From the IMG/VR virus record IMGVR_UViG_3300043447_000100, positions 96,001 to 160,000 of that record: 64,000 nucleotides of DNA; one strand, written 5' to 3'. Made by a program: the position numbers and the translations under genes. The notes below the pieces were generated by a model that did not search any database, was not told where the DNA came from, and saw only the letters and a list, made by a program, of their open reading frames with translations. This stretch comes from a virus (taxonomy: Duplodnaviria > Caudoviricetes). Shown here in pieces: positions 1 to 64,000 of this stretch. How positions within the stretch are numbered: the stretch's first letter is position 1; each line of letters starts with the position of its first letter.

Positions 1-2
1 TC

Positions 3-557
3 GCAGGCGCACTCAAAGACGCCGCCTCATCAATCTTTGGCTGGGACAGAGAGATGGTCGAAGGCTCAACAAAAGCCTCAAGAGAGTGGCGAGAGCAAGT
101 AGACACATGGTGGGCACAACGCTTAGGTATGCCTCATCTAACGCCGCGTTGGGTGCTACAAAACTGGGGCACCGAGTTGTTCAGAAATCACTTTCATCAG
201 GACATCTGGGTAGCATCAGTAGAGAACAGGCTCAGACAATCTAAGAACGATGTTGTTATCACTGATGCCCGCTTCGCAAATGAGGTCTATGCTATCAAAA
301 ACAGCGGTGGCACTACAATCCGTGTGACAAGAGGCCCGCTACCCGACTGGCATGATGCGGCCGTAGCGTACAACAAGGGCGAACTTCGCAACACAAAGTG
401 GGCAGTATCTAAGCGAAAGCTAGACGAACTAGGCATTCATGCCTCGGAGTACAGTTCAGTCGGTCTCAAATACGATCATCATATCGACAACAACGGTACG
501 ATTGACGACTTACACGCAAAGGTCAATCAGCTTCTAGGTCACCAGGACGCCACGTAA
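3..557 (+). CDS. Deoxynucleoside monophosphate kinase (T4 gp1-like), 5'-truncated by the window edge
   Basis: Frame is open from nt 3 (AGALKDAASSIFGWDREMVEG...). Motifs TPRWVLQNWGTE, VITDARFANE, HASE and IDNNGTIDDL are typical of phage dNMP kinases. Confidence 0.9.
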   Translation, partial: AGALKDAASSIFGWDREMVEGSTKASREWREQVDTWWAQRLGMPHLTPRWVLQNWGTELFRNHFHQDIWVASVENRLRQSKNDVVITDARFANEVYAIKNSGGTTIRVTRGPLPDWHDAAVAYNKGELRNTKWAVSKRKLDELGIHASEYSSVGLKYDHHIDNNGTIDDLHAKVNQLLGHQDAT

Positions 558-864
558 AATACTTGCGCTTCACAACCTCGACACAGTTGAGGCATACAGA
601 GCGCAAGTTCAACATAGCACTGTCGTTCAGGTTGCCGTTCAAGTGCCACACGGTCATCTGACTGCTGTAGGCCGATCTAAAGCCGCAGATATCACAAGCG
701 GCCTTCTTCTTATACCCGTCTAACTCCCAGCGCGGCTTCTGCGGCATCAAGTTCTTATTCTTGCGAATACAACTATTACATCGACTGCGATAGTATCGTT
801 TATCGTTGCGATAGTACGCAGGCGCTCTTGGATTCTTATTACAGACGGTACACATTGGTCTCAT
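523..864 (-). CDS. Zn-finger / HNH-like small protein
   Basis: Four CxxC pairs and VWHLNGNLNDSAMLNLRSVCLNC, a degenerate HNH core. Start chosen as ATG 864, 5 nt after a minus-strand ATAAATA box (870-876). Confidence 0.65.
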   Translation of the reverse strand: MRPMCTVCNKNPRAPAYYRNDKRYYRSRCNSCIRKNKNLMPQKPRWELDGYKKKAACDICGFRSAYSSQMTVWHLNGNLNDSAMLNLRSVCLNCVEVVKRKYFTWRPGDLEAD

Positions 865-984
865 AAGCGTATTTATGATCAACTCTACTAGTAGAGGCTG
901 ATATAGACCATTTTTGACAGCTTTACGCTAAATATCAATAGTGAAATGATTCACACATTTATTTAGACATAAAGGAAACAAAAA

Positions 985-3900
985 ATGGCACTAGTATCTC
1001 CAGGTTCCCAGGTAACGATTATTGATGAAAGTCAATACTTACCAGCCGCGCCAAACTCTATTCCACTAGTTATTCTAGCTACAGCACAAAACAAAATCAA
1101 TGCTAGTGGCACAGGTGTAGCTTCTGGAACAACAAAAGCCAACGCTGGCAAGCTATATCAAATCACAAGTCAGCGTGATTTGGTTACTTACTTCGGTAAC
1201 CCATTCTTCTACAAGACAACAAACGGTACACCTATCCACGGTTACGAATTGAACGAGTACGGCTTACTAGCTGGTTACTCAGTTCTAGGCAGCACTAACC
1301 TAATATACGCTCTCCGCGCAGACATTGACTTAGGTGCTCTAGTAGGCAAGACAAGTCGCCCAAGCAGTGCTCCTGCTAACGGCGCATGGTGGTTAGACAC
1401 TGGCTCAAGTACATGGGGCGTATTTGAATTCAACGCTTCAACAGGCGCTTTCACAGCCAAGTCACCAATCATCGTTACATCTGAGAACGATATTGACGCA
1501 AGTGGCGCACCACGTTCAAGTTTAGGCGTTGTTGGTAGTTATGCTGTTGTTCTAACAACTACAGCAGGCGCACCAGACAGTTACTCAACTTACTGGTACA
1601 AGTCACAAGACGCATCAGTTACACCAGCTACAACAGCTTGGGTAGCAATCGGTTCACCTGAATGGCAAGGCGCATGGCCAGTCGTTCAATCAACAGTAAC
1701 TTCACCAGCACTAACTGGTACTACTGCTGGTAATCTAGTAATCTCTAGAAACGGCGTTACAGCTACAATCACAGGTACAATCAATGACGGTTCAAGTGGC
1801 ACAGTTGCTGGTCGTGTTCTAACAGTAACATCAGTTGCGGCTGGTGCTACTGCTCTTCAAATCGGCACACTAATCACTGGCACAGGCGTTCCAGCAGGCA
1901 CATACATTGATGCTCTAATCACTGGTACAGGTTCTACAGGCACATATCACTTGAGTCAAAGTGCTCTAGTAAGTGCAAGCGTTGCGCAAGTAACAGCAAG
2001 TATCGGCGCCGCAGGTGCTAGTAGCAACACACTAACAGTAACTGGCGTTACAAGTGGTGCTCTATCAGTAGGCACACTAATCACTGGTACTTCAGACACA
2101 GTTGCAGCTACGGCACTAGCAAGTGGCGTTACATACACTATTAGCGCAGTCGGTTCTACTGACTGGACAAGTTTAGGTGCTACTGCTAGTTCAACATTCA
2201 GTGCTATGACAAGTCAAGGCGGCACAGGTGCTGCAGTTGTTACAGCAGTTCAGATGGTTGTTACTTCTACACCTTCAAATTCAGGCACAGGCATTTTTGG
2301 TCCAGGTCGCTATGTAACTGGCGGTACAGTAAACAACGGCACATACATTATTCAGCAAGACTGGAAGTGGACATCAAGTAGTCTACAGATTGCAGCAGCC
2401 GCAACAGCAGGTGATACACAACTAACACTAAACGCTGTTACAGGTCTAAGTGTAGGTGACTTAGTTCTAGCACTAAACAACGCTGGTACATCAGTTGTAG
2501 CAGGCATCCCAGCTGGCACAACAATCACCAACATTGCTGGTAGCGTAATCACATTGAGTAACGCAATCACAGCAGGCTTCACTACTACAACAGAGTTGAC
2601 ATTCTACTCACCAGTAACATCAACAACTACTACCGGTCTAGGCGGCCGCGGTATCTACAAGTTGAGCAGTCAAGTATCAGGCACAGGTAACGCACCTGTA
2701 GCAGGCTTCGCAATTCAACCAGCACCAGGTACACAGTTCACAACAACAAGTGCTGGCTCACCTACTTCTGGTACAGGTACAGCAACTATCTCTATTGCTA
2801 GTGGCACATACATTACCGCTCTAGGCACAGGCACTGGCGGCGCCGGTACTTACACTATCTCTGGCTCCCCACAGTATGTTCCTGCTGGTACAGTAAACGG
2901 CTACAGAAGTTCATTCAGTGGTCAACACGCATCACTAATCAGTTTAAGTAGCGGCAACACAATCGCGGCGATCATTACTGCTATCAACGCGGCACGAGTA
3001 CCGTTCCTAACAGTAAGACGCATTGACAATCGCATCAATATGTACGTAACAGATGCGGGCGGCGAGATCAACATCGGCGGCGACTCAGTAACACTAGAAG
3101 CCCTAGGCATCACTGGCGGCGTAAAACGTGCTCCAGCAATCGCTTATGGCACTAACGCTAACCAGCCACTATGGAGAACAACAGACAGTACACCACGCCC
3201 AACAGGCAGTGTATGGGTCAAGACTAACGCTGTAAACGGCGGCATGAGTCTATCTCTAGGTCAGTACAGTACAACAACCGGCGCTTACGCAAGTAAGTCA
3301 GTTACTATTGCTACAAGTGATGCAGCAGTAAACGCGGCACTAGACAGTACAGGCGGCAAGAGTATTCCTCTAAACACAGTGTATGCTCAGTACAACACAG
3401 CACAAGGCGCACCACTACAGTTGTTCTATCGTGCTCAAACCGGCGCAAGTGCATTCACAGGTACAGTAAGTGCTCCTACAGGCTTCGTTGACGGCTCACA
3501 AATCGGTGTTCGTGTAAGTTCACCAGGTAGTAGCGAACTAACTGCTACAACAAGTGTTTATGTTGTAACAATCAACGGTTCAGCAACAGCTAGTGCTAAC
3601 GATGCTACGACATTCGTTGACGCATGGTTGGCAGCTAATATCCCTTACACAGACTGCTACACAGACAGCATCACTGGTGCTATCGTTATCGAGCACACTG
3701 AGGGCGGCGTAATCATGTTGTACGATTCACCAAGTTTGAATTCAACAACTGCAGCGATCCGTGCCGCGAGTCCACTAGATATCGCCGGCTTCACGCCATA
3801 TATGTTTGACGCCGCAACAGGCACATCAACAGGAACTCCAGGTGCCAAAGAAGGTGAATATCAGACAGTTAGTGCTACTGTTCGTTTAGGCATCACAGGT

Positions 3901-5793
3901 ATTCTAGCAACAGGCGGTACAGGTTCAGGCGCAACATTCACTTTGACAACAAGCGGTTTCACACCTACATTTGGTGTATCTGCAGCAGGCGCAGCCTATG
4001 TTGTTGGTGATGTGCTAACAGTTACATACAATGGCACAAACTTCGGTGTCAAAGTAACTGGCGTAGATGGTTCAGGCGGCGTATCAAGCGTAGTACACGC
4101 AAGTGGCGTAGCAGTACCAGAGTACGCAGTTCAACTAAGTGCTTGGGAACAGTTTGAATACACAGCAGACGACACTGAGCCAGTAGAGAATCCAGCTGAT
4201 GGCACCTTATGGTTCCACAGTGTAGTTAACCAAGTTGACTTGATGGTTCAAGTAAACGGCTCATGGGTCGGTTACAGAAACGCTCAGTTCGGCACAAACG
4301 GCATCGCATACGGTACAGGTTCAAACGCAATCTACTCTAACGGTGTAATCGTAAGTGCTAGTGAGCCAGAGCAACAACCAAGTGGTAGCGATCTAGTAAA
4401 TGGCGACATTTGGCTAGACAGTGGCGACTTAGAGAACTACCCAATGTTATATCGTCGTGCTACAGTTGACGGTATTGCACAGTGGGTCAAGATCGATAAC
4501 GCAGATCAAACAACTGAAAAAGGTATCGTATTCGCCGACGCTCGTTGGGGTTCAAGCGGCGCTATCGACCCAGTCAATGATCCTATCCCATCAATCGTAA
4601 GTCTAACAACAAGTAATTATGTTGATCTAGACGCACCTGATGCTTCCTTATATCCACAAGGTACAATCTTGTTCAACACTCGTCGTAGTGGCTACACAGT
4701 TAAGAAGTTTGTAACTAAGTACTTTACATCAAGTGCTTACCCAGACGCAGGTGACTACAACTCATCAGCACCTACAAACATCGCTAACCGCCCAGCATTT
4801 GAGTACGCATGGGTAACAGCAAGCGGCAACAAGAGTGACGGTTCACCTTACATGGGTCGCAAAGCACAACGTGCTATGGTAGTAAAAGCAATGAAGGCAG
4901 CAGTTGACAGTAGTAGTGAGCTACGTGAAGAAGCAACATTCTACAACTTGATCGCCGCACCTGGTTACGCTGAACTACAGCCTAACATGATCACCTTAAA
5001 CAATGATCGCAACAACACTGCGTACATCGTTGGTGACACACCACTACGCTTAGCTAACGATGCTAATGCGTTGACAGCATGGGCAACTAATGCTAAGGGC
5101 GCTACAGGCACCGGCGACGACGGCTTCGTAACACGCAACACATACTTGGGCGTTTACTACCCAAGTGCTATCACAACTGACCTAACCGGTAGTGAAGTTG
5201 TTGTACCAGCATCACACATGATCTTACGTACAATGATTTACAACGACACAGTTGCTTATCCATGGTTCGCTCCAGCCGGTATGCGCCGCGGTGCTATCAA
5301 TAACGTGACTAACATCGGTTATATCGACGCGGACAGTGGTGAGTTCCAAACAACTAAGAACCGTGTTGCTCTACGTGACGTTCAATACAGTAACTTCATT
5401 AACCCAATTGCTTACTTCCAAAACGTTGGTATCTTGAACTACGGTAACAAGAACAGTTACGACAGTCAAAGTGCTCTAGATCGTACAAACGTTGCTCGTC
5501 TAGTATGTTACATCCGTGACAGACTACAAGTAGCTGTACGTCCGTTCATCTTTGAACCTAACGATGCGCAAACACGCAGTCAAGTACGTGACGTAATCGT
5601 TACCTTATTCGCAGACATTAAAGCTAAGCGTGGTATCTATGACTACCTAGTTGTTTGTGATGACAGTAACAACACTGCGGCTCGTATCGACCGTAACGAA
5701 CTCTGGATCGATATTGCTATTGAGCCAGTCAAGGCTATCGAGTTTATCTATATCCCAGTTCGTATTATGAATACCGGCGAGATCGGTGGATAA
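985..5793 (+). CDS. Contractile tail sheath protein (gp18-like) with large insertions, 1602 aa
   Basis: N-terminus MALVSPG..I.DES. C-terminal sheath motifs PWFAPAG, INPI, RTNVARL, FIFEPND, VVCDDSNN and IEPVKAIEFIYI. AAGGA RBS. Confidence 0.95.
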   Translation: MALVSPGSQVTIIDESQYLPAAPNSIPLVILATAQNKINASGTGVASGTTKANAGKLYQITSQRDLVTYFGNPFFYKTTNGTPIHGYELNEYGLLAGYSVLGSTNLIYALRADIDLGALVGKTSRPSSAPANGAWWLDTGSSTWGVFEFNASTGAFTAKSPIIVTSENDIDASGAPRSSLGVVGSYAVVLTTTAGAPDSYSTYWYKSQDASVTPATTAWVAIGSPEWQGAWPVVQSTVTSPALTGTTAGNLVISRNGVTATITGTINDGSSGTVAGRVLTVTSVAAGATALQIGTLITGTGVPAGTYIDALITGTGSTGTYHLSQSALVSASVAQVTASIGAAGASSNTLTVTGVTSGALSVGTLITGTSDTVAATALASGVTYTISAVGSTDWTSLGATASSTFSAMTSQGGTGAAVVTAVQMVVTSTPSNSGTGIFGPGRYVTGGTVNNGTYIIQQDWKWTSSSLQIAAAATAGDTQLTLNAVTGLSVGDLVLALNNAGTSVVAGIPAGTTITNIAGSVITLSNAITAGFTTTTELTFYSPVTSTTTTGLGGRGIYKLSSQVSGTGNAPVAGFAIQPAPGTQFTTTSAGSPTSGTGTATISIASGTYITALGTGTGGAGTYTISGSPQYVPAGTVNGYRSSFSGQHASLISLSSGNTIAAIITAINAARVPFLTVRRIDNRINMYVTDAGGEINIGGDSVTLEALGITGGVKRAPAIAYGTNANQPLWRTTDSTPRPTGSVWVKTNAVNGGMSLSLGQYSTTTGAYASKSVTIATSDAAVNAALDSTGGKSIPLNTVYAQYNTAQGAPLQLFYRAQTGASAFTGTVSAPTGFVDGSQIGVRVSSPGSSELTATTSVYVVTINGSATASANDATTFVDAWLAANIPYTDCYTDSITGAIVIEHTEGGVIMLYDSPSLNSTTAAIRAASPLDIAGFTPYMFDAATGTSTGTPGAKEGEYQTVSATVRLGITGILATGGTGSGATFTLTTSGFTPTFGVSAAGAAYVVGDVLTVTYNGTNFGVKVTGVDGSGGVSSVVHASGVAVPEYAVQLSAWEQFEYTADDTEPVENPADGTLWFHSVVNQVDLMVQVNGSWVGYRNAQFGTNGIAYGTGSNAIYSNGVIVSASEPEQQPSGSDLVNGDIWLDSGDLENYPMLYRRATVDGIAQWVKIDNADQTTEKGIVFADARWGSSGAIDPVNDPIPSIVSLTTSNYVDLDAPDASLYPQGTILFNTRRSGYTVKKFVTKYFTSSAYPDAGDYNSSAPTNIANRPAFEYAWVTASGNKSDGSPYMGRKAQRAMVVKAMKAAVDSSSELREEATFYNLIAAPGYAELQPNMITLNNDRNNTAYIVGDTPLRLANDANALTAWATNAKGATGTGDDGFVTRNTYLGVYYPSAITTDLTGSEVVVPASHMILRTMIYNDTVAYPWFAPAGMRRGAINNVTNIGYIDADSGEFQTTKNRVALRDVQYSNFINPIAYFQNVGILNYGNKNSYDSQSALDRTNVARLVCYIRDRLQVAVRPFIFEPNDAQTRSQVRDVIVTLFADIKAKRGIYDYLVVCDDSNNTAARIDRNELWIDIAIEPVKAIEFIYIPVRIMNTGEIGG

Positions 5794-5802
5794 TAGAAAT
5801 GG

Positions 5803-5828
5803 TGGAAGACAGCGAAAGCTGTCTTCCA
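5803..5828 (+). other. 11-bp stem-loop with GAAA tetraloop between sheath and tube genes (stabiliser or weak terminator)
   Basis: TGGAAGACAGC-GAAA-GCTGTCTTCCA; the U-tract is poor. Confidence 0.7.
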
Positions 5829-5833
5829 TTCTA

Positions 5834-5841
5834 GATAAATA
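5834..5841 (+). promoter_or_regulatory. Putative late promoter box GATAAATA (T4 TATAAATA-like); representative of about 20 copies
   Basis: The same (G/A/C/T)(A/C)TAA(A/G)TA box lies upstream of structural genes at about 928, 7621, 8410, 9704, 13026, 13860, 14148, 16398, 17997, 26693, 35857, 39144, 39439, 39896, 40748, 42676, 49511, 53844 and 58089, and on the minus strand at 870, 35823 and 58083. Confidence 0.8.
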
Positions 5842-5861
5842 AGATTAACAGGAGAAATAAA

Positions 5862-6500
5862 ATGGCTTTAACAGGCGCAAGTATTCTAAACGCAATGTCA
5901 GTACCAGGCTCTGACGGTACAGCAGGCGGCAAAGTCGGCTTACTAATGCCGAAACTACAATATCGCTTTCGTGTGATTTTCACTAAGTTAGGCTCTGATG
6001 ATAAACCATTAGAAGTAACTAAGCAAATCATCGATATCGCACGACCAAACGTATCATTCCCAGAAATTCCAATTGAGATTTACAACAGTCGTGTATACTT
6101 ATCAGGTAAACCAACTTGGGAACCAATTACATTCAACGTTCGTGATGATGTTGATGGTAACGTTGCTAAGCAAATCGGTAATCAAGTTCAGAAACAAATG
6201 GACTTCCAAGAGCAAGCAAGTGCTGCCGCTGGTATCGATTACAAGTTCTCAATGGGCATTGAGATCCTAGATGGTGGTTCAGGCGCATCAGTAAACGTAC
6301 TAGAAAAGTGGGAACTATATGGTTGCTACCTAAGTGCTGTAAACTACAATGCTCTAAACTATGCTACAAACGAACCAGTAACAATCAGTTGTACAGTTCG
6401 TTACGATAACGCTATTCAGTATGATGGTACAGGCTCACGTATCGGTGACGCTGGTTACAACTTCGGTCTAAGCGTAGCAGGTAGCGGCATTACATCTTAA
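5862..6500 (+). CDS. Tail tube protein (gp19-like)
   Basis: Directly after the sheath gene. Motifs PKLQYRFRV, RPNVSF, YLSGKPTWEPIT, WELYGCY and LNY...ISCTVRYD. Confidence 0.9.
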   Translation: MALTGASILNAMSVPGSDGTAGGKVGLLMPKLQYRFRVIFTKLGSDDKPLEVTKQIIDIARPNVSFPEIPIEIYNSRVYLSGKPTWEPITFNVRDDVDGNVAKQIGNQVQKQMDFQEQASAAAGIDYKFSMGIEILDGGSGASVNVLEKWELYGCYLSAVNYNALNYATNEPVTISCTVRYDNAIQYDGTGSRIGDAGYNFGLSVAGSGITS

Positions 6501-6509
6501 TAGCACAAC

Positions 6510-7622
6510 ATGGCAGGATTCTTCCAGCAGTACTTAGGCGGGGTGATCGAGGGGGCAACCAATCCACCCAACCTAAGAACTTACGAACACGCATCAAAGA
6601 CGTTTACAACAAACGGCTATCAAAATGCGCCCAAGCTGAAGTTCCTGTTTCATGTATACTTTGAAATCAATGACGCATTACTAGGCACAAACTCTGCCGC
6701 TTTTCCCGAAGCGCACTTGCCTGGTCTTCTTGTAAAAAATATCACCTTACCTAAGTACAACGTCACTCTAGCAGAGATGAATCAGTACAATCGTAAGCGT
6801 TACATTCAAACAAAACTCAACTACGATCCTGTCTCTATCACATTTCACGATGATGGTATGAACGCTGTCAAGCACGTGTGGAATAGTTTCTACAACTACT
6901 ACTACAACGATGCGGGTACTGCTTCAGCAAACAAGACAACGATCAATACACGAAACACATACGAGAACGCTCTAGGTAATCAACAAAACTGGGGTTACTT
7001 AGGCGAGCCTAGTACATCAGCCGCCGCCGGTGCTGTTGGTCAACCTAAGCCTGCATTCTTCAAGTCAATCAAAATCTACGGCTTCAATCAACACAACTAC
7101 AGTCTTTACACCCTAATCAACCCTATCATTGAACGCTTTGAGCATGATACATATGATTACTCACAAGCAACGGGCACGATGGAGAATCGTATGACTGTTC
7201 GTTACGAGACTGTAACTTATGAAGACGGTGCGCTCAGTGGTACTAATCCAGGCGCTAAAGTTATGGGCTTCGGCAAGTCAGAAGTATATGATACAACACT
7301 CAGTCCTATTGCTCGTCCTGGTAGTAACGCTACTATCATGGGCCCTGGTGGCTTAGTAGATGCAGCAGACGGTATTGCTAATGATATCAGCAACGGTAAC
7401 TGGTTAGGCGCGGCAATCAAAGCTACAACAGCAGCCAAGACAGTCAAAAAGATGGATCTATCAAAAGCACTTACACAAGAAGTTGTTGGTGTTGCTGTAT
7501 CGGGTCTAAACAATGCGGCCTCATCGGTTGTTAATGGCAGAGTATTCCCAGCACTAACAGGCACTAAGACAGCTAACGGCTCAACACCAAGCAATCAATC
7601 TCCTACTGCTACTGTTCCTTGA
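6510..7622 (+). CDS. Tail-tube-fold baseplate / tube initiator protein (gp48/gp54-like)
   Basis: Tube-like motifs (LVKNITLPK, YDPVSITFHDD, MTVRYE) and position next to the tube gene. Confidence 0.55.
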   Translation: MAGFFQQYLGGVIEGATNPPNLRTYEHASKTFTTNGYQNAPKLKFLFHVYFEINDALLGTNSAAFPEAHLPGLLVKNITLPKYNVTLAEMNQYNRKRYIQTKLNYDPVSITFHDDGMNAVKHVWNSFYNYYYNDAGTASANKTTINTRNTYENALGNQQNWGYLGEPSTSAAAGAVGQPKPAFFKSIKIYGFNQHNYSLYTLINPIIERFEHDTYDYSQATGTMENRMTVRYETVTYEDGALSGTNPGAKVMGFGKSEVYDTTLSPIARPGSNATIMGPGGLVDAADGIANDISNGNWLGAAIKATTAAKTVKKMDLSKALTQEVVGVAVSGLNNAASSVVNGRVFPALTGTKTANGSTPSNQSPTATVP

Positions 7623-7644
7623 TAAATATCTGCTGGAGAATCTT

Positions 7645-7974
7645 ATGGCAGATCAAGTCAACATCTTAAACAACTTCTACAAAACAAATCTATCAATCGA
7701 TGCGGCAACATACGATATTGTATTCTCATTCTTTGCTGAGCGTACATCAAATTCAAAAATCGCAAACACATTTACTGAGAACTTGTTTAGAGCATCAGCA
7801 CAATCTGGCGTTGATGTCATGGAGTTGCTAGAAGCATTTGAAGACACTGATAAACTCAGAATGACTTTAACCTTAGCATACTACTTGAACACATTCAGTG
7901 ACAAGACAGTAATGTATGGCGTTGCTAATGAGATTCAAGCAAATCAATTTGTCACTCGCAACATCATTAGATAA
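7645..7974 (+). CDS. Hypothetical protein in the tail/head cluster
   Basis: 109-aa ORF with GGAG RBS and an upstream late box; translationally coupled to the next gene. Confidence 0.7.
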   Translation: MADQVNILNNFYKTNLSIDAATYDIVFSFFAERTSNSKIANTFTENLFRASAQSGVDVMELLEAFEDTDKLRMTLTLAYYLNTFSDKTVMYGVANEIQANQFVTRNIIR

Positions 7975-8405
7975 TGGCATTCGCTCAGGGAATTTATGAA
8001 ATAAAGAACCCGCAAAAATATGTGGGACTAGGTAAGCCTCGTTATCGTAGTGGCTGGGAACTTACTGTAATGATGTTTTTTGATAGCAATCAAAATGTAG
8101 TTCAATGGGCAAGTGAGTCAATTAGAATCCCTTATAGAAATCCACTAACCGGCAAACAGACAATTTATGTGCCGGACTTTTTTGTGATGTATCAAGATAA
8201 AAATGGCATGAGAAAAGCAGAATTGATCGAGGTTAAACCCTTAAAGCAGACATCAATTCAAGAAGCTGGTCGTTCTAGGACAGCCCAAGCCGCCGCAATA
8301 GTTAATCAAGCAAAATGGCAAGCGGCTAATGCTTGGTGCAAGAGAGCAGGAGTATCGTTTAGAGTTATAACCGAAAAAGATATTTTCAGAAACGGTGGCA
8401 AATAA
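7974..8405 (+). CDS. Head completion nuclease (T4 gp4 / TnsA-N-like)
   Basis: NPQKYVG, YRSGWE, QWASE, IPY.NP, YVPDF, LIEVKP, NQAKW.AA and ITE motifs. Confidence 0.9.
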   Translation: MAFAQGIYEIKNPQKYVGLGKPRYRSGWELTVMMFFDSNQNVVQWASESIRIPYRNPLTGKQTIYVPDFFVMYQDKNGMRKAELIEVKPLKQTSIQEAGRSRTAQAAAIVNQAKWQAANAWCKRAGVSFRVITEKDIFRNGGK

Positions 8406-8423
8406 ACAGCTAAATATAGCACT

Positions 8424-9164
8424 ATGTTTATTCAAAATAAGTATTATGGCATTTATACTAGATTGATTGCCAGAGCAACCTCACGACAGTTGACTACCAG
8501 AAACGAAGCAAAAAGCATTTTGGGCTACGTTGAGCGACATCATATTATTCCAGTTAGCATGGGTGGCAAAGACTCTTCCGATAATCTAGTTTTTCTAACT
8601 CCTAGAGAACATTTCGTTTGTCACATGCTTCTTGTTAGAATAACCTCAGGTCAGAATCATAAAAAAATGATTTTTGCCATGAATAAAATGTTAAATTCTA
8701 GTGATAATCAACAACGACATAACCCAACATCACATCAATATAAAAAAATGAGAGAAGATTTTTCTAAGCACATCAGTGAGATCAATTCCGGAAAACTAAA
8801 AGGACCACACTCTGAGGATAGAAGAAAAGCATTATCATTAGCTTCTAAAGGAGTTCCAAAATCAGAAACTGCGGTTTTGAATATGATTAAATCTTGGAAT
8901 AATGAGGAACGAAAACAAGCATTGATCGCAAGAAATAAGCAATCAAATACACTTCATAAACTTTGGGAGAATGAATCCTTCAGAAACAAAATGGGTTCGT
9001 CCGCAAGCAAGCGAATGAAGGAAAAATTATCTAATCCAGATGTACTTAAAACATCCGTGAATAAATTGAATAAAAGTGTTGAATGTGAGCATTGTCAGCA
9101 AACCATGAATGTGGGCAATTACATCAGATGGCATGGCGAAAAATGTAAAGAGAGAATTATATGA
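8424..9164 (+). mobile_element. Free-standing HNH homing endonuclease with NUMOD3-like repeats
   Basis: YVERHHIIP.SMGG.D...NLV.LT.REH..CH.LL, HSEDRRKALS, C-terminal CEHC...RWHGEKC. AT-rich relative to its neighbours. Confidence 0.85.
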
Positions 9165-9712
9165 CCAGACAGCTACAGGAACTTTTTAACTTACCGGATG
9201 ATTCAGAATCCGATGACATGGCTGATAGTCCTAAAATCAAAGAAGATATACCTCAAGAGTTTGTAACTCCAGAGATGCTTAGCGAAATCGAAAAGATTGA
9301 GCAAGCACTACCAGCAGTCAAGGGACTAGAAGCCTCTGACCAAGAGATGGACGAACTTAGCCTGGCTGCTAAGGGAGCGTTTGACAATCTCATGGACCTG
9401 GGTATGCAAGTAGATTCACGCTTCGCAAGTGAAATCTTCAACTCAGCAAGCTCGATGCTAGGTCACGCCATCACTGCGAAAGTAGCTAAGACTAACAAGA
9501 AACTGAAAATGATTCAGTTACAGCTACAGAAGGCCGACCTTGATCGTAAAATCGCATATCAAGAGCAGAAAAACGCACCCCCAGCTACGCCAGACGTACC
9601 CCTAGGTGAAGGTCAAGTGCTTGATAGAAACGACTTGATCAAACAAATTCTAGCGCAAAGTAAGGCCGATGCTGAAGCGGCGCAATCTAAACCGCCTGAA
9701 AATGATAAATAA
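9161..9712 (+). CDS. Putative terminase small subunit
   Basis: Helical 183-aa protein with a coiled coil and a C-terminal DRNDLIKQI motif; located in the head-packaging neighbourhood. Confidence 0.45.
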   Translation: MTRQLQELFNLPDDSESDDMADSPKIKEDIPQEFVTPEMLSEIEKIEQALPAVKGLEASDQEMDELSLAAKGAFDNLMDLGMQVDSRFASEIFNSASSMLGHAITAKVAKTNKKLKMIQLQLQKADLDRKIAYQEQKNAPPATPDVPLGEGQVLDRNDLIKQILAQSKADAEAAQSKPPENDK

Positions 9713-9734
9713 GATATAACTGGAATATTCCCCT

Positions 9735-10340
9735 ATGAAATCATTTCGTACATACTTAATGGAAAGCGCAAGAACCTACAAATACAAAATCAAGGTTGCT
9801 GGCGATGCTCCTAAAACATTCATTCAACTCTTCTGTGCTAATCTACAGAAGTATGACCCTGTATCAATCGGTGAGGCTAAATCAACGCCGATTCAAAGTG
9901 ACCCTTACGGCTTTGAAGGCCTAAAAGATCAGTCAGTCACAATGTTCGACGTTGAGTTCAAGTACCCAGCTACTGAAGCAATGATCAAACAACTAGCCAA
10001 GCTACTAGGTCACGACGAGAACTTAGTTCGCATGATCGGCGCAGACGGCAATGAAACATTCGCAAACGAGTTCGATGGCTTAGCTAAGCGCAAGAGTCCA
10101 CTAATCGGCAATGATGAACTAGAAGAACAACCAGGCGCAAAAGAAGCCGCTAAAGAATACGGCGAAAGCTATCTATCTCGTATTCGCAAGCAACGTGAAG
10201 AAGATAAAGTATCAACAGGTTACGAAGGCAAGAAAGAAAAATCTGCGTTCGACCCACTAGCTCCTAAAGATGAGAAGTCAATGAGTCCTATGAGCAAGAT
10301 CAATCGTCCTGCTAGACCAGCAACCGGCGCTAGAAAGTAA
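9735..10340 (+). CDS. Putative internal head protein (N-terminus MKSFRTYLME)
   Basis: N-terminus resembles the T4 capsid-targeting sequence; late box at 9704. Confidence 0.55.
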   Translation: MKSFRTYLMESARTYKYKIKVAGDAPKTFIQLFCANLQKYDPVSIGEAKSTPIQSDPYGFEGLKDQSVTMFDVEFKYPATEAMIKQLAKLLGHDENLVRMIGADGNETFANEFDGLAKRKSPLIGNDELEEQPGAKEAAKEYGESYLSRIRKQREEDKVSTGYEGKKEKSAFDPLAPKDEKSMSPMSKINRPARPATGARK

Positions 10341-10349
10341 GGAACTAAC

Positions 10350-12626
10350 ATGAGTTTAAAGAATTACATCAAGCAAATTGAGCAGTTGAATGAGGGCGAC
10401 TTAACGATTGCTCCAGCGCCATCAAGTTCACAAATTATTAAGAAAGACGGCAAAGATATTGCTACTGCTACTAACCCACAAGCAGCCGCGGAATTAAAGA
10501 AAGATATCGAAGCAGGCGATATCATGTTAAATGATCCTAATGAAAAAGCATTGGGCGAAGACGGCGGCGAAGACACTGCTCTAGCACAAGGCATGAACAC
10601 TCGTCAAGTATCAGAAGAACTAGCAGAAGCATTTGCTCAACTAGAATCACAATTCCCACATGAAGTAAAAATGTACAAAGAAGGTTGGGGTCTAGACGAA
10701 GACTTATATCATCGCATCGCTGAAGCATGTCACGGTGCTGGTGAAGTACCACACAAAGTATGGCACGGTGACTTAAATGAGCTACGTAACTTCGTAGAAA
10801 ACATCTACGCTAGTCATCACGGCTTAGTTGATGAAGCAACGCTTGTTAATAAGGGCCAGCCGGTTGATGACACAAGTGATATTGAAATTAAACGCTCAAT
10901 ATCACAAGAACCTACAATCGACTTTACACCACCGCCTAAAAAAGACACATCAATAGTAGACAAACTAGCTAATGTAGCTAAGCGATTTATGCCGTCTAAA
11001 AAAGACGATTTAGAAGAAGAGACATCATTAGAGCGTTCACTAAGAGCCTCACAACAATCAAAGGAAGAAACTATGTTTGAAGGTAAAGAAACAACAGACA
11101 AGGGCGTGAAGCACACTGGCTCTTATGGTAAGCGTCACGGCAAAGAAGAAGTCCGTGATCAATACGGCGCTAAGATCGGCAAGATCGATCTCGATAAAGA
11201 AGCAAAGAAAGACGAGCCTAAGCGCGGCAAAGGTCGTCCTAAGAAAGACGCAGGCGATGCTGGTGTAGCGTTCGACACATCAGAGTTAGACAACGCATTC
11301 GGCGGCGCCGCTAAGAAATCCGCGGCAAAGAAGTTAGACAAGTCACACGACAAGAAGAAAACAGTCAAGCACAAAGTTGATGAGCAAATTTCTTCATGGG
11401 ATCAACAACTAAAAACTCTATTAGAGAGCAAGCAAATTAACGAAGGTATCACAGTATCTACATCAATGGGTCAAGAGCAAGCTCCTGATTCAGTAAGCGT
11501 AAGTGCTACTGACGAAGATGCTCATACATTACTAAAAATCATTCACGATGCTGGTCTAGGTGTCAAGACTGATGCTCGTGAAGAAATGCTAAAAGCACAC
11601 GGCATGTCAGGTGAAGGCGGTTCATTCTCCATCAACCCAACAGACGACGAAGCAAACGATGTTGAAGTTGTTGACTTTGATACAGCACAAGGCGACTTAT
11701 CAGGTGAAGAAGACAACGGCGACGACACACTAGCTCAAATCAAGAAGATGCTAGGTATCGGCGTTGATGCCGCACCAGAACCTAAGCACCCAGAAGGTTT
11801 CGACGGTGAAGAAGGCAAAGAAGAGTCCGGCGAAGATGGGGACAAAGACAAAGACAAAGTAGCAGTAGTTGACGAAGAAGATGTTGAAGAAGGTGCCGGA
11901 GTAATGCATTACAAAAAGGAACAAGCTAAGGCCGCCGGCAAAGATTCATTCAAAGTGGGTGACGAAGAATTCCCTGTAAAAGAAGAAGACGACTCAGCGT
12001 CTGAAGATGAATCCAAAGAAGATGAATCCAAAGAAGATGAATCCAAAGAAGATGAATCCAAAGAAGAAGACAAACTAGAAGAAGGTATTGGTCAACGCTT
12101 ACTAGCTGGCGCAGCCTTACTAGCAGGTCTATGGGGTATCAACAACTATCAAGCACAGCAAGTTTACAATAATAGCGAATCACTACGATCACTACTTCAG
12201 TATCGTGAAGACGCCGCTCGACACGGTGATAAGGAAGCTGTAGCTAAGATCGATCAACGCATTAAAGTTCAAAAAGACAGATTAGACTTAGACAAGGGTG
12301 ATCCTGTTGATGCTCAGGGCAATCCTTTGAAAGCAGAGCCATATAAGCCAGTCAAAGAAGAACATGATCACCAAACTTGTAACGAATGCGGCGGCATGTT
12401 AGAAGAAGGTCACGACTGCTCAGGTCAACTAAACGAGTGGGCTAACTCTCGTGAAGGCATCTCTGAAGACGAGCGTTTCTTCGCAACAGTTAAGTTCATG
12501 ACTGGCGATATCTCTGGCGGCTTAAACGGTCAGAAGAAGGATCAAACAGTTATGCCTCACACTGCTGTTAAAGTTATCGAAGCAGGCGATGTAGCCGCTC
12601 AGATGAAAAAACTAGCCGGTATCTAA
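10350..12626 (+). CDS. Acidic low-complexity putative scaffold / internal head polyprotein, 758 aa
   Basis: Many (L/I/V)-x-E sites, EDESK repeats, C-terminal MKKLAGI. Confidence 0.55.
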   Translation: MSLKNYIKQIEQLNEGDLTIAPAPSSSQIIKKDGKDIATATNPQAAAELKKDIEAGDIMLNDPNEKALGEDGGEDTALAQGMNTRQVSEELAEAFAQLESQFPHEVKMYKEGWGLDEDLYHRIAEACHGAGEVPHKVWHGDLNELRNFVENIYASHHGLVDEATLVNKGQPVDDTSDIEIKRSISQEPTIDFTPPPKKDTSIVDKLANVAKRFMPSKKDDLEEETSLERSLRASQQSKEETMFEGKETTDKGVKHTGSYGKRHGKEEVRDQYGAKIGKIDLDKEAKKDEPKRGKGRPKKDAGDAGVAFDTSELDNAFGGAAKKSAAKKLDKSHDKKKTVKHKVDEQISSWDQQLKTLLESKQINEGITVSTSMGQEQAPDSVSVSATDEDAHTLLKIIHDAGLGVKTDAREEMLKAHGMSGEGGSFSINPTDDEANDVEVVDFDTAQGDLSGEEDNGDDTLAQIKKMLGIGVDAAPEPKHPEGFDGEEGKEESGEDGDKDKDKVAVVDEEDVEEGAGVMHYKKEQAKAAGKDSFKVGDEEFPVKEEDDSASEDESKEDESKEDESKEDESKEEDKLEEGIGQRLLAGAALLAGLWGINNYQAQQVYNNSESLRSLLQYREDAARHGDKEAVAKIDQRIKVQKDRLDLDKGDPVDAQGNPLKAEPYKPVKEEHDHQTCNECGGMLEEGHDCSGQLNEWANSREGISEDERFFATVKFMTGDISGGLNGQKKDQTVMPHTAVKVIEAGDVAAQMKKLAGI
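12003..12062 (+). repeat. Tandem repeat, 4 x GAAGATGAATCCAAA (EDESK)
   Basis: Four perfect in-frame 15-bp copies. Confidence 0.95.
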
Positions 12627-13001
12627 ATGAGAGCACGTGAGTTTGTAAGCGAAGCAAAAGGCAGCATGGATAAAGTTGCTGCCAATGCTACTAAAGGTGC
12701 CTATAAGTTCAAAGACTCAGGCATCGACCGCGTTTACAACCTCAATCAAGTAATGAAGGCAGCTGGTATGGCCGATGGTCGTACTACTGCCCCAGTTTCT
12801 ATGGACCATGAGAGTTTCGCTGGCAAGAACAACATGGCATACCCATACACAGAAGAAGAGCACAATATGATGAAAGCCGCCTTCGCAACAGTAGGCGACA
12901 CCCAATCAATCGAACTCGTCAGAGATCATCGCTCACTAGAGGCAGACGACACTCAGAAAAAGTCGCCAAGTTTAGGCCGCCCTAAGCTAAAGTTCAAATA
13001 A
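12627..13001 (+). CDS. Putative internal head protein (MRAREFVSE)
   Basis: 124-aa ORF abutting the previous stop codon; CTS-like N-terminus. Confidence 0.6.
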   Translation: MRAREFVSEAKGSMDKVAANATKGAYKFKDSGIDRVYNLNQVMKAAGMADGRTTAPVSMDHESFAGKNNMAYPYTEEEHNMMKAAFATVGDTQSIELVRDHRSLEADDTQKKSPSLGRPKLKFK

Positions 13002-13057
13002 AAAATTTCGCACCCTCGTCAAACGAATAAGTAAATCCAACAAACAAAGGATTTATA

Positions 13058-13786
13058 ATGATCGACGCATCACAAGTCATTGACGCTCTCAAACTTAGAT
13101 TTTACAACGACTGGATCTTCCAGGCTCACATCTATGACGAGGGCGAATCAGCTTTCCACAGAGAGCTAACCACCAAAATGATCAAAGAGTACATTGAGCC
13201 TCTTAATCTACCTAAAGACGCTAAAATCTTAGACATGGGTTGCGGCCCTGGCTTCTTCTTAAACGACATGAAAGAACTAGGCTACACTGATCTAACTGGT
13301 GTTACCTTATCACCAGGCGATCAAGAAATCTGTAAAAAGAACGGTCACAAAGTTGCCGCTTATGACTTATCAAACCTACCAGTCAAAGACGGCTACATCG
13401 ATGAATCAATCGACTTTATCTTCTGCCGTCATGCTCTAGAGCACTCACCATACCCTATCTTTACCCTGATCGAATACAATCGTGTTCTACGTCAAGGCGG
13501 TAAGATTTACATCGAAGTACCACAACCTGATTGCGACCGTCGTCACGAGTGGAACTTGAATCACTATTCAATCTTCGGCGCTAATCAACTAGCGGCTCTA
13601 CTACAACGCACAGGCTTCAATATCGACACATTCAACAACTTCGAGTTCGACTTAGTAGTTGGTGAGCGTGAAGAAGACGAGACAAACGAAGCAGGCGAGA
13701 CCGTTAAAGTCAAGAAGCCAGTGCTTGCTCGTGAGAAGTTCTATTGTATCGTTGCTACTAAAGCACGTCCTCTAGACTTGAAATAA
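13058..13786 (+). CDS. Class I SAM-dependent methyltransferase
   Basis: ILDMGCGPG (motif I), DFIFCRHALEH, RVLRQGG. Confidence 0.9.
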   Translation: MIDASQVIDALKLRFYNDWIFQAHIYDEGESAFHRELTTKMIKEYIEPLNLPKDAKILDMGCGPGFFLNDMKELGYTDLTGVTLSPGDQEICKKNGHKVAAYDLSNLPVKDGYIDESIDFIFCRHALEHSPYPIFTLIEYNRVLRQGGKIYIEVPQPDCDRRHEWNLNHYSIFGANQLAALLQRTGFNIDTFNNFEFDLVVGEREEDETNEAGETVKVKKPVLAREKFYCIVATKARPLDLK

Positions 13787-13828
13787 GTTTTTATTAGCTA
13801 AGTTAGTTTCCCCCGCTTAGTTAAGTTC

Positions 13829-13859
13829 AGGCCCTGGTGTAACAATCAGGGCCTTTTTT
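13829..13859 (+). terminator. Rho-independent terminator
   Basis: AGGCCCTGGT-GTAACA-ATCAGGGCCT followed by a T-tract. Confidence 0.85.
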
Positions 13860-13870
13860 CTAAATACAAT

Positions 13871-14149
13871 ATGACATTCGACCCATTCAAACAATCTCGT
13901 CTAATGAACGGCTTCAAGCAAGTTCAGGAATACAAAATGCCTGAGTCAACCGTAGATACTAGTATCGACGACCTCAAGCGATTAGCAGGCGTCAACAATA
14001 CAAGTTATGGCGAAGAAACAAGCGAATATGCTACAAACTTAGGTCAGATTCAGCGTGAGCGCAACATCAGACCAGGCACTGATGAATGGTTCAAGCTATG
14101 GTTCGCTAAGCCTCTGCTAACAGGTGAGCAGCCTTACACGAAGAAGTGA
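13871..14149 (+). CDS. Hypothetical late protein (LKRLAGV; IRPGTDEWFKLWF)
   Basis: 92-aa ORF whose ATG is 4 nt after the CTAAATA box. Confidence 0.7.
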   Translation: MTFDPFKQSRLMNGFKQVQEYKMPESTVDTSIDDLKRLAGVNNTSYGEETSEYATNLGQIQRERNIRPGTDEWFKLWFAKPLLTGEQPYTKK

Positions 14150-14176
14150 TAAATACTAGATACAGGAACCCATACT

Positions 14177-14545
14177 ATGAAAATTCAAGACCTATTCAGA
14201 GCGATGCTAGACCAGATGGATGGAGTAGAGCATACAACAGGCAACCCAAGCAACGCACTTGATTCAGTTGAAGGCGGCCTAGTGCCAGTCGTTGCTGATA
14301 ATACAGACGCAAGTGAGCAGTCAACAATGATTCCACCACTACAAGCAAGTCTAGAGTTGCTAAAGAAAGCAACAGGCGTAGATAATGCTTATGATGAAGA
14401 GGGCGGCTGCGGCTGTGAAGCACAACCATGTGGCTGTGAAGGCGGTAGCGAAGACTATGCCGAAGAAGATGGCTTAGGTGACATTACACGTTTAGCGGGT
14501 ATCCCAGCAATCACTATCGTTCAAGCCGATCAAACACCTTTATAA
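14177..14545 (+). CDS. Hypothetical acidic late protein (ITRLAGI)
   Basis: 122-aa ORF with AGGA RBS and late box at 14148. Confidence 0.7.
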   Translation: MKIQDLFRAMLDQMDGVEHTTGNPSNALDSVEGGLVPVVADNTDASEQSTMIPPLQASLELLKKATGVDNAYDEEGGCGCEAQPCGCEGGSEDYAEEDGLGDITRLAGIPAITIVQADQTPL

Positions 14546-14558
14546 TCAGGAGTAGTAG

Positions 14559-16397
14559 ATGGCGATTTATGAACTATGGATGAGCCGTCACAACGGCGTA
14601 AATGCTACAGACTATGTTGGTCCTGCGGGCAAACTGTGGTACGATCCAGACACACAATCAATTCGTAGTAGTGATGGTACAACTGCTGGTGGCTCATCTA
14701 TCAATGGCGGTGGTGGTTCAACATACACAAACACTAACGTAGTAAACTTACTAGCCTCATTCGGTTCAAACTCAATATCTACAACAGGTAACGTAACTGC
14801 TACTCGTTTCATCGGTAGCGGTGCTAATCTAACAGCACTAACAGGTGCTAACGTAACAGGTCAAGTACCATTCGCCGCTGTTGCTAATAGTGTAGCACTA
14901 GCAAACGTAACAGGCGCAGGTAACATTGCTTCACTAAACATAACAGCAAACGCCGCACAAGTCTTATACGGTAACGGTACATTTGCTGCCTCATACGCTA
15001 ACTCAAACGTAACAGCACACTTAGCCGCATTCGGCAGTAACACCATCACGACTACAGGTAACATTACTGCTAACTATTTCTTAGGTAATCATCTCGGCGA
15101 TCAACAAGCACAAGTAACTAATCGAACTGGTTCTACGATTACAGCGGGTAGGGTTGTTAGAATCGTAGGCTATCAAGGCGGCAATATGACCGTTGCTCTT
15201 GCTAGTAATTCAGCAGAGGTTGACAGCGCGGGCACACTAGGCATCGTAGTTGCTGATATCCCTAACAACGGCGTTGGCTTCGTACAGTACAACGGCACCA
15301 TCTACAATCAAAACACAGCCGCTTTCTCAGAAGGCGATATGCTATTCTTAGGTTCAACACCAGGCACACTAACAGCAACTAAGCCCGATGCCCCAGCACA
15401 CGCTGTTCGCATCGGTTGGGTTCGTTCAGTCAATGCTAACAACGGCTCTATCTATATTAAAGTAGACAACGGCTACGAACTAGACGAACTACACAACGTG
15501 CTAATCTCAGGTACAGTTGCTAACAACAGCCTACTACAGTACAACTCAGCAACAGGCGTATGGCGTAATGTAACTCAGCCTACATTCGGCATGACTGTTA
15601 TTGACGGCAACTTACAAGCATACGGCGCACTGACTACTAGTGAGTGGAACAACGGCACATCAAACGTTCGCATTGCTAGTGGCGGCAACATAGGTTTCTC
15701 TATTAACGGCACGGGCAACATTGTAAACGTTATCGCTAACGGCATCACTACTACAGGTAACGTAGACGCCGGCGCAATCAGAACAGACAATCTACTCTAC
15801 GCTAACGGCGTAGTGCGACCAACAGGTGGTTCATCATACACAAACACTGACGTAGTAAACTTACTATCAGCATTCGGTAGTAATACAATCTCTACAACAG
15901 GTAACATCACTGCTGGTAATGTAACAGCGGCATCACTAAACAGTGGCACAGGCAACATTCGCTTCATCAACAACAACTTGTACTTTAGCGTCAACGGCTC
16001 TGCTAACGCTGTCCGCTTCACTAGCACAGAATCTATTGTTACTGGTGGTAACATCAATGGCGGCATCATCAAAACAGACAACTGGTTCTATACTGATGGC
16101 ACTAGCTTAGTACCTGGCTCTAATACTCAAGTAATATTCAACAACAACGGCAAGACCGGCGCTAATCCTAATCTAACATTCACAGGTACAGTGCTAACTG
16201 TGACCGGTAACGTAGTAGCAACCAGAGTTACAACAGACAACTTGACTACAACAAGAATGACTGCTAACGTAACTGACACGGTACCAGCAACCGCAACAGA
16301 TACGGGCAATCGCGGCGAGATTAGATTTGACAGCAACTATATGTACGTTTGTATCGCTACTAATACGTGGAAAAGATTCGCTCTTTCAACGTGGTAA
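14559..16397 (+). CDS. Virion fibre / decoration protein, 612 aa
   Basis: G/N/T-rich. Three copies of Y.N.(N/D)V...L..FGSN.I.TTGN.TA (about 14724, 14994 and 15837). C-terminal GEIRFDSNYMYVC..TNTWKR module. Confidence 0.7.
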   Translation: MAIYELWMSRHNGVNATDYVGPAGKLWYDPDTQSIRSSDGTTAGGSSINGGGGSTYTNTNVVNLLASFGSNSISTTGNVTATRFIGSGANLTALTGANVTGQVPFAAVANSVALANVTGAGNIASLNITANAAQVLYGNGTFAASYANSNVTAHLAAFGSNTITTTGNITANYFLGNHLGDQQAQVTNRTGSTITAGRVVRIVGYQGGNMTVALASNSAEVDSAGTLGIVVADIPNNGVGFVQYNGTIYNQNTAAFSEGDMLFLGSTPGTLTATKPDAPAHAVRIGWVRSVNANNGSIYIKVDNGYELDELHNVLISGTVANNSLLQYNSATGVWRNVTQPTFGMTVIDGNLQAYGALTTSEWNNGTSNVRIASGGNIGFSINGTGNIVNVIANGITTTGNVDAGAIRTDNLLYANGVVRPTGGSSYTNTDVVNLLSAFGSNTISTTGNITAGNVTAASLNSGTGNIRFINNNLYFSVNGSANAVRFTSTESIVTGGNINGGIIKTDNWFYTDGTSLVPGSNTQVIFNNNGKTGANPNLTFTGTVLTVTGNVVATRVTTDNLTTTRMTANVTDTVPATATDTGNRGEIRFDSNYMYVCIATNTWKRFALSTW

Positions 16398-16412
16398 AAT
16401 AAATAGTAAACT

Positions 16413-17978
16413 ATGAGCGATAATGACTTTATACGCCCCAAGGGCAAGGTAATTCCTCTCTCCAGAGAACAGGCGATTGAAGTAGCACGTTGCGCAGACC
16501 CAGATACGGGTTATCGCTACTTCATGGAGAACTATTTTTACATTCAGCACCCTACAAAGGGTCAGCTACTGTACAAACCGTACCCTTATCAAACAGAACT
16601 AATTGAGAACTATCACGAGAATAGATTTTCTATCTCAATGTTAGCACGACAGTTAGGTAAAACAACGTCAGCGGCGGGCTATCTCTTATGGTTCGCTATG
16701 TTCAACACAGACAAGACGATTCTAATTGCGGCTCACCAGTTTACCGGTGCGCAAGAAATCATGCAGCGTATCAGATACGCTTACGAAATGTGTCCTATGT
16801 GGTTGAAAGCAGACGTTGAAGTATACAACCAAGGTAACATCGACTTTGGCAATAAATCTCGCATCGTTGCTCGTGCTACTACAGAAAAAACCGGTCGTGG
16901 TATGTCTATTTCACTCTTATACCTTGACGAATTTGCGTTCGTGCGCCCTACTATTGCGTCAGAGTTCTGGACTTCTATCTCTCCAACACTAGCAACCGGC
17001 GGTAAGTGTATTATTACATCAACACCCAACAACGATGACGACACATTCGCTAAGATTTGGAAGGATGCTAACAACAGATTTGATCAACACGGCAACCCTA
17101 CACTCCTAGGCGTCAATAACTTCTCGCCTTACTTTGCTACATGGTCAGCTCATCCCGAACGTGACGAAAAATGGGCTAATGCCGAACGTGCTAAGATCGG
17201 TGAAGAGCAATTCCGTCGTGAGATGATGTGTGAGTTCATTATTGACAGTGAAACTCTCATTGATTCTCTAACGTTAGTCGCCCTTCAAGGCAGAGAAATG
17301 TCATACAAGACAGGTCAAGTACGCTGGTACAAAAAGCCTGAACGCAATCACACATATGTAGTAGCACTAGACCCCTCAGTAGGCACTGGCGGCGACCCTG
17401 CCGCCATTCAGATCGTTGATGCTACAACATTCGAACAAATAGGTGAGTGGAAGCATAACAAGACGCCTATTCCTCAGCAAGTGCGACTAATCGCTGAGAT
17501 TACAGAGTACATTGCTGAATGTACAGGTCAACCTGAGCGTATTTACTACTCATACGAGAACAACGGCGTAGGCGAAGCGGTGCGAGTATCCCTAGCAGAG
17601 TTGTCAAACGACAATATTATCGGTAACTTCGTAGCCGAACCTCGCAGAACAGGTGCTGATGCCCGTCTGCCCTTTGCCGGATTCGTCACCACCAATAAAA
17701 CAAAGAACGCTGCCTGCTCTAAGTTCAAATCCCTGATCGAAAGTCGCAGAATGACTATCTACAGCATCCCGCTGATATCAGAATTAAAGACTTACATTGC
17801 TTCAAGAGGCTCATATGCCGCAGTTCTAGGTCAAACAGACGACTTAGTATCGGCCATGCTGATTGCTACTCGTATGATCGGTGCTATTCAGATGTTCGAC
17901 TCAAAAATCAGCGAATCCTACACTGACCACACGGACATTGAGGTGCCAATGCCCTTTATTATGTCTATGAGCTTCTAA
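16413..17978 (+). CDS. Terminase large subunit (gp17-like)
   Basis: YPYQ, ARQLGKT (Walker A), LYLDEFAF (Walker B), ITSTP, ALDPSVG and TDDLVSA. Confidence 0.97.
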   Translation: MSDNDFIRPKGKVIPLSREQAIEVARCADPDTGYRYFMENYFYIQHPTKGQLLYKPYPYQTELIENYHENRFSISMLARQLGKTTSAAGYLLWFAMFNTDKTILIAAHQFTGAQEIMQRIRYAYEMCPMWLKADVEVYNQGNIDFGNKSRIVARATTEKTGRGMSISLLYLDEFAFVRPTIASEFWTSISPTLATGGKCIITSTPNNDDDTFAKIWKDANNRFDQHGNPTLLGVNNFSPYFATWSAHPERDEKWANAERAKIGEEQFRREMMCEFIIDSETLIDSLTLVALQGREMSYKTGQVRWYKKPERNHTYVVALDPSVGTGGDPAAIQIVDATTFEQIGEWKHNKTPIPQQVRLIAEITEYIAECTGQPERIYYSYENNGVGEAVRVSLAELSNDNIIGNFVAEPRRTGADARLPFAGFVTTNKTKNAACSKFKSLIESRRMTIYSIPLISELKTYIASRGSYAAVLGQTDDLVSAMLIATRMIGAIQMFDSKISESYTDHTDIEVPMPFIMSMSF

Positions 17979-17981
17979 ACG

Positions 17982-18027
17982 ATAATAAGAATCCGTGATA
18001 AATACTGCATTATCCGGATTCTATTAT
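17982..18027 (+). promoter_or_regulatory. Hairpin sequestering the 18026 start, with a late promoter box inside it
   Basis: AGAATCCG (17988-95) pairs with CGGATTCT (18015-22). GATAA pairs with TTATC and ATAAT with ATTAT. GATAAATA is at 17997. Confidence 0.7.
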
Positions 18028-19534
18028 GCCTAAAACCAATCAAACCCTCAATAAAGAGCTAGACGAACTACTAAGTAGTCACGGCTTCGACGTAAAAGCC
18101 CTAACTTCGGGCGGCGACTCAGTGCCAGTACCTGAAGAAGCAGACATTTTTCAGTTTCACTTTCATAAAAACGGCAAAGACTACGGCACAGTCACAGTTA
18201 CAATCGACGGCGACTCTACAATGATCGTCTATTACGATGATAATGTCACCCGAAGCGGCAATAATGACACGGATGACATTAGTTGGACTGAGTTAGTAAA
18301 ACAACTCAAGAAGTTTGCTCTTGGCCACCAGATCAAGAACTTCAAACTCAAAGATACAGATAGATTGAGAACAGATATGGAACGCAGAGACCACGTAAGA
18401 AAGCAAGAGTCAACGCTAAACGAAGGCTACTACGGCAACAAGCATACCTCATACAACGATATTGCTGAAACAGTAAAGATTATTGTCAAGCACAACAAGA
18501 AATTAGAAGAAACAGACGCACGTTTCAGATACATCGACAAGATTTTCTTAGAAACCGCACAAGGCGAACGCTTACTAGTACCTACAACTAAGCCTAGTCA
18601 AGCACGTATGTTTGCTCGACACATCATTGAGGGCGGCGGCTACAAGGATGATCGCTGGTCACATCTACAAGAGATGTGTGAAGACATTGACAAGCTAGGT
18701 AAGTTTGTTCGTGCTACTAACGGTAAGCGTGAAATGTTTACTGAAAGCGCAGGTCGTATGATTGATGAAGCTATTGCTAAGTATCAAGAGCTACGTGAAC
18801 ACGCAAACAAGCTACAAACAAGCAGAGGCTACAACGCTTACTTTGAATCATATGAGCCAAGTGTAATTACAGAAACAGACGACACACTCAGTGAAGTATT
18901 CAAGACAAGTTCACTAGACGCACGTATTGAAAGCGCCCTACCTGTCTTACAAAAGTACGGCTTCAAGGCAGGCAAGTTAGAAGAAGCATCAATGTTTGCT
19001 GAATGGGCTGATGATGTCCTAAGTGAAGCACTAGATCCACTAACAAACGCACAAATTGAAGAACTAATCAAACTATTGAGTGATGAAGAGTTCAAAGTAG
19101 GCCCTAACGGCGAGAACGCTATCAAAGCACTTGATGATATTATTGAAAGCGGTGAGTTAGAAGAAGAATTGCGTGATGCGGCAGATCAAGATGCTGATCA
19201 TCCTGCTAGTCCTGTTATCATTAGTTGGATGGAACGTCAACCTGGTAGCAAATACAAAGCAGTACTAGCACAAGTTAGTAGTGATGAAGCAAACGCAGAT
19301 GCTAGTGAGAAGAGTAGTAACGAGCAACCTCAAAAAGTCAAGCCTAAGAAAAAGAAACCTCAACAAAAACCTGCTGATGCGGGAGGCCTACCTCCACTAC
19401 CACCGCTACCACCACTCGGCGGCCCAGCACCAGGCCCAGCACCAGGCCCAGCACCAGCTGGAGGCGGCCTACCTCCACTACCACCACTTGAAGAGAGTGA
19501 TGAACTAGAATCTTTATTGAAACTATTGAAATGA
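18026..19534 (+). CDS. Hypothetical putative head-associated protein with a proline-rich tail, 502 aa
   Basis: Internal LNE/G and LEE/A sites; C-terminal GGLPPLPPL and GPAP repeats. Confidence 0.65.
   Translation: MPKTNQTLNKELDELLSSHGFDVKALTSGGDSVPVPEEADIFQFHFHKNGKDYGTVTVTIDGDSTMIVYYDDNVTRSGNNDTDDISWTELVKQLKKFALGHQIKNFKLKDTDRLRTDMERRDHVRKQESTLNEGYYGNKHTSYNDIAETVKIIVKHNKKLEETDARFRYIDKIFLETAQGERLLVPTTKPSQARMFARHIIEGGGYKDDRWSHLQEMCEDIDKLGKFVRATNGKREMFTESAGRMIDEAIAKYQELREHANKLQTSRGYNAYFESYEPSVITETDDTLSEVFKTSSLDARIESALPVLQKYGFKAGKLEEASMFAEWADDVLSEALDPLTNAQIEELIKLLSDEEFKVGPNGENAIKALDDIIESGELEEELRDAADQDADHPASPVIISWMERQPGSKYKAVLAQVSSDEANADASEKSSNEQPQKVKPKKKKPQQKPADAGGLPPLPPLPPLGGPAPGPAPGPAPAGGGLPPLPPLEESDELESLLKLLK
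19421..19456 (+). repeat. Tandem repeat, 3 x GGCCCAGCACCA (GPAP), flanked by LPPLPPL repeats
   Basis: Read directly from the sequence. Confidence 0.9.
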
Positions 19535-21645
19535 CAGCACTTCTAGAAGGCGGCAACGTATTCAAAGCACCGGGTTGGTCTAAAGAAAACCCAGAAATGC
19601 TTACTGACAGAATCAGTAAGGCTGAGGTTGCGCCTACTGTTGCCTTCTTAAACAAACTAACAGGCATGAACTTAAAGGACAATCTATTAGGTTCAACCGG
19701 CATCGCTGAATCTAGCGGCGACATTGATATCGCTATTGATATGTCAACTTCTAAAGATGAGTTTGTTCAACTGCTTACTGACAAGGGTGTATCACCTGAT
19801 CACATTCGCAAAACAGGCGACAGTGTTCACTACATGAGTCCTATCTTTGCCGACAAGAAAAAGACTAACAGATTCGTTCAAGTCGATTTCATGTTTGTAC
19901 CAAGCGTAGAGTTTGCTAAGTGGTCAATGCGCACCGCACCTGAATCAACATACAAGGGCGTGTACTTACAGAAACTACGTGCTGACTTAACTAACACAGT
20001 CGCACCTAAAGACGATAGTGGCAAATCACTATGGAAGTGGAATCATTTCAAGGGCGTACTCAATCGTAGCGACGACACACCTGTGTTTCGTGAATTCGAT
20101 CCTGATGATATCGCTAAAGGCTTGCTAGGTCAGACTGCTACCCGCAGAGACTTAGAAAGCGTCGAGGGCATTATGCGCTTACTCAAAGATAATGCTAAGC
20201 GTAAGGATGTTATTGATACCTACAGACAAACCTTAGCTCGTGATAAGAAGGGTACTCAACTACCGCCTGACGAAGAATTAGATAGAGACTACTTAGAAGA
20301 GGCAACTTACAAAAGTAAGAATGACATAATTAATGATTTTATCAGACGAGGCAAACCAGCAGAGCAAGCGGCCGCGGCTTGGGAACGAGGTTACAGAGGT
20401 AAGAAGTCTAAGCAAACTAATCTCAAAGACATTAAGTTAAAGCCACCACAGAAACACTGGCAAGATGTTGATGAATCAGAACAAGTTACTGAACTCAAGA
20501 TTGGCGATGCTACTAAGCGTCTAATGCGTCAACAGAAGGATGATAAAAAGCAATCATCAGTAGGCCGCGAGTTTCAACATATTGAAGACTTGGTCTATAT
20601 CGAAGGTATCTCAGGTGTCAAACGAGCACTGTTACGCTTAGCACAAATCGCTAAGAATAGCAAACCGCTAGAAGTCAAGTGGGACGGCTCACCAGCAATC
20701 GTATTCGGCCGCGACTCTACCGGCAAGTTTCACTTCGGTGACAAATACGCTAAAGAAATGCTATCAACAGCCGAAGAAGTCTATGCGTATTACACTCGCA
20801 CAAGTCAAAGCGAAGGTCGTGTACAGTTTGCTAAAGAAATGGCACAACTATGCCCAGTGTACGAAGCCGCGACACCTGAAAACTTCACCGGATTCTTAGA
20901 AGCAGGCTTGATGTACAAGTCAACACCGCCTAAGAACGAACGCGGCGAATACTACTTCGCACCTAACACAGTCACTTACTTTGTTGACTCATCAAGCGAA
21001 CTAGGCAAGCGCATAGGCAACTCTATTTCAGGCGCAGCCGCAACCGGCACATTCGACGAGCTACCTGCCCTCGGCGGCCAACGCAGACCAGTAGGCGATA
21101 GCTACCGAGCAATCACTGGTTCACAAGTTGTAATCATCCCGCCTAAGTTTACTGATACGCAAACAGATATCAACCCTGACAAATTACGAACAATCAGTAG
21201 ATACGCGGCTTCAGTTGCCCAACCGCTAGAAGCATTTATCGCACCTGAACAAGGTTTATCAGATATCAGAGGCATCATCTACACATACGTCAACAGTCAA
21301 GTAGACGACCCTAGTAACTTAGACAAGTTAGGTCACAACTTCTTACAGTGGTTAGCAACTTCAAAAGTCAGCGCCGCAAAGCAAGAAAAAATCAAGCAAC
21401 GAGTACAAGAAAATACTCGAGGCTTCAACGCAGTGTTCAAACTTACACAAGCAATCATGCACATCAAAGATGATATCATCGGTAAGAAAGAGCATGAGAC
21501 ATTAGCAAGTTTAGGTATCAGAGCGCAACTAAAATCCGGCGAACACGGCGGCGAAGGCTTTGTACACGATCCTGATGAAGGTCAAGGCCCTACAAAATTA
21601 GTCAACCGCGGCACATTCACTCGTGCTAACAGATTGCGTGATTGA
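19531..21645 (+). CDS. Fusion of a Pol-beta-type nucleotidyltransferase and an ATP-dependent ligase-like (KxDG) domain
   Basis: N-terminal LGSTG...SGDIDIA...QVDFM. C-terminal VKWDGSPA (nt 20677), GEGFV (nt 21553) and TKLVNR, i.e. covalent nucleotidyltransferase motifs I, IV and V. Confidence 0.7.
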   Translation: MTALLEGGNVFKAPGWSKENPEMLTDRISKAEVAPTVAFLNKLTGMNLKDNLLGSTGIAESSGDIDIAIDMSTSKDEFVQLLTDKGVSPDHIRKTGDSVHYMSPIFADKKKTNRFVQVDFMFVPSVEFAKWSMRTAPESTYKGVYLQKLRADLTNTVAPKDDSGKSLWKWNHFKGVLNRSDDTPVFREFDPDDIAKGLLGQTATRRDLESVEGIMRLLKDNAKRKDVIDTYRQTLARDKKGTQLPPDEELDRDYLEEATYKSKNDIINDFIRRGKPAEQAAAAWERGYRGKKSKQTNLKDIKLKPPQKHWQDVDESEQVTELKIGDATKRLMRQQKDDKKQSSVGREFQHIEDLVYIEGISGVKRALLRLAQIAKNSKPLEVKWDGSPAIVFGRDSTGKFHFGDKYAKEMLSTAEEVYAYYTRTSQSEGRVQFAKEMAQLCPVYEAATPENFTGFLEAGLMYKSTPPKNERGEYYFAPNTVTYFVDSSSELGKRIGNSISGAAATGTFDELPALGGQRRPVGDSYRAITGSQVVIIPPKFTDTQTDINPDKLRTISRYAASVAQPLEAFIAPEQGLSDIRGIIYTYVNSQVDDPSNLDKLGHNFLQWLATSKVSAAKQEKIKQRVQENTRGFNAVFKLTQAIMHIKDDIIGKKEHETLASLGIRAQLKSGEHGGEGFVHDPDEGQGPTKLVNRGTFTRANRLRD

Positions 21646-21669
21646 CAAATCAAAAAAGCATGTTATAAT
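21642..21669 (+). promoter_or_regulatory. Sigma70-type promoter driving a leaderless GIY-YIG gene
   Basis: TTGACA-16 bp-TATAAT with TG extension; ATG 6 nt downstream. Confidence 0.75.
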
Positions 21670-21675
21670 AATAGT

Positions 21676-22293
21676 ATGAAAGCATATCTAATGATCAAAA
21701 CACATAGAGTTACTGGTTTGAAGTATCTATGTAAGACAGTGCAAGATCCTCTAATGTATAAGGGCTCCGGCGTTGATTGGTTAGCGCATTTAGAAAAATA
21801 TGGCGAAGACCATGATACTGAAATACTAAGAGTGTGCGAGAGTAAAGATGAACTTAGAACATACGGTCTGTATTATAGTGCTCTTTGGAATGTAGTATCA
21901 TCCGTTGATGATTACGGTAATAAAATATGGGCGAACAAGATACCGGAAAACGGTTCGGGCGGCATGACGAGTGAAACTGCGACTGAAGTTCAAAATCGTC
22001 CCGAAATAAAAAAGATGAAGATGGGAAAAAATAATCCATACCATCGTTCAAACAAAGAAAAACATAGCAAAGCCACCAGCGAAGCGATGAATAGAGAAGA
22101 AGTAAAAAAGAAAATATCAGGAGAGAATAGTCATCACTATGATCATACGATATATAAATTTATACACGATGATGATACTGCTATTGATTGCACATTCTTT
22201 GAACTTAGAAAATTGTATAAGTTACATCATGGTCATCTAAGATCGGTGATCAAGGGCGAACGAGCGACACACAAGGGATGGAGAGTGAAATGA
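21676..22293 (+). mobile_element. Free-standing GIY-YIG (Seg-like) homing endonuclease
   Basis: YLMIKTH..TGLKYLCKT....Y.GSG and W.N...E.G.GG, with NUMOD-like C-terminus. AT-rich. Confidence 0.75.
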
Positions 22294-22904
22294 AAATCAA
22301 CGAAGTACTCACTGAGAATGAAACACATGGTCGAAACAGGAAAGTAGTAGTTGGCTGGGGCAGAGGCATGGGTCACAAAGGACATTGTTATCTAGCACAG
22401 TCAGTGATTGAATACGCAGAAAAGACAGGCGCACAACCTATCTTCTATGTAAGCGAAACAGTCGGCGCAGATGATCCGCTAACAGCACAAGAAAAGTTAG
22501 CAATCTACAAAAAAGTATTCCCTAAACACAAAGCAATTTTCAAGAGTGCTAAAACAATCAACGCAGCCGCACAAGAAGTTTATGACGCAGGCTATACTGA
22601 AATGACTCTTGTTGTTGGTGCTGACCAAAAGAACGCTTTTCAATTCTTAGCACGACCAACTAAGTCAACTGGTCAACTACCGATTCCGTTTGATAGAGTA
22701 CAAGTTATCAGTCGTCAAGATACAGACAGTGAAACTTCACACTTAGAAGGACCACGTGCTACACCAATGCGTGATATCCTCAGAGATCCTAATGCTAGTG
22801 ACGAGGATAAGTTTGCTGTGTGGCGTGATGCTATGCCCGACGCACTCACTGATAAGCAAGTTCTAGCAACAATGCGACTAGCCGCCCGACGCTTAGGGCT
22901 CTAA
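22290..22904 (+). CDS. HxGH (cytidylyltransferase-like) nucleotidyltransferase
   Basis: VVGWGRGMGHKGH, DPL...EK, LVVGADQ and RATPMR (KMSKS-equivalent loop). Start ATG 22290 with GGAG RBS; N-terminus MKINEVLTE. Confidence 0.75.
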   Translation: MKINEVLTENETHGRNRKVVVGWGRGMGHKGHCYLAQSVIEYAEKTGAQPIFYVSETVGADDPLTAQEKLAIYKKVFPKHKAIFKSAKTINAAAQEVYDAGYTEMTLVVGADQKNAFQFLARPTKSTGQLPIPFDRVQVISRQDTDSETSHLEGPRATPMRDILRDPNASDEDKFAVWRDAMPDALTDKQVLATMRLAARRLGL

Positions 22905-22913
22905 TAAGGGCTA

Positions 22914-23549
22914 GTGATGCGTTCTGTCAAACTCGAACTCGACATTGACCTTGAGCCTTATGCTGACGCTCTTATAAACAGACCAAGCGAACATGGTCCA
23001 AAAAGCAATCCAATAACAAGACAGGAGTTGCTAGACTTAGTGCCACAACTTGCTAAGTTAGACCGACACTTAGCAGACTATGACTTGATGATTTCGTATC
23101 CTTCTGTTATGTCAATGAATCCTGGCACGTACGGCATAGTTCATGTTGATGGTGCGTTACCGTATGAAACGCACGACATGAAGTTCAACATACCAATCAA
23201 AAATGGAACATCAATGACCACACGATGGTACGACTTGACTGGTCTACCTTACGACAAGATAGATTGGAATTTTGACCGCCAAAATCTTTCGGAAGCAGAT
23301 TTTTGGTTCTTATCAAATGCTGACTTGCTCGTAAACAACCATTGTGTTGAGACACTACTACTAGACGGCCCACATCTGTTCTATAGTGGTGAACCACACA
23401 ACGTAGACGGCAGACACTCCAAAGTTGTTCGATCCATTCTTGGTATGAACATCAAACACAAACCCACGGACACGTTCCTTCGTTGGGCACAAAAGGATTT
23501 GGTCATCAAAGCAGTTGCTGACTACAATCAATCCTTCCAAAATAGTTGA
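22914..23549 (+). CDS. Putative 2OG-Fe(II) oxygenase / cupin-like protein
   Basis: IVHVDG (HxD), FNIPI, PHNV (distal His) and RSIL (Arg). Confidence 0.55.
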   Translation: MMRSVKLELDIDLEPYADALINRPSEHGPKSNPITRQELLDLVPQLAKLDRHLADYDLMISYPSVMSMNPGTYGIVHVDGALPYETHDMKFNIPIKNGTSMTTRWYDLTGLPYDKIDWNFDRQNLSEADFWFLSNADLLVNNHCVETLLLDGPHLFYSGEPHNVDGRHSKVVRSILGMNIKHKPTDTFLRWAQKDLVIKAVADYNQSFQNS

Positions 23550-23573
23550 CTTCTTAGCGCAATCAGCTATAAT
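23546..23573 (+). promoter_or_regulatory. Sigma70-type promoter P1 upstream of gp32
   Basis: CCAAAATAG-TTGACT-16 bp-TATAAT. Confidence 0.7.
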
Positions 23574-23641
23574 AACTACTATATCAATGAATGATCTTCA
23601 TTGGTATCACTAAGACAAACAGCAATTGGATGTTTTAGTGA

Positions 23642-23669
23642 TTGACAATAGTAGACAGTATGTTATACT
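23642..23669 (+). promoter_or_regulatory. Sigma70-type promoter P2 upstream of gp32
   Basis: TTGACA-16 bp-TATACT with TG extension. Confidence 0.75.
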
Positions 23670-23751
23670 TCTTCTATGTCACGTATGAATCCTTCATACT
23701 ACTACCCTTAGACTTAGTTTATCAGACACTTAAAATTTGAAAGGAAATAAA

Positions 23752-24765
23752 ATGTCTTTAGCAGCTATCCGCGCCAAATTGGCCGCACAAGAAAATCGTG
23801 GTCAGTCACAACAAACTCAAGCAAGTGACAACATCATCTATCCTCACTGGAACATGCCAGAAGGAACCACAGCAAATATCCGCTTCTTACCTGATGCTGA
23901 TCCAAACAACTCATTCTTCTGGATTGAGCGTAACATGATCAAGTTGCCATTCATTGGCGCAAAAGGTATCAACGCAGATAAAGAATACATTGTACAAGTA
24001 CCATGCGTAGAAATGTATGGCGACAACTGCCCAATCTTGGCAGAAGTTCGTACTTGGTACAAAGACGAATCTCTCAAAGAGATGGCTAACAAATACTGGA
24101 AGAAGCGTACATACTTGTTCCAAGGTTTCGTTCGCTCAAACCCAATCGCAGACGACAAGCAACCTGAGAATCCTATCCGTCGTTTTGTTATCTCTCCTCA
24201 AATCTTCCAAGTCATCAAGTCATCATTGATGGACCCTGAGATTGAAGAATTGCCAACAGACGCACTACGCGGTCTAGACTTCCGCATTGTTAAAACAAGC
24301 AAAGGCGGTTATGCTGACTACTCAACTTCAGGTTGGGCTCGTAAAGAATCTGCTCTAACAACAGAAGAACAAGAAATCATTTCTAAGTTCGGCTTGTTCA
24401 ACTTGAGTGAATTCTTGCCTAAGAAGCCAAGCGAAAGCGAATTGAAAATCATCAAAGAAATGTTTGAAGCATCAGTCGATGGTCGTCCTTATGACCTAGA
24501 CAAGTGGGGCGCATACTACAAGCCATGGGGCTTAGACGCTAAGCAAACCGGCGACGGCGAATCAATCTCCGTACCAGTTTCACGCCCAGCACCAGTTGCT
24601 CAAACCACACCAGCTCCTGTAGCAGAAACCGCTCCTTGGGAAGCAGACGCCGCTGAAGCCGCTGAGTCTATCAAACCAGCCGCACCAGCAGCCGAAGCTC
24701 CTAAGACAAGCGATAAGGCAAACGACATCCTAGCGATGATTCGTAGCCGTCAAAAAGCAGTTTAA
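23752..24765 (+). CDS. Single-stranded DNA-binding protein (gp32-like)
   Basis: IRFLPD, C..M.G..CPI, KYWKKR.Y, GLDF...KT.KGGYADYSTS and an Ala/Pro linker. ATG 23752 follows AAGGA. Confidence 0.92.
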   Translation: MSLAAIRAKLAAQENRGQSQQTQASDNIIYPHWNMPEGTTANIRFLPDADPNNSFFWIERNMIKLPFIGAKGINADKEYIVQVPCVEMYGDNCPILAEVRTWYKDESLKEMANKYWKKRTYLFQGFVRSNPIADDKQPENPIRRFVISPQIFQVIKSSLMDPEIEELPTDALRGLDFRIVKTSKGGYADYSTSGWARKESALTTEEQEIISKFGLFNLSEFLPKKPSESELKIIKEMFEASVDGRPYDLDKWGAYYKPWGLDAKQTGDGESISVPVSRPAPVAQTTPAPVAETAPWEADAAEAAESIKPAAPAAEAPKTSDKANDILAMIRSRQKAV

Positions 24766-24775
24766 TAAACTGTCC

Positions 24776-24810
24776 ATAATAAGATAACGCCTCGAGCGTT
24801 ATCTTATTAT
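24776..24810 (+). terminator. Perfect 15-bp inverted repeat after gp32 (terminator or stabiliser)
   Basis: ATAATAAGATAACGC-CTCGA-GCGTTATCTTATTAT. Confidence 0.7.
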
Positions 24811-24824
24811 ATTAGGAGCAACAA

Positions 24825-25382
24825 ATGAAAATCAAAGCTGTCGTCATTAAGTGGCGAACACCATTCAGTTGTAGTTTGATGGAAAGCATCATGTCTTCTG
24901 AGGTGGAAACAACTTTGTCTGATTGGATAAAAAATACGAATAATAACGAATACTTGATGATAGGCGGCGCCGTTGTAGGTTACTACACTAAGCCAAGAAT
25001 GACGCAAGACATAGATGTGTTGTATCGTTTATCTTCATCGATACCTAATGAAGTTGAAGGTTTCAAACATCATCGTGAACACGCATTTGAGCATCAACAA
25101 ACGGGTGTAGAAGTTGAAACGCTAGATTCTGAATTTCTCGGTATATCCCAAGATTTGGTAGAACAGGTATTCGACAATTCAAGTATCGCGGATGGTGTTA
25201 GAATACCTAGTCCCTCCGGAATCGTTGCGTTAAAAGTATGTCGTGCCGATCTTCAAGATATTGCTGATATTCACGCTGTTGCTCAAATACATGAAATAGA
25301 TTTGACTGAATGGAATTTAGATGAAAATAAAATTAAGTTCGTCGAAGAAAGATTAGGGTACTCACTCAGGAGAAGAATATGA
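24825..25382 (+). CDS. AbiEii/DUF1814-like nucleotidyltransferase
   Basis: LMIGG.VV.YY..PR.T.DID and ALK..R...QD.ADI. AT-rich insertion. Confidence 0.7.
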   Translation: MKIKAVVIKWRTPFSCSLMESIMSSEVETTLSDWIKNTNNNEYLMIGGAVVGYYTKPRMTQDIDVLYRLSSSIPNEVEGFKHHREHAFEHQQTGVEVETLDSEFLGISQDLVEQVFDNSSIADGVRIPSPSGIVALKVCRADLQDIADIHAVAQIHEIDLTEWNLDENKIKFVEERLGYSLRRRI

Positions 25383-25609
25383 CATTACCTGACGAGCGTT
25401 ATCGCTCATTAAAACAAGCAAAGAAATTGCTAGAAGAACTGGTAGACCCTGGAAAAACACCACGTGTGCCAGCAGTTGTCCGCGAACGAGCACGAGGAGT
25501 TCTACGACACTTTCCTAGCGATTATGAATTTGAAGTAATGGCTTCTAATTGTCCAAACTTACTTGACACTAAGCCGTTCTCAGTTTACAATACTACTATC
25601 AACAAATAA
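25379..25609 (+). CDS. Small conserved protein (BPSL0761-like)
   Basis: MTLPDER.R ... PRVP..VR.RA...LRHFP signature. Confidence 0.6.
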   Translation: MTLPDERYRSLKQAKKLLEELVDPGKTPRVPAVVRERARGVLRHFPSDYEFEVMASNCPNLLDTKPFSVYNTTINK

Positions 25610-25617
25610 GGAATAAC

Positions 25618-26697
25618 ATGGCTACTAAACCATTTGACTTGTCGAAGTTTCGTAAAGACATTACAAAATCAATCGACGGTCTATCAATCGGCTTTCACGA
25701 TCCTACAGACTGGATCTCAACAGGCAACTATGCTCTCAATTATCTAATCTCAGGTGATTTCAAGAAGGGCGTACCACTAGGCAAAGTAACAGTATTCGCT
25801 GGCGAATCTGGTAGTGGCAAATCATATATCTGTTCAGGTAACTTAGTAAAGAACGCACAAGAGCAAGGTATCTATGTTGTCTTAATCGACAGTGAGAACG
25901 CACTTGATGAATCCTGGTTACACGCTCTAGGCGTACAAACCACTGACGACAAGCTACTCAAGCTAAACATGGCCATGATTGATGACGTTGCTAAAACAAT
26001 CTCAACATTCATGAAAGACTACAAGGCCATGGCCGAAGACGAGCGTCCTAAAGTCTTATTCGTTGTTGACTCCTTAGGTATGCTAATGTCACCAACAGAA
26101 GTAAATCAGTTCGATGCTGGTGATATGAAGGGTGATATGGGTCGTAAGGCCAAAGCACTCAAAGCACTAGTTACTAACTGTGTCAATATGTTCGGTAGTT
26201 GTAACGTTGGCTTAGTTGCCACAAATCACACTTATGCTTCACAAGACCCATACAATCCAGATCCTAACGTTAGTGGCGGTCAAGGCTTTGTTTATGCTAG
26301 TTCTATTCTTGTTGCTATGAAAAAGCTCAAGTTGAAAGAAGACGAAGACGGCAACAAAGTATCCGAAGTTCTAGGCATTCGTGCTGGCTGTAAGATTATG
26401 AAAACTCGTTATGCTAAGCCATTCGAGGACATTCAAATTCAAATCCCATACGAAACAGGTATGAACCCTTACTCCGGTTTCTTTGACTTGTTAGAAGCAC
26501 GTGGCTTAGTCAAGAAAGAAGGCAATCGCTATACTTACACAGACTTGAACGGCGAGATTCACAAATACTTTCGCAAAGAGTGGTCTAAGAACACTAACGG
26601 CATCATGGACTTAGTGATGACAGAGTTCTCAGAAAAAGAAAAGCGTGAGACACAAGCACAACTAAACGAAACAAATGAAACTGAAATTGCTGAATAA
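25618..26697 (+). CDS. uvsX: RecA-like recombinase UvsX
   Basis: GESGSGKS, IDSENA, VVDSLG, GDMG.KAK and SGG.G..YASS. Confidence 0.95.
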   Translation: MATKPFDLSKFRKDITKSIDGLSIGFHDPTDWISTGNYALNYLISGDFKKGVPLGKVTVFAGESGSGKSYICSGNLVKNAQEQGIYVVLIDSENALDESWLHALGVQTTDDKLLKLNMAMIDDVAKTISTFMKDYKAMAEDERPKVLFVVDSLGMLMSPTEVNQFDAGDMKGDMGRKAKALKALVTNCVNMFGSCNVGLVATNHTYASQDPYNPDPNVSGGQGFVYASSILVAMKKLKLKEDEDGNKVSEVLGIRAGCKIMKTRYAKPFEDIQIQIPYETGMNPYSGFFDLLEARGLVKKEGNRYTYTDLNGEIHKYFRKEWSKNTNGIMDLVMTEFSEKEKRETQAQLNETNETEIAE

Positions 26698-26720
26698 ATA
26701 ACAGCGGAGGAAAAATTTCA

Positions 26721-26987
26721 ATGGCATTAGATATCGTTACTCAAGTATGGGATATTGTAAAAGAAACAATACACCCAACAGACCGCGAAACAGCGGCCGA
26801 GCACATCGTGGGAATGTTGATCGACAATGACTACTCACCGGCAGAAATCAAAAGTGCTTTCAGAGGCGACTCTGATTTTGCAACTGCCTTAAAGTATTAC
26901 AACGATCAAGAATCTGAATACGAGGAAGACTACGAAGAATACGAAGAAGAACAACTTGATTTCGACGACGAAGAAGATTGGGATTAA
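26721..26987 (+). CDS. Hypothetical protein with an acidic tail
   Basis: 88-aa ORF with GGAGG RBS. Confidence 0.75.
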   Translation: MALDIVTQVWDIVKETIHPTDRETAAEHIVGMLIDNDYSPAEIKSAFRGDSDFATALKYYNDQESEYEEDYEEYEEEQLDFDDEEDWD

Positions 26988-27443
26988 ATGAACTGGTACA
27001 CGCAGGTAACTAACGATCTAGCAGTACTGCCTGATTTTATTGAACACTATACAAACGAACTAGCACAAGCAAAACTTGAAGTTAGCATCAAAGGTAGTGT
27101 CGAGAAAAATCTAGCAGGGTTGCCTGGTATCACCGAGTATCGCTTCAATCAACTACAAGAGATCGAAGCGGTCCTCAACTTTCTCAACATCAAGCTACGC
27201 AAGATTCGTTCGACTACATTCAAGAAATTCTTTGAAGGGTATGCTCGTGCATTAACAAGCCGCGATGCTGAAAAGTATGTTGAAGGTGAGCCCGACGTAA
27301 TCGACATGGAAACACTTATCAACGAGGTCGCACTCTTACGCAATCGCTGGTTAGGCATTATGAAGGGCTTAGAAGCTAAGCAATGGCAACTAGGTCACAT
27401 CGTTCGTTTGCGTACAGCGGGCATGGAAGACGCAACAATCTAA
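26988..27443 (+). CDS. uvsY: Recombination mediator UvsY
   Basis: Helical 151 aa; LTSRDAEKYV.GE, KGLEAK.WQL and LRTAG. Located next to uvsX. Confidence 0.8.
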   Translation: MNWYTQVTNDLAVLPDFIEHYTNELAQAKLEVSIKGSVEKNLAGLPGITEYRFNQLQEIEAVLNFLNIKLRKIRSTTFKKFFEGYARALTSRDAEKYVEGEPDVIDMETLINEVALLRNRWLGIMKGLEAKQWQLGHIVRLRTAGMEDATI

Positions 27444-28378
27444 TGACGCTAAAGCCGGTAAATCTTAACGTGCGCTCAGTCACGATAGAGGACATCGAGA
27501 ATCACAAGTTGATTTCTGATGAAGCACTTGCTCGTGACCTAAACAACGTCAAACGATTCAACGCCGACGAGAACACAAACTCGTTCGCAGGCAACCCTTT
27601 CTTGTATCACTATCAGTTCAAGAACTTACTGCGCTGTAAACGAGCAGACGGCAAAAATATCTACGACACATGGTCAGACCCCGTACAACGAGACAAACTG
27701 TTCGAAGATACACTCAAGCGCAACAGAGGCGGAGCAACAGCCGCTGGCAATGTGTTTGAGTGCTATCGTATCAACAAGGGCAGTGTTGTAATGTTCAAAT
27801 CAACAACAGCAAAATACTTGTACAAAAAGTACGGCGCTACCAGAGTGCTTGATCCGACAGCAGGTTGGGGCGGTCGTATGATCGGCGCATGGGCACTAGG
27901 CATCGACTACACGGGCATCGATACAAACATTGAAATGAAACCTGCGTATGATGCTATGATTCAACATCTACTACAACACGACGATACATCACTGTTTACA
28001 TTCGATAGGGTATCAGAGCTACAAATGCTGTGGCAAAGTTGCCTCGATATCGACTTCTCTAAACTTGATTATGACTTTGTGCTAACAAGCCCACCGTATG
28101 TCAACTTAGAAATCTACGAACACATGACTGAGTGGTCAAGCGACGAATCGTTTTATCTAGGCTTCTTCATACCACTGTTCGACAAGTGTAGAGCACACAT
28201 CAAAGCAGGCGGCCACATTGCCTTCAACATATCACCTAAGATGTATGAGGATGCGCTAAAGTTCGGCCTACCTCCATGCGATATTGAAGAAGACCTCAAG
28301 CAACAGATGGGTCAAAAACACGTGGCACTAAAGACCGGCAAGAAAAAGCAAGATAAAGTATACATTTGGCGCTGTTGA
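27443..28378 (+). CDS. Amino-DNA methyltransferase (N4-C / N6-A type)
   Basis: VLDPTAGWGGR (SAM binding) and LTSPPY (catalytic). The true start is ATG 27443, overlapping the uvsY stop. Confidence 0.85.
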   Translation: MTLKPVNLNVRSVTIEDIENHKLISDEALARDLNNVKRFNADENTNSFAGNPFLYHYQFKNLLRCKRADGKNIYDTWSDPVQRDKLFEDTLKRNRGGATAAGNVFECYRINKGSVVMFKSTTAKYLYKKYGATRVLDPTAGWGGRMIGAWALGIDYTGIDTNIEMKPAYDAMIQHLLQHDDTSLFTFDRVSELQMLWQSCLDIDFSKLDYDFVLTSPPYVNLEIYEHMTEWSSDESFYLGFFIPLFDKCRAHIKAGGHIAFNISPKMYEDALKFGLPPCDIEEDLKQQMGQKHVALKTGKKKQDKVYIWRC

Positions 28379-28403
28379 CAATAAATGGTAGACCTGTTAT
28401 ACT
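28375..28403 (+). promoter_or_regulatory. Sigma70-type early promoter
   Basis: TTGACA-17 bp-TATACT with extended -10; ATG 7 nt downstream. Confidence 0.8.
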
Positions 28404-28410
28404 ACCATCT

Positions 28411-29058
28411 ATGACTACGAAACACACTCTACTCACAGTCCTAGCCGCCGCCAATCGTGCGGCCACCATCAACGGCCAGTACGTCAAGTTCACAGTACCG
28501 GCACTTCGTGACCCTGACGGCCAACTCGTTCGGCCTGAGAAACTGCCCAACCGCGTAGTCATTGCCGAGTTGCTCAAGACACCTGACGCTATTACTACAG
28601 AAGACTACGAGCAAGCAGAGAAAATTAGAACTTTCTTACAAGGACTAACACTAAAGTTCTTACAACGAGGTTCTCTCAGTCAGTTCGACAGCAAGCTACT
28701 GGCCCTCTCTAGCCTAGACGAAGTAAGCACTGACTCACTTGCTATCCTTGCGTATTCGCCCTACTCGCTGATGCAATATGAGGAGCAAGAGTATGCTAAT
28801 ACTAAACGCTTACAAGCAGTCAAGAAATATCTGGCCGCACCTAATACTAAAGTATCAGTAACCGCGGAAGTAATACGAACTACTTACAGCCAGCAGTATA
28901 ACTGCTACTTCATTGAGGCAGTCACCGCTTGTAATCATAAAGTATTCTTTTCTTACAAAGAGTCTCTTGTACTACAAAAGCATTACACTATTCAGGGCAA
29001 GGTCAAGTCTAACCGTGACGACTTCGTAACGCAACTCAACTATGTCAAATTGTTGTAA
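28411..29058 (+). CDS. Hypothetical protein with a possible C-terminal OB-fold
   Basis: Leaderless ATG 28411; beta-rich C-terminus (IQGKVK...TQLNYVK). Confidence 0.6.
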   Translation: MTTKHTLLTVLAAANRAATINGQYVKFTVPALRDPDGQLVRPEKLPNRVVIAELLKTPDAITTEDYEQAEKIRTFLQGLTLKFLQRGSLSQFDSKLLALSSLDEVSTDSLAILAYSPYSLMQYEEQEYANTKRLQAVKKYLAAPNTKVSVTAEVIRTTYSQQYNCYFIEAVTACNHKVFFSYKESLVLQKHYTIQGKVKSNRDDFVTQLNYVKLL

Positions 29059-29107
29059 AAATACAACACCCACCCCACTTGACAATAAATGGCAATCCTG
29101 CTACAAT
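29051..29107 (+). promoter_or_regulatory. Palindrome TGTTGTA-AAAA-TACAACA plus a strong sigma70 promoter
   Basis: Inverted repeat at 29051-29068; TTGACA (29079)-17 bp-TACAAT with TG extension. Confidence 0.8.
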
Positions 29108-29140
29108 ACTTGTATTGAAACTGATAACGAAAGGCACTCT

Positions 29141-30229
29141 ATGAATCAAGTTCGCATCGCCCGTGGTGAGTATCACTCTAAGCCCGTGACTGGCACCTTC
29201 ACTCTCGTCAAGCCATATCAAGCCGGCAAACGCGGCGGCTTCGTGACTGTGGTCAACGACGGCACCCTGGGCAATGAACCTGTTGCTGGCAAACCTGCCC
29301 GAATCCTGGTAAAAACCTCGGCCGACTTTGAGTATCTGTCGGGCGCAGGTATTCAAGTTCCCGCCGGCATCGTAGCCTTCACCCCTGCCCCACTCGCCGC
29401 TCCCGTAGCAGAACCTGTGTCTACTGAGACTGACGAGGAAATCATGAACCGCATCGGCGAACGCTTCGGCATTCAAACTGAAATGACACGTGCGGCAATC
29501 GCTGGCCAAATTCGTGCCATGATTATCTCAGGCGCACCTGGTGTCGGTAAGTCTCACGGTGTCGTATCTGAACTCGAAAAGTTCTCGCTGTTCGATCAAC
29601 TCGCAGGTAACAAAATCAAGTATGAAGTTGTCAAAGGTGCTACTACCGCTCTTGGTTTGTACGCTACCTTGTACAAGCACAGCGACCACAATCATGTGTT
29701 GGTGTTCGATGACTGCGACAGCGTTTTCGCTGACGAACTCTCGCTCAACATTCTGAAGGCCGCCCTTGATTCCGGCAAGACCCGCAAGATTTTCTGGAAC
29801 TCTGATTCAGCCTTGCTCCGTCGTGAAGGCATCCCCGATTCGTTCTCGTTCAATGGTACTGTTATCTTCATTACCAACTTGAACTTTGAAGCAACTCGTA
29901 GTAAGAAACTCCAAGACCACTTGGAAGCCCTTCAGTCTCGTTGTCACTTCTTGGACTTGACCATTCATACAGCACGTGAAAAGATGCTCCGTATTCGTCA
30001 AGTTCACCGTGATGTGACTAACGATCCTAACGCACCTGCTGGCGGATTGTTCTCCGAGTATGATTTGCCTGCTGGTATGGACGCTGAAATTTTGGACTTC
30101 ATCTGGGAAAATCACCAGCACTTCCGCGAAATTAGTTTGCGCATGGCACTCAAAGTTGCTGACTTGTACAAAATCAATCCAGAAAAATGGAAGTTGCTTG
30201 CTAAGAGCACTTGTATGAAGCCTCACTAA
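29141..30229 (+). CDS. AAA+ type ATPase (likely early gene)
   Basis: GAPGVGKS, LVFDDCD, IFITN and ALQSRC. ATG 29141 follows AAGG. Confidence 0.85.
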   Translation: MNQVRIARGEYHSKPVTGTFTLVKPYQAGKRGGFVTVVNDGTLGNEPVAGKPARILVKTSADFEYLSGAGIQVPAGIVAFTPAPLAAPVAEPVSTETDEEIMNRIGERFGIQTEMTRAAIAGQIRAMIISGAPGVGKSHGVVSELEKFSLFDQLAGNKIKYEVVKGATTALGLYATLYKHSDHNHVLVFDDCDSVFADELSLNILKAALDSGKTRKIFWNSDSALLRREGIPDSFSFNGTVIFITNLNFEATRSKKLQDHLEALQSRCHFLDLTIHTAREKMLRIRQVHRDVTNDPNAPAGGLFSEYDLPAGMDAEILDFIWENHQHFREISLRMALKVADLYKINPEKWKLLAKSTCMKPH

Positions 30230-30256
30230 TCTGCTCTGCCTTTCGTGAGCATTTAC

Positions 30257-30279
30257 AGCCACCTTCGGGTGGCTTTTTT
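30257..30279 (+). terminator. Rho-independent terminator with cUUCGg tetraloop
   Basis: AGCCACC-TTCG-GGTGGCT-TTTTT. Confidence 0.92.
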
Positions 30280-30292
30280 ATTGCCAAAACAT

Positions 30293-30321
30293 TTGACACT
30301 TTGCTACTCTTTGTGTAAAAT
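30293..30321 (+). promoter_or_regulatory. Sigma70-type promoter
   Basis: CCAAAACAT-TTGACA-17 bp-TAAAAT. Confidence 0.7.
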
Positions 30322-30376
30322 AGGCTGATACATACCGCTATTGTAACCGGTAAATATTGGCCTAGGAGAAACAAAC

Positions 30377-30652
30377 ATGAGTAAGAAACCAACATTCACA
30401 ACATCAGTATTTGACTTTGATGACTTAGAGAGTCCAGAAACTGAATGGCGAGGCATGCCAGAATTCAATCAACCAGACAACGGAGCATTCCGACAAATCA
30501 TTGTGTCATTCGATGACCAAGCTGGTGTAGATGCGTTCGAGAAACTAATCGGCCAACCGCTAACAGAAAAAACTAAATCGCTATGGTTCCCACAACGTGA
30601 GCGGAACAACGTAGTAGACCTATTCTACGTAAGTGAGGACAAGGATGAGTAA
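30377..30652 (+). CDS. Small acidic protein coupled to the glycosyltransferase
   Basis: EW.GMPEF.Q ... TKSLWFP; AGGAG RBS; overlaps the next gene. Confidence 0.75.
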   Translation: MSKKPTFTTSVFDFDDLESPETEWRGMPEFNQPDNGAFRQIIVSFDDQAGVDAFEKLIGQPLTEKTKSLWFPQRERNNVVDLFYVSEDKDE

Positions 30653-31595
30653 TCCTCAGTTCCCGTTATACATTCCAACAAAAGGTCGTGCCGATAGTCG
30701 TCTAACAAGTAAAGCGTTTGACTTTATGCGGATGCCTCACTATCTTGTAGTTGAGCCACAAGAATGTGAAATGTATGAAACAGAAATTAGAAAGTGGGAA
30801 AAGGAAACTGGCTGTAAGTCATACGCCACTGTCTTAGAGATGGACTTACGCTACAAAGAAACATACGAACTACTTGACGACTTGGGATTAACAAAGTCAA
30901 CAGGCCCAGGGCCAGCACGTAACTTCGCATGGGACCACTCAATCAAAAACGGCTTTGAGTGGCACTGGGTTCAAGATGACAACATCAGAAACTTCTTGAG
31001 ACTAAATAATAACTTGAAGATCAAACTAGCAGACGGTACTGGCTTCCGTGTTATGGAAGACTTCGTACTCAGATATGAGAACGTGCTAATGGCTGGTCCT
31101 AACTATCGCTCATTCGCTTCACAAAATGCTTCGATGCCACCGTATGTTAAGGGCACTCGCATCTACTCTTGTAATCTAATCAAGAACGATAGTAAGTGGG
31201 TAACAGGTGAAAGAGCAGGTCAACCTATGCGCTGGCGCGGTCGTTACAATGAGGATACGATTCTATCACTTGATATGCTAACACAGGGCTTTCAGACGAT
31301 TCAGTTCAACGCCTTCCTACAAGACAAGCTACGCACTCAAGTACTAGGCGGCGGCAACTCAGGCGAGTTCTACTTCAAAGAAGGCACAGCACCTAAGAGT
31401 CGTATGCTCAAAGAAGCGTATCCACAATACACAGAACTTGTGTGGAAGTTTCAACGTGAGCATCATCACGTTGACTACACGCCGTTCAAAGATACGCCGC
31501 TGATTCGCAAGAAGGATTTTGTATTGCCAGTAGGCATCAACAACTATGGCATGGAGTTGAAAACAATTTCGCCAGATACACCAGGAAGAGTATAA
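30645..31595 (+). CDS. GT-A glycosyltransferase, TET-associated (TAGT) / GREB1-like
   Basis: PLYIPTKGR, LVVEPQE, GPARN..WDHS, WVQDDNI (DxD-like), RIYSC.LI, RYNED..LSL and GGN. Confidence 0.75.
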   Translation: MSNPQFPLYIPTKGRADSRLTSKAFDFMRMPHYLVVEPQECEMYETEIRKWEKETGCKSYATVLEMDLRYKETYELLDDLGLTKSTGPGPARNFAWDHSIKNGFEWHWVQDDNIRNFLRLNNNLKIKLADGTGFRVMEDFVLRYENVLMAGPNYRSFASQNASMPPYVKGTRIYSCNLIKNDSKWVTGERAGQPMRWRGRYNEDTILSLDMLTQGFQTIQFNAFLQDKLRTQVLGGGNSGEFYFKEGTAPKSRMLKEAYPQYTELVWKFQREHHHVDYTPFKDTPLIRKKDFVLPVGINNYGMELKTISPDTPGRV

Positions 31596-33055
31596 TGACA
31601 GGAACAGTAGTAATGACGATCAAAGATGAAGTCAATGTAAAGTTTGACGGCATCGACCCACAAGATCGTAGAGCGTTAGTAAAGATGTTTTCGTATGAGG
31701 TGCCTGGCGCCCGTTACTTACCATCAGTCAAGCTAGGTCGTTGGGACGGCAAAGTGTCGTACTTCAATTTGAGCGGCACAAGTTACATCAACCTACTTGA
31801 TAGAATCATTCCCTTCTTAGATAAGCAGGGCTATGATATCGAGTTGAACGATATCAGAAACTACTCTACGAATTTTACATTCAATGAGATTGATGAGAAC
31901 AGTTTTAGCGACCGCTTATGGCCAGCAGGTCACCCAGCCGCGGGCCAACCTATTATTCTACGTGATTATCAAGTAGAGATTGTCAATAACTTCTTAAAGA
32001 ACCCACAATGCTTACAAGAAGTAGCAACGGGCGCTGGTAAGACATTGATGACCGCGGCACTATCCCTATCAGTTGAGCAAATGGGCCGTTCAATCGTAGT
32101 TGTGCCTAACAAAGACTTGGTCAAACAAACAGAAGCAGACTATAAGAACTTAGGCTTAGATGTAGGCGTATACTTCGGTGATAGAAAAGAATGGGGCAAG
32201 ACTCATACAATCTGTACATGGCAGTCACTCAACGTCTTGCTAAAGAACACAAAGTCAGGCGAAGCAGAAGTAACAATCGGCGAGTTTGTTGAAGATGTAG
32301 TATGCTTAATCATTGACGAAGCGCATCAAGCAAAAGCAGACGCACTTAAAGAACTGCTAACAGGCGTAATGAGTCACATTCCTATTCGCTGGGGTTTGAC
32401 CGGCACGATTCCTAAAGATCAGTATGCCGCACAAGCACTCTACTGTACAATCGGTCCGGTGATTCACCGACTAAGCGCCGCTACACTTCAAGATCAGGGC
32501 GTCTTATCTCAATGTCACGTAAACGTAATTCAACTACAAGACGAGGTAGAATACGCAAACTATCAAAGTGAGTTGAAGTACTTGTTAGAGAACAAGCAAC
32601 GCATGGACAAGATGGGCGAAATGATTCACGCTATCTCACTTGAGGGCAACACGCTTGTGTTAGTTGATAGAATCGCGGCAGGTCTTGCTCTTGTAGAACG
32701 ATTGCCAGGCGCAGTATTCGTCAACGGCGATACAAAATCAGACAAACGAAAGGCAGAGTACGATGAAATTGCGACGAGCGACAAGAAGATTATTGTGGCT
32801 ACATATGGTGTGGCTGCGGTTGGTATTAACATCCCTCGGATTTTTAATCTCGTGCTTATTGAGCCTGGGAAGAGTTTCGTACGGGTTATCCAATCGATTG
32901 GTCGTGGCATCCGCAAAGCTGAGGACAAAGATTTCGTCCAAATCTGGGACATAACTTCCTCTTGTCGCTTCGCTAAACGACACCTAACAGCACGTAAGGC
33001 TTTCTATAAGGAAGCAAATTATCCATTTACTGTTGAGAAAATTTCTTATAAGTGA
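31595..33055 (+). CDS. uvsW: Superfamily 2 DNA helicase UvsW
   Basis: LRDYQ, ATGAGKT, IIDEAH, GLTGT and QSIGRGIR. Confidence 0.93.
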   Translation: MTGTVVMTIKDEVNVKFDGIDPQDRRALVKMFSYEVPGARYLPSVKLGRWDGKVSYFNLSGTSYINLLDRIIPFLDKQGYDIELNDIRNYSTNFTFNEIDENSFSDRLWPAGHPAAGQPIILRDYQVEIVNNFLKNPQCLQEVATGAGKTLMTAALSLSVEQMGRSIVVVPNKDLVKQTEADYKNLGLDVGVYFGDRKEWGKTHTICTWQSLNVLLKNTKSGEAEVTIGEFVEDVVCLIIDEAHQAKADALKELLTGVMSHIPIRWGLTGTIPKDQYAAQALYCTIGPVIHRLSAATLQDQGVLSQCHVNVIQLQDEVEYANYQSELKYLLENKQRMDKMGEMIHAISLEGNTLVLVDRIAAGLALVERLPGAVFVNGDTKSDKRKAEYDEIATSDKKIIVATYGVAAVGINIPRIFNLVLIEPGKSFVRVIQSIGRGIRKAEDKDFVQIWDITSSCRFAKRHLTARKAFYKEANYPFTVEKISYK

Positions 33056-33061
33056 TATAAT
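33033..33061 (+). promoter_or_regulatory. Sigma70-type promoter, leaderless
   Basis: TTGAGA-17 bp-TATAAT; ATG 6 nt downstream. Confidence 0.6.
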
Positions 33062-33067
33062 GTTAAT

Positions 33068-33568
33068 ATGAATATTTTACAACTAACAGACGAGAAGTAC
33101 GACCTTACGAATCTACCCGAAGAGGTAGAAGACCTGCGCTTTGCTATCTTAGATAATAGCAACCCGCAGGCAGTTGATTACTTCTACATACCGCTTATCT
33201 TCTTAGAGTCATTCAACTCGCCGGCATTAGTGCTGAAGATTGGCGATAGGACAGTCAAGATGCCACTCGACTGGCAAATCTTGATTGGTGAACCTGACTT
33301 AGGTGACCTAGAAACAATCCCACTAACTTCTATTACAGATCGCGGCTTCAAAGCATTTCAGTTCAACCCTATCTCAGGCTTCAAACCTTCATTCTTAGAC
33401 ATTGAAATCATAGATGTGTATCACGATGTTACTTGGTACGCACCTAGACTAAAGAACGGTCAGTTCTTGTGTGTGCCCATCGACGACGGTCATAAACCTC
33501 GTTGTGTTTACTTTGTCAAAGAGATTAGCAAGAACGCAGAGATTGTAGACTTCTCACAGGTATTCTAA
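33068..33568 (+). CDS. Hypothetical beta-rich protein (possible Hint-like fold)
   Basis: 166 aa, located between uvsW and the clamp loader subunit. Confidence 0.65.
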   Translation: MNILQLTDEKYDLTNLPEEVEDLRFAILDNSNPQAVDYFYIPLIFLESFNSPALVLKIGDRTVKMPLDWQILIGEPDLGDLETIPLTSITDRGFKAFQFNPISGFKPSFLDIEIIDVYHDVTWYAPRLKNGQFLCVPIDDGHKPRCVYFVKEISKNAEIVDFSQVF

Positions 33569-34179
33569 TGGCAACTAAAAAACAGGCAACTAAGAAAACA
33601 GCTATTCCCTCAGACGAAAAGTTTGAAAATGTAGACTTTGACCTATTCAAAGCGATTGAAGCGATTGATAAGAAAGACTACGGCTGGTTTGACACACTTA
33701 CAGAAGACCAGCAAAAGAAGTTTGTGCCGTATATGATGCTACACTGGATCAGCGCAGTCAAAGCTACGGGTATGCTAGGTGCGTATTATGTAATGAGCAC
33801 TGATGCTAATGCTAACAAGTATATGTTCAACGAGCGAGTACAGCAACATCCTAAACTACAATGGTTGATGTTGTGCGCCGCATCGCCAGGCATGGGCAAG
33901 CAGTTTCATCAGTGGATCCCACACTTGAAAGCAAAGTTCGGCACACTTGAAGAACAGGCAACTAAGAAAGATGCTAGGGAATACTTTGAGAAAGTTTATG
34001 CGACTGCTAGTAAAGACGACATTGACTTGATTACAGGTCACTATGTAGGCGAACAAAATCATCAGTACAGATTATCAAAACTATTCCCTGAAATGAAGAT
34101 TGATGATGTACGAGCATTAGCCGCAGTTGTAACATCAGAAGACATTGACAAATATGAAGAAGAAGCCGGCTACAGATAA
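33568..34179 (+). CDS. Clamp loader small subunit (gp62-like)
   Basis: F.PYM...W.S, N..., HPKLQW and QFHQWI pattern resembles T4-type gp62. Confidence 0.55.
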   Translation: MATKKQATKKTAIPSDEKFENVDFDLFKAIEAIDKKDYGWFDTLTEDQQKKFVPYMMLHWISAVKATGMLGAYYVMSTDANANKYMFNERVQQHPKLQWLMLCAASPGMGKQFHQWIPHLKAKFGTLEEQATKKDAREYFEKVYATASKDDIDLITGHYVGEQNHQYRLSKLFPEMKIDDVRALAAVVTSEDIDKYEEEAGYR

Positions 34180-34849
34180 GCCATACAGTTGTGAGCATTG
34201 CGGCGCAGGCTTCGTTCGTGAGGCTTCGCTGTTCACACACTTATGTGAAAAGAAGCGTAGATGGGATGAACGAGACATGCCATCATCACGCTTGGGCTAT
34301 ATCGCATGGCTTGAGTTTTACAAGCGCAACTATCCTAGTAAAAAAGACACAGACTTCAAAGCATTTGCTAAGAGCACATACTACACAGGCTTTATCAAGT
34401 TCGGGCTTTACTGTCATTCAATCAACGCAATCAACCCTACTGCTTTCATGGGCTGGTTACTGTCTAACAAAGTAGCGATTGATAACTGGACATCAGACGC
34501 ACAGTATGAGAAATACTTAGTTGAGTATCTACGCTTAGAAGATCATGGTGATGCTATCAAGCGAAGTATTGAAACCCTCTCAGAGATTGCCGAAGAGCAA
34601 GGTATGTTAGTTAGCGATGTACTACGAGTAGGCAACGCAAACAAGATTTGTCATCTTATCACAGTAGGCAAGATTAGTCCGTGGATTATTTACAACTGTG
34701 ATAGCGGCATTGAATTCATGGGACACATAATGCGTTCAGGACAAGTTCAACACATTTACAAGTACATCGACCCTGAAATTTGGCAAATCAAATTCAAACG
34801 ACAAAGTAGTGATACTGAAATAGTAAAACAGGCATTGAAACACTTATGA
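34154..34849 (+). CDS. Hypothetical protein with an N-terminal C2H2/C2HC zinc finger
   Basis: YSCEHCGAGF..E.SL..HLCE; GKISPW. Confidence 0.7.
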   Translation: MKKKPATDKPYSCEHCGAGFVREASLFTHLCEKKRRWDERDMPSSRLGYIAWLEFYKRNYPSKKDTDFKAFAKSTYYTGFIKFGLYCHSINAINPTAFMGWLLSNKVAIDNWTSDAQYEKYLVEYLRLEDHGDAIKRSIETLSEIAEEQGMLVSDVLRVGNANKICHLITVGKISPWIIYNCDSGIEFMGHIMRSGQVQHIYKYIDPEIWQIKFKRQSSDTEIVKQALKHL

Positions 34850-35442
34850 CACAATTTCGTAGCGACATTGATATTGACTGCGCTGATCGTGAGCAAGTAA
34901 TGTCACGTATAAACGCAACACAGGCTTCAGTTAGAGAAAACTGGAAAGTTCGTCGTCATGCTTCAGGCGCATACATCACGCCTATTCCTTATGACCCAGT
35001 ACATGATGTTGCCGCCCTTGATTACAAGACAGCAGAAGAGCGCGGCTATGTGAAACTTGACTTGTTGAACGTACACGTTTATGGTCACGTTAGGGATGAA
35101 GCACACTTAGTTGAATTGATGCGAGAGCCTAACTGGAAGATGTTGCGTGATCCTGATATTGTCAAACGATTAGTTCAGATTCATAGCCAGTATGACATTA
35201 TGAGACAGATGCCTGAACCTATCAACAGCATACCTAGATTAGCAATGTTCTTGGCTGTGATTCGCCCTAGTAAGCGACATTTGATTGGTAAGACTTGGGC
35301 AGAAGTTGCCGAGACGATTTGGGATAAGACTGAAGATGGGTATGTGTTTAAGAAAAGTCACGCTATTGCGTATGCTACCCTGACTGTTGTAAATATGAAT
35401 CTGTATGAAGAAAATCCTACGGCATTCGTTTTACCAGAGTAA
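34846..35442 (+). CDS. Miniature DNA polymerase III alpha (DnaE, family C) catalytic fragment
   Basis: SDIDID, RHASG, G.VKLDLL, A.IRP and FKKSHAIAYA occur in DnaE order within 198 aa. Confidence 0.8.
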   Translation: MTQFRSDIDIDCADREQVMSRINATQASVRENWKVRRHASGAYITPIPYDPVHDVAALDYKTAEERGYVKLDLLNVHVYGHVRDEAHLVELMREPNWKMLRDPDIVKRLVQIHSQYDIMRQMPEPINSIPRLAMFLAVIRPSKRHLIGKTWAEVAETIWDKTEDGYVFKKSHAIAYATLTVVNMNLYEENPTAFVLPE

Positions 35443-35794
35443 TTGATCTTCGCTTGATTCGCTTCTTGGTTAGATCATTCATACTGGTAGCGGGTCCGTG
35501 AATAATCTCTAAGCCTTTGTTGGTAAACGTTCGCAAGAATGGCTTGAATGGCATCCAATCTTCACGTAAGAAGATATGAATTGGTATTTGATGATTGCTA
35601 CCCCACCACCATTCGTCGGCCAATTCAAGGAATAATTCCTTCATTTCTTTATGTACTATGCTACCATAGTCATAGAATGTAGTAATACTGTCATCCCTGT
35701 TTTGAACAATGCCCACATATTCATTGCCACCGTAGCTGCATACGGTTATGAATGGGTGCTCTTGGGACAGTTTTTCAAAGAATTCTCTGCTCAT
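35417..35794 (-). CDS. Hypothetical protein
   Basis: 125-aa ORF (EYVGIVQN, WWWGSN..IPI); minus-strand CTAAATA box at 35823-35829. Confidence 0.75.
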   Translation of the reverse strand: MSREFFEKLSQEHPFITVCSYGGNEYVGIVQNRDDSITTFYDYGSIVHKEMKELFLELADEWWWGSNHQIPIHIFLREDWMPFKPFLRTFTNKGLEIIHGPATSMNDLTKKRIKRRSITLVKRMP

Positions 35795-35879
35795 TAGTTA
35801 CGATGGGTTTGTTCCATTAGTTTATTTAGTCAGGTCATAGTTTTGGATATTTTTACGATAAATACAAAAAGGATAAAAA

Positions 35880-36680
35880 ATGTCGGCCCAAACTAAAGTC
35901 TATTTCTACGTTCAACGTCAACCAGTGGTTCTCATTGAATCTGGAGCCGCATCTAGGAGGTATGAAACCGTGTACGCAAAAGAACTAACAATCACCAAGG
36001 GCACAAACAATACGCTTGAGTTTGCGTTCGTTAATCAGGACCAAAAGCATGTAAATATCGAAAACAACGATATCACATTCCGCATCCTAGATAGTCAAGC
36101 CCAGCAGATTCTATTCCAGAAGACTCTAACGCCAATCTATCCAGTTACCGGTATCACTTCGGTTCGACTAACTGCGGAGGATATTGAGGCAATCGAAACT
36201 CAGCGTTGCTACTATACCTTAGAAGAGTCAATGGGATATGCTGTTTATGTTGACAGCAAAGGCGGCACTCGTGGTGTGTTAAACGTAGTCGAAGGTACGA
36301 TTCCTGAGTTCACACCAAGTACAGTTGTTACACTTGAACCACATACGCTACCGACACCACCAGTCGCACCATCAGCATCAGTAGCATACAATTCAAGCGT
36401 TATTCAGACCAAAGCAGTTGCTAAGAATACGATTCAAGTCAATCTTTCAGGCTTCACAGGCAACATAATTATTCAAGGTTCAACTACAGATTCATTCACT
36501 TCATCGTATGATATCACGACTACAACCTTAACTAACAGTTCAGCAACTTATGGCTTCGAAGTCCAAGGCTTTCATCCATACTTGCGAGTTAGAGTCGTAA
36601 ACTTTCCAACAGTAACTACCAATCCAGATTCAACAGTCACACTATCACATGGTGAAGTGACTTCTATTTTGGCAAGATAA
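35880..36680 (+). CDS. Putative virion structural protein (beta-sandwich)
   Basis: Late box at 35857, AAGGA RBS, T/V-rich beta pattern. Confidence 0.55.
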   Translation: MSAQTKVYFYVQRQPVVLIESGAASRRYETVYAKELTITKGTNNTLEFAFVNQDQKHVNIENNDITFRILDSQAQQILFQKTLTPIYPVTGITSVRLTAEDIEAIETQRCYYTLEESMGYAVYVDSKGGTRGVLNVVEGTIPEFTPSTVVTLEPHTLPTPPVAPSASVAYNSSVIQTKAVAKNTIQVNLSGFTGNIIIQGSTTDSFTSSYDITTTTLTNSSATYGFEVQGFHPYLRVRVVNFPTVTTNPDSTVTLSHGEVTSILAR

Positions 36681-36694
36681 GTTACCAATATCTA

Positions 36695-36723
36695 TTGAAA
36701 TGTCAACTTAGATACTGTATAAT
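36695..36723 (+). promoter_or_regulatory. Sigma70-type promoter for a leaderless primase mRNA
   Basis: TTGAAA-17 bp-TATAAT; ATG 6 nt downstream. Confidence 0.65.
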
Positions 36724-36729
36724 AGCAGT

Positions 36730-37695
36730 ATGCTTGATATTTTAACACTAATTCCTGGTAGAAAGACATTCGCTCGTGGCGGCTGGCACACGTTCAATGC
36801 TATTTGCTGTACACATCGCGGCGAAACACCAGACAAGCGCAGACGCGGTGGTGTAATCTTAACGCCTGGCGGCTGGAGCTATCACTGCTTCAACTGTCAT
36901 TTCAAATGCGGCGTTACTGAAGGTCAACACTACTCAGCAAAAACAAAAGAACTATTACGCTGGTGCGGACTTGATTCGATGGAGATCGAGCGCCTTAGTT
37001 TTGAATCGTTCGCATCTAAACCTGAGAACTTAATCAATCAAGTTAACAAGCCCATCGTAATCACATTCGACCGCAAGCATCTACCTGATAATAGCGAAGC
37101 ACTCAACCCAGAAGACCCGCGACATGCCGAGCACGTTGAGTACATCAAGTCACGAGGCTTGCCGCTCAAAAGTTATCCTTTCCATGTAACGCCCGACGCT
37201 AAGTTTGAGCGAGACAAGCATCGTCTAATCATACCTTATTTCTATCATGGAGAGATTGTAGGATATACTAGCAGATATTACGACAACAGAGTACCTAAGT
37301 ATGTGTCCGAGCAACAAACAGGCTACATATTCAACGTAGACGCTCAAAAAGAAAGCAGACAATCATGTATACTAGTAGAAGGGCAATTTGATGCTATCAG
37401 CATCGGCGGTTGCGCTTATCTAGGCAGTACGATCACAGACGATCAAGCAAGACTATTAACAAAAATTAGAAAACAAATCATCGTTGTGCCAGATAGAGAC
37501 AAGGCAGGCATGAGTGTTTGTGACAGAGCATTAGAATTAGGTTATCGAGTTAGTATCCCTGAATGGAGCCCGGAAGTTAAAGATGTCAATGACGCTGTTA
37601 AGCGATATGGTAAATTCCCTACCTTGCTTAGTATACTGCAGTCAGCAACATCTAGTCGAATCACAACAGAAATGAACAAGAGGAAATTTAAATGA
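36730..37695 (+). CDS. DNA primase (gp61-like)
   Basis: Zn-binding YHCFNC; TOPRIM LVEGQFDA, PDRDKAG and KDVND. Confidence 0.92.
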   Translation: MLDILTLIPGRKTFARGGWHTFNAICCTHRGETPDKRRRGGVILTPGGWSYHCFNCHFKCGVTEGQHYSAKTKELLRWCGLDSMEIERLSFESFASKPENLINQVNKPIVITFDRKHLPDNSEALNPEDPRHAEHVEYIKSRGLPLKSYPFHVTPDAKFERDKHRLIIPYFYHGEIVGYTSRYYDNRVPKYVSEQQTGYIFNVDAQKESRQSCILVEGQFDAISIGGCAYLGSTITDDQARLLTKIRKQIIVVPDRDKAGMSVCDRALELGYRVSIPEWSPEVKDVNDAVKRYGKFPTLLSILQSATSSRITTEMNKRKFK

Positions 37696-39134
37696 CACAA
37701 CCACAAACTTACGGCCCAGAAATACAAGAACTATTTGTCAGAATGATGCTGACAGACCCAACACTCTACACTCGGGTATCAAACATCTTAGACAGCGACA
37801 ACTTTGACAAGCGCATCAAGCCCTCAGTCAAGTTCATCAAAGAATACACAGACAAATACTCAAATGTACCAGATGCCGCTCAAATTAAAGCAACAACAGG
37901 TCTAGAAGTTGATAAAATTCAAGACGGTCTGCGTGACAGCGATGTGAACTGGTTCTTAGACGAGTTCGAGAAGTTTACAAAGCGACAAGCACTCGAACGA
38001 GCAATCTTAGAAAGTGCTAAGCTACTTGAAGACGGCAACTACGGCCCGGTAGAGAAGCTAATCAAAGACGCAGTTCAAATCTCGCTACAGAAAGACATGG
38101 GCACAGACTACTTTGCTGACCCTGCCGCTCGTATCAACAAATACTTCAACTCAGGCGGTCAAGTATCAACAGGCTGGCAACAACTCGACCGTCTACTCTA
38201 CGGCGGCTTCTCACGAGGCGAACTCAATATCTTCGCAGGCGGCTCGGGCTCCGGCAAGTCGCTGGTCATGATGAACATGGCGCTCAACTGGTTACAGCAA
38301 GGTATGTCAGGCGTGTATGTGTCGCTAGAACTTTCAGAAGAACTAACCTGTTTGCGTAGTGATGCGATGTTGACTGCTATGAGCACAAAAGACATTCGTA
38401 AAGACATATCACAAACCGAGCTAAAAGTCAAGATGGCGTCTAAGAGCGCAGGTCAGTATCGTGTCAAAGCAATGCCTGCTCAGTCAAACGTAAACGACAT
38501 TCGTGCGTATCTAAAAGAAGTTCAGATTCAGACAGGTATCAAAGTTGATTTCGTCATGGTCGACTACCTTGACCTAGTTATGCCTGTGTCAGTCAAAGTC
38601 AACCCTAACGATCAGTTCATCAAAGACAAGTATGTGTCAGAAGAACTACGCAATCTAGCAAAAGAGCTAGGAGTCTTGCTAGTCACAGCATCACAGTTGA
38701 ATCGTTCGGCGGTTGAAGAGATTGAGTTTGATCACTCGCACATCGCCGGCGGTATCTCAAAGATCAACACCGCTGACAACGTGTTCGGCATCTTTACGAG
38801 CCGAGCAATGCGAGAGCGCGGCGTGTATCAGATTCAGTGTATGAAGAGTCGTAGTTCTACTGGCGTCGGTCAGAAGATTGACTTGACCTACAACATTGAG
38901 ACAATGCGCATCACAGATGAGGGCGAGTCTCAAGGCGAGACAAACGTGGCAGCCTCATTCCTAAGCAAGATCAAGGGCGCCGGAGTGCCTGCCTCTCAAG
39001 TCACGACCTTCAACCCATCAATCGTACCGTCAAACGGCGAGGGCCAACCCGAGGAAGATCATAAGAAAGTCAAGGCTGACATTCAAAGCAACAAGCTGGC
39101 CAGCATGTTAAATCAACTAAAGAAGCCTGGCTGA
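37692..39134 (+). CDS. Replicative DnaB-like helicase (gp41-like)
   Basis: GGSGSGKS, SLELSE, VDYLD, TASQLNR and KSR. Confidence 0.95.
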   Translation: MTQPQTYGPEIQELFVRMMLTDPTLYTRVSNILDSDNFDKRIKPSVKFIKEYTDKYSNVPDAAQIKATTGLEVDKIQDGLRDSDVNWFLDEFEKFTKRQALERAILESAKLLEDGNYGPVEKLIKDAVQISLQKDMGTDYFADPAARINKYFNSGGQVSTGWQQLDRLLYGGFSRGELNIFAGGSGSGKSLVMMNMALNWLQQGMSGVYVSLELSEELTCLRSDAMLTAMSTKDIRKDISQTELKVKMASKSAGQYRVKAMPAQSNVNDIRAYLKEVQIQTGIKVDFVMVDYLDLVMPVSVKVNPNDQFIKDKYVSEELRNLAKELGVLLVTASQLNRSAVEEIEFDHSHIAGGISKINTADNVFGIFTSRAMRERGVYQIQCMKSRSSTGVGQKIDLTYNIETMRITDEGESQGETNVAASFLSKIKGAGVPASQVTTFNPSIVPSNGEGQPEEDHKKVKADIQSNKLASMLNQLKKPG

Positions 39135-39158
39135 TAAGTCCAAGATAAATACAATATT

Positions 39159-39416
39159 ATGAAGCGTAACACCCGCAGCCTATTAGAAGAACTTGAAGAT
39201 ATTAGCAAGAACCGTGATACTAAGCATATCATCGAAAGTCGTGCTAATAACGTCATATCTTCAGCGATTCACCTACTTGAGGTAATCGAGCGTAATTTTA
39301 CTCCTGAGCAGGCAGCTGTCCTAGAGAAAAAATTACTAGTAGCCATCAAGAACAGAGATCAAAATAAGTTTGTCAACGGGTTAAAGCGCACTCAGAATCA
39401 AAATCCTGAGGCATAA
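39159..39416 (+). CDS. Hypothetical late protein
   Basis: 85-aa ORF, 7 nt after GATAAATA. Confidence 0.7.
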   Translation: MKRNTRSLLEELEDISKNRDTKHIIESRANNVISSAIHLLEVIERNFTPEQAAVLEKKLLVAIKNRDQNKFVNGLKRTQNQNPEA

Positions 39417-39499
39417 CAGCCGACTTTTTTTAGAAAAAGATAAATAACATTAGGAACATAGTGTTCCAACCATTATAGATCATTTAAGGAGAAATCAAA

Positions 39500-39841
39500 A
39501 TGGCAGGCTTTACAAAAACAAATGGCACATACGGCCCAATCGGTTCAGTTATCAACCCATTCGGTCCAGGCGTTACTGTATTCAGTGGTGACCTAGGCGC
39601 TGACCCATCAGCACAAATTGGCCCAGGCCAAGCTGTTGAGAAGGTTATCGAGTACTTCACACAACTAGGTACAGTTGCTATGTATCAAGTTAACACTACC
39701 GGCGCTTACAAAGTTGTTCTATACCCAGCAGGTTACCCAGTAACTGCCGCTGCAGCTCAGACAGCTATTCGTGCTTTCGGTACAGTTAACGGTTACGACC
39801 TAAGTGGCGCTACTGTTACTTCTGGCGACCTAATCGCCTAA
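39500..39841 (+). CDS. Small, probably abundant virion protein (decoration-like)
   Basis: Own late box, strong TAAGGAG RBS, own terminator and strongly biased codons. Confidence 0.6.
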   Translation: MAGFTKTNGTYGPIGSVINPFGPGVTVFSGDLGADPSAQIGPGQAVEKVIEYFTQLGTVAMYQVNTTGAYKVVLYPAGYPVTAAAAQTAIRAFGTVNGYDLSGATVTSGDLIA

Positions 39842-39859
39842 TCAGTTTCTAACTGAACG

Positions 39860-39888
39860 AAAAAGCCCAGATTTTTCTGGGCTTTTTT
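39860..39888 (+). terminator. Rho-independent terminator (potentially bidirectional)
   Basis: AAAAAGCCCAGA-TTTT-TCTGGGCTTTTTT. Confidence 0.9.
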
Positions 39889-39906
39889 ATTGTCTCTAAA
39901 TATCGT

Positions 39907-40338
39907 GTGCGAATCATTTGTAAAACACTTTTCGATATTACTCAGACTAATGTAAACACTCGTAGAACAACGCCTACAGGCAATATCAATCACGAGCGTC
40001 AACGTGGTCAGCAAAGCAATTTCGAGACTCTTTTGCAAATCATTTCCATGAGAGCCCAGCCTGAAAATATTCAGCCTCCAGAAAAGACTATGGAGAGTTT
40101 AGACGGCAAGTGGGGCAACAAGTATACGAATGAGACTAAAGTTCCTGTGTGGACATTCTCATTTGACGTAGTTTTCGGCGGAGTATTTGATGACGGTGTT
40201 TCAAAACTAGGATATCTATATGCGGACTGCTCTAATGTCCCTATGATAGCTAATTTAGAAGAATGGGCAGCCGCAGGAAGCTCATTGAACTCATCAGTAG
40301 AACTACGAAACGTATATTTTGAGGTATCACATGGTTAA
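39907..40338 (+). CDS. Hypothetical protein
   Basis: GTG start 4 nt after CTAAATA; TLFDIT.T and Q..NFETLLQ.IS.RAQP. Confidence 0.7.
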   Translation: MRIICKTLFDITQTNVNTRRTTPTGNINHERQRGQQSNFETLLQIISMRAQPENIQPPEKTMESLDGKWGNKYTNETKVPVWTFSFDVVFGGVFDDGVSKLGYLYADCSNVPMIANLEEWAAAGSSLNSSVELRNVYFEVSHG

Positions 40339-40810
40339 CAAGTCAATTTCAGAAGTCTATTCAGAGCTAAGCAACATCGTAGGCAAAACAATGTCTAAGA
40401 TTGCTCATGGGGTGCTTATAAAAACTGAACATGGCGTAGTAGTCTATAACAAATACGTCATAGTCAAGACCGCTGATGGCGTTGATCTTTATACCAGAAC
40501 TGGCCAAGAGGAAATTATGTCCTTCAATTCAGCAAAAACCGCCCTAATCTGGTCGATCCTAGACAACAGCCTTCAAGTCTCAGCCGCAAGACGAGTCCGA
40601 GAACTAGACACTCTGCTATATAGCGCCAACTTTGACGTTGAGGTCCACAAAACCTACAAAAAGAAGACAAAAACCGAAGATTATCTAATCTACTACAGCA
40701 AATACCAGCATGCCAGGGTCAGACAAAAACAGTTTCTGTTAGAATTAGATAAATACACTATATTAGCACAACGGTGCCAATCCAAAGGAACAAAACATGA
40801 AATTAAATGA
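40331..40810 (+). CDS. Hypothetical protein
   Basis: ATG 40331 after GAGG RBS. Confidence 0.7.
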   Translation: MVNKSISEVYSELSNIVGKTMSKIAHGVLIKTEHGVVVYNKYVIVKTADGVDLYTRTGQEEIMSFNSAKTALIWSILDNSLQVSAARRVRELDTLLYSANFDVEVHKTYKKKTKTEDYLIYYSKYQHARVRQKQFLLELDKYTILAQRCQSKGTKHEIK

Positions 40811-41528
40811 AATGAATCTAGGCAAAAAAGAAACAGCTAAACGTGCTCTAAAGGAGAACTTTGAGTTGAACCTAAACTTTGACAAGTTAGGCATGAAGCA
40901 AACTAAGAATATGCTAACTCGTGTTCGTGGTCTAATCAAAGAATCACGTACTAGCAGTTCATATCACGTTCGTCATCAAAACGCTGGCTATATGAAGCTA
41001 GTAATGATGGAACAAGCCCTAGCAAGTCACTATGGTGATCTACGTGTTCAACAGCAAATCATGATGGAGAACGAAGAAGTTCAGAAGTCACAAGTTATCT
41101 TAGCTGCACAAGACATGGTAGACACAATTCAGAAGATGATTGAAGACATTTCTAAGATGAAGGTCGAAGAAGTTAACGCAGTTGTTAACGGCATCAACAA
41201 TGAATTCGGTACATCTGAAGGCGAGACATTTAATAGTGCGGTAACTGAAGCTCTTGGTGCTCTAGAACAAGCTCTTTCACAAGCTAAGCAAGGCGTATCT
41301 AGTGCTATGGGTGCTCTAACTGGTGAAGGCGGCGGTGACTTCGGTGGCGATGCTGGCGGCGACTTAGGTGGCGCTGATCTAGGAGCAGGCGATGAAGGAA
41401 TGGGCGACATGGGTGCTGATCTCGGCGGCGATGATATGGGCGGCGATATGGGTGGTGAACTACCTGAAATGCCAGCAGGTGAAGAAGAAGCCGAAGACGT
41501 AGGCAATGCTGGTAGAGAGATGCGCTAA
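40797..41528 (+). CDS. Putative prohead core / scaffold-like protein
   Basis: MKLNE N-terminus, coiled coil, acidic G/D/M-rich tail; late box at 40748. Confidence 0.55.
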   Translation: MKLNEMNLGKKETAKRALKENFELNLNFDKLGMKQTKNMLTRVRGLIKESRTSSSYHVRHQNAGYMKLVMMEQALASHYGDLRVQQQIMMENEEVQKSQVILAAQDMVDTIQKMIEDISKMKVEEVNAVVNGINNEFGTSEGETFNSAVTEALGALEQALSQAKQGVSSAMGALTGEGGGDFGGDAGGDLGGADLGAGDEGMGDMGADLGGDDMGGDMGGELPEMPAGEEEAEDVGNAGREMR

Positions 41529-41887
41529 TGAAATTATTTGAGCTAGACGCTGGCTTTGATAATGATGATCCGCTACGAGTAGCCACTGCGGCTGCTCTAG
41601 CACGAGTAAAATCAGATATTGAAGACAGTGCTTACAAAGGCGAGTTCAAAGTCAAGAGTCTATTGAAGATTCTACATGACTATGACGTTGATATCGATCA
41701 TGCTCAATTAATCGAGTTATCAAAGGAAGAGCCTTGGAGCAATCTAATCGCTAAAATCAAAGGCGATCACGTTATTTTCAAAGGTGATCCTGATGAAAGT
41801 TCAGACACAATGAAGCCAGACGAAACAACAGATACACTCGAAAAAATGGCAGGTAGAGCCGGTAAGAAACAAGAAAAAGGACTGTAA
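41528..41887 (+). CDS. Putative internal head protein (MKLFE)
   Basis: 119 aa, translationally coupled to the previous gene. Confidence 0.6.
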   Translation: MKLFELDAGFDNDDPLRVATAAALARVKSDIEDSAYKGEFKVKSLLKILHDYDVDIDHAQLIELSKEEPWSNLIAKIKGDHVIFKGDPDESSDTMKPDETTDTLEKMAGRAGKKQEKGL

Positions 41888-41912
41888 AGTCCTTTTTTGT
41901 TATCCAAAACAT

Positions 41913-41941
41913 TTGCGTTCTGTAGTACTAAGTGCTATAAT
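41913..41941 (+). promoter_or_regulatory. Sigma70-type promoter, leaderless
   Basis: CCAAAACAT-TTGCGT-17 bp-TATAAT with TG extension; ATG 5 nt downstream. Confidence 0.65.
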
Positions 41942-41946
41942 ACACA

Positions 41947-42663
41947 ATGCCCTATATTCCTAAATTCGATTACAAACCATTATCTCGTGCCAATGTTGAC
42001 GGTAAACGCTTATACGCAACACCAGACGGCAAAAAACTACCCTCAGTAACAACAATCTTAGACGCTACTAAGCCTGAAGAAGAAAAACGTGCTCTTATGG
42101 AGTGGCGTAAGGCAGTAGGTGAAGCTAAAGCTCAAGCTATCACAACAGAAGCGGCAAATCGCGGTACTCGTATGCACTCGTACTTAGAAAAGTACATCAA
42201 AGAAGGCACAATGCCGCCGAAAGCATCAAACCCTTTTACCTGGGCAAGTCATGCTATGGCCCACGAAGTAGTAAATCAAGGCTTAGTTAAAGCAGACGAG
42301 TTCTGGGGCATTGAAGTGCCTCTTTACTTCCCTGGCGTGTATGCTGGTACGACAGACTGCGTAGGTATTCATCAAGGCCGCGAAGCAATCATGGACTTTA
42401 AGCAGTCAAACAAAGTCAAAAAGCGTGAGAACATCTCGGGCTACTTCTTACAGTTATGTGCTTATGCTGAGGCACACAATGAACTTTACGGCACTAACAT
42501 CAACACCGGCGTGATCTTGATGTGTGTCAAACCTGAGATGGACGCTAATCAAAACGTCAAGTCTCAACCGCAATATCTTGAGTTTGTATTAGAAGGTAGT
42601 GAGTTCGAACACTACAGAAACTTGTGGTGGCAACGCTTAGAGCAATATTACAGCAAGGTTTAG
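41947..42663 (+). CDS. PD-(D/E)XK exonuclease
   Basis: LPSVTTIL, RGTRMH, E..L, AGTTD, IMDFKQS and QL.AYA. Confidence 0.88.
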   Translation: MPYIPKFDYKPLSRANVDGKRLYATPDGKKLPSVTTILDATKPEEEKRALMEWRKAVGEAKAQAITTEAANRGTRMHSYLEKYIKEGTMPPKASNPFTWASHAMAHEVVNQGLVKADEFWGIEVPLYFPGVYAGTTDCVGIHQGREAIMDFKQSNKVKKRENISGYFLQLCAYAEAHNELYGTNINTGVILMCVKPEMDANQNVKSQPQYLEFVLEGSEFEHYRNLWWQRLEQYYSKV

Positions 42664-42707
42664 GAGCATAGCCATGATAAATAGTAGTATCAGGACATAT
42701 TACTACC

Positions 42708-45700
42708 ATGGCAATTACTCAAAACAGCAGAATCATCAACAGAACCGGCAATCTAGCAGACCTACCTCAATTAGCACCAGGTGAACTAGGTTGGGCCAGT
42801 GATGTAAAGCGTCTATTCATCGGTAACGAAGCAAAAGACGGCGCAAATACAGTACCAGACAATACGGAAATCTTAACGATTTTCAACCCAGGTAGTGGCG
42901 CAGGTTCAAATACACAGATTCAAATCAACAAAGAGGGTGCTCTTTATGCCGAAGACTCCTTCAAGTATGACTATGAAGCTAATACTCAGCTTCTAACAGT
43001 TCCTAACGTATCAGTTACAACACAAGTAACAATCGGCTCAAACGCTGGTGTAGATACCTCTGCTCTAGACCTAAACAACAAAGAACTAGTTGTTTATGGT
43101 AACGCTATTATCACTGGCGACATTACCGCCGCTGGTAACATTACCTATGTTAGTCAGAATCAACTAACAGTTTCAGACCCTGTTATTCAGTTAGGTGTCG
43201 TATCAGGCAGTGGTCAGACAGCACAAGCGTATGTCGGCGACCGCGGCATTATGTTGAATCACCAGAGTTCTAAAGAAGCGGCATTCATGGGCTATATGCC
43301 TGGCGGTGATCAAACAAAGATGAACTTTGCTAACTATTTCGTCATGGGCGATGTAGCAAAGTATGCTAACGGCGAATTGTGGTACGAGCCTACACTGACT
43401 TCTAACAACGTTGTCTTAAAGAAGTTCGGCGATACAATCATGGGCAACATTGTCCTAGCTGAAACAGCAAACCCTACAAGTGACTTAGCTACAACTGCTA
43501 AAGTGATTGTTGGTAAGAATACACACATCTGGACAAAGTATGTTCAGAACGACAACAGTAATATTGAAATCAGAGCAAACGGCTCAACATCTACATCAAG
43601 TATCAGAGACTTCGGCGGTGCTGATAGTTATTTCTCTAATGCTACAAGTGATACCGGCAACATTATCTTCAACGTTCGCAACGTAGCAAGCGTTATTGAT
43701 GTATCGGCTGATCCTACCTTAGGCGACCCAGCTTATGCTAACGCAAACGTGATCAACGAATACAAGAACGGCAACGCTAACTACAACTCTAAGTCAACTA
43801 CATATCTAAACGGTAACGTTGTTATTCAACGCATTAAGAGTAGTTTGATTCCTGCTGTTGACGGCGCACTAGGTGCTAATAGTGGCAGTGTAGGCAATGC
43901 TGTTGATGGCTATGACTTAGGTAGCGACAACTTTAGATGGCGTGATCTTTATCTTTCAGGCAACACAATCTATCTAGGCGAAGCAGGCACAGCAAACGTA
44001 GGCAATCCTGGTGACCCTACTACTAACCCTGCTTACAAGAACAGTGCTAAGATTCAGATTGCTAACTTAGTAACGACTACAGGTAACACATCTGCACTAA
44101 CATTTATGGCGCCCGATACTGCTCACTATGTTCTTTACAAGAGCGGCGGCTCAAGTAAGTTGAGTTTGTTCAGTAACGTGGCACAAGGCCCTGGCGCTTA
44201 TGCTAACGGCGCACTAGCACCAGTAGTAACACTAGACAGTAGCGGTAACGTAACAACTACAAGTAACGTAGGCGGCGTAACTCAAACAGTTACAATGACA
44301 CCATCTGGTAGTGTAACATCACAAACAACTGCGGCTAACGGCGCTGTTACGACAGTAGCAATCGCAAGTTCAACAAACCCTGCCGCAACCGGCGTATCAA
44401 CACAGCAACAATATGCTAACGGTGATGTAATCAGTTACAGTAATCTATATGCTAACGGCACATTTACAACCGCAGATAGCACAGGTAACTCAACAACAAT
44501 CACACCTACCGGCATTACACTAACCGGCGGTAACATTCAGAGTACATCAGCAGGTACTAACCCGTTCAACGGCGACTTAGAAGTTGCTGGTTGGGCTAAC
44601 GTACACGGCGGCACCTTAAACATCTCTGATACCGCTAAAGACATTTCAGGCGTTGTTACACAAGCAAACACTGCTATCATCTCATCTCTAAACAATACAT
44701 TCAGTTTGTTGAACACTAACGTCAACACAGCAAACGTATTAGGTGCTGGTGCTACAATCAATATCGCACGTGATATCGCAACAAGTGGCGGCACACTATC
44801 AGTCGGCCCTACAGGCTTAGTAGCATCTGGAACTCGCTCATATACAATGGGCATGAGTGCTCCTACAAACCCAGCGATTGTAACAACTACTAACCTGTTC
44901 AATACTAACGTTGATACCTTAAACTTTGCTGGTAGTGCTAACACTATCAACATGGGTACAACAAGTGGTACACTAACAGTCAACAACCCAACAGTTGTAG
45001 GCACACAGCCTGTACAAAACTTGTGGAACACTGTTACTTCAACGTTCAACATCTTTGGTAACGCTTCAACTATTAACGCAGGCGCCGCTAACTCAACCTT
45101 AAATCTACAAGCAAGTACAATCGTTGGTGTTTCTACACAAACAACACAAAACTTGTGGAACGCAAATGCGACCACAGTTAACGCATTCGGTGCTGCCGAT
45201 ACAATGAACGTTGGTAATGCTAATAGTACACTGAACTTGTTAGCAAACACAATCGTAGGCACTGCTACACAAACAACACAAAACTTGTGGAACGCAAACG
45301 CAACAACAGTCAATATGTTGGGCGCGGCCTCTACTATCAACATGGGCGCAGGCAGTGGCACACTAACTATCGGCAACCCTATTGTCGTTGGTACACAAGC
45401 AACACAAAACTTGTGGAACACTACCGCGTCAACAGTCAACTTCGGCGGCGCTGCAACTGCTATCAACATCGGTAACACTGCCGGTATTATGACGCTACGC
45501 AACCCAACAGTCGTAGGTACACAAACAACACAGTCACTATTCAACACAGTAGCAACTACGCTCAACTTCGGCGGTGCTGCCACAACAACAAACATGGGTG
45601 CTGCCAACTCAGTACTCAACTTGCGTTCAAGCACTGTTGTAGGTACATCAACACAAACAACACAAAACTTGTGGGATGCTAACGCAACTACAGTCAACTT

Positions 45701-48700
45701 TATCAGTGCAGCTATCAACGCTAACATTGCTAAGATTGCTACAACACTCAACCTAGCAAGTGAAGCAACTGCTGCACAAACTGCTAACGTTGCTCTAACA
45801 TCAGGCACACAAACTGCCAACGTACTATACGCAGGCGGTGCTTCACAAACGGTTGATGCTATTCGCTCAGCAGGTACGCAAACTGCTAACGTACTCTACG
45901 CAACTGGTGATCAAACACTTGCTCTAGGTCACACAGCAGCCGATCAAACACTAACCGCGTTTACTGCTGCCAGTGATCAAACAGCAACTGCGCTAACTGC
46001 CGGTGCGACACTAACAGCAAACATCTTGTACAGTGCTGACGATCAAACTCTCAACTTAGGTCGCACTGCTACTGACTTGACTGCTAACGTGCTGAACAGT
46101 GGTGCTACACAAGCACTAGATATCGCACGAGCAACTACTACTCTAACTGCTAATGCTTTCACAGCAGGTACAGATCAAACCTTAGTATTAGCAACTGCTG
46201 GTGCTGACTTGACTGCTAATGCTCTATCAGCAGTAAGCGATGCTACACTAACAATCGGCAGAACAGGTGCTACGCTAACAGCAACAGTACTACGCAGTGG
46301 TGACGATCAAACCTTAACTCTAGCAGTAAGCGATCAGAACCTAACAGCAAATGCGTTCTACAGCACAGACGATCAGGCTCTCAACTTAGGTCGCACTGCT
46401 GGTGATCTAACAGCCAACTTGCTAAACGCAGGCGCTTCACAAACCCTAGAACTTGCTAAAGCAACTACAACACTAGACGCTAACGTATTGTACAGTGGCG
46501 GTGATCAAGACTTGACACTAGGCACAACAGCAGGCTTTATGACTGCTAACGTGTTGTATAGTACAAACAACATGAACGTAGACTTAGCTCGTTCAGCAGT
46601 CAACATCACAGGTAACGTACTAGCAAGTACAATGGATCAAACACTAGCCTTAGCAACTGCCGGCGGCATTCTAAGTGCTAATGCGTTCTACAGTACCTCA
46701 GATCAATCACTAGGCTTCGCAAGAACCGCCGCTAACTTAGCCGCAAACGTACTCTACTCAACTGATACAATGCAGTTGAACTTAGCACGTACTGCTTCTA
46801 CTCTAGCCGCTAACGTTCTTTACAGTGCTGACGATCAGAACTTATCTCTAGGTCGCACCGCTAACGATATGACAGCGAACTTGTTCTACGCAGGTCAAAC
46901 ACAAACAGCTAACGTATTGACAACAGGTTCAACACAAACAGCTAACGTACTAGTCAGTGGTGCAGCACAAACCTTAACTCTAGCAGGAGCTACAACTACA
47001 CAAAACTTAGTTCTTGCTAATGCTGGCGGCACACAAGTTATTGACGCATTTACAACTACAGGTACGCAAACATCTAACGTGTTAGTTGTAAGTGGTACCG
47101 CCTCACAAACTGCTAACATCGCTCAAGCACAAGGCACACAGACCTTAAACATTGCGACACTAAGTACAGCAAGTAGTATCTACAACTTGTTTACAGGTCC
47201 TACAGGCTCAGGCAACACTAAGACAATCAACTTCGGCACAGGCGGTCAATCTAACACTACTAACTTCAACATTGGTAGTAACGCCGGTACAATGATTATC
47301 AACACACCAGCAATCGCCGGTTCACAAACAACTCAGTCACTATACAACACAACAGCAACAACAGTTAACTTTGCTGGTGCGGCTACTACTATCAATATGG
47401 GTGCTGGCAACGGTACTCTAAACTTGTTGTCAAACACAGTTGTTGGTACAGCTTCTCAAACTACACAGAACTTGTGGGATGCTAATGCTACAACAATCAA
47501 CTTCGGTGGTGCAGCTACTGCTATCAATATTGGTGCTACGAGCGGTACAGTCTTAATCGACAACCCAACAGTCGTAGGTAGTCAAGCTACTCAAAACTTG
47601 TGGGACAGCAACGCTACTACGATTAACTTCGGCGGCGCGGCTACTGCTATCAACATCGGCGCTACAACTGGTACAGTCTTAATCGACAACCCAACAGTCG
47701 TCGGTAGTCAAGCCACACAAAATCTATGGGATGCTAACGCTACAACTATCAACTTCGGTGGTGCAGCAACGCAAATCAATATCGGCGCTACAAGTGGTAC
47801 TGTCTTAATTGATAACCCAACTGTTGTCGGCTCACAAACAGTTCAGAACTTGTGGGACGCTAACGCAACTACAGTTAACTTCGCACGTGCTGCCACAACA
47901 CTAAACATGGGTGCTACAAGTGGTACTGCTACCCTACAGAACCCAACAGTAGTTGGTACGCAAACAACACAGAACTTGTGGAACACAGTAGCAACTACAG
48001 TTAACTTAGCCGGTACTGCCTCTACAATCAACATGGGCGCAACTGGTGGCACTACAACCCTACGCAGTTCAACAGTAGTTGGTACAGACACAACTCAAAA
48101 CTTGTGGGACACAACTGCTACTACAGTCAACGCATTTGGTGCCGCATCTACTATCGCAATGGGCGCAAGTGGCGGCACAACAACCCTACGTAGTTCAACT
48201 GTAGTCGGCACAGGCGCAACACAAACTCTATGGAACACTACTGCTACTACAGTTAACGCATTCGGTGCGGCTACTGCTATTAACGTTGGCGCTACAAGCG
48301 GCACAGTAACTATCAACAACCCAACTGTTGTTGGTACACAAACAACACAGAACTTGTGGAACTCAACTGCCACAACAGTGAACTTTGCTGGTGCTGGTAC
48401 TGCGATCACAATCGGTGCTACTTCAGGCACTACTACAGTTCGCAACGACTTAGCAGTTAACGGCAGTGTAACACTAGGCGACGCTAACACAGACAACGTT
48501 GTATTCAATGCTGACGTAAACAGTAGCATTATTCCTAACAACAACGTTACTAACGACTTGGGTACAGCCGCACAACAGTGGCGCAACCTATTCGTACAAG
48601 ACATAACATTGAGCGGTGACGTTGCTGTAAACGGTGGTGACATCACTACAACACAAACAACGTTCAACCTAATCAACACTAACGCTACTACACTCAACGT

Positions 48701-49484
48701 AGGCGGCGCGGCTACTGCCTTAAACTTAGGTGCTACAACAGGTACTACGACAGTCAACAACAACTTGACTGTAGCAGGTGACGTAGCGGTCAACGGTGGT
48801 GATATCACAACTAACCAGACTACATTCAACTTAGTCAACGCAACTGCCACAACAGTCAACTTAGGCGGCTCAGCAAGTATCAACATGAGTGCGGCAGGTA
48901 GAACAACCGCAATCGCAGGTGCGACAACTATCGGTCAAACACTAGGCGTAACAGGCACATCTACATTCACAGGCGCAGTAACTGTAAACAACGGTCTAAC
49001 AGTCAGTGGTACAAACACACTAACAACTAGAACAATCACTACAGGTGCGTCAGGTACTACTGGTACTATCACTGGTACTTGGACACTAGGTGCTGGTTCA
49101 ACCTTACAAGCAACATACGCTGACTTGGCCGAACGCTACAAGAGTGATGACGATTATGAACCAGGTACAGTGCTAATGATCGGCGGTGAAGCAGAAGTAA
49201 CAGTCGCTACTCTCAAAGGCAAAAACAAACTTGCCGGTATCGTATCTACAAACCCTGCTTATGTTCTAAACTCTATGGAACAAGGCAGCGTCATCATCGG
49301 TCTAGCAGGTCGTGTCCCATGTTTTGTTATCGGCAAAATCGAGAAGGGTGATATGCTCACAATCAGTGCTATCCCAGGTGTAGCAACCAGCACTGAGGAG
49401 CCTATTGCCGTAATCGGTCGTGCTCTCCAAAACTACAACAGCGGCGAAGTCGGTATGATTGAAGTAATGATCGGAAGAGCGTAA
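42708..49484 (+). CDS. Giant repetitive tail fibre / adhesin-like virion protein, 2258 aa
   Basis: N-terminal LPQLAPGELGW..D..RLFIG anchor, long T/N/A/G repeat arrays, C-terminal YADLAERY...GIVSTNPAY...GRVP chaperone-like domain. Confidence 0.85.
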   Translation: MAITQNSRIINRTGNLADLPQLAPGELGWASDVKRLFIGNEAKDGANTVPDNTEILTIFNPGSGAGSNTQIQINKEGALYAEDSFKYDYEANTQLLTVPNVSVTTQVTIGSNAGVDTSALDLNNKELVVYGNAIITGDITAAGNITYVSQNQLTVSDPVIQLGVVSGSGQTAQAYVGDRGIMLNHQSSKEAAFMGYMPGGDQTKMNFANYFVMGDVAKYANGELWYEPTLTSNNVVLKKFGDTIMGNIVLAETANPTSDLATTAKVIVGKNTHIWTKYVQNDNSNIEIRANGSTSTSSIRDFGGADSYFSNATSDTGNIIFNVRNVASVIDVSADPTLGDPAYANANVINEYKNGNANYNSKSTTYLNGNVVIQRIKSSLIPAVDGALGANSGSVGNAVDGYDLGSDNFRWRDLYLSGNTIYLGEAGTANVGNPGDPTTNPAYKNSAKIQIANLVTTTGNTSALTFMAPDTAHYVLYKSGGSSKLSLFSNVAQGPGAYANGALAPVVTLDSSGNVTTTSNVGGVTQTVTMTPSGSVTSQTTAANGAVTTVAIASSTNPAATGVSTQQQYANGDVISYSNLYANGTFTTADSTGNSTTITPTGITLTGGNIQSTSAGTNPFNGDLEVAGWANVHGGTLNISDTAKDISGVVTQANTAIISSLNNTFSLLNTNVNTANVLGAGATINIARDIATSGGTLSVGPTGLVASGTRSYTMGMSAPTNPAIVTTTNLFNTNVDTLNFAGSANTINMGTTSGTLTVNNPTVVGTQPVQNLWNTVTSTFNIFGNASTINAGAANSTLNLQASTIVGVSTQTTQNLWNANATTVNAFGAADTMNVGNANSTLNLLANTIVGTATQTTQNLWNANATTVNMLGAASTINMGAGSGTLTIGNPIVVGTQATQNLWNTTASTVNFGGAATAINIGNTAGIMTLRNPTVVGTQTTQSLFNTVATTLNFGGAATTTNMGAANSVLNLRSSTVVGTSTQTTQNLWDANATTVNFISAAINANIAKIATTLNLASEATAAQTANVALTSGTQTANVLYAGGASQTVDAIRSAGTQTANVLYATGDQTLALGHTAADQTLTAFTAASDQTATALTAGATLTANILYSADDQTLNLGRTATDLTANVLNSGATQALDIARATTTLTANAFTAGTDQTLVLATAGADLTANALSAVSDATLTIGRTGATLTATVLRSGDDQTLTLAVSDQNLTANAFYSTDDQALNLGRTAGDLTANLLNAGASQTLELAKATTTLDANVLYSGGDQDLTLGTTAGFMTANVLYSTNNMNVDLARSAVNITGNVLASTMDQTLALATAGGILSANAFYSTSDQSLGFARTAANLAANVLYSTDTMQLNLARTASTLAANVLYSADDQNLSLGRTANDMTANLFYAGQTQTANVLTTGSTQTANVLVSGAAQTLTLAGATTTQNLVLANAGGTQVIDAFTTTGTQTSNVLVVSGTASQTANIAQAQGTQTLNIATLSTASSIYNLFTGPTGSGNTKTINFGTGGQSNTTNFNIGSNAGTMIINTPAIAGSQTTQSLYNTTATTVNFAGAATTINMGAGNGTLNLLSNTVVGTASQTTQNLWDANATTINFGGAATAINIGATSGTVLIDNPTVVGSQATQNLWDSNATTINFGGAATAINIGATTGTVLIDNPTVVGSQATQNLWDANATTINFGGAATQINIGATSGTVLIDNPTVVGSQTVQNLWDANATTVNFARAATTLNMGATSGTATLQNPTVVGTQTTQNLWNTVATTVNLAGTASTINMGATGGTTTLRSSTVVGTDTTQNLWDTTATTVNAFGAASTIAMGASGGTTTLRSSTVVGTGATQTLWNTTATTVNAFGAATAINVGATSGTVTINNPTVVGTQTTQNLWNSTATTVNFAGAGTAITIGATSGTTTVRNDLAVNGSVTLGDANTDNVVFNADVNSSIIPNNNVTNDLGTAAQQWRNLFVQDITLSGDVAVNGGDITTTQTTFNLINTNATTLNVGGAATALNLGATTGTTTVNNNLTVAGDVAVNGGDITTNQTTFNLVNATATTVNLGGSASINMSAAGRTTAIAGATTIGQTLGVTGTSTFTGAVTVNNGLTVSGTNTLTTRTITTGASGTTGTITGTWTLGAGSTLQATYADLAERYKSDDDYEPGTVLMIGGEAEVTVATLKGKNKLAGIVSTNPAYVLNSMEQGSVIIGLAGRVPCFVIGKIEKGDMLTISAIPGVATSTEEPIAVIGRALQNYNSGEVGMIEVMIGRA
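44984..48440 (+). repeat. Degenerate protein repeat arrays in the fibre gene
   Basis: About 35-aa units (NPTVVG.Q.TQNLW...ATTVNF.GAAT.IN.GA..GT) in two blocks, flanking a block of about 22-aa units (DQTL.L...A..LTANVL.S). Boundaries are approximate. Confidence 0.85.
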
Positions 49485-49494
49485 CTAATAGGAG

Positions 49495-49528
49495 CATAGA
49501 TATCGGCCGTGATAAGTAGATATCTATG
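49495..49528 (+). promoter_or_regulatory. Perfect 10-bp hairpin covering the 49526 ATG, with a late box in the loop
   Basis: CATAGATATC (49495-504) pairs with GATATCTATG (49519-28); GATAAGTA is at 49511. Confidence 0.75.
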
Positions 49529-49969
49529 AATCCGTTTCAGTTATCTTTTCCTGAACGCCTACACTCGTGGCGTCATCTAAGACACGATAGAGACCATCTT
49601 TCAAAAAAAGACTTTATCGTAGCAGTAGACAAATGGTGGCAACAGGCACCGCTAGTCAAACAACATCTTCACTGGAATGACCAAGAAAATTGGCCCGATC
49701 CATGGACGATGTTATCCGAAAACAACTATTGCCTATTGACAAGAGCAATGGGTATGATATACTCTTTATTACTATGCGGTATCAATGACATAGAATTAGT
49801 GATGGTATCTGACCAGCAGTGCGAGGAGCATTTCTTGGTCTTAGTCTCAGATGACGGCGCAAAATATACGCTTAACTACTGGCCTGACTCTGTACTAAGT
49901 ACTACTCTCGACCAATTCACTATTGTCCGAACGATATCGTTGGATCCCCTACAAAATAAGATAAAATAA
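49526..49969 (+). CDS. Hypothetical protein, possibly transglutaminase-like cysteine protease fold
   Basis: WP.PW..L....C....A.G..Y.L ... H.LVLV ... LNY spacing. Confidence 0.5.
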   Translation: MNPFQLSFPERLHSWRHLRHDRDHLSKKDFIVAVDKWWQQAPLVKQHLHWNDQENWPDPWTMLSENNYCLLTRAMGMIYSLLLCGINDIELVMVSDQQCEEHFLVLVSDDGAKYTLNYWPDSVLSTTLDQFTIVRTISLDPLQNKIK

Positions 49970-49971
49970 CA

Positions 49972-52296
49972 ATGACCACTATTCACGTAATTAAACGCAA
50001 TGGCGAACGAGCACCACTCGATATTGCCAAAATCCAAAGACAAGTAAAAAATTGCTGTACCGGTATCGACGGCGTATCACCATCTATGATTGAACTTCGA
50101 GCGCAGATTCAATTTACTGATGGTATGACTACAGAGACAATCGATCAGCTACTACTTCAAGCTATGGTAGGTTTGATTGACGAGACTGAGAACCCAGAAG
50201 TGAACAACGTCAACTATCAGCACTGCGCAGGTCGTCAGCGTAGTTCAATGTTACGCAAACAAGTATATGGCAATTATGAGCCTATCAGTTTATACGAAAT
50301 AGTAAAGAAGAACGTAGAAGCAGGAATGTATACGCCTGAGTTATTAGAATGGTATACACGTGAAGAATGGGACATTATCGACCTGTTCATTGACCATACA
50401 AAGGATGAAAAATACAGTTATGCCGCTATTGAGCAATTATGTGAAAAGTATCTGGTACAAAATAGAAGTACTGGTAAAGTATATGAAACACCTCAAGTTC
50501 GCTACGCAGTCGCATCTGCTACCGCGTTTCACAATGAAGACCCAAAGAACAGACTCAAACTTGTTAAAGACTATTATGAGTGCGCCAGCGATGGCCACTT
50601 TACACTCGCTACTCCCGTACTTGCTGGGCTTGGCACTACTACTAAGCAGTTCAGTAGTTGTGTTCTTATTTCCGCAGACGATACCCTTGATAGCATCTTT
50701 GCCGCTGGCGAGATGATGGCAAAGTATGCCTCGAAACGTGCTGGCATCGGCTTAGAGATCGGTCGTATTCGTCCTCTAGGCGCACCGATTCGCAACGGTG
50801 AAATCAAACACACTGGTCTTATCCCATTCTTGAAGAAGTGGTTCGGTGACTTACGTAGTTGTTCACAAGGTGGTATTCGTAACGCCTCTTGTACAGTATA
50901 CCTACCGATCTGGCACTATCAGTTCGATGACTTTATCGTTCTAAAGAACAACCAAGGCACAGAAGAAACTCGTGTACGTCAGATGGACTATAGTGTTGTT
51001 ATCTCTAAGCTATTCTGGCGCAGATACAAAGATGGTGGCGTAATCACTATGTTTGACCCGCATGAAGTGCCTGACTTATATGAAGCATACTATCGTAACA
51101 GCAAGCGATTCGAAGAACTCTACCTCAAGTATGAGAAGGATGCTACTAAGAAAAAGAAAGTAATTTCAGCAGAAGAAGTATTCAAGAACGGCGTACTCAA
51201 AGAACGCACAGACACTGGTCGTATCTACATCGTCAACATTGATAACGTAATCAATCAAGGCCCGTTTGATACTGAAACTGATCCTATCTACATGAGTAAT
51301 CTCTGTAGTGAAATTCTCTTGCCAACTCGTCCATTCCAACGATTAGAAGATGATCGTGGTCGTATTGCTCTATGTACACTAGGCTCAATCAACATGGGCA
51401 TTGGTCGTGATCCACAAAGCGTTCGTAAGGCTTGCCGTGTTTTAGTTCGTTCCCTAAGTAACTTACTATCATACCAAGACTTCCTATCAGTACAGAGTAA
51501 ATTAGCTAACGGCGACTTTGAACCACTAGGTGTAGGCGTTACTAACTTAGCATACTGGCATGCTCGTCGTGGTTACAAGTACGGCTCACCAGAAGCACTA
51601 GCTGATTTGAAGCGTTGGATGGAACACATTGCTTACTATCTAACAGAAGCCTCAGTTGAACTAGCAGAAGAACGTGGTGCTTGCTTACGTAGTGAACACA
51701 CATGGTACGGCAAAGGCGTATTCCCATGGGAACGCCGCGCTGAAGGCGTGAATGAACTCACAGACTTCTCGCCATCTATGGACTGGGAACCACTACGTGA
51801 GCGAATGAAGAAGAGCGGCATTCGTAATGCTACACTAATGGCCGTGGCACCGGTCGAGTCCAGCTCAGTTGTGTTAAACTCCACCAACGGAATTGAAATG
51901 CCGATGGAATTGATTTCTGTAAAGGAATCGAAAGCTGGATCGTTTGTACAAGTCGTGCCAGAGTACAAACGTCTAAAGAATCGTTATCAGCTAATGTGGG
52001 ATCAACAAGATTGTACAGACTACTTAAAGACAGCCGCAGTTATTGCCGCTTATGTAGACCAGTCAATCTCTACTAACACATTCTATAACCCTGCTAACTA
52101 CGAAGGCGGTAAAGTGCCAGGTACTACTATCGCTAAGAACTTGATGTTGGGTGTACACTGGGGTCTAAAGACTTATTACTACTCACTCATCAACAAGCAA
52201 GGCGCTAAACACGCACTCAAAGAAGAAAACGTCATTCAATTCCAACCACCAGTTGAGATTGCCGAAGACGAAGACTGCGAGGCTTGTAAATTATAA
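49972..52296 (+). CDS. nrdA: Ribonucleotide reductase class Ia alpha subunit
   Basis: ATP cone VIKRNG, QFSSC, SNLCSE, APVESSS, TYYY and C-terminal CEAC. Confidence 0.98.
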   Translation: MTTIHVIKRNGERAPLDIAKIQRQVKNCCTGIDGVSPSMIELRAQIQFTDGMTTETIDQLLLQAMVGLIDETENPEVNNVNYQHCAGRQRSSMLRKQVYGNYEPISLYEIVKKNVEAGMYTPELLEWYTREEWDIIDLFIDHTKDEKYSYAAIEQLCEKYLVQNRSTGKVYETPQVRYAVASATAFHNEDPKNRLKLVKDYYECASDGHFTLATPVLAGLGTTTKQFSSCVLISADDTLDSIFAAGEMMAKYASKRAGIGLEIGRIRPLGAPIRNGEIKHTGLIPFLKKWFGDLRSCSQGGIRNASCTVYLPIWHYQFDDFIVLKNNQGTEETRVRQMDYSVVISKLFWRRYKDGGVITMFDPHEVPDLYEAYYRNSKRFEELYLKYEKDATKKKKVISAEEVFKNGVLKERTDTGRIYIVNIDNVINQGPFDTETDPIYMSNLCSEILLPTRPFQRLEDDRGRIALCTLGSINMGIGRDPQSVRKACRVLVRSLSNLLSYQDFLSVQSKLANGDFEPLGVGVTNLAYWHARRGYKYGSPEALADLKRWMEHIAYYLTEASVELAEERGACLRSEHTWYGKGVFPWERRAEGVNELTDFSPSMDWEPLRERMKKSGIRNATLMAVAPVESSSVVLNSTNGIEMPMELISVKESKAGSFVQVVPEYKRLKNRYQLMWDQQDCTDYLKTAAVIAAYVDQSISTNTFYNPANYEGGKVPGTTIAKNLMLGVHWGLKTYYYSLINKQGAKHALKEENVIQFQPPVEIAEDEDCEACKL

Positions 52297-52311
52297 ACTA
52301 AAGGAAAATAA

Positions 52312-53520
52312 ATGAAAAAGCGCAATTACACACAAGACACGGTACGCCGATTACAAGGTAGTGTCCAAGTCGAACACACACTAGCAAAACGTGGAGCACA
52401 AAAACTTCGCCAACTACTAGCAACTGAGCCATACATCAATACACTTGGTGCTTACAACGGACAGATGGCAGTACAACACGCTAAAGCAGGACTCAAAGCA
52501 ATCTATTTGAGTGGTTGGCAAGTAGCGGCTGCTAACAACACTGCTAATCAAACTTATCCTGATCAATCCTTATACCCAGTTGATTCAGTGCCTAAAGTTG
52601 TCAAGGGAATCAATAACGCATTCCGTCGTGCGGATCAAATTGAGTACTCAGAGGGCAATCAAACTACTGATTACTTTCTACCAATCGTAGCAGACGCAGA
52701 AGCCGGCTTCGGCGGTGCTCTCAACTCATACGAACTAATGTCGGCTATGATTGAAGCAGGCGCCGCTGGTGTACACTTTGAAGACCAACTAAGTAGTGAA
52801 AAGAAATGCGGCCACTTAGGTGGCAAAGTACTCATCCCTACAGGACAGATGATTCGCACACTAAACGCGGCACGACTAGCAGCCGATGTTGCTGGCGTAG
52901 ACACAGTTATCATGGCTCGTACGGACGCAGAATCAGCAACCTTAATCACAAGCGACCATGATCCACTAGACAAGGATTACATTATTAATGAACGCACTGA
53001 AGAAGGCTTTTACAAATTTAAAAATGGCCTTGATGCTTGTATTAGCAGAGGTCTTGCTTATGCCCCTTACGCTGATCTCTTATGGTTCGAAACTAGTACA
53101 CCTGATATCGCACAAGCTAAGAAATTCGCCGATGCTATACACACTCAATTTCCGGACCAAATGCTTGCTTATAATTGCAGCCCTAGTTTTAATTGGCGCA
53201 AGTTTTTAAGTGAAGACGAGTGCGAAACGTTTCAGCGTGAACTAGGTGAACTAGGATACAAGTTCCAGTTTATTACATTAGCAGGCTTCCACTCCGTCAA
53301 TCTTGCTACATTCGAACTGGCAGAAGCATACAAGCAACGCGGCATGGCCGGTTACTCGGAGATGCAACAGCGTGAGTTTGCGGCACAAGAACGCGGCTTT
53401 ACAACAGTTAAACATCAGCGTGAAGTTGGTGTGGGTTATTTTGACTTAATCAGCGAAGCGGTTGGTGCCACATCAACAGTCGCTAATAAGTCATCAACAG
53501 AAGCAGATCAATTTCATTAA
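52312..53520 (+). CDS. aceA: Isocitrate lyase
   Basis: [38 protein letters not shown] (catalytic), [24 protein letters not shown] and KHQREVG. Confidence 0.97.
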
Positions 53521-53526
53521 GGAGAT

Positions 53527-53595
53527 ATGATGGAACCATATTGCGAAAAATGTAATACAAGGCACGGCAGTAGTGAGCCGTGCTATAAAGGCTAA
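53527..53595 (+). CDS. Putative 22-aa micro-protein MMEPYCEKCNTRHGSSEPCYKG
   Basis: TAAGGAG RBS at 53518-24; fills the gap between aceA and the next ORF; C-x2-C-x3-H-x5-C pattern. Confidence 0.45.
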   Translation: MMEPYCEKCNTRHGSSEPCYKG

Positions 53596-53600
53596 TTGAT

Positions 53601-53783
53601 ATGATAGACGCCTATAACATCAGTTTCATGCTAAAAAATTTCTGGGCAAAACTAGCACTACCAGCAAGTGGTGCTAGTAATAGAGCACTAGAAGTACCAG
53701 TATATGTACAAGAGAACGATGAACTCAAACGAGTTGTGGACGTAATCGAACAAGACGGTAAAATCATACTAGTCAAAGAATAA
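53601..53783 (+). CDS. Hypothetical 60-aa protein
   Basis: AAGG RBS, phage-like codon usage, followed by a GGCAC/GTGCC hairpin and T-tract (about 53788-53808). Confidence 0.6.
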   Translation: MIDAYNISFMLKNFWAKLALPASGASNRALEVPVYVQENDELKRVVDVIEQDGKIILVKE

Positions 53784-53894
53784 ACAAGGCACCATCGAGT
53801 GCCCTTTTCGCATAATACAGAGAGATAATTACACACCATTTTTCATAAATACTTGACCTAACAAAAATAACAATAATAAGAAAGGTTGGGGGAA

Positions 53895-55970
53895 ATGAAA
53901 AAACTAATTGCGTCCGCAATTCTTGCGGTGGCGCCCGTACTCTCATGGGCGGATAATGTTTTAGTGATTGATCCTGTTTACAGTAATCTAGCACAAAACG
54001 TAGAGAGTAGACTTGTAGCGGCTGGACACACCGTTACTATCACTACTGATACAACACAGATTCCATCATCTACTGGTTCGTATCAGCAAGTATGGGACTT
54101 ACGTCCACAAACAGCCTTATCATCAACAGAACAAACGGCCCTATCATCGTTTGTAACTGGTGGTGGTTTTGCCTACTTTGTGACAGAAAACCCAGGTTGC
54201 TGTATGGCACGTAACAATAGTGTTGCGGCGCTTATCACGAATCTAGGCGGCGGTACAACTAACATTGGTCCAGGTTGGGCTAACAACGTTGAATCAAATG
54301 TCAACACAACTTATATGACAAGTGGTATCACGGTAAACTATGCCGCTGTTGCCGCTATTGTAAACAGTCAAGGTATTCCACTTATCAGTGACGCTAACGG
54401 TAACGTATCTGGTATGAGTTGGATTGGTCGTGCTGGCGCTCTAGGCAGTGGCGTGACAGGTACTATTGTAACTGTTGCTGACGTAAACTGGTTAGATGCT
54501 ACTCGCTTCAATGCTACAGGCACAACAGCACAACAGCAGAACGTACAAGCACTAGATGATATCATTCGTGGTATCGTTGCTGGTACAGTAAGCGGCACAA
54601 TCAGTGCTAGTGGTAATGGTTCTGGTGCTACTAACGGCAGTGGCGGCGGTAGCAGTAACAACAGCAACAGTGGTCCATGGACTAACGCCGCAAACATTAC
54701 TGTAAACAACAGTGGCACTATGATTGATGGCACTAACAACGGCGTATTCAACAACGCTGGCACAGTTGGTGCGGTTACTAACAACGGCATCTTTACAAAC
54801 ACTGGCACAATGGCTAGTATTGTAAACAACGGCACGTTCATTACTAACTCTACTACCTTAGCTACATACTCACAGTCATCAACTGGCAGTACAGTACTAG
54901 ACTATGGCAATCAGCTAACAGTAACTGGTGCCGCAACACTAGACGGTAACTTGACTCTACTAGGCACAGTGCCATCAGTAGGTCGTTATACTGTTCTAAC
55001 TGGTAACGGCGTAACTGGTACATACTCAAGCTACACTGGTGCTGGCGTACTACGATACACACCAACTGAAGTTCAGTACTGGGTATTTCCATCCCAGCAA
55101 ACTCTACAATCACAAGTTGACACACAAGCAACAGCACTAAGTCGTCTAACAGGCTTATCTGGCGCTTCAACACTAGGTTCACTAGGCAATGATTGTGGCA
55201 GTTTTGGTGATAAGGGTGGCTGTATTGCCGTCAACGTGGGCAGTAGTAAGACTGGTACTGGTGACCTAAACACAGCAGGTATTACAGTATCAAAGAGTAT
55301 TGACGCTAACTGGAGAGCAGGTGTGTTTACATCATCTAACTTGAACAACCCAAGTTCTGGTGACGTAAGTTACGCAGCTAAGAACCCAGCACTAGGCGTA
55401 ATGGTGGGCTGGAATGAAGGCGCTGATGGTATCGGCTACGGTGTAGGAGCATCAGCAGTTGTAAACTCTGGAGACTACTCACTAGGCGGCTATCGTGCTG
55501 GTGCTAAGACTCAAGCATATCAAGTCAAAGCGACATTCACTAAGCCACTAGATGCTACTACATTCGTTACGCCATATGCGGGTGTTCGTTATAGTCGTAC
55601 ATCAGTAGATGGTTACACTGAAGTCGGCCCTGTATTCCCACTAACATTCGGCGGTGTTACACAAACATCAACTGACTTGTTAGTAGGTGTAAGTGCTTCT
55701 ACCAAAGTAGCTGATGGTCTAACAGCCTCAGTAAACGCTGGTGTAGTACATAATCTAGACTACAATGCTGGTACAGTAACAGCAACTGGTGAGCCAGGCA
55801 CATACCAATCTAATCTAGTTGACACACGTAAGACAAGTGCCTCACTAGGTGCTGGTCTAAGCTACGCTATCGACAAGGAAACTAAGATCGGTGCTAGTAT
55901 TGGCTGGCAACAGAAGGGCACAACATCTGATATCTCATCCGTTGGTGTAAACCTAACTAAGTCATTCTGA
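53895..55970 (+). CDS. Autotransporter-like outer-membrane protein
   Basis: Signal peptide MKKLIASAILAVAPVLSWA, short beta-helix (N.G) repeats, YSQSSTG junction, alternating beta strands (TPYAGVRY...VDGYTE), terminal Phe. Confidence 0.8.
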   Translation: MKKLIASAILAVAPVLSWADNVLVIDPVYSNLAQNVESRLVAAGHTVTITTDTTQIPSSTGSYQQVWDLRPQTALSSTEQTALSSFVTGGGFAYFVTENPGCCMARNNSVAALITNLGGGTTNIGPGWANNVESNVNTTYMTSGITVNYAAVAAIVNSQGIPLISDANGNVSGMSWIGRAGALGSGVTGTIVTVADVNWLDATRFNATGTTAQQQNVQALDDIIRGIVAGTVSGTISASGNGSGATNGSGGGSSNNSNSGPWTNAANITVNNSGTMIDGTNNGVFNNAGTVGAVTNNGIFTNTGTMASIVNNGTFITNSTTLATYSQSSTGSTVLDYGNQLTVTGAATLDGNLTLLGTVPSVGRYTVLTGNGVTGTYSSYTGAGVLRYTPTEVQYWVFPSQQTLQSQVDTQATALSRLTGLSGASTLGSLGNDCGSFGDKGGCIAVNVGSSKTGTGDLNTAGITVSKSIDANWRAGVFTSSNLNNPSSGDVSYAAKNPALGVMVGWNEGADGIGYGVGASAVVNSGDYSLGGYRAGAKTQAYQVKATFTKPLDATTFVTPYAGVRYSRTSVDGYTEVGPVFPLTFGGVTQTSTDLLVGVSASTKVADGLTASVNAGVVHNLDYNAGTVTATGEPGTYQSNLVDTRKTSASLGAGLSYAIDKETKIGASIGWQQKGTTSDISSVGVNLTKSF

Positions 55971-55987
55971 TTTTATTCAGACTAGAG

Positions 55988-56018
55988 AATGGCGTACTAA
56001 GTACAGTACGCCATTTTT
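55988..56018 (+). terminator. Rho-independent terminator
   Basis: AATGGCGTACT-AAGTAC-AGTACGCCATT-TTT. Confidence 0.85.
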
Positions 56019-56066
56019 CTTTGTGTAAAGTATCTGTTTACTTGTGTGCTTTGGATAAAGTAAATA

Positions 56067-56094
56067 TTGACTCCGTGTAAAAAAGTGTTATAAT
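56067..56094 (+). promoter_or_regulatory. Sigma70-type promoter, leaderless
   Basis: TTGACT-16 bp-TATAAT with TG extension; ATG 6 nt downstream. Confidence 0.7.
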
Positions 56095-56100
56095 AGTTAG

Positions 56101-56262
56101 ATGAAGAAACTATGGAGAATATGGGCAAAAGCACTAGGCGAGAAAAGTGGCAACACTGACGCCGAGAGTGACTTGATTGCCCTAGTCAGAACTGTTATAA
56201 TACTAACTTATCTGGTCACAAACTGCTTTATCGTAGCAGGTGTGATTCGTCATTGGAATTAA
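56101..56262 (+). CDS. 53-aa small membrane protein (absent from the ORF track)
   Basis: MKKLWRIWAKALGEKSGNTDAESDLIALVRTVIILTYLVTNCFIVAGVIRHWN; one hydrophobic segment. Resembles a small protein I recall from T4-like phages. Confidence 0.75.
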   Translation: MKKLWRIWAKALGEKSGNTDAESDLIALVRTVIILTYLVTNCFIVAGVIRHWN

Positions 56263-56263
56263 C

Positions 56264-56872
56264 ATGAGAATTGATGAAATTTTAAGAATCTCGACTCAGG
56301 ACTTCCCGATTAGAAATGTTCAAAAGTTGTTGCCAATGACCAAAGATGGCTACGGTACAATCGATGATCTTCAAGTGAGATATCTTGAGAGTGGTGATGA
56401 GCGCATAATTATTTTATCTAACGGAGATAAAATAGCGGCTTTTGCTGGATTTATTTCTAGACTAAACGGTAAAGTTTGGCAAGCCAAGAATTTACAAACT
56501 TATGGAGAGTACAGAGGAAATAATTTAGGTGCTAAAATATATAAGTACGTAAAAGAGATAATGAAAAAGTCCATTCAGAGTGATGTAGAGCAATCAAGTT
56601 CGGCGGAAAAATTGTGGACAAAAACTTTGCCAAGTTTAGGGATATATCCAAAAATATTCGACACTGAAACTGAATATATCATTGATGAATCTAATCCTAA
56701 CGCTTATCGAGTAGCCATTGAGAAGTTATATACTTCGAACGAAAACGACCCTGACAAATTTAGATATACATGGATACTGGAACAGTCGGATCACTATGCG
56801 GAACACAGTATTCTAAAAGAGAATCAACTACTGATGCCATATACGGGCATATGGTATAACTTTAAAACATAG
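56264..56872 (+). CDS. GNAT-like acetyltransferase
   Basis: EYRGNNLGAKIY (motif A-like) and IQSDVEQSSSAEKLW. N-terminus MRIDE. AT-rich. Confidence 0.6.
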   Translation: MRIDEILRISTQDFPIRNVQKLLPMTKDGYGTIDDLQVRYLESGDERIIILSNGDKIAAFAGFISRLNGKVWQAKNLQTYGEYRGNNLGAKIYKYVKEIMKKSIQSDVEQSSSAEKLWTKTLPSLGIYPKIFDTETEYIIDESNPNAYRVAIEKLYTSNENDPDKFRYTWILEQSDHYAEHSILKENQLLMPYTGIWYNFKT

Positions 56873-56882
56873 AAAGAATAAA

Positions 56883-57572
56883 ATGAGCGAAGGACAATAC
56901 GATTATAAAAATGATGACAACACCAGGTGGCATTTCTACGAGTCTTGGTTACAGGAGATGCCTCAGAGAATCAAGGCAAGAAATGACTTTCCAGGGTTGT
57001 TGAATAATTTACAAGAATTTATTTCTATATTTGGTGAAAACCAGATCAGTCAAAACATATTCAAATCAGAAAGCGAATCAACTCTCTATGTGTTCGGTAG
57101 ACTTTCCAACGAAGTATCAGTAATAACTTATATGGAAAAAACACAACAGTCTGTAAAAATAATGAACACTCAGAAAAATGAAAAATTCAAAGGCACAAGG
57201 CCAGGGGCCGTTGATCTCTATCTGAACGCTCTTGAAATAGTAAAACCAAAATCCCTTATGTTTACTAGTGACAATCAAATGACTGATCGTGGTTTGGAAA
57301 TATGGAAGAAATTATTGTCTATGGGAAAACATATTAGTGTTTATGACGTAACTAATAAATCAAGAGCTGGTCAGACCCTGAAGCAACTAAGTTCGCCTGA
57401 AGAGTTGGAACAATACTTTAGAAATGATCTTGTCGGACAGCATTACCGATATGTACTATCTGAATCAATAGAAGAATTCAATAATTACACATATTGTAAT
57501 TTTATGACAAGAAGAATATGCGAAAGCGCTGGAACAATAAATGATGATTTTTACAAGGACGAAGACAAATGA
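56883..57572 (+). CDS. Divergent GNAT-like protein
   Basis: KFKG...AVDLY and FTSDNQMTDRGLEIWKKL parallel the motifs of the upstream gene; both end in a (F/Y)RY..(L)..E segment. Confidence 0.5.
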   Translation: MSEGQYDYKNDDNTRWHFYESWLQEMPQRIKARNDFPGLLNNLQEFISIFGENQISQNIFKSESESTLYVFGRLSNEVSVITYMEKTQQSVKIMNTQKNEKFKGTRPGAVDLYLNALEIVKPKSLMFTSDNQMTDRGLEIWKKLLSMGKHISVYDVTNKSRAGQTLKQLSSPEELEQYFRNDLVGQHYRYVLSESIEEFNNYTYCNFMTRRICESAGTINDDFYKDEDK

Positions 57573-57584
57573 GCAAAGAACAAT
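57569..57584 (+). pseudogene. Orphaned 5' remnant of nrdB (ATG AGC AAA GAA CAA T = MSKEQ)
   Basis: Encodes the same first five residues as nrdB at 58104 (ATG TCA AAA GAA CAA TAC); ends at the HNH stop codon. Confidence 0.75.
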
Positions 57585-58078
57585 CAAGGAACAATCTGCC
57601 AACCACTGACAGATTTTCTTTTGCCTCTTATTACTTCTATCAAATTACTTTGATGAACATTATAAGTGTTGGCCATCTCGTACTGAGTAGCGGTTATTAT
57701 CTGGCCAGTCGTCTTATTTTTAAAAGTATGCGTGGAGGGGTCGTATGATGGATGAGAGATTCCCTTCTTTAACAAATGATGTGTGCCGTTCTGTACTCTT
57801 TGATTATTTGCTAGAGTCGCTATCTCGGACAACTTGTCCGATGACATTCCCATTCTATGAGCAATCATTTGACACGCTTTGTATTCACCGAGAGAATAAT
57901 GAATATCATAGTGTTCTTGAAGTGATACTGCTTTTAGATTGGAAGGCTCATTGTTTTGATGGTCACCGTCGATATGATGAATGTCAAATCGTCGACCAAA
58001 TTCATCCTTTGGAATCTCTCCAAAATGTTTTATATAGATATGCCTATAATTAATATGCTTTCTTTTATAAAATTTCAT
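57584..58078 (-). mobile_element. HNH homing endonuclease on the opposite strand, upstream of nrdB
   Basis: YRHIY..HFG.IP, DIHHIDGDHQNN.PSNL.AVS..EH..IH, NUMOD1-like C-terminus. Confidence 0.88.
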
Positions 58079-58082
58079 CAAC

Positions 58083-58096
58083 TATTTATATAAATA
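58083..58096. promoter_or_regulatory. Palindromic bidirectional late promoter TATTTATATAAATA
   Basis: Perfect 14-bp palindrome giving TATAAATA on both strands, 4 nt before the HNH ATG and 7 nt before the nrdB ATG. Confidence 0.75.
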
Positions 58097-58103
58097 TTAC
58101 ACT

Positions 58104-59213
58104 ATGTCAAAAGAACAATACAATTTGAGCCAACAAACAAACTATCTAAAACGAACAATGTTTCTTGACCCTGCTGGTCCAGTAACAGTACAACGCTTTG
58201 AAGAAGTCAAGTACCCAAAGATTGCTAAGTACGAAGAAACAGCACGTGGATTCTTCTGGGTGCCTGAAGAAGTCTCACTAACAAAAGACAAGATTGACCA
58301 TAAAGATGCGACAGATGCTATCAAGCACATCTTTACTAGTAATCTACTTCGTCAAACAGCACTAGACTCTATTCAAGGTCGTGCGCCAGCACAAGTGTTC
58401 GGCCCAGTTATCTCTATCCCTGAACTTGAAGGCTTAGTAAGTAACTGGTCATTCTTTGAAACTAACATTCACTCTAAGTCATACTCACACATCATTCGTA
58501 ACGTCTATGGTGTCCCTAAAGAAGTATTCAATACAATTCACGACACAAAAGAAATCGTAGACATGGCTTCTAGCGTAGGTCGCTACTATGATGAGTTACA
58601 CAAACTCAACTGTATCAAAGAAACAGACGGCGACCCAAACAACTGCCCAGAGAAGTCACACATCAAAGCAATCTGGCTAGCACTACACGCCTCTTACGCA
58701 CTAGAAGCCTTACGTTTCATGGTATCATTTGCTACATCCTTAGCGATGGTCGAGAACAAGATTTACATCGGCAACGGCAACATCATTTCACTCATCCTAC
58801 AAGATGAATTGTTACACACAGAGTGGACAGCATGGCTAATCAACAACGTAGTCAAAGATGACCCTAGATTCGCCGCTATCGTAGATGAATGTGCCGCTGA
58901 AGTATATGCCTTATATGAGTCAGTCATTGCCGAAGAAAAAGCATGGGCAGACTACTTATTCATCAAGGGCCCAGTTATTGGCCTAAACGCTGAAATCTTA
59001 AAAGACTTTGTTGACTTCACTGCTTTCAACAGACTAAAAGATATCGGCATCCGCTATCAAGGCGCTCACCCCAAGACTACTCCTATTCCATGGTTCAACA
59101 AACACGTGAACATTGGCAAGAAGCAGTCAGCACTACAAGAGACAGAATCAACAAACTATGTTATCGGCGTTATGTCCGATACTGTTGACAAAGAAGCCCT
59201 ACCCGCGCTATAA
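58104..59213 (+). CDS. nrdB: Ribonucleotide reductase class Ia beta subunit
   Basis: FFWVPEE, LDSIQGR, ETNIHSKSY, LEALRF.VSF, DELLH and ALQETE..NY. Confidence 0.97.
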   Translation: MSKEQYNLSQQTNYLKRTMFLDPAGPVTVQRFEEVKYPKIAKYEETARGFFWVPEEVSLTKDKIDHKDATDAIKHIFTSNLLRQTALDSIQGRAPAQVFGPVISIPELEGLVSNWSFFETNIHSKSYSHIIRNVYGVPKEVFNTIHDTKEIVDMASSVGRYYDELHKLNCIKETDGDPNNCPEKSHIKAIWLALHASYALEALRFMVSFATSLAMVENKIYIGNGNIISLILQDELLHTEWTAWLINNVVKDDPRFAAIVDECAAEVYALYESVIAEEKAWADYLFIKGPVIGLNAEILKDFVDFTAFNRLKDIGIRYQGAHPKTTPIPWFNKHVNIGKKQSALQETESTNYVIGVMSDTVDKEALPAL

Positions 59214-59234
59214 TATAATACAAAGGAAAATAAA

Positions 59235-59480
59235 ATGATTAAAGTATACGGCAAACCACAGTGCCCATTCTGTGACCAAGCAAAAGCACTCCTAGAGAGT
59301 AAAGGTGTCGAGTATGAATACATCGACATTACTAAACAACCAGAAGCTCGTGAGATGTTAGTCGAAGCGGGCTTCCGCTCGGTACCACAAATCTACAACG
59401 GCACACACCACATCCCAGGCGGCTTTCAAGGCTTAGCTGGTATGTCAGAAGAAGAATTTAACACAAAGGTAAGAAACTAA
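59235..59480 (+). CDS. Glutaredoxin (NrdC-like)
   Basis: CPFC, SVPQI and GGF motifs. Confidence 0.93.
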   Translation: MIKVYGKPQCPFCDQAKALLESKGVEYEYIDITKQPEAREMLVEAGFRSVPQIYNGTHHIPGGFQGLAGMSEEEFNTKVRN

Positions 59481-59785
59481 TGCAACTCGCACTAAAACCA
59501 AACACAGTATACACGTTTAAGCTAACAAGTGGTGAAGAACTAATCACTAAAGTTATTCAGTCAGGCGGCGACTTCCTAAAAATTGAAGAGCCTGTATCCA
59601 TCGCTCCTAGCGCCAAGGGCATGGGCTTTATGCCAACAGTATTTACTGCTGATCCTAAGGGAGAATTCATGCTAAATACTAGTACTATCACTGTGTATTC
59701 TGAAACTGATGAAGATATCAAGATGAAGTATCTTGAAGCAACAACAGGCATCAAAGTACCAGAGAAGAAAATCGTACTAGGATAA
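59480..59785 (+). CDS. Hypothetical protein (Sm-like pattern)
   Basis: FKLTSGEELI ... Y...TTGI. Confidence 0.7.
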   Translation: MQLALKPNTVYTFKLTSGEELITKVIQSGGDFLKIEEPVSIAPSAKGMGFMPTVFTADPKGEFMLNTSTITVYSETDEDIKMKYLEATTGIKVPEKKIVLG

Positions 59786-59788
59786 ACA

Positions 59789-60073
59789 ATGGCTGGATTG
59801 AGCAGAGTAGGAGATACAAACGGAGTTGGCGGCACCCTAACGAACGCGGCAAGCACCGTGTTTATCAACGGCAAGCCAGCCGCGCTTCACGTGAGTCCTA
59901 TTACTCCTCATTCACCATTTGGTAGACCACATCCACCACATGCTTCATCAAAAACAACTGGCGGTGTAACATCTACGGTATTCATTGAAGGTAAACCAGC
60001 AGTTATGAAGGGTACAAGTACATCTTGTGGACATAGCATAGCAGACGGTAGCGGAGACGTATTCGGATCATGA
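59789..60073 (+). CDS. PAAR-type baseplate spike tip protein
   Basis: RVGD, TVFINGKPAA, TVFIEGKPAV and CGH.I..GS.DVF. Confidence 0.9.
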   Translation: MAGLSRVGDTNGVGGTLTNAASTVFINGKPAALHVSPITPHSPFGRPHPPHASSKTTGGVTSTVFIEGKPAVMKGTSTSCGHSIADGSGDVFGS

Positions 60074-62649
60074 GTTTTTCAGGCAAATTTACCCCACTAC
60101 AACTAAACGTACTAAGTTCATTCACTGGTGCGCCTAATCACGCAGCCGATTCGACACTAGGTATACCTGCTAATACTTCTGGTGATCCTGAAGGCATTGA
60201 AATTTCTAGTGCTACTAGAACTTACGCCGGTTCATGGTCAACTAGTTATACACCAGGCAAGTTAGTAAACGATACCGCCTTAAAAAATCTAACTCTTGCT
60301 ATTCAAACAGCATACACTAACTTAGGCGCAACCCCATCTCAAGCTAACGTTAACATCTACAGAGCAATGCTACAAATAGGACAAAGCGTTTGCCCTGCGT
60401 TGGGTAACAGCAGACCAGACACATTCATGCCTACATACGCTGGTTACGGCAGTTGGGACGAAACAACCGGCAATCAGTTGAGTGGTAACTACCCGCCTAA
60501 AAACTACCCGGCTGTCACTAAGTACAGTTATGTACAACAGGCCGCAGGTAAACTAGCATGGCTCTATTCTTGGCCAGCACGAGCATACACAACGGGCGGC
60601 CAAGATCAAATCAGCAGTTGGCAAAAACCATACGACTCCTACAAAGCTATTCTTGAACCTACAGCAACAGACGGCTTAAACTCAATCACGCTATTAGGCA
60701 CCGCTTACAACAATGAGTATGATGCTTATTTCAAAGACGGCTTCATCGGTACTATTGCTAAGCAAGCATACTATGAAATGTGGCGCGGTAAATCATTCAA
60801 CAGATTCAACCTATTCTGCGATTCATTTCAGAAAGCATATTCGTTCAAAGAATCACAAAACAAGCGCATCGCAAGTTTAGCAAACTCTAAGAGTTTCAAA
60901 AGCGGCATGTTTAGTAACATGGACGATTTGACTACCAGTGATATCAGTGGCGTGTCTATTGCGTTTGCTGCATTCGGTACAGACTTGTTAAACACAGGTA
61001 GAGCAATCGACTTATCACAAATCAACAAGTTCGGACTACCTAGCGTATTACTACGCACCTTACAAGACAACAAGTGCTTAACACAAGCAGTCAAAATTGC
61101 TATGACCTTGTATTCTGATTTACAAGCAACAGAAGTACTTGACATACTATCAACAGATTACACACCGACAAATGAGCAAGAAGTAAAACTCTACAAATCA
61201 TTCGGCTTAATTACAGGCAATGACTTAGATGAAATCTTATTCTCTCTAAACTGTAAAACAGCAGGCATTACTTACCTAAGCGACTTACTTGATATCAAGA
61301 AGTTGATGCCTACTTCATACACAACCCTAACTGTACCTCAGTACAACTTAGACAGAAACATATCTAACAGTGCTAAGATTTACAAGTTCATTTTCAGCGG
61401 CAGCGGCGCTAACCCTTCAATCGAAAACTGGGGTACATATCTAGAAGGCATTCTTTCAAAAGACTTAGTGCTTACTAACGGCGCATTTTCAATGACAATG
61501 CAACAAATCAAGTTCATTAGAAGTATGAAGATTGAAAAGTTCGCCCAGATTGTTGCTAACCTAGAGTTAGTAACTAAGGGCATGAACTTGATTACGACTA
61601 CAAACGGCACAGCAGTAAACACCTCATTCGTAGACAATACACTTGATAAGATAGCGTTAGGTACTGGCGCTGACGGCACATATAAGATGGCTGATTTCTT
61701 TGGCTCGGCTGCTGGCTATCCATACATTGATTATTATTACGATAAAATTATTTCGTCAATCAACTCATTAGCTACTACCGCACTCAAAGACATATACACT
61801 CAGATGTTAGCAGCCGCTACAGCGTCAAACTGGTCATTACTAAGCACTAAGATCGTCGAAGCAAACGCAGAAATCGCCGCAATTAGAACTAGAAGCACAA
61901 TAAATGCGGCTCAGATGGATCAACTCAATTTCATGTGGAACAAACTAGGTTCACAAATGACTACTGAGCAAAGAATGCAGCCGTATGTTATTGATAATCC
62001 TCAACAACTGCTAGAGAACGTACCTGAATTCAGTGTTGAGAGTTTCGTAAGTCAAATTGAAGCGTATGCTATTGACAATGCTGACGGTCAAAGTTCTAGA
62101 ATTTTAGGCTTACTATCTGACCAACGCTATGTTGGTGGCCAATCACTAGTTGCCGCACTCAGAGAAGCACGTAACGCAACACGATTAGAGCGAACTGACG
62201 GCGAACTACAGAACGATGTCAGCAATTATGTTGATACTTGTGCTGCAAGTGCTCTGGCCACCGTTGTAAACGGCACTATAACGGCAGTTACGATAAATAC
62301 ATCAGGAGCTGGATACTCAGTTGCCAATCCACCATCAGTGATGGTGTATCCGGTCAACGTGGATGTACAAGCCACATTCACTCCTAAAATATCTACCATT
62401 GATGGTAGTGTGACCAGTATCGTTGTTACTAACGGAGGTAAAGGATACAATCAAGATACGGTCCGTTTGGTGATTCAATCACCGCCACAGTGTCAGTACT
62501 CTGATAGCTCATCGCAACAGAGTCTAGTAGACACACCTTGGGGCCAATTAGTTGAACCTGAACTAATAGCCGATACATCAAGCCAGCTTGATGTCCAAGA
62601 AGCCATCGCCCAAGTTACCCTATGTAACTGCGATTGCTGGGACGTATAA
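60070..62649 (+). CDS. Putative baseplate / hub structural protein, 859 aa
   Basis: Coupled to the PAAR gene; C-terminal G.IT.V.I...G.GY repeats and CNCDCW end. Confidence 0.55.
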   Translation: MSFSGKFTPLQLNVLSSFTGAPNHAADSTLGIPANTSGDPEGIEISSATRTYAGSWSTSYTPGKLVNDTALKNLTLAIQTAYTNLGATPSQANVNIYRAMLQIGQSVCPALGNSRPDTFMPTYAGYGSWDETTGNQLSGNYPPKNYPAVTKYSYVQQAAGKLAWLYSWPARAYTTGGQDQISSWQKPYDSYKAILEPTATDGLNSITLLGTAYNNEYDAYFKDGFIGTIAKQAYYEMWRGKSFNRFNLFCDSFQKAYSFKESQNKRIASLANSKSFKSGMFSNMDDLTTSDISGVSIAFAAFGTDLLNTGRAIDLSQINKFGLPSVLLRTLQDNKCLTQAVKIAMTLYSDLQATEVLDILSTDYTPTNEQEVKLYKSFGLITGNDLDEILFSLNCKTAGITYLSDLLDIKKLMPTSYTTLTVPQYNLDRNISNSAKIYKFIFSGSGANPSIENWGTYLEGILSKDLVLTNGAFSMTMQQIKFIRSMKIEKFAQIVANLELVTKGMNLITTTNGTAVNTSFVDNTLDKIALGTGADGTYKMADFFGSAAGYPYIDYYYDKIISSINSLATTALKDIYTQMLAAATASNWSLLSTKIVEANAEIAAIRTRSTINAAQMDQLNFMWNKLGSQMTTEQRMQPYVIDNPQQLLENVPEFSVESFVSQIEAYAIDNADGQSSRILGLLSDQRYVGGQSLVAALREARNATRLERTDGELQNDVSNYVDTCAASALATVVNGTITAVTINTSGAGYSVANPPSVMVYPVNVDVQATFTPKISTIDGSVTSIVVTNGGKGYNQDTVRLVIQSPPQCQYSDSSSQQSLVDTPWGQLVEPELIADTSSQLDVQEAIAQVTLCNCDCWDV

Positions 62650-62699
62650 CAATAATAACAAGTCTTCAGCTTAGCTTCTTACGAGTCAAAGGACAATCT

Positions 62700-63260
62700 A
62701 TGCTTATTTCAAGAAGCGTTATAACGCTATGCGTTATGCTATTCGCTACATTTTTTGTAGCATCAAATCTAGGTCAGTCGCAGCCAATGCCACTACCACC
62801 AGTAGCCAAATTAGATATCAAGCAAGCACAATGTATTGCCACTGCTATCTACTACGAAGCACGTAACGAACCACTAGCAGGCCAAGTAGCAGTTGCTAAA
62901 GTCATTATGAACAGAGTGCTACACAAGTTTGCTAAAGACCCATGCTCAGTTGTGTATCAACGCACACCTATCGCAGACAGTAGTGGCAATGTTGTGGGCA
63001 CCTTATGTCAATTCTCATGGGTATGTGAGAATCGTGGCCAGCCCAGCATCAAAAGCGCAAAGTATGCTCAAGCACTAGCAATCGCTACAGAAGTAATGAT
63101 TACTGACAAGTGGGACAACTTACTGCCTAATAACGTGCTGTTCTTTCACGCAATCACGGCCGCACCTCAGTGGGTCTATAAGAAAGTAACAACAATCGGC
63201 AATCACGTATTCTACAGCAAAGGCCGAGAAAAGAAAGTTACTTCTGATAAGAAGGCTTGA
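62700..63260 (+). CDS. SleB-like cell wall hydrolase (Hydrolase_2) with N-terminal membrane anchor
   Basis: C.A.AIYYEARNE...GQ.AVA.VIMNRV, CQFSW and IGNHVFY. ATG 62700 follows AAGGA. Confidence 0.9.
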   Translation: MLISRSVITLCVMLFATFFVASNLGQSQPMPLPPVAKLDIKQAQCIATAIYYEARNEPLAGQVAVAKVIMNRVLHKFAKDPCSVVYQRTPIADSSGNVVGTLCQFSWVCENRGQPSIKSAKYAQALAIATEVMITDKWDNLLPNNVLFFHAITAAPQWVYKKVTTIGNHVFYSKGREKKVTSDKKA

Positions 63261-63999
63261 AGCGTAGCAGTTTCAACACATAATACGTTACATCAATCTG
63301 CCACCACTTCTCACCAAAGTTCATTTGTGTAGGAGTAGCGTGGTGATTGTTGTGCCAACCTTCGCCCCAAACAAAGATGCCAGTCAACCAGTGATTAGTG
63401 CTTGTATCTTTGCTTTCGTGATCTTGCCAACCTACCATGTGTGATAATGTGTTGATACTGCTACCAGCATGCCACAAAATAAAGCTAGGGAACAACCATA
63501 GATATATGATAGCAAACGGGTCATAAGTCCAGCAAGCAACCGCATACAAGCCATGAACTAGCCAATAGTTCTTGTGTAATTGTAGATGAAATTTGCTACG
63601 TAGCATATCAGGCACATATCGAACATGCGGTTCATGAAACATACTGAAGAACTGTACCTTCCACCATGGTTGATGGTGTGGCGAGTGTGGGTCACGATCG
63701 GTGTCTGTGAAGCGATGATGCTCACGATGTACAGAGCACCACGCAATAGTGCTACCTGTACCGCCGATGGTGCCACACAAACTACCAAAATATTCCCACC
63801 ACTTAGGCGCCAAGTAACTCTTGTGACTGAGTAAGCGATGATATGTGCCACTCATGCCAATCGAGCCAGTAAAGAAGAACACGACAAACGCGGCAAGATA
63901 ATGTTGCCAGCTACCCCACATCAACATAAATATCACGCTAATGTGAGTAATGATCTGGAATAATAATAGGTAGTTTATTTTGGATGTTTTCATTATCAT
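63238..63999 (-). CDS. Membrane fatty-acid (delta-9-type) desaturase
   Basis: His boxes HRLLSH, HREHH and GEGWHNNHH; D.DPHSP; hydrophobic segments. Start is at 63999 or 63993, at the window edge. Confidence 0.92.
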   Translation of the reverse strand: MIMKTSKINYLLLFQIITHISVIFMLMWGSWQHYLAAFVVFFFTGSIGMSGTYHRLLSHKSYLAPKWWEYFGSLCGTIGGTGSTIAWCSVHREHHRFTDTDRDPHSPHHQPWWKVQFFSMFHEPHVRYVPDMLRSKFHLQLHKNYWLVHGLYAVACWTYDPFAIIYLWLFPSFILWHAGSSINTLSHMVGWQDHESKDTSTNHWLTGIFVWGEGWHNNHHATPTQMNFGEKWWQIDVTYYVLKLLRFKPSYQK

Positions 64000-64000
64000 A

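Follow-up and report, generated by a model that had tools for sequence, protein, structure and literature searches.

The window, the whole 64,000-nt stretch of Caudoviricetes DNA that was analyzed, contains three consecutive genes encoding a 704-aa protein with PolX-like and ligase-like domains, a 205-aa endonuclease, and an HxGH nucleotidyltransferase, and the ORF list confirms all three where an earlier note, made from the letters alone, had placed them (Table 1). A terminase gene lies two genes upstream, in line with the earlier placement of the module after terminase, but the module is not inside the late head-gene block; rather, it lies at the border between a block of terminase and virion-structural-protein genes and a replication block coding for SSB, UvsX, UvsY, and a helicase. 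SSB, UvsX, and UvsY genes adjoin the module in the window and its relatives, and in cyanophages its neighbors encode helicase, MazG, primase, and RNR. An ATGA overlap joins the 704-aa gene to the virion-structural-protein gene upstream of it, and a promoter scan revealed no strong sigma-70-type promoter belonging to the 704-aa gene itself. The HxGH ORF is listed as starting at 22278 (208 aa), but we take ATG 22290 to be the true start; it overlaps the endonuclease stop codon (ATGA), with GGAG 5 to 6 nt upstream.

Table 1. Features of the split polymerase-ligase-nucleotidyltransferase locus (window positions)
Feature	Position	Strand	Basis
704-aa ORF: PolX-like domain, linker, DUF6267 ligase-like domain; first two thirds of ancestral gene	19531..21645	+	ORF call
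Minimal family-X (Pol beta-like) polymerase domain, residues 1-245	19531..20265	+	AF2, Foldseek, VIA, invariant residues
Catalytic carboxylates D64, D66, D119	19720-22; 19726-28; 19885-87	+	Invariant in homologues
Charged variable linker, residues ~246-345	20266..20565	+	pLDDT, alignment
Ligase-fold covalent nucleotidyltransferase domain (Pfam DUF6267)	20566..21642	+	Pfam, AF2, VIA, motifs
Motif I, K383-W-D-G	20677-20688	+	Conserved in homologues
Motif IV, E675-G	21553-21558	+	Conserved in homologues
Motif V, K689	21595-21597	+	Conserved in homologues
Sigma-70-type promoter (TTGACA, 16 nt spacer, TG-TATAAT)	21642..21669	+	Left edge of inserted cassette
Free-standing homing endonuclease gene, 205 aa, GIY-YIG-like N-terminal half	21676..22293	+	SegE, NUMOD3 homologues
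HxGH (HIGH-motif, cytidylyltransferase/NMNAT-like) nucleotidyltransferase, last third of ancestral gene	22290..22904	+	PHROG, ESM Atlas, homologues
Tract of clustered differences from endonuclease-free allele, encoding VVGWGRGMGHKGH	22340..22399	+	DNA alignment
HxGH motif	22374-22385	+	Invariant in homologues

The main new point is that the 704-aa and HxGH ORFs are two halves of what is normally one three-domain gene, split by insertion of the endonuclease gene at the junction between domains 2 and 3. A metagenome protein of 896 aa (P0001; 99% identity) is continuous through both ORFs, passing from the ligase into the HxGH domain, and the 704-aa ORF aligns end to end with its residues 1 to 703, also at 99% identity. 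The DNA of the 704-aa ORF is 98.3% identical to positions 2655-4770 of L001, an uninterrupted allele; the endonuclease gene is absent from this 98 to 99%-identical allele (L001/L002), and where L001 has 15 bp, the window has ∼700 bp. The promoter at the left edge of the cassette, with 12/12 consensus matches the best site between positions 14000 and 26000, is likewise absent from L001, and no group I intron was found. That the intervening gene encodes a homing endonuclease, as already proposed, is supported by a weak SegE_GIY-YIG match (E 0.03, below the cut-off) and by homologues that match its N-terminal half at 60 to 68% identity and carry NUMOD3 (PF07460). The insert is followed by a divergent 60-nt tract encoding the HxGH motif, with 13 mismatches in 60 nt compared with 0 to 2 per 60 nt further downstream; almost all of these differences are synonymous, with only two amino acid changes, and the tract is probably the endonuclease recognition site or a co-conversion tract. 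With the endonuclease gene at this domain junction, the phage makes the enzyme as two proteins, a PolX-ligase of 704 aa and a separate ∼204-aa HxGH protein. Natural fission at the same domain linker is seen in other phages (L014, L016).

The N-terminal domain consists of the palm and thumb of a family-X polymerase, without the 8-kDa domain. Its AF2 model (pLDDT 91.8) has 134 Foldseek matches in the PDB at E<1e-3, the best 50 of which are all Pol beta entries, and the nine top-ranked VIA matches all belong to polymerase family X (Z 7.4-8.8, with 156-181 residues aligned); ASFV Pol X is matched over 158 of 176 residues (Z 8.4). Residues G54, S62-G63-D64, D66, and D119 are invariant in an alignment of 25 homologues, in agreement with the Pol-beta-type GS...DxD...D signature (G54, D64, D66) read from the sequence originally. 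The proposed leader MTALLE/GG does not hold up, as LLE/GG lies in a nearly invariant [LI]-x-E-G-G-N motif that is retained even where the PolX-like domain is internal, and is therefore part of the domain.

The second domain of the 704-aa protein matches Pfam PF19782 (E 9.9e-26) and is modeled by AF2 with a pLDDT of 95.3. In the wide VIA search the best 31 rows are covalent nucleotidyltransferases (RNA and DNA ligases and capping enzymes) together with one protein of the same fold, snurportin, with Z scores of 8.1 for NgrRnl, 7.3 for REL1, and 7.1 for T4 Rnl2. Motifs I, IV, and V of the ligase-type domain described in the earlier note (K383-WDG, EG, K) are conserved: among 25 homologues K383, D385-G386, and K689 are invariant and W384 nearly so, and E675-G676 is nearly invariant there and invariant in the domain alignment. 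Two homologues, P0039 and P0172, have inteins inserted directly after KWDG. Sequence profile searches found no PDB ligase, and hhalign gave no match between the DUF6267 domain and the phage's own Rnl, such that the ligase assignment draws on the motifs and on structural scores of middling strength (Z 5-8; Foldseek E≥0.07 against the PDB). Our best reading of these models is that the domain, which Pfam lists only as DUF6267, belongs to the lysine-nucleotidyl (KxDG) polynucleotide-ligase superfamily as a very divergent member, and would be a previously unrecognized ligase. Because it lacks an OB fold and is closer in structure to RNA ligases than to DNA ligases, the substrate may be RNA. No PF01068, PF01653, or PF09414 ligase was found in three complete cyanomyovirus genomes, all of which carry DUF6267.

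The HxGH ORF matches phrog_3041, 'cytidyltransferase' (E 2.5e-21), shares homology with the 'cytidyltransferase' of cyanophages, present in 352 phage records, and in the ESM Atlas 28 of its 30 nearest clusters are PF01467; no match was found among solved structures. Among 30 homologues of the 208-aa ORF, H33-x-G35-H36 does not vary, which upholds the designation of this ORF as an HxGH nucleotidyltransferase, and at least 20 further PolX-ligase proteins have a canonical G-x-F-K-P-x-H-x-GH at the same position. The linker between the first two domains has pLDDT values of 61 to 66 at residues 250 to 275 of the AF2 model and varies in both length and sequence among relatives; P0003 lacks most of it, and in a clade at ∼29% identity the PolX-like and ligase domain envelopes abut. 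Although L-E-E and V-[TN]-E-L at the two linker ends are retained in close relatives, the stretch bearing VDE/S is hypervariable or deleted in them. The suggestion that a prohead protease separates the domains at linker sites is thus not sustained, since the sites are not conserved and many relatives lack any linker.

Three unrelated nucleotidyl-transfer folds are present, as was proposed, but their functional linkage is stronger than supposed, because they normally form one polypeptide and are fused in many orders. At 50% identity the family falls into 3,688 clusters, and nearly all T4-like cyanophages have a member. Fusion of the domains recurs across relatives in several orders, five of which were seen. 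PolX-ligase (113), ligase-HxGH (39), PolX-ligase-HxGH (at least 15), and ligase-PolX (8) proteins were counted, and HxGH-PolX-ligase and ligase-PolX-HxGH architectures also occur. In cyanophages S-CAM4 and S-SZBM1 the ligase gene lies next to the HxGH gene, and the pair stands among replication genes; in S-PM2 the two are fused. At most PolX-ligase loci of the ∼29%-identity clade the flanks examined contain no HxGH gene, and the third domain is therefore a frequent rather than an obligatory partner. Some homologues carry extra domains of end-healing type, either an NT5C/HAD phosphatase or an Acb1-like 2H phosphoesterase.

We think it reasonably probable that this three-domain PolX-ligase-HxGH enzyme, split here, fills and seals breaks in nucleic acid. 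The PolX-like domain would fill short gaps and the ligase domain would seal the resulting nick, with the most likely substrate being phage DNA during replication, recombination, or repair; ribonucleotide patches could be included, since nick-sealing RNA ligases are the nearest structural matches of the ligase domain. The HxGH domain may be an accessory adenylyltransferase, which perhaps makes or recycles the nucleotide cofactor of the ligase (NMN + ATP -> NAD+), or alternatively acts on 5'-adenylylated ends. Within this best reading, the enzyme could serve in nucleic acid maturation rather than repair. Against the best reading, the 184-kb fragment (52% complete) yielded neither a UDG nor an AP endonuclease.

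A tRNA repair kit acting against anticodon nucleases or ribotoxins, in which the Pol beta-like domain restores 3' nucleotides and DUF6267 is an RNA ligase, would fit the absence of an OB domain, the best PDB structural matches of the ligase domain (the RNA ligases NgrRnl, REL1, Rnl2, Trl1, and Rnl1), its BFVD matches to viral RNA ligases, and the occurrence of one homologue with a 2H (Acb1-like) phosphoesterase and one with a HAD phosphatase, as in the healing modules of Trl1 and Pnkp. There is also a precedent in RlaP, a ligase-associated Pol beta nucleotidyltransferase that can repair RNA 3' ends (PMC12776372). Nonetheless, we regard this role as unlikely: the similarity of the PolX-like domain to family-X DNA polymerases extends through both palm and thumb (156-181 residues), whereas RNA-specific Pol beta nucleotidyltransferases match only the ∼88-residue palm, the module's neighbors are DNA replication and recombination genes, the genome already has an Rnl5-type RNA ligase adjoining an HD phosphohydrolase, and no polynucleotide kinase is fused to the module anywhere in the sample. 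Less likely still is a plain NMNAT role for the HxGH protein, in supplying NAD+ to the phage or countering NAD+-depleting defenses, with only an incidental link to the other domains. Cyanophage homologues are annotated as NMNAT or cytidyltransferase, one metagenome homologue is named NaMN adenylyltransferase, and phage NAD+ reconstitution pathways are known (cited in PMC12801897), but at least 75 proteins in the sample fuse the HxGH domain to the ligase-like domain in several orders, the continuity of the 896-aa protein makes HxGH and PolX-ligase one gene here, and no Nampt-type partner was seen adjoining the HxGH gene.

Packaging could add to a repair function, with the enzymes loaded into the prohead through capsid-targeting (CTS) leaders, trimmed or separated by the gp21-type protease, and injected so as to act before transcription; such virion delivery of the module is possible, but we doubt it. 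In its favor, the phage has a gene for a T4 gp21-type prohead protease (PF03420, E 5.8e-27), the 704-aa gene overlaps a virion-structural-protein gene and showed no strong promoter of its own in the scan, and the HxGH ORF start, MKINEVLTE, fits the pattern of the T4 CTS, MKTYQEFIAE (PMC8442874). Among stand-alone homologues, 38% of the HxGH and 35% of the ligase proteins have CTS-like starts, compared with 1.7% of 646 other ORFs at the same loci, and six of the 11 matching control ORFs are small ORFs directly downstream of the module. Of the (L/I)-x-E leaders claimed for both proteins, that of the HxGH protein thus exceeds the control, but that of the 704-aa protein does not, as PolX-first proteins match at the control rate (1.9%) and their [LI]-x-E-GGN is a domain motif; [LI]-x-E alone occurs within the first 10 residues of 16% of the 130 ORFs of the genome. 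HxGH homologues are reported in the virion proteomes of S-CREM2 (ORF154, three peptides; PMC10665884) and S-SZBM1 (_140, two peptides; PMC9146016), but these counts are low, the proteome authors themselves warn of carry-over, and the ligase homologues (S-SZBM1 _141 and S-CREM2 gp87) are missing from the virion protein lists. The nonconserved linker sites and the location of the S-CAM4 and S-SZBM1 pairs among replication genes also argue against packaging, and the HxGH leader could instead be a docking helix that rejoins split subunits, which would also explain its presence on stand-alone forms only.

The view that no characterized pathway has this combination needs revision, as PolX and ligase pairs or fusions are known in ASFV, in phage YerA41, which has a PolX plus a ligase (PMC13697223), and in the closest known case, PgVPolX from Phaeocystis globosa virus 16T, which unites PolX and an NAD+-dependent ligase in one protein and performs gap filling and nick sealing in viral base excision repair (PMC5537341). 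The enzyme described here is similarly a polymerase-ligase fusion predicted to fill and seal, but the PgVPolX ligase is LigA-type, whereas DUF6267 has neither OB nor LigA domains, and PgVPolX has dRP/AP lyase activity, whereas our polymerase lacks the 8-kDa domain and has an extra HxGH domain attached. ASFV Pol X (174 aa) is also a minimal palm-plus-thumb family-X polymerase and works with the viral ligase on gapped DNA, but it belongs to a eukaryotic virus in which the genes are separate and the DNA ligase is a canonical ATP-dependent one; ASFV also has its own AP endonuclease, of which no counterpart was found here. Bacterial LigD, which combines polymerase, ligase, and phosphoesterase domains to fill, heal, and seal, has a polymerase that prefers rNTPs and a ligase that prefers a 3'-ribonucleotide (Shuman-lab literature), and sets a precedent for the sealing of DNA breaks by an RNA-ligase-like domain; its polymerase, however, has a primase-type (AEP) rather than a family-X fold, its ligase has an OB domain, and it has no HxGH domain. 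DUF6267 has the KxDG, EG, and K motifs in common with Rnl5 (NgrRnl/DraRnl), T4 Rnl2, and Trypanosoma brucei REL1, but differs from them in having no detectable sequence-profile similarity, a ∼110-residue helical insertion between motifs IIIa and IV, and none of their N- or C-terminal accessory domains. The split itself resembles that of Aeh1 nrdA by mobE, an example of a gene of T4-like phages divided by a free-standing homing endonuclease: in both, an endonuclease gene with its own promoter lies between the halves of a gene that is continuous in relatives, and both halves stay intact ORFs, although the host enzyme differs and the split here falls exactly at a domain linker.

The PolX-ligase ORF, the intervening endonuclease ORF, and the HxGH ORF were all recovered in the ORF listing where the earlier note had placed them. 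Homologues of the 704-aa ORF are frequently ~900 aa long in the databases, and the closest, P0001 (896 aa, 99% identity), is unbroken across both the 704-aa and the 208-aa ORFs. DNA of the window is 98.3% identical to L001, the metagenome contig encoding P0001, up to position 21641 and 97.1% identical from 22340 on, and ~700 bp in the window stand where L001 has 15 bp. The inserted piece opens with the stop codon that ends the upstream half, followed by a perfect TTGACA-16-TG-TATAAT promoter (the best site within 12 kb) and then the 205-aa ORF. This ORF has a sub-threshold match to SegE_GIY-YIG (E 0.03; 15 bits against a cut-off of 25) and a Y-L-M...Y-L-C pair with the spacing expected for a GIY-YIG module, and homologues with 60 to 68% identity over its N-terminal half contain NUMOD3, a DNA-binding module typical of homing endonucleases. 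The endonuclease is polymorphic for presence or absence, with the endonuclease-free allele being 98 to 99% identical on either side. No group I intron was detected around the endonuclease ORF: positions 19000-24000 give no Rfam match to a group I ribozyme core at E ≤ 1, the upstream ORF is closed by a stop, and the downstream ORF starts at an ATG behind an SD of its own. The HxGH half most likely starts at the ATG at 22290, which overlaps the endonuclease stop (ATGA) and is preceded by GGAG. The first 60 nt after the insert contain 13 mismatches to the uninterrupted allele, compared with 0 to 2 per 60 nt farther along; nearly all are synonymous, and they lie over the codons for VVGWGRGMGHKGH. 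Clustered synonymous divergence beside an insert usually points to an altered endonuclease target or a co-conversion tract, and the endonuclease target is probably on the HxGH-motif codons. The window is a clean natural case of a homing endonuclease dividing a multidomain enzyme gene at a linker.

Relatives show other arrangements of the same locus. All three domains are fused in L001 and in the related locus L017, the locus L016 is split as PolX / ligase-HxGH, and in L014 and L015 an unrelated 795-aa gene separates PolX-ligase from the HxGH gene. The insert in L014 and a coiled-coil/TMP_3-like insert in L001, both at the module border, have no kinship to each other and are absent from the window's genome; with such large inserts at its borders in close relatives, the module locus is a gene-gain hotspot. 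The window's genome is rich in mobile endonucleases, including a second homing endonuclease gene and a NUMOD3-bearing ORF. Two divergent homologues of the 704-aa protein, P0039 and P0172, have an intein directly after KWDG in the ligase-like domain, a position of the type at which inteins tend to insert in nucleic-acid enzymes. Together with the endonuclease gene in the window, these inteins mark the gene family as a recurrent target of selfish elements.

Coordinates of features of the module, its genome, and related loci (window positions unless a contig or locus is named)
Feature	Position	Size	Remarks
PolX-ligase ORF	19531-21645	704 aa	
Intervening endonuclease ORF	21676-22293	205 aa	
HxGH ORF	22278-22904 (as listed)	208 aa	
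Second homing endonuclease gene	8424-9164		between tail-tube-like genes; phrog_655 E 8.8e-49, HNH-type relatives
NUMOD3-bearing ORF	L003 2730-3251		near RNA ligase
ORF with CTS-like start	12627-13001	124 aa	begins MRAREFVSEAKG...; no Pfam match
ORF with CTS-like start	G000:C1:175218-176369 (L013 219-1370)	383 aa	begins MKISDLLNEDKK...; no Pfam match
Sigma-70 promoters near consensus (11/12)	23546-23669, 25563-25591		ahead of SSB and UvsX genes
DUF6036/AbiEii-like nucleotidyltransferase	24825-25382	185 aa	between SSB and UvsX; Pfam E 2.6e-5
Small ORF MTLPDERYR...	25379-25609	76 aa	overlapped by DUF6036/AbiEii-like nucleotidyltransferase
Rnl5-type RNA ligase	within G000:C1:176139-179639 (L003)	356 aa	PHA02142 OB domain + PF09414; directly after HD_4 phosphohydrolase
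Coiled-coil/TMP_3-like insert	L001 621-2663	680 aa	at module border
Insert of relative	L014 2210-4594	795 aa	at module border

The first domain (residues 1-245 of the 704-aa protein) is best described, from its predicted structure, as a minimal PolX-like polymerase of the size of ASFV Pol X. Its AlphaFold model (pLDDT 91.8) has 134 Foldseek matches in the PDB at E<1e-3, and the best 50 of the 134 are all DNA polymerase beta. In a structure-comparison search independent of Foldseek (VIA), the nine best chains are all of family X (Z 7.4 to 8.8 over 156 to 181 residues), with Pol beta the best (Z 8.8 over 161 residues), ASFV Pol X at Z 8.4 (158 of 176 residues), and Thermus PolX, Leishmania Pol beta, TdT, Pol mu, and Pol lambda among the others. 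A thumb (nucleotide-selection) subdomain follows the palm in the VIA alignment to family-X polymerases; TUTases, CD-NTases, the CCA-adding enzyme, and MenT align over the ~88-residue palm alone, with Z ≤ 6.5. Residues G54-S55, S62-G63-D64, D66, and D119, invariant in 25 homologues, correspond to the GS motif and the three catalytic carboxylates, and the local motif GS..AESSGD.D resembles the one in Pol beta. Neither the 8-kDa dRP-lyase domain nor the fingers (helix-hairpin-helix) domain of canonical Pol beta is present, and ~25 residues precede the palm, an arrangement shared with the minimal ASFV Pol X. The PolX models of Pfam and NCBIfam do not match the domain at E ≤ 0.1, and a profile search against the PDB was negative.

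The second domain (residues ~346-704) belongs to DUF6267 (PF19782), for which a literature search found no papers. Foldseek matches of its AlphaFold model (pLDDT 95.3) to the PDB are weak (best E 0.07) and are enriched in RNA and DNA ligases. In a wide VIA search, 30 of the 31 best rows are covalent nucleotidyltransferases and the other is snurportin, which has the same fold, with Z from 8.1 to 4.7, the middling range of the tool. RNA ligases are prominent (Naegleria Rnl 8.1, REL1 7.3, T4 Rnl2 7.1, Trl1 6.6, T4 Rnl1 6.3), along with Prochlorococcus DNA ligase (7.0), many DNA ligases (5 to 6), and capping enzymes (4.2 to 5.9); in BFVD, family members, including the S-PM2 591-aa ligase-HxGH fusion, rank first and are followed by viral RNA ligases. 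In motif I (KxDG), K383, D385, and G386 do not vary, and W384 is almost always kept (≥90%); in motifs IV and V, K689 is invariant and E675-G676 nearly so, the two being separated by 14 residues, a spacing similar to that of motifs IV and V in T4 Rnl1. F476/P478/N479 and a G-[DE]-L-[LM]-Y strand are also conserved, and motifs III and IIIa can be provisionally assigned by strand order in the model. There is no OB fold after the nucleotidyltransferase domain in the model; a ~110-residue helical insertion takes the place of the OB or another accessory domain seen in known ligases, and a short helix lies at the C-terminus. Searches of the PDB with all three domains, by sequence and by profile, gave nothing meaningful, an NCBIfam search gave no match, the DUF6267 profile and the Rnl5-type ligase of the same phage aligned in hhalign with a probability of 0.1, and PF01068 (ATP-dependent DNA ligase) has no match anywhere in the genome. 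With sequence-profile searches negative, the assignment of DUF6267 as a ligase stands on fold and motifs.

The HxGH protein matches phrog_3041 (E 2.5e-21) and phrog_395 (8e-9), both 'cytidyltransferase', and viral PF01467 families make up 28 of the 30 ESM Atlas clusters nearest to it. PF01467 matches nine of 40 long homologues and does not reach the window's own protein at E ≤ 0.1. A homologous gene, named 'cytidyltransferase/NMNAT', occurs in 352 phage records, nearly all cyanomyoviruses. Residues G28, R29, G30, M31, G32, H33, G35, and H36 are invariant, position 34 is K/R/S/Q, and the motifs W27-G-R-G-M-G-H33-x-G-H36 and G-P-R-A-T-P-M-R are invariant or nearly so; other PolX-ligase proteins have a canonical GxFKPxHxGH at the same position. 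Searches against solved structures, including NMNATs, gave no sequence match, and an NMN/NaMN adenylyltransferase identity of the homologues comes from database names only.

The earlier note asked whether the three domains co-occur or are fused across large phages; fused forms do occur, in several orders. A profile search of 1.84 billion representatives returned 3,688 clusters at E ≤ 1e-3, and the architectures among 381 collected proteins include PolX-ligase (113), ligase alone (71), ligase-HxGH (39), PolX-ligase-HxGH (15), and ligase-PolX (8); at least 20 more PolX-ligase proteins have a canonical GxFKPxHxGH tail missed by the HMM, and the orders HxGH-PolX-ligase and ligase-PolX-HxGH are also seen. 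NT5C/HAD phosphatase, DUF2608, Acb1-like 2H phosphoesterase, and AAA ATPase domains are each found once as additions. In cyanophages S-CAM4 and S-SZBM1 the cytidyltransferase gene is immediately 3' of the ligase-like gene. The HxGH partner is not obligatory: in a ~29%-identity clade of 80 IMG/VR loci, most have PolX-ligase with no HxGH gene within the flanks. DUF6267 homologues are present in 468 phage records, and each of the three complete cyanomyovirus genomes examined has a single DUF6267 gene but lacks any PF01068, PF01653, or PF09414 ligase. The T4 gp30 ligase is listed as absent from one or more marine cyanophages (PMC2993671).

The source record is 183.7 kb in IMG/VR and is estimated to be 52% complete; its terminase shares ~50% identity with the terminases of jumbo phages PA5oct, Atu_ph07, and Phosso, and the phage collection contains no near-identical DNA to the window. 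Tail-tube genes, a fibre-like protein, the terminase large subunit, and a 502-aa ORF lie upstream of the module, and a gp32-type SSB, UvsX, UvsY, methyltransferase-like and glucosyltransferase-like genes, and a helicase lie downstream, which places the module at the border between the packaging/structural and replication-recombination blocks. The 502-aa ORF is not a module member; it is a conserved virion structural protein of PA5oct-/Rak2-like jumbo phages, with no relation to the cyanophage neighbours of the module. A 211-aa downstream ORF has neither a Pfam nor a phage-collection match. The T4 late promoter TATAAATA is not enriched in the window (two found versus 2.9 expected). Near-consensus sigma-70 promoters precede the SSB and UvsX genes, with no comparable promoter ahead of the terminase/virion-protein/PolX-ligase run, suggesting that different transcription classes flank the module. 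The DUF6036/AbiEii-like nucleotidyltransferase gene looks like an insertion in the window, as L014-L017 retain an ORF of the 76-aa type between SSB and UvsX and lack the nucleotidyltransferase; it is possibly one half of a toxin-antitoxin-like pair.

The earlier note proposed that the module is packaged, cut apart by the prohead protease, and injected. T4 internal proteins are loaded via a ~10-residue capsid-targeting sequence (CTS), MKTYQEFIAE, that is then cleaved off (PMC8442874, PMC3012670). A T4 gp21-type protease is encoded in the window's genome, and the HxGH ORF begins MKINEVLTE. Among stand-alone homologues, 38% of the HxGH proteins and 35% of the ligase proteins have a CTS-like pattern, M-x(1-4)-[DEQ]-h-h-x-E, at the N-terminus. 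The rate among 646 other ORFs in these loci is 1.7%, and six of the 11 control matches are small ORFs directly 3' of the module. Peptides of an HxGH homologue in virions of S-CREM2 (three; PMC10665884) and S-SZBM1 (two; PMC9146016) also count for delivery, although ligase homologues are missing from both lists and the authors of both studies warn of carry-over (PMC10665884, PMC9146016). Nonetheless, PolX-first proteins lack the CTS-like pattern (1.9%), the [LI]-x-E-GGN sequence belongs to the PolX-like domain even where that domain is internal, and a plain [LI]-x-E occurs within the first ten residues of 16% of the genome's ORFs. Of the two leaders proposed, that of the HxGH ORF fits the enriched CTS-like pattern, and that of the 704-aa ORF is instead a conserved PolX-domain motif. 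The proposed linker cleavage sites are not borne out, as the linker is variable or deleted in close relatives, and the leader could equally be a docking helix re-joining split subunits. We consider it unlikely that even the HxGH subunit is delivered in the virion, and less likely still that the prohead protease separates the domains; the earlier observation of the module is largely right, and the injected, protease-cut mechanism is unproven. We note that a 124-aa and a 383-aa ORF of this genome have CTS-like starts and may carry the type of N-terminal signal proposed for the HxGH ORF.

Beside the fill-and-seal role that we prefer, the RNA-ligase-like fold of DUF6267 is consistent with two others. 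The enzyme possibly acts in RNA repair, as with RlaP (PMC12776372); the genome already has its Rnl5-type RNA ligase beside an HD protein, which may form a separate RNA-repair pair of the same phage and argues mildly against a second system. Alternatively, repair of ribonucleotide patches, as in LigD, is possible. The preferred role, in which the three-domain enzyme would fill and then seal nicks or gaps in nucleic acid, with phage DNA as the most likely substrate, draws on viral PolX-ligase precedents, on the DNA-metabolism genes that neighbour the module in the window (SSB, UvsX, UvsY) and its genes in cyanophages (helicase, MazG, primase, RNR), and on the lack of another recognisable ligase in the three cyanomyoviruses. 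The HxGH domain may regenerate NAD+ from NMN released in ligase adenylylation, or may handle 5'-adenylylated ends. No UDG, Nfo- or Xth-type AP endonuclease, or ATP- or NAD+-dependent DNA ligase was found in the 184-kb record, which is weak evidence given its 52% completeness.

Thousands of uncultured phages from marine and fresh waters encode DUF6267 proteins, as do nearly all T4-like cyanophages. If DUF6267 is a ligase that travels with a mini-PolX and an NMNAT-like enzyme, it would fill a replication and repair gap of some of the ocean's most abundant viruses, represent a new ligase-superfamily branch, useful in enzyme technology, and raise the testable idea of cofactor-coupled ligation. A broader and rather doubtful proposal is that DUF6267, as a new polynucleotide-ligase family, provides the ligase that has long been missing from T4-like cyanophages and from many further marine phages. 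An NMNAT-like domain, fused to it or encoded next to it, would supply or recycle its nucleotide cofactor and make sealing independent of the host NAD+/ATP state; a mini-PolX would be a partner in many lineages; and through the T4-CTS-like leader of the stand-alone subunits, part of the repair kit would be delivered in the virion.

The earlier note knew of no characterised pathway with this combination, but PolX with a ligase is a known viral repair logic. ASFV pairs a mini Pol X with a ligase. PgVPolX, a Pol beta core fused to an NAD+-dependent ligase, performs gap filling, dRP lysis, and sealing (PMC5537341), and PolX and ligase of phage YerA41 bring base excision repair to completion in vitro (PMC13697223). 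Beside these systems, the module would be a viral PolX-ligase repair enzyme of new make, built around an uncharacterised candidate ligase family.

Follow-up and report, generated by a model that had tools for sequence, protein, structure and literature searches.

The gene located at positions 34846..35442 (plus strand) of the window, a 64,000-nucleotide stretch of the genome of an uncultured giant phage, encodes a 198-aa protein that is, with high probability, the C-terminal piece of a two-piece, minimal DNA polymerase III alpha subunit, which would function as a non-covalent pair beside a family B replicase. This protein (hereinafter mini-DnaE), which starts with ATG, is predicted to be the metal- and template-binding half of the enzyme; the source record comprises 183,666 bp (~184 kb) and is ~52% complete. 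For the T4-like jumbo phages of group 2.2, a split minimal Pol III alpha has been previously described from sequence (Iyer et al. 2021, section 3.4.1, Viruses 13:63; PMC7824862). The split mini-Pol III is thus already known, and what appears to be new here is its member from an uncultured phage.

The initial annotation of this region had noticed a series of motifs that follow one another in DnaE order within the 198-aa product, and all of these are recovered by the ORF call and by the alignment with Escherichia coli DnaE. We derived the motif equivalences from a multiple alignment of mini-DnaE with residues 385-800 of E. coli DnaE and with a phage DnaE-like protein of 559 aa that is not split. 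The first palm strand, D7-I-D9-I-D11 (34864..34878, plus strand as for all the motifs), is aligned to the PDFDVDF stretch of E. coli DnaE, with D7 and D9 equivalent to D401 and D403. It is followed by R37-H38-A-S-G41 (34954..34968), the counterpart of the post-thumb motif K510-HAGG; K70-L71-D72 (35053..35061), which contains the third catalytic Asp and corresponds to K553-F-D555; I139-R140-P141-S-K143 (35260..35274), equivalent to the FRPGP motif of the fingers; and the fingers helix F168-KKSHAIAYA-177 (35347..35376), equivalent to F754-NKSHSAAYA. Across 34 homologues, D7, D9, D11, H38, G41, K70, D72, R140, P141, K143, H172 and Y176 are invariant. For the block around D72/D555, hhalign detected similarity to E. 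coli DnaE with an E-value of 2.8e-4.

The deletion of the thumb (approximately residues 424-508 of E. coli DnaE) leaves 63 aa between the second and third aspartates of mini-DnaE, compared to 152 in E. coli; in the alignment, this deletion falls between the DxD strand and RHASG. Also missing are the fingers segments equivalent to approximately residues 641-708 and 716-736, and the C-terminus of mini-DnaE corresponds to about residue 790 of the E. coli protein. The PHP, clamp-binding and OB domains are absent from the ORF, and the GS loop is missing from mini-DnaE itself, with the DxD and the third Asp retained. These results agree with the initial annotation, which had given the Asp spacing as about 63 aa and had listed the thumb, most of the fingers, PHP, GRGS, clamp-binding and OB regions as missing; the alignment and the domain searches point to the same set of losses. 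The Pfam search detected no domains in the ORF and the NCBIfam search yielded nothing above the cut-off; for PHP, PF07733 and PolB, there was no match either in the ORF or across the whole 184-kb record.

At the family level, the relationship is readily detectable. The profile of phrog_11778 (annotated as 'DNA polymerase', 197 positions) matches mini-DnaE with an E-value of 6.5e-57 (aa 4-190 aligned to positions 5-194), and the DnaE-type phrog_405 matches it with an E-value of 7.6e-10 and in a second collinear stretch, the region of the KSH helix being aligned to positions 773-818 of that profile. Furthermore, NCBIfam DnaE models (positions ~730-770) match aa 152-194. Judging from these sequence comparisons, the resemblance of mini-DnaE to DnaE is not due to chance. 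Two further searches were less informative: an HMMER profile of the family produced no DnaE match among the PDB sequences, the underlying alignment probably being too narrow, and hhalign comparison of the family with the single unsplit 559-aa protein yielded alignments that are collinear but statistically weak.

The mini-DnaE family encompasses 4,279 protein clusters, the best 120 of which all consist of proteins of 187-216 aa; among the matches listed, and its own cluster aside, mini-DnaE is at most 66% identical to the other clusters. A match to mini-DnaE is present in 96 phage genomes and covers at least 80% of the query in all but one of these (95/96). No longer variants or fusions of the C-half were retrieved in a search that, by the rating of the tool itself, provides weak evidence. 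The median dN/dS of the family is 0.12 (315 pairs), and mini-DnaE is strongly conserved and evolves under purifying selection.

Comparison of the mini-DnaE structural model with 48,161 chains using VIA-align placed DnaE and PolC structures in all of the top seven positions (Z 8.3-5.9), with the next match at 3.5. The best of these are 5lew (Z 8.3, rmsd 2.9, 121 aligned residues), 3f2b (Z 8.1), 5fku (Z 8.0) and 2hpi (Z 7.3), followed by three further family C chains with Z of 6.2-5.9; given that Z of about 8 lies in the range where the tool warns of unspecific matches, what counts is the clean drop to 3.5, together with the sequence motifs. Foldseek search of the same model against the PDB gave no significant E-value, and DnaE entries were the sole targets at a TM-score of ~0.4. 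When the protein is modeled as a monomer, pLDDT stays below 50 for the palm strands (aa 1-76) and reaches ~90 for the fingers, a pattern that half a domain would be expected to show. The fold of mini-DnaE can accordingly be predicted to consist of the second half of a family C palm, modeled with low confidence, and the fingers. A palm-like fold, on which the initial annotation had staked its reading, is therefore recovered in a model that matches family C polymerases only (Z 8.3-5.9), with the same reservation concerning the palm.

The complementary half is encoded by a separate gene in the relatives of this phage. In PA5oct, 121Q, Atu_ph07 and Phosso, we identified ORFs of 169-180 aa that end in the GVGRGSSV and EFLK motifs (in full, WGVGRGSSV..Y and then DF.EFLK). 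This N-half passes the PF07733 threshold of Pfam (38.3 bits vs the cut-off of 23.9), is aligned to residues 350-392 of E. coli DnaE (E-value of 1.7e-5) and contains no PHP domain; its HMMER profile found no DnaE match among the PDB sequences, the alignment again being probably too narrow. The N-half family consists of at least 7,989 clusters. In E. coli numbering, the two halves tile along DnaE, such that the N-half stops at ~392 and mini-DnaE begins at ~395. The N-half is present in 5/5 complete relatives and in 8 of the 18 partial contigs, and PolB is detected above the Pfam cut-off in 5/5 complete relatives. The distance between the N-half and C-half genes is 31-224 kb in GenBank phages, and in the closer relatives, the N-half is always located 38-47 kb downstream of the C-half.

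Searches of the 184-kb record for the N-half, using a GRGS-type regular expression, an HMM built from four phages and tblastn with the proteins of three closer relatives, returned only noise, as did tblastn with the neighbors of the N-half gene as queries; PolB, PolA and full-length DnaE had no match within the record either. Downstream of mini-DnaE, the record extends for 52 kb, which includes the distance of 38-47 kb at which the N-half resides in the closer relatives. However, compared to its nearest complete relative (G001), the record has a rearranged gene order, and the 240-291 kb block of G001, which carries both PolB and the N-half, has no counterpart here. The N-half and PolB thus likely go unseen because the record is only ~52% complete, rearranged and devoid of this block; judged from its relatives, the phage can be predicted to possess an N-half. 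The proposal of the initial annotation that the protein is part of a split minimal polymerase, with a GRGS/PHP half encoded elsewhere, holds with respect to the GRGS half, which exists in the relatives, and fails with respect to PHP, which is found neither in the partner nor in the record. The search of the genome that it had recommended, for a GRGS fragment and for PolB, was negative in the 184-kb record and positive for both in 5/5 complete relatives. As a candidate for the missing GS loop, we also considered the C-terminus of the Zn-finger protein encoded upstream (motif RSGQVQHIYKYIDPE) and rejected it, because the N-half profile does not match it and the protein has an unrelated, all-alpha fold.

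The genomic setting is that of a T4-type replisome, as originally noticed: the record encodes a gp32-like SSB, UvsX, UvsY, UvsW, a primase and DnaB, and the mini-DnaE gene is located between the UvsW gene and the genes for the primase and helicase. Immediately upstream of mini-DnaE lie three conserved genes that together with it form a putative four-gene unit. The first of these (33068..33568, plus strand) encodes a 166-aa protein that belongs to phrog_11279 (E-value of 1.4e-46), is 62-86% identical across the related loci and has no family or PDB match. A promoter-like sequence, TTGAGA-17-TATAAT with an extended -10 element (33033..33061, plus strand), is located 7 nt upstream of this gene; with 11 of the 12 positions conforming to the consensus, it is a consensus match only, in a region where the total of such matches is not above chance. 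The second gene (33568..34179, plus strand), present in 49/80 related loci, encodes a 203-aa protein that was initially annotated as gp62-like. This assignment is not supported, given that the sole BLASTP match to T4 gp62 has an E-value of 0.03 over 115 aa, the hhalign probability is 1.8%, and the search of PDB sequences with the family profile retrieved no relevant chain at E<=1.

The third gene (34154..34849, plus strand) encodes a C2H2 Zn-finger, all-alpha protein of 231 aa, counted from the ATG at 34154 (phrog_11058, E-value of 4.5e-52). The translational coupling that had been proposed for this gene and mini-DnaE is apparent in the sequence, the TGA of the former (34847-34849) overlapping the ATG of the latter at 34846 as ATGA, and the Zn-finger protein is found in 93 phage records compared to 96 for mini-DnaE. 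Its AlphaFold2 model has high confidence (pLDDT of 92), resembles no DnaE domain and shows no fold relative (best Z of 4.7). In a protein atlas, the 166-aa and Zn-finger proteins match unnamed viral clusters only, and hhalign comparisons of the neighbors with T4 gp62, gp59, gp44, gp45, gp32, UvsY and others gave probabilities below 5% throughout. The suggestion that the adjacent ORFs are replacement polymerase subunits therefore finds no backing, with the Zn-finger protein reaching Z of 4.7 at best and the families of the 166-aa and 203-aa proteins matching nothing.

On the other side, a convergent gene for a conserved 125-aa protein (35417..35794, minus strand; phrog_11637, E-value of 3.3e-32) overlaps the 3' end of mini-DnaE by 26 nt; it is present in 77/80 related loci, and the same overlap is found in PA5oct, 121Q, Atu_ph07 and Phosso. 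A gene for a DEDD 3'-5' exonuclease (PF16473, E-value of 6e-33) directly adjoins the start of the C-half gene in 25 of the 68 related loci; in the present record, the exonuclease gene is 35 kb away from mini-DnaE. This adjacency in about a third of the relatives is consistent with a polymerase role.

Homology, collinear tiling of the two halves on DnaE, invariance of the catalytic residues, purifying selection, the size of the family and its co-occurrence with the N-half and PolB in the complete relatives are all documented by the present analysis; the formation of a heterodimer, the catalytic activity and the biological role of the mini-Pol III we infer. The C-half would supply the second half of a Pol-beta-like palm, with D7, D9 and D72 binding the metal, and its cut-down fingers (IRPSK and the KSH..AY helix) would contact the template and the incoming nucleotide. 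The N-half (~170 aa, PF07733) would contribute the first half of the palm, the GRGS loop of which would hold the triphosphate. Most likely, the two halves associate non-covalently and complete a single beta-sheet, resulting in a ~370-aa nucleotidyltransferase that would operate without PHP, thumb, clamp-binding and OB domains. Alongside PolB, its role would be, most plausibly, short-patch synthesis, for instance in repair, in the filling of gaps or at a step on one strand. With neither a thumb nor a contact to the clamp, such an enzyme might synthesize DNA poorly, and the real substrate may differ; our literature search found no experiment on any member of the split mini-Pol III family. It appears rather unlikely that the 166-aa, 203-aa and Zn-finger proteins, along with the DEDD exonuclease in many relatives, join both palm halves in a second, self-contained multi-subunit polymerase. 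If they do, the phage would possess a naturally modular Pol III, with the DNA grip and proofreading supplied in trans, that works beside PolB on a defined task, e.g., one strand or the repair of hypermodified DNA.

Several other explanations have to be weighed against the two-piece polymerase. The C-half might act without any N-half, as a non-catalytic factor that binds DNA or the replisome or as a palm repurposed with another partner, e.g., the Zn-finger protein. Such a function would fit the lack of an N-half in the 184-kb record despite the room downstream, the ATGA coupling to a Zn-finger ORF found together with mini-DnaE in 93/96 phage records and the position of the gene behind two further conserved ORFs. 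Nevertheless, we consider it improbable: the invariance of the three Asp and of the motifs that contact the nucleotide and template in DnaE argues for DnaE-type catalysis, the palm strands are not confidently folded in the monomer, and every complete relative encodes an N-half that stops exactly where the C-half begins. The Zn-finger protein, moreover, has no GS-type loop, does not match the N-half profile and resembles no polymerase domain, and no result here favors a repurposed palm. Another conceivable role for the mini enzyme, together with the adjacent ORFs, is that of the main replicase, in place of the family B gp43 of T4-like phages, as the initial annotation implied. The lack of PolB, PolA and full-length DnaE matches in the 184-kb record and the location of the gene between those for UvsW and the primase and helicase are compatible with this role. 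It is contradicted by the presence of PolB above the Pfam cut-off in 5/5 complete relatives, in the nearest of which the gene lies in the block that is missing here, and by the neighbors, which do not resemble clamp-loader, thumb or other polymerase parts, so that we regard this role as highly improbable.

Mini-DnaE is roughly six times shorter than a normal DnaE and has no Pfam domain, which could suggest that the gene is a degraded remnant of a full-length dnaE or an artifact of assembly or of a frameshift, an outcome that the initial annotation had envisaged. The chance of this is minute: the family as a whole is ~195 aa long, with the best 120 of the 4,279 clusters at 187-216 aa and coverage of at least 80% in 95/96 genomes, dN/dS is 0.12, longer relatives were not found, and the gene has a clean start and stop, with unrelated conserved genes on its flanks. 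The data on length and selection across the family rule out both decay and artifact. There is similarly almost no likelihood that the halves are joined post-translationally by a split intein. Although two distant genes for one polymerase are reminiscent of the cyanobacterial split dnaE, there is no room for an intein, as the N-half ends at ~392 and the C-half has six residues before the DxD strand (~401), and the split lies inside the palm, away from the cyanobacterial split site.

For the two-piece mini-Pol III, no new principle emerges from this window; rather, the published picture is confirmed on a new uncultured phage, with conserved unnamed neighbor genes and the frequent exonuclease linkage as additions. 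This family ranks with the smallest relatives of the bacterial replicase known so far and is extremely common in metagenomes, where the C-half accounts for more than 4,000 clusters and the N-half for about 8,000; the split lies within one catalytic domain, and a eukaryote-like family B polymerase is present alongside. If two proteins of ~20 kDa form an active polymerase, the smallest catalytic unit of family C would thereby be defined, and demonstration of such an active pair would offer insight into the job of the second polymerase in giant phages.

Among the known systems, the closest are the group 2.2 jumbo phages, in which the C-terminal pieces (PHROG 11778; PA5oct gp264, 121Q gp16 and Atu_ph07 gp074) have the same length and motifs as mini-DnaE and likewise start at the DxD strand. 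Mini-DnaE is 40-47% identical to the C-pieces of the cultured phages, and the shared locus includes UvsW, the three conserved small ORFs, mini-DnaE, the convergent ~120-aa ORF, a structural gene, the primase and DnaB. The present record differs from the complete group 2.2 relatives in that the N-half and PolB are unseen in its ~52% of the genome, and from many relatives in that the DEDD exonuclease gene is 35 kb off rather than abutting mini-DnaE. According to Iyer et al. (PMC7824862), jumbo phages with the split mini version lack all the other domains of Pol III, and these authors proposed that the minimal Pol III alpha models the ancestral core of Pol III.

With bacterial DnaE (E. coli, 2HNH and 5FKU; Mycobacterium tuberculosis DnaE1, 5LEW) and PolC (3F2B), mini-DnaE shares a homologous second half of the palm, the DxD...D triad, FRPGP and NKSH..AY. 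It is about one sixth of their size, without the PHP, thumb, clamp-binding, HhH, OB and tau-binding parts, and the GRGS half of the palm, which in DnaE and PolC is on the same polypeptide, is on a separate protein in the mini-DnaE family. A related contig (G005) encodes the unsplit, PHP-less 559-aa DnaE-like protein (L102:1504-3183), with RGS, DxD, KHCGG, KID and IRP in the same order; unlike mini-DnaE, it retains a thumb-length insert and full fingers (PF07733, E-value of 1.3e-42; PF17657, E-value of 1.4e-16). This protein and the split form are found on the same contig and therefore represent separate lineages. In cyanobacteria, DnaE is encoded by two distant genes and its intein-bearing halves are trans-spliced into the full-length polymerase, whereas the phage halves contain no intein sequences and make up a miniature, presumably non-covalent pair.

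The gene at 34846-35442 on the plus strand is an intact ORF with an ATG start that encodes a 198-aa protein (hereinafter, the C-half); the start codon shares an ATGA with the stop of the upstream Zn-finger ORF, and at the 3' end 26 nt are shared with a convergent 125-aa ORF. A Pfam search with this protein gave no match. Among the PHROGs, phrog_11778 (197 positions, labeled "DNA polymerase") matched it end to end (E = 6.5e-57), and positions 773-818 of the DnaE-type phrog_405 matched its last 45 residues (E = 7.6e-10), with a second collinear stretch at positions 578-637; NCBIfam DnaE models matched aa 152-194 at model positions ~730-770. In a multiple alignment of the C-half family with residues 385-800 of E. 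coli DnaE and an unsplit 559-aa phage DnaE-like protein, SDIDIDC aligns with PDFDVDF (D7 and D9 corresponding to E. coli D401 and D403), RRHASG with GKHAGG, KLD with KFD (D72 corresponding to D555, a block backed by hhalign with E = 2.8e-4), IRPSK with FRPGP, and FKKSHAIAYA with FNKSHSAAYA. The C-terminus falls near E. coli residue 790, and the segments ~424-508 (thumb), ~641-708 and ~716-736 are missing. The DnaE-like motifs recognized in the initial annotation thus tile cleanly on E. coli DnaE, and the DnaE reading of this protein is correct.

In the AlphaFold model of the C-half (mean pLDDT 65), the helical fingers part (aa 80-195) is confident, with pLDDT about 90, and the palm strands (aa 1-76) are poor, with pLDDT below 50. 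When this model was aligned to 48,161 PDB representatives, the best seven matches were all family C polymerases, namely M. tuberculosis DnaE1 (5lew; Z 8.3, rmsd 2.9, 121 aligned residues), PolC (3f2b; Z 8.1), E. coli Pol III alpha (5fku; Z 8.0), Taq Pol III alpha (2hpi; Z 7.3) and three further chains (Z 6.2-5.9), followed by an unrelated protein at Z 3.5. A Foldseek search with the model returned no significant E-value, and a HMMER profile of the family found no DnaE among PDB sequences.

In the protein database, 4,279 protein clusters match the C-half (E <= 1e-3), and all 120 of these that were listed are 187-216 aa long. The 96 matching sequenced phages are without exception jumbo phages of 284-490 kb, from the PA5oct, Atu_ph07/Phosso and 121Q/PBECO4/Rak2-like groups, and in 95 of them the match covers at least 80% of the query. 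D7, D9, D11, H38, G41, K70, D72, R140, P141, K143, H172 and Y176 are invariant in 34 homologues, and the median pairwise dN/dS among 77 related genes is 0.12 (0.08 if only pairs with dS < 1 are counted). Given this family-wide uniform length, the invariant residues and the low dN/dS, we rejected the possibility that the gene is broken. A search for longer or fused relatives found none, a result that carries little weight.

The proposal that the enzyme is split, with its GRGS half encoded elsewhere, is right for the family: in each of PA5oct, 121Q, Atu_ph07 and Phosso, a gene 31-224 kb away from that of the C-half encodes a protein of 169-180 aa (the N-half) with the C-terminal motifs WGVGRGSSV..Y and DF.EFLK. 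The N-half family, with no fewer than 7,989 clusters whose proteins are about 168 aa long, matches Pfam PF07733 with 38.3 bits (cut-off 23.9) and aligns with E. coli residues 350-392, with GRGS on G361-S364 (E = 1.7e-5). Accordingly, the N-half ends at ~392 and the C-half starts at ~395. The split falls within the Pol-beta-like palm, with no space left for intein sequences, which explains the lack of a confident fold for the C-half palm strands on their own. In every case, a conserved ORF of 113-153 aa comes after the N-half gene (L100:1898-2257, L008:1741-2082, L007:1761-2222 and, on the minus strand, L010:1081-1491). These ORFs share the motif ..N.N.VAV.....V/MNA.GD.., and the arrangement extends from phages of Pseudomonas, Agrobacterium and Sinorhizobium to uncultured relatives; the ORF product could be a further partner.

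The window covers bases 96,001-160,000 of a 183,666-bp viral record that is estimated to be ~52% complete, and no match to the N-half, PHP, PF07733 or a family B polymerase (PolB) was found anywhere in this record; a PHP-bearing partner gains no support. In closer uncultured relatives the N-half gene is 38-47 kb downstream of the C-half gene and is found in 8 of 18 contigs, with contig ends explaining most absences; here, 52 kb downstream are still without it. Mapping the record gene by gene to G001 (367 kb), its nearest complete relative, showed that the replication module is colinear (119.7-138.7 kb of the record and 337.7-314.5 kb of G001) and that the genomes are rearranged outside it. The 240-291 kb block of G001, which includes PolB (~251 kb) and the N-half (~281 kb), has no counterpart in the record, which accounts for the missing N-half. 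Since all 5 complete relatives encode PolB, the partner and the main replicase of this phage are most likely located in the unsampled half of the genome, and the suggestion that the mini-DnaE replaces gp43 is not supported. A ~9-kb block (G001 303-295 kb) is downstream of the replication module in G001 and upstream of it here (window 3079-12626 vs 23737-42708; record 99.1-108.6 kb vs 119.7-138.7 kb); this displacement and the missing block may reflect either a rearranged genome or, possibly, an assembly mis-join.

The mini-DnaE gene belongs to a T4-type replication and recombination module that encompasses genes for a gp32-like SSB (23737-24765), UvsX (25618-26697), UvsY (26988-27443), UvsW (31595-33055), primase (36730-37695), DnaB helicase (37692-39134) and a PD-(D/E)XK exonuclease (41947-42663). 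Between the UvsY and glycosyltransferase genes lies a gene for a 395-aa phrog_1250 protein (29042-30229; E = 2.3e-82) with only a weak P-loop (AAA_16) match. The TET-associated glycosyltransferase (30633-31595; PF20691, E = 1.1e-33), encoded directly before UvsW, points to glycosylated hydroxymethyl-pyrimidine DNA in this phage, which could affect what a second polymerase must copy. A promoter-like site (33033-33061; 11 of 12 consensus matches) precedes the tightly packed 166-aa ORF (33068-33568), 203-aa ORF (33568-34179), Zn-finger ORF (34154-34849) and mini-DnaE gene; a second, near-consensus site (TTGAAA-17-TATAAT, 36695-36723), 7 nt before the primase gene, is equally placed relative to its gene. 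All three ORFs are conserved across the family. The 166-aa protein, the most conserved neighbor, shows 62-86% identity in related contigs, above the C-half itself, and 31-46% identity to its PA5oct, 121Q and Atu_ph07 counterparts; it has no match in Pfam, NCBIfam or PDB sequences and no annotation in the protein atlas. The Zn-finger protein yields a confident all-alpha model (pLDDT 92) for which, the finger apart, no structural relative was found (best Z 4.7). The gp62 likeness ascribed to the 203-aa ORF comes down to a single BLASTP match to T4 gp62 (E = 0.03) and was not upheld by profile comparisons. No link of any of the three to a polymerase part was found, which leaves the idea of substitute subunits without support.

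A DEDD 3'-5' exonuclease gene (PF16473, Rv2179c-like, E = 6e-33) abuts or overlaps the C-half start in 25 of 68 related loci (e.g., L022:5432-5992), and a homologue is within 6 kb of the C-half in 53 of 80 loci. The homologue in this phage (record positions 95329-95880; 31.6% identity, E = 2e-29) is 35 kb upstream of the C-half, about 120-670 bp before the window start. This circumstantial linkage would suit a polymerase whose proofreading is supplied in trans. Two Endonuclease VII/HNH-type ORFs (L081:4634-5032 and 5579-6001) are inserted between the Zn-finger, exonuclease and C-half genes of the nearest complete relative. What separates these conserved genes differs greatly from one relative to another and includes sugar-modifying enzymes, membrane proteins and other products; this site between genes resembles an insertion hot spot for mobile or moron genes.

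The best-supported model is a two-part non-covalent nucleotidyltransferase. The N-half would supply the triphosphate-binding GS loop and the C-half the Asp triad and reduced fingers, and the two would assemble into a ~370-aa enzyme without thumb, clamp contact or PHP that would work alongside PolB, in repair, in gap filling or in a step specific to one strand. A related viral contig with both split halves (G005) also encodes the unsplit, PHP-less 559-aa DnaE-like protein (L102:1504-3183, G005 54.9-56.6 kb; PF07733, E = 1.3e-42; PF17657 fingers, E = 1.4e-16), and hence two different reduced family C polymerases occur in one phage. Our literature search found no experimental paper on any family member. 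Iyer et al. (2021, PMC7824862, sections 3.4.1 and 3.5) described the split system in group 2.2 jumbo phages and reported it to occur together with a family B polymerase; the N-half analysis above confirms the split independently. Split mini Pol III is thus a kind already known from the literature and PHROGs, of which the gene analyzed here is an added member.
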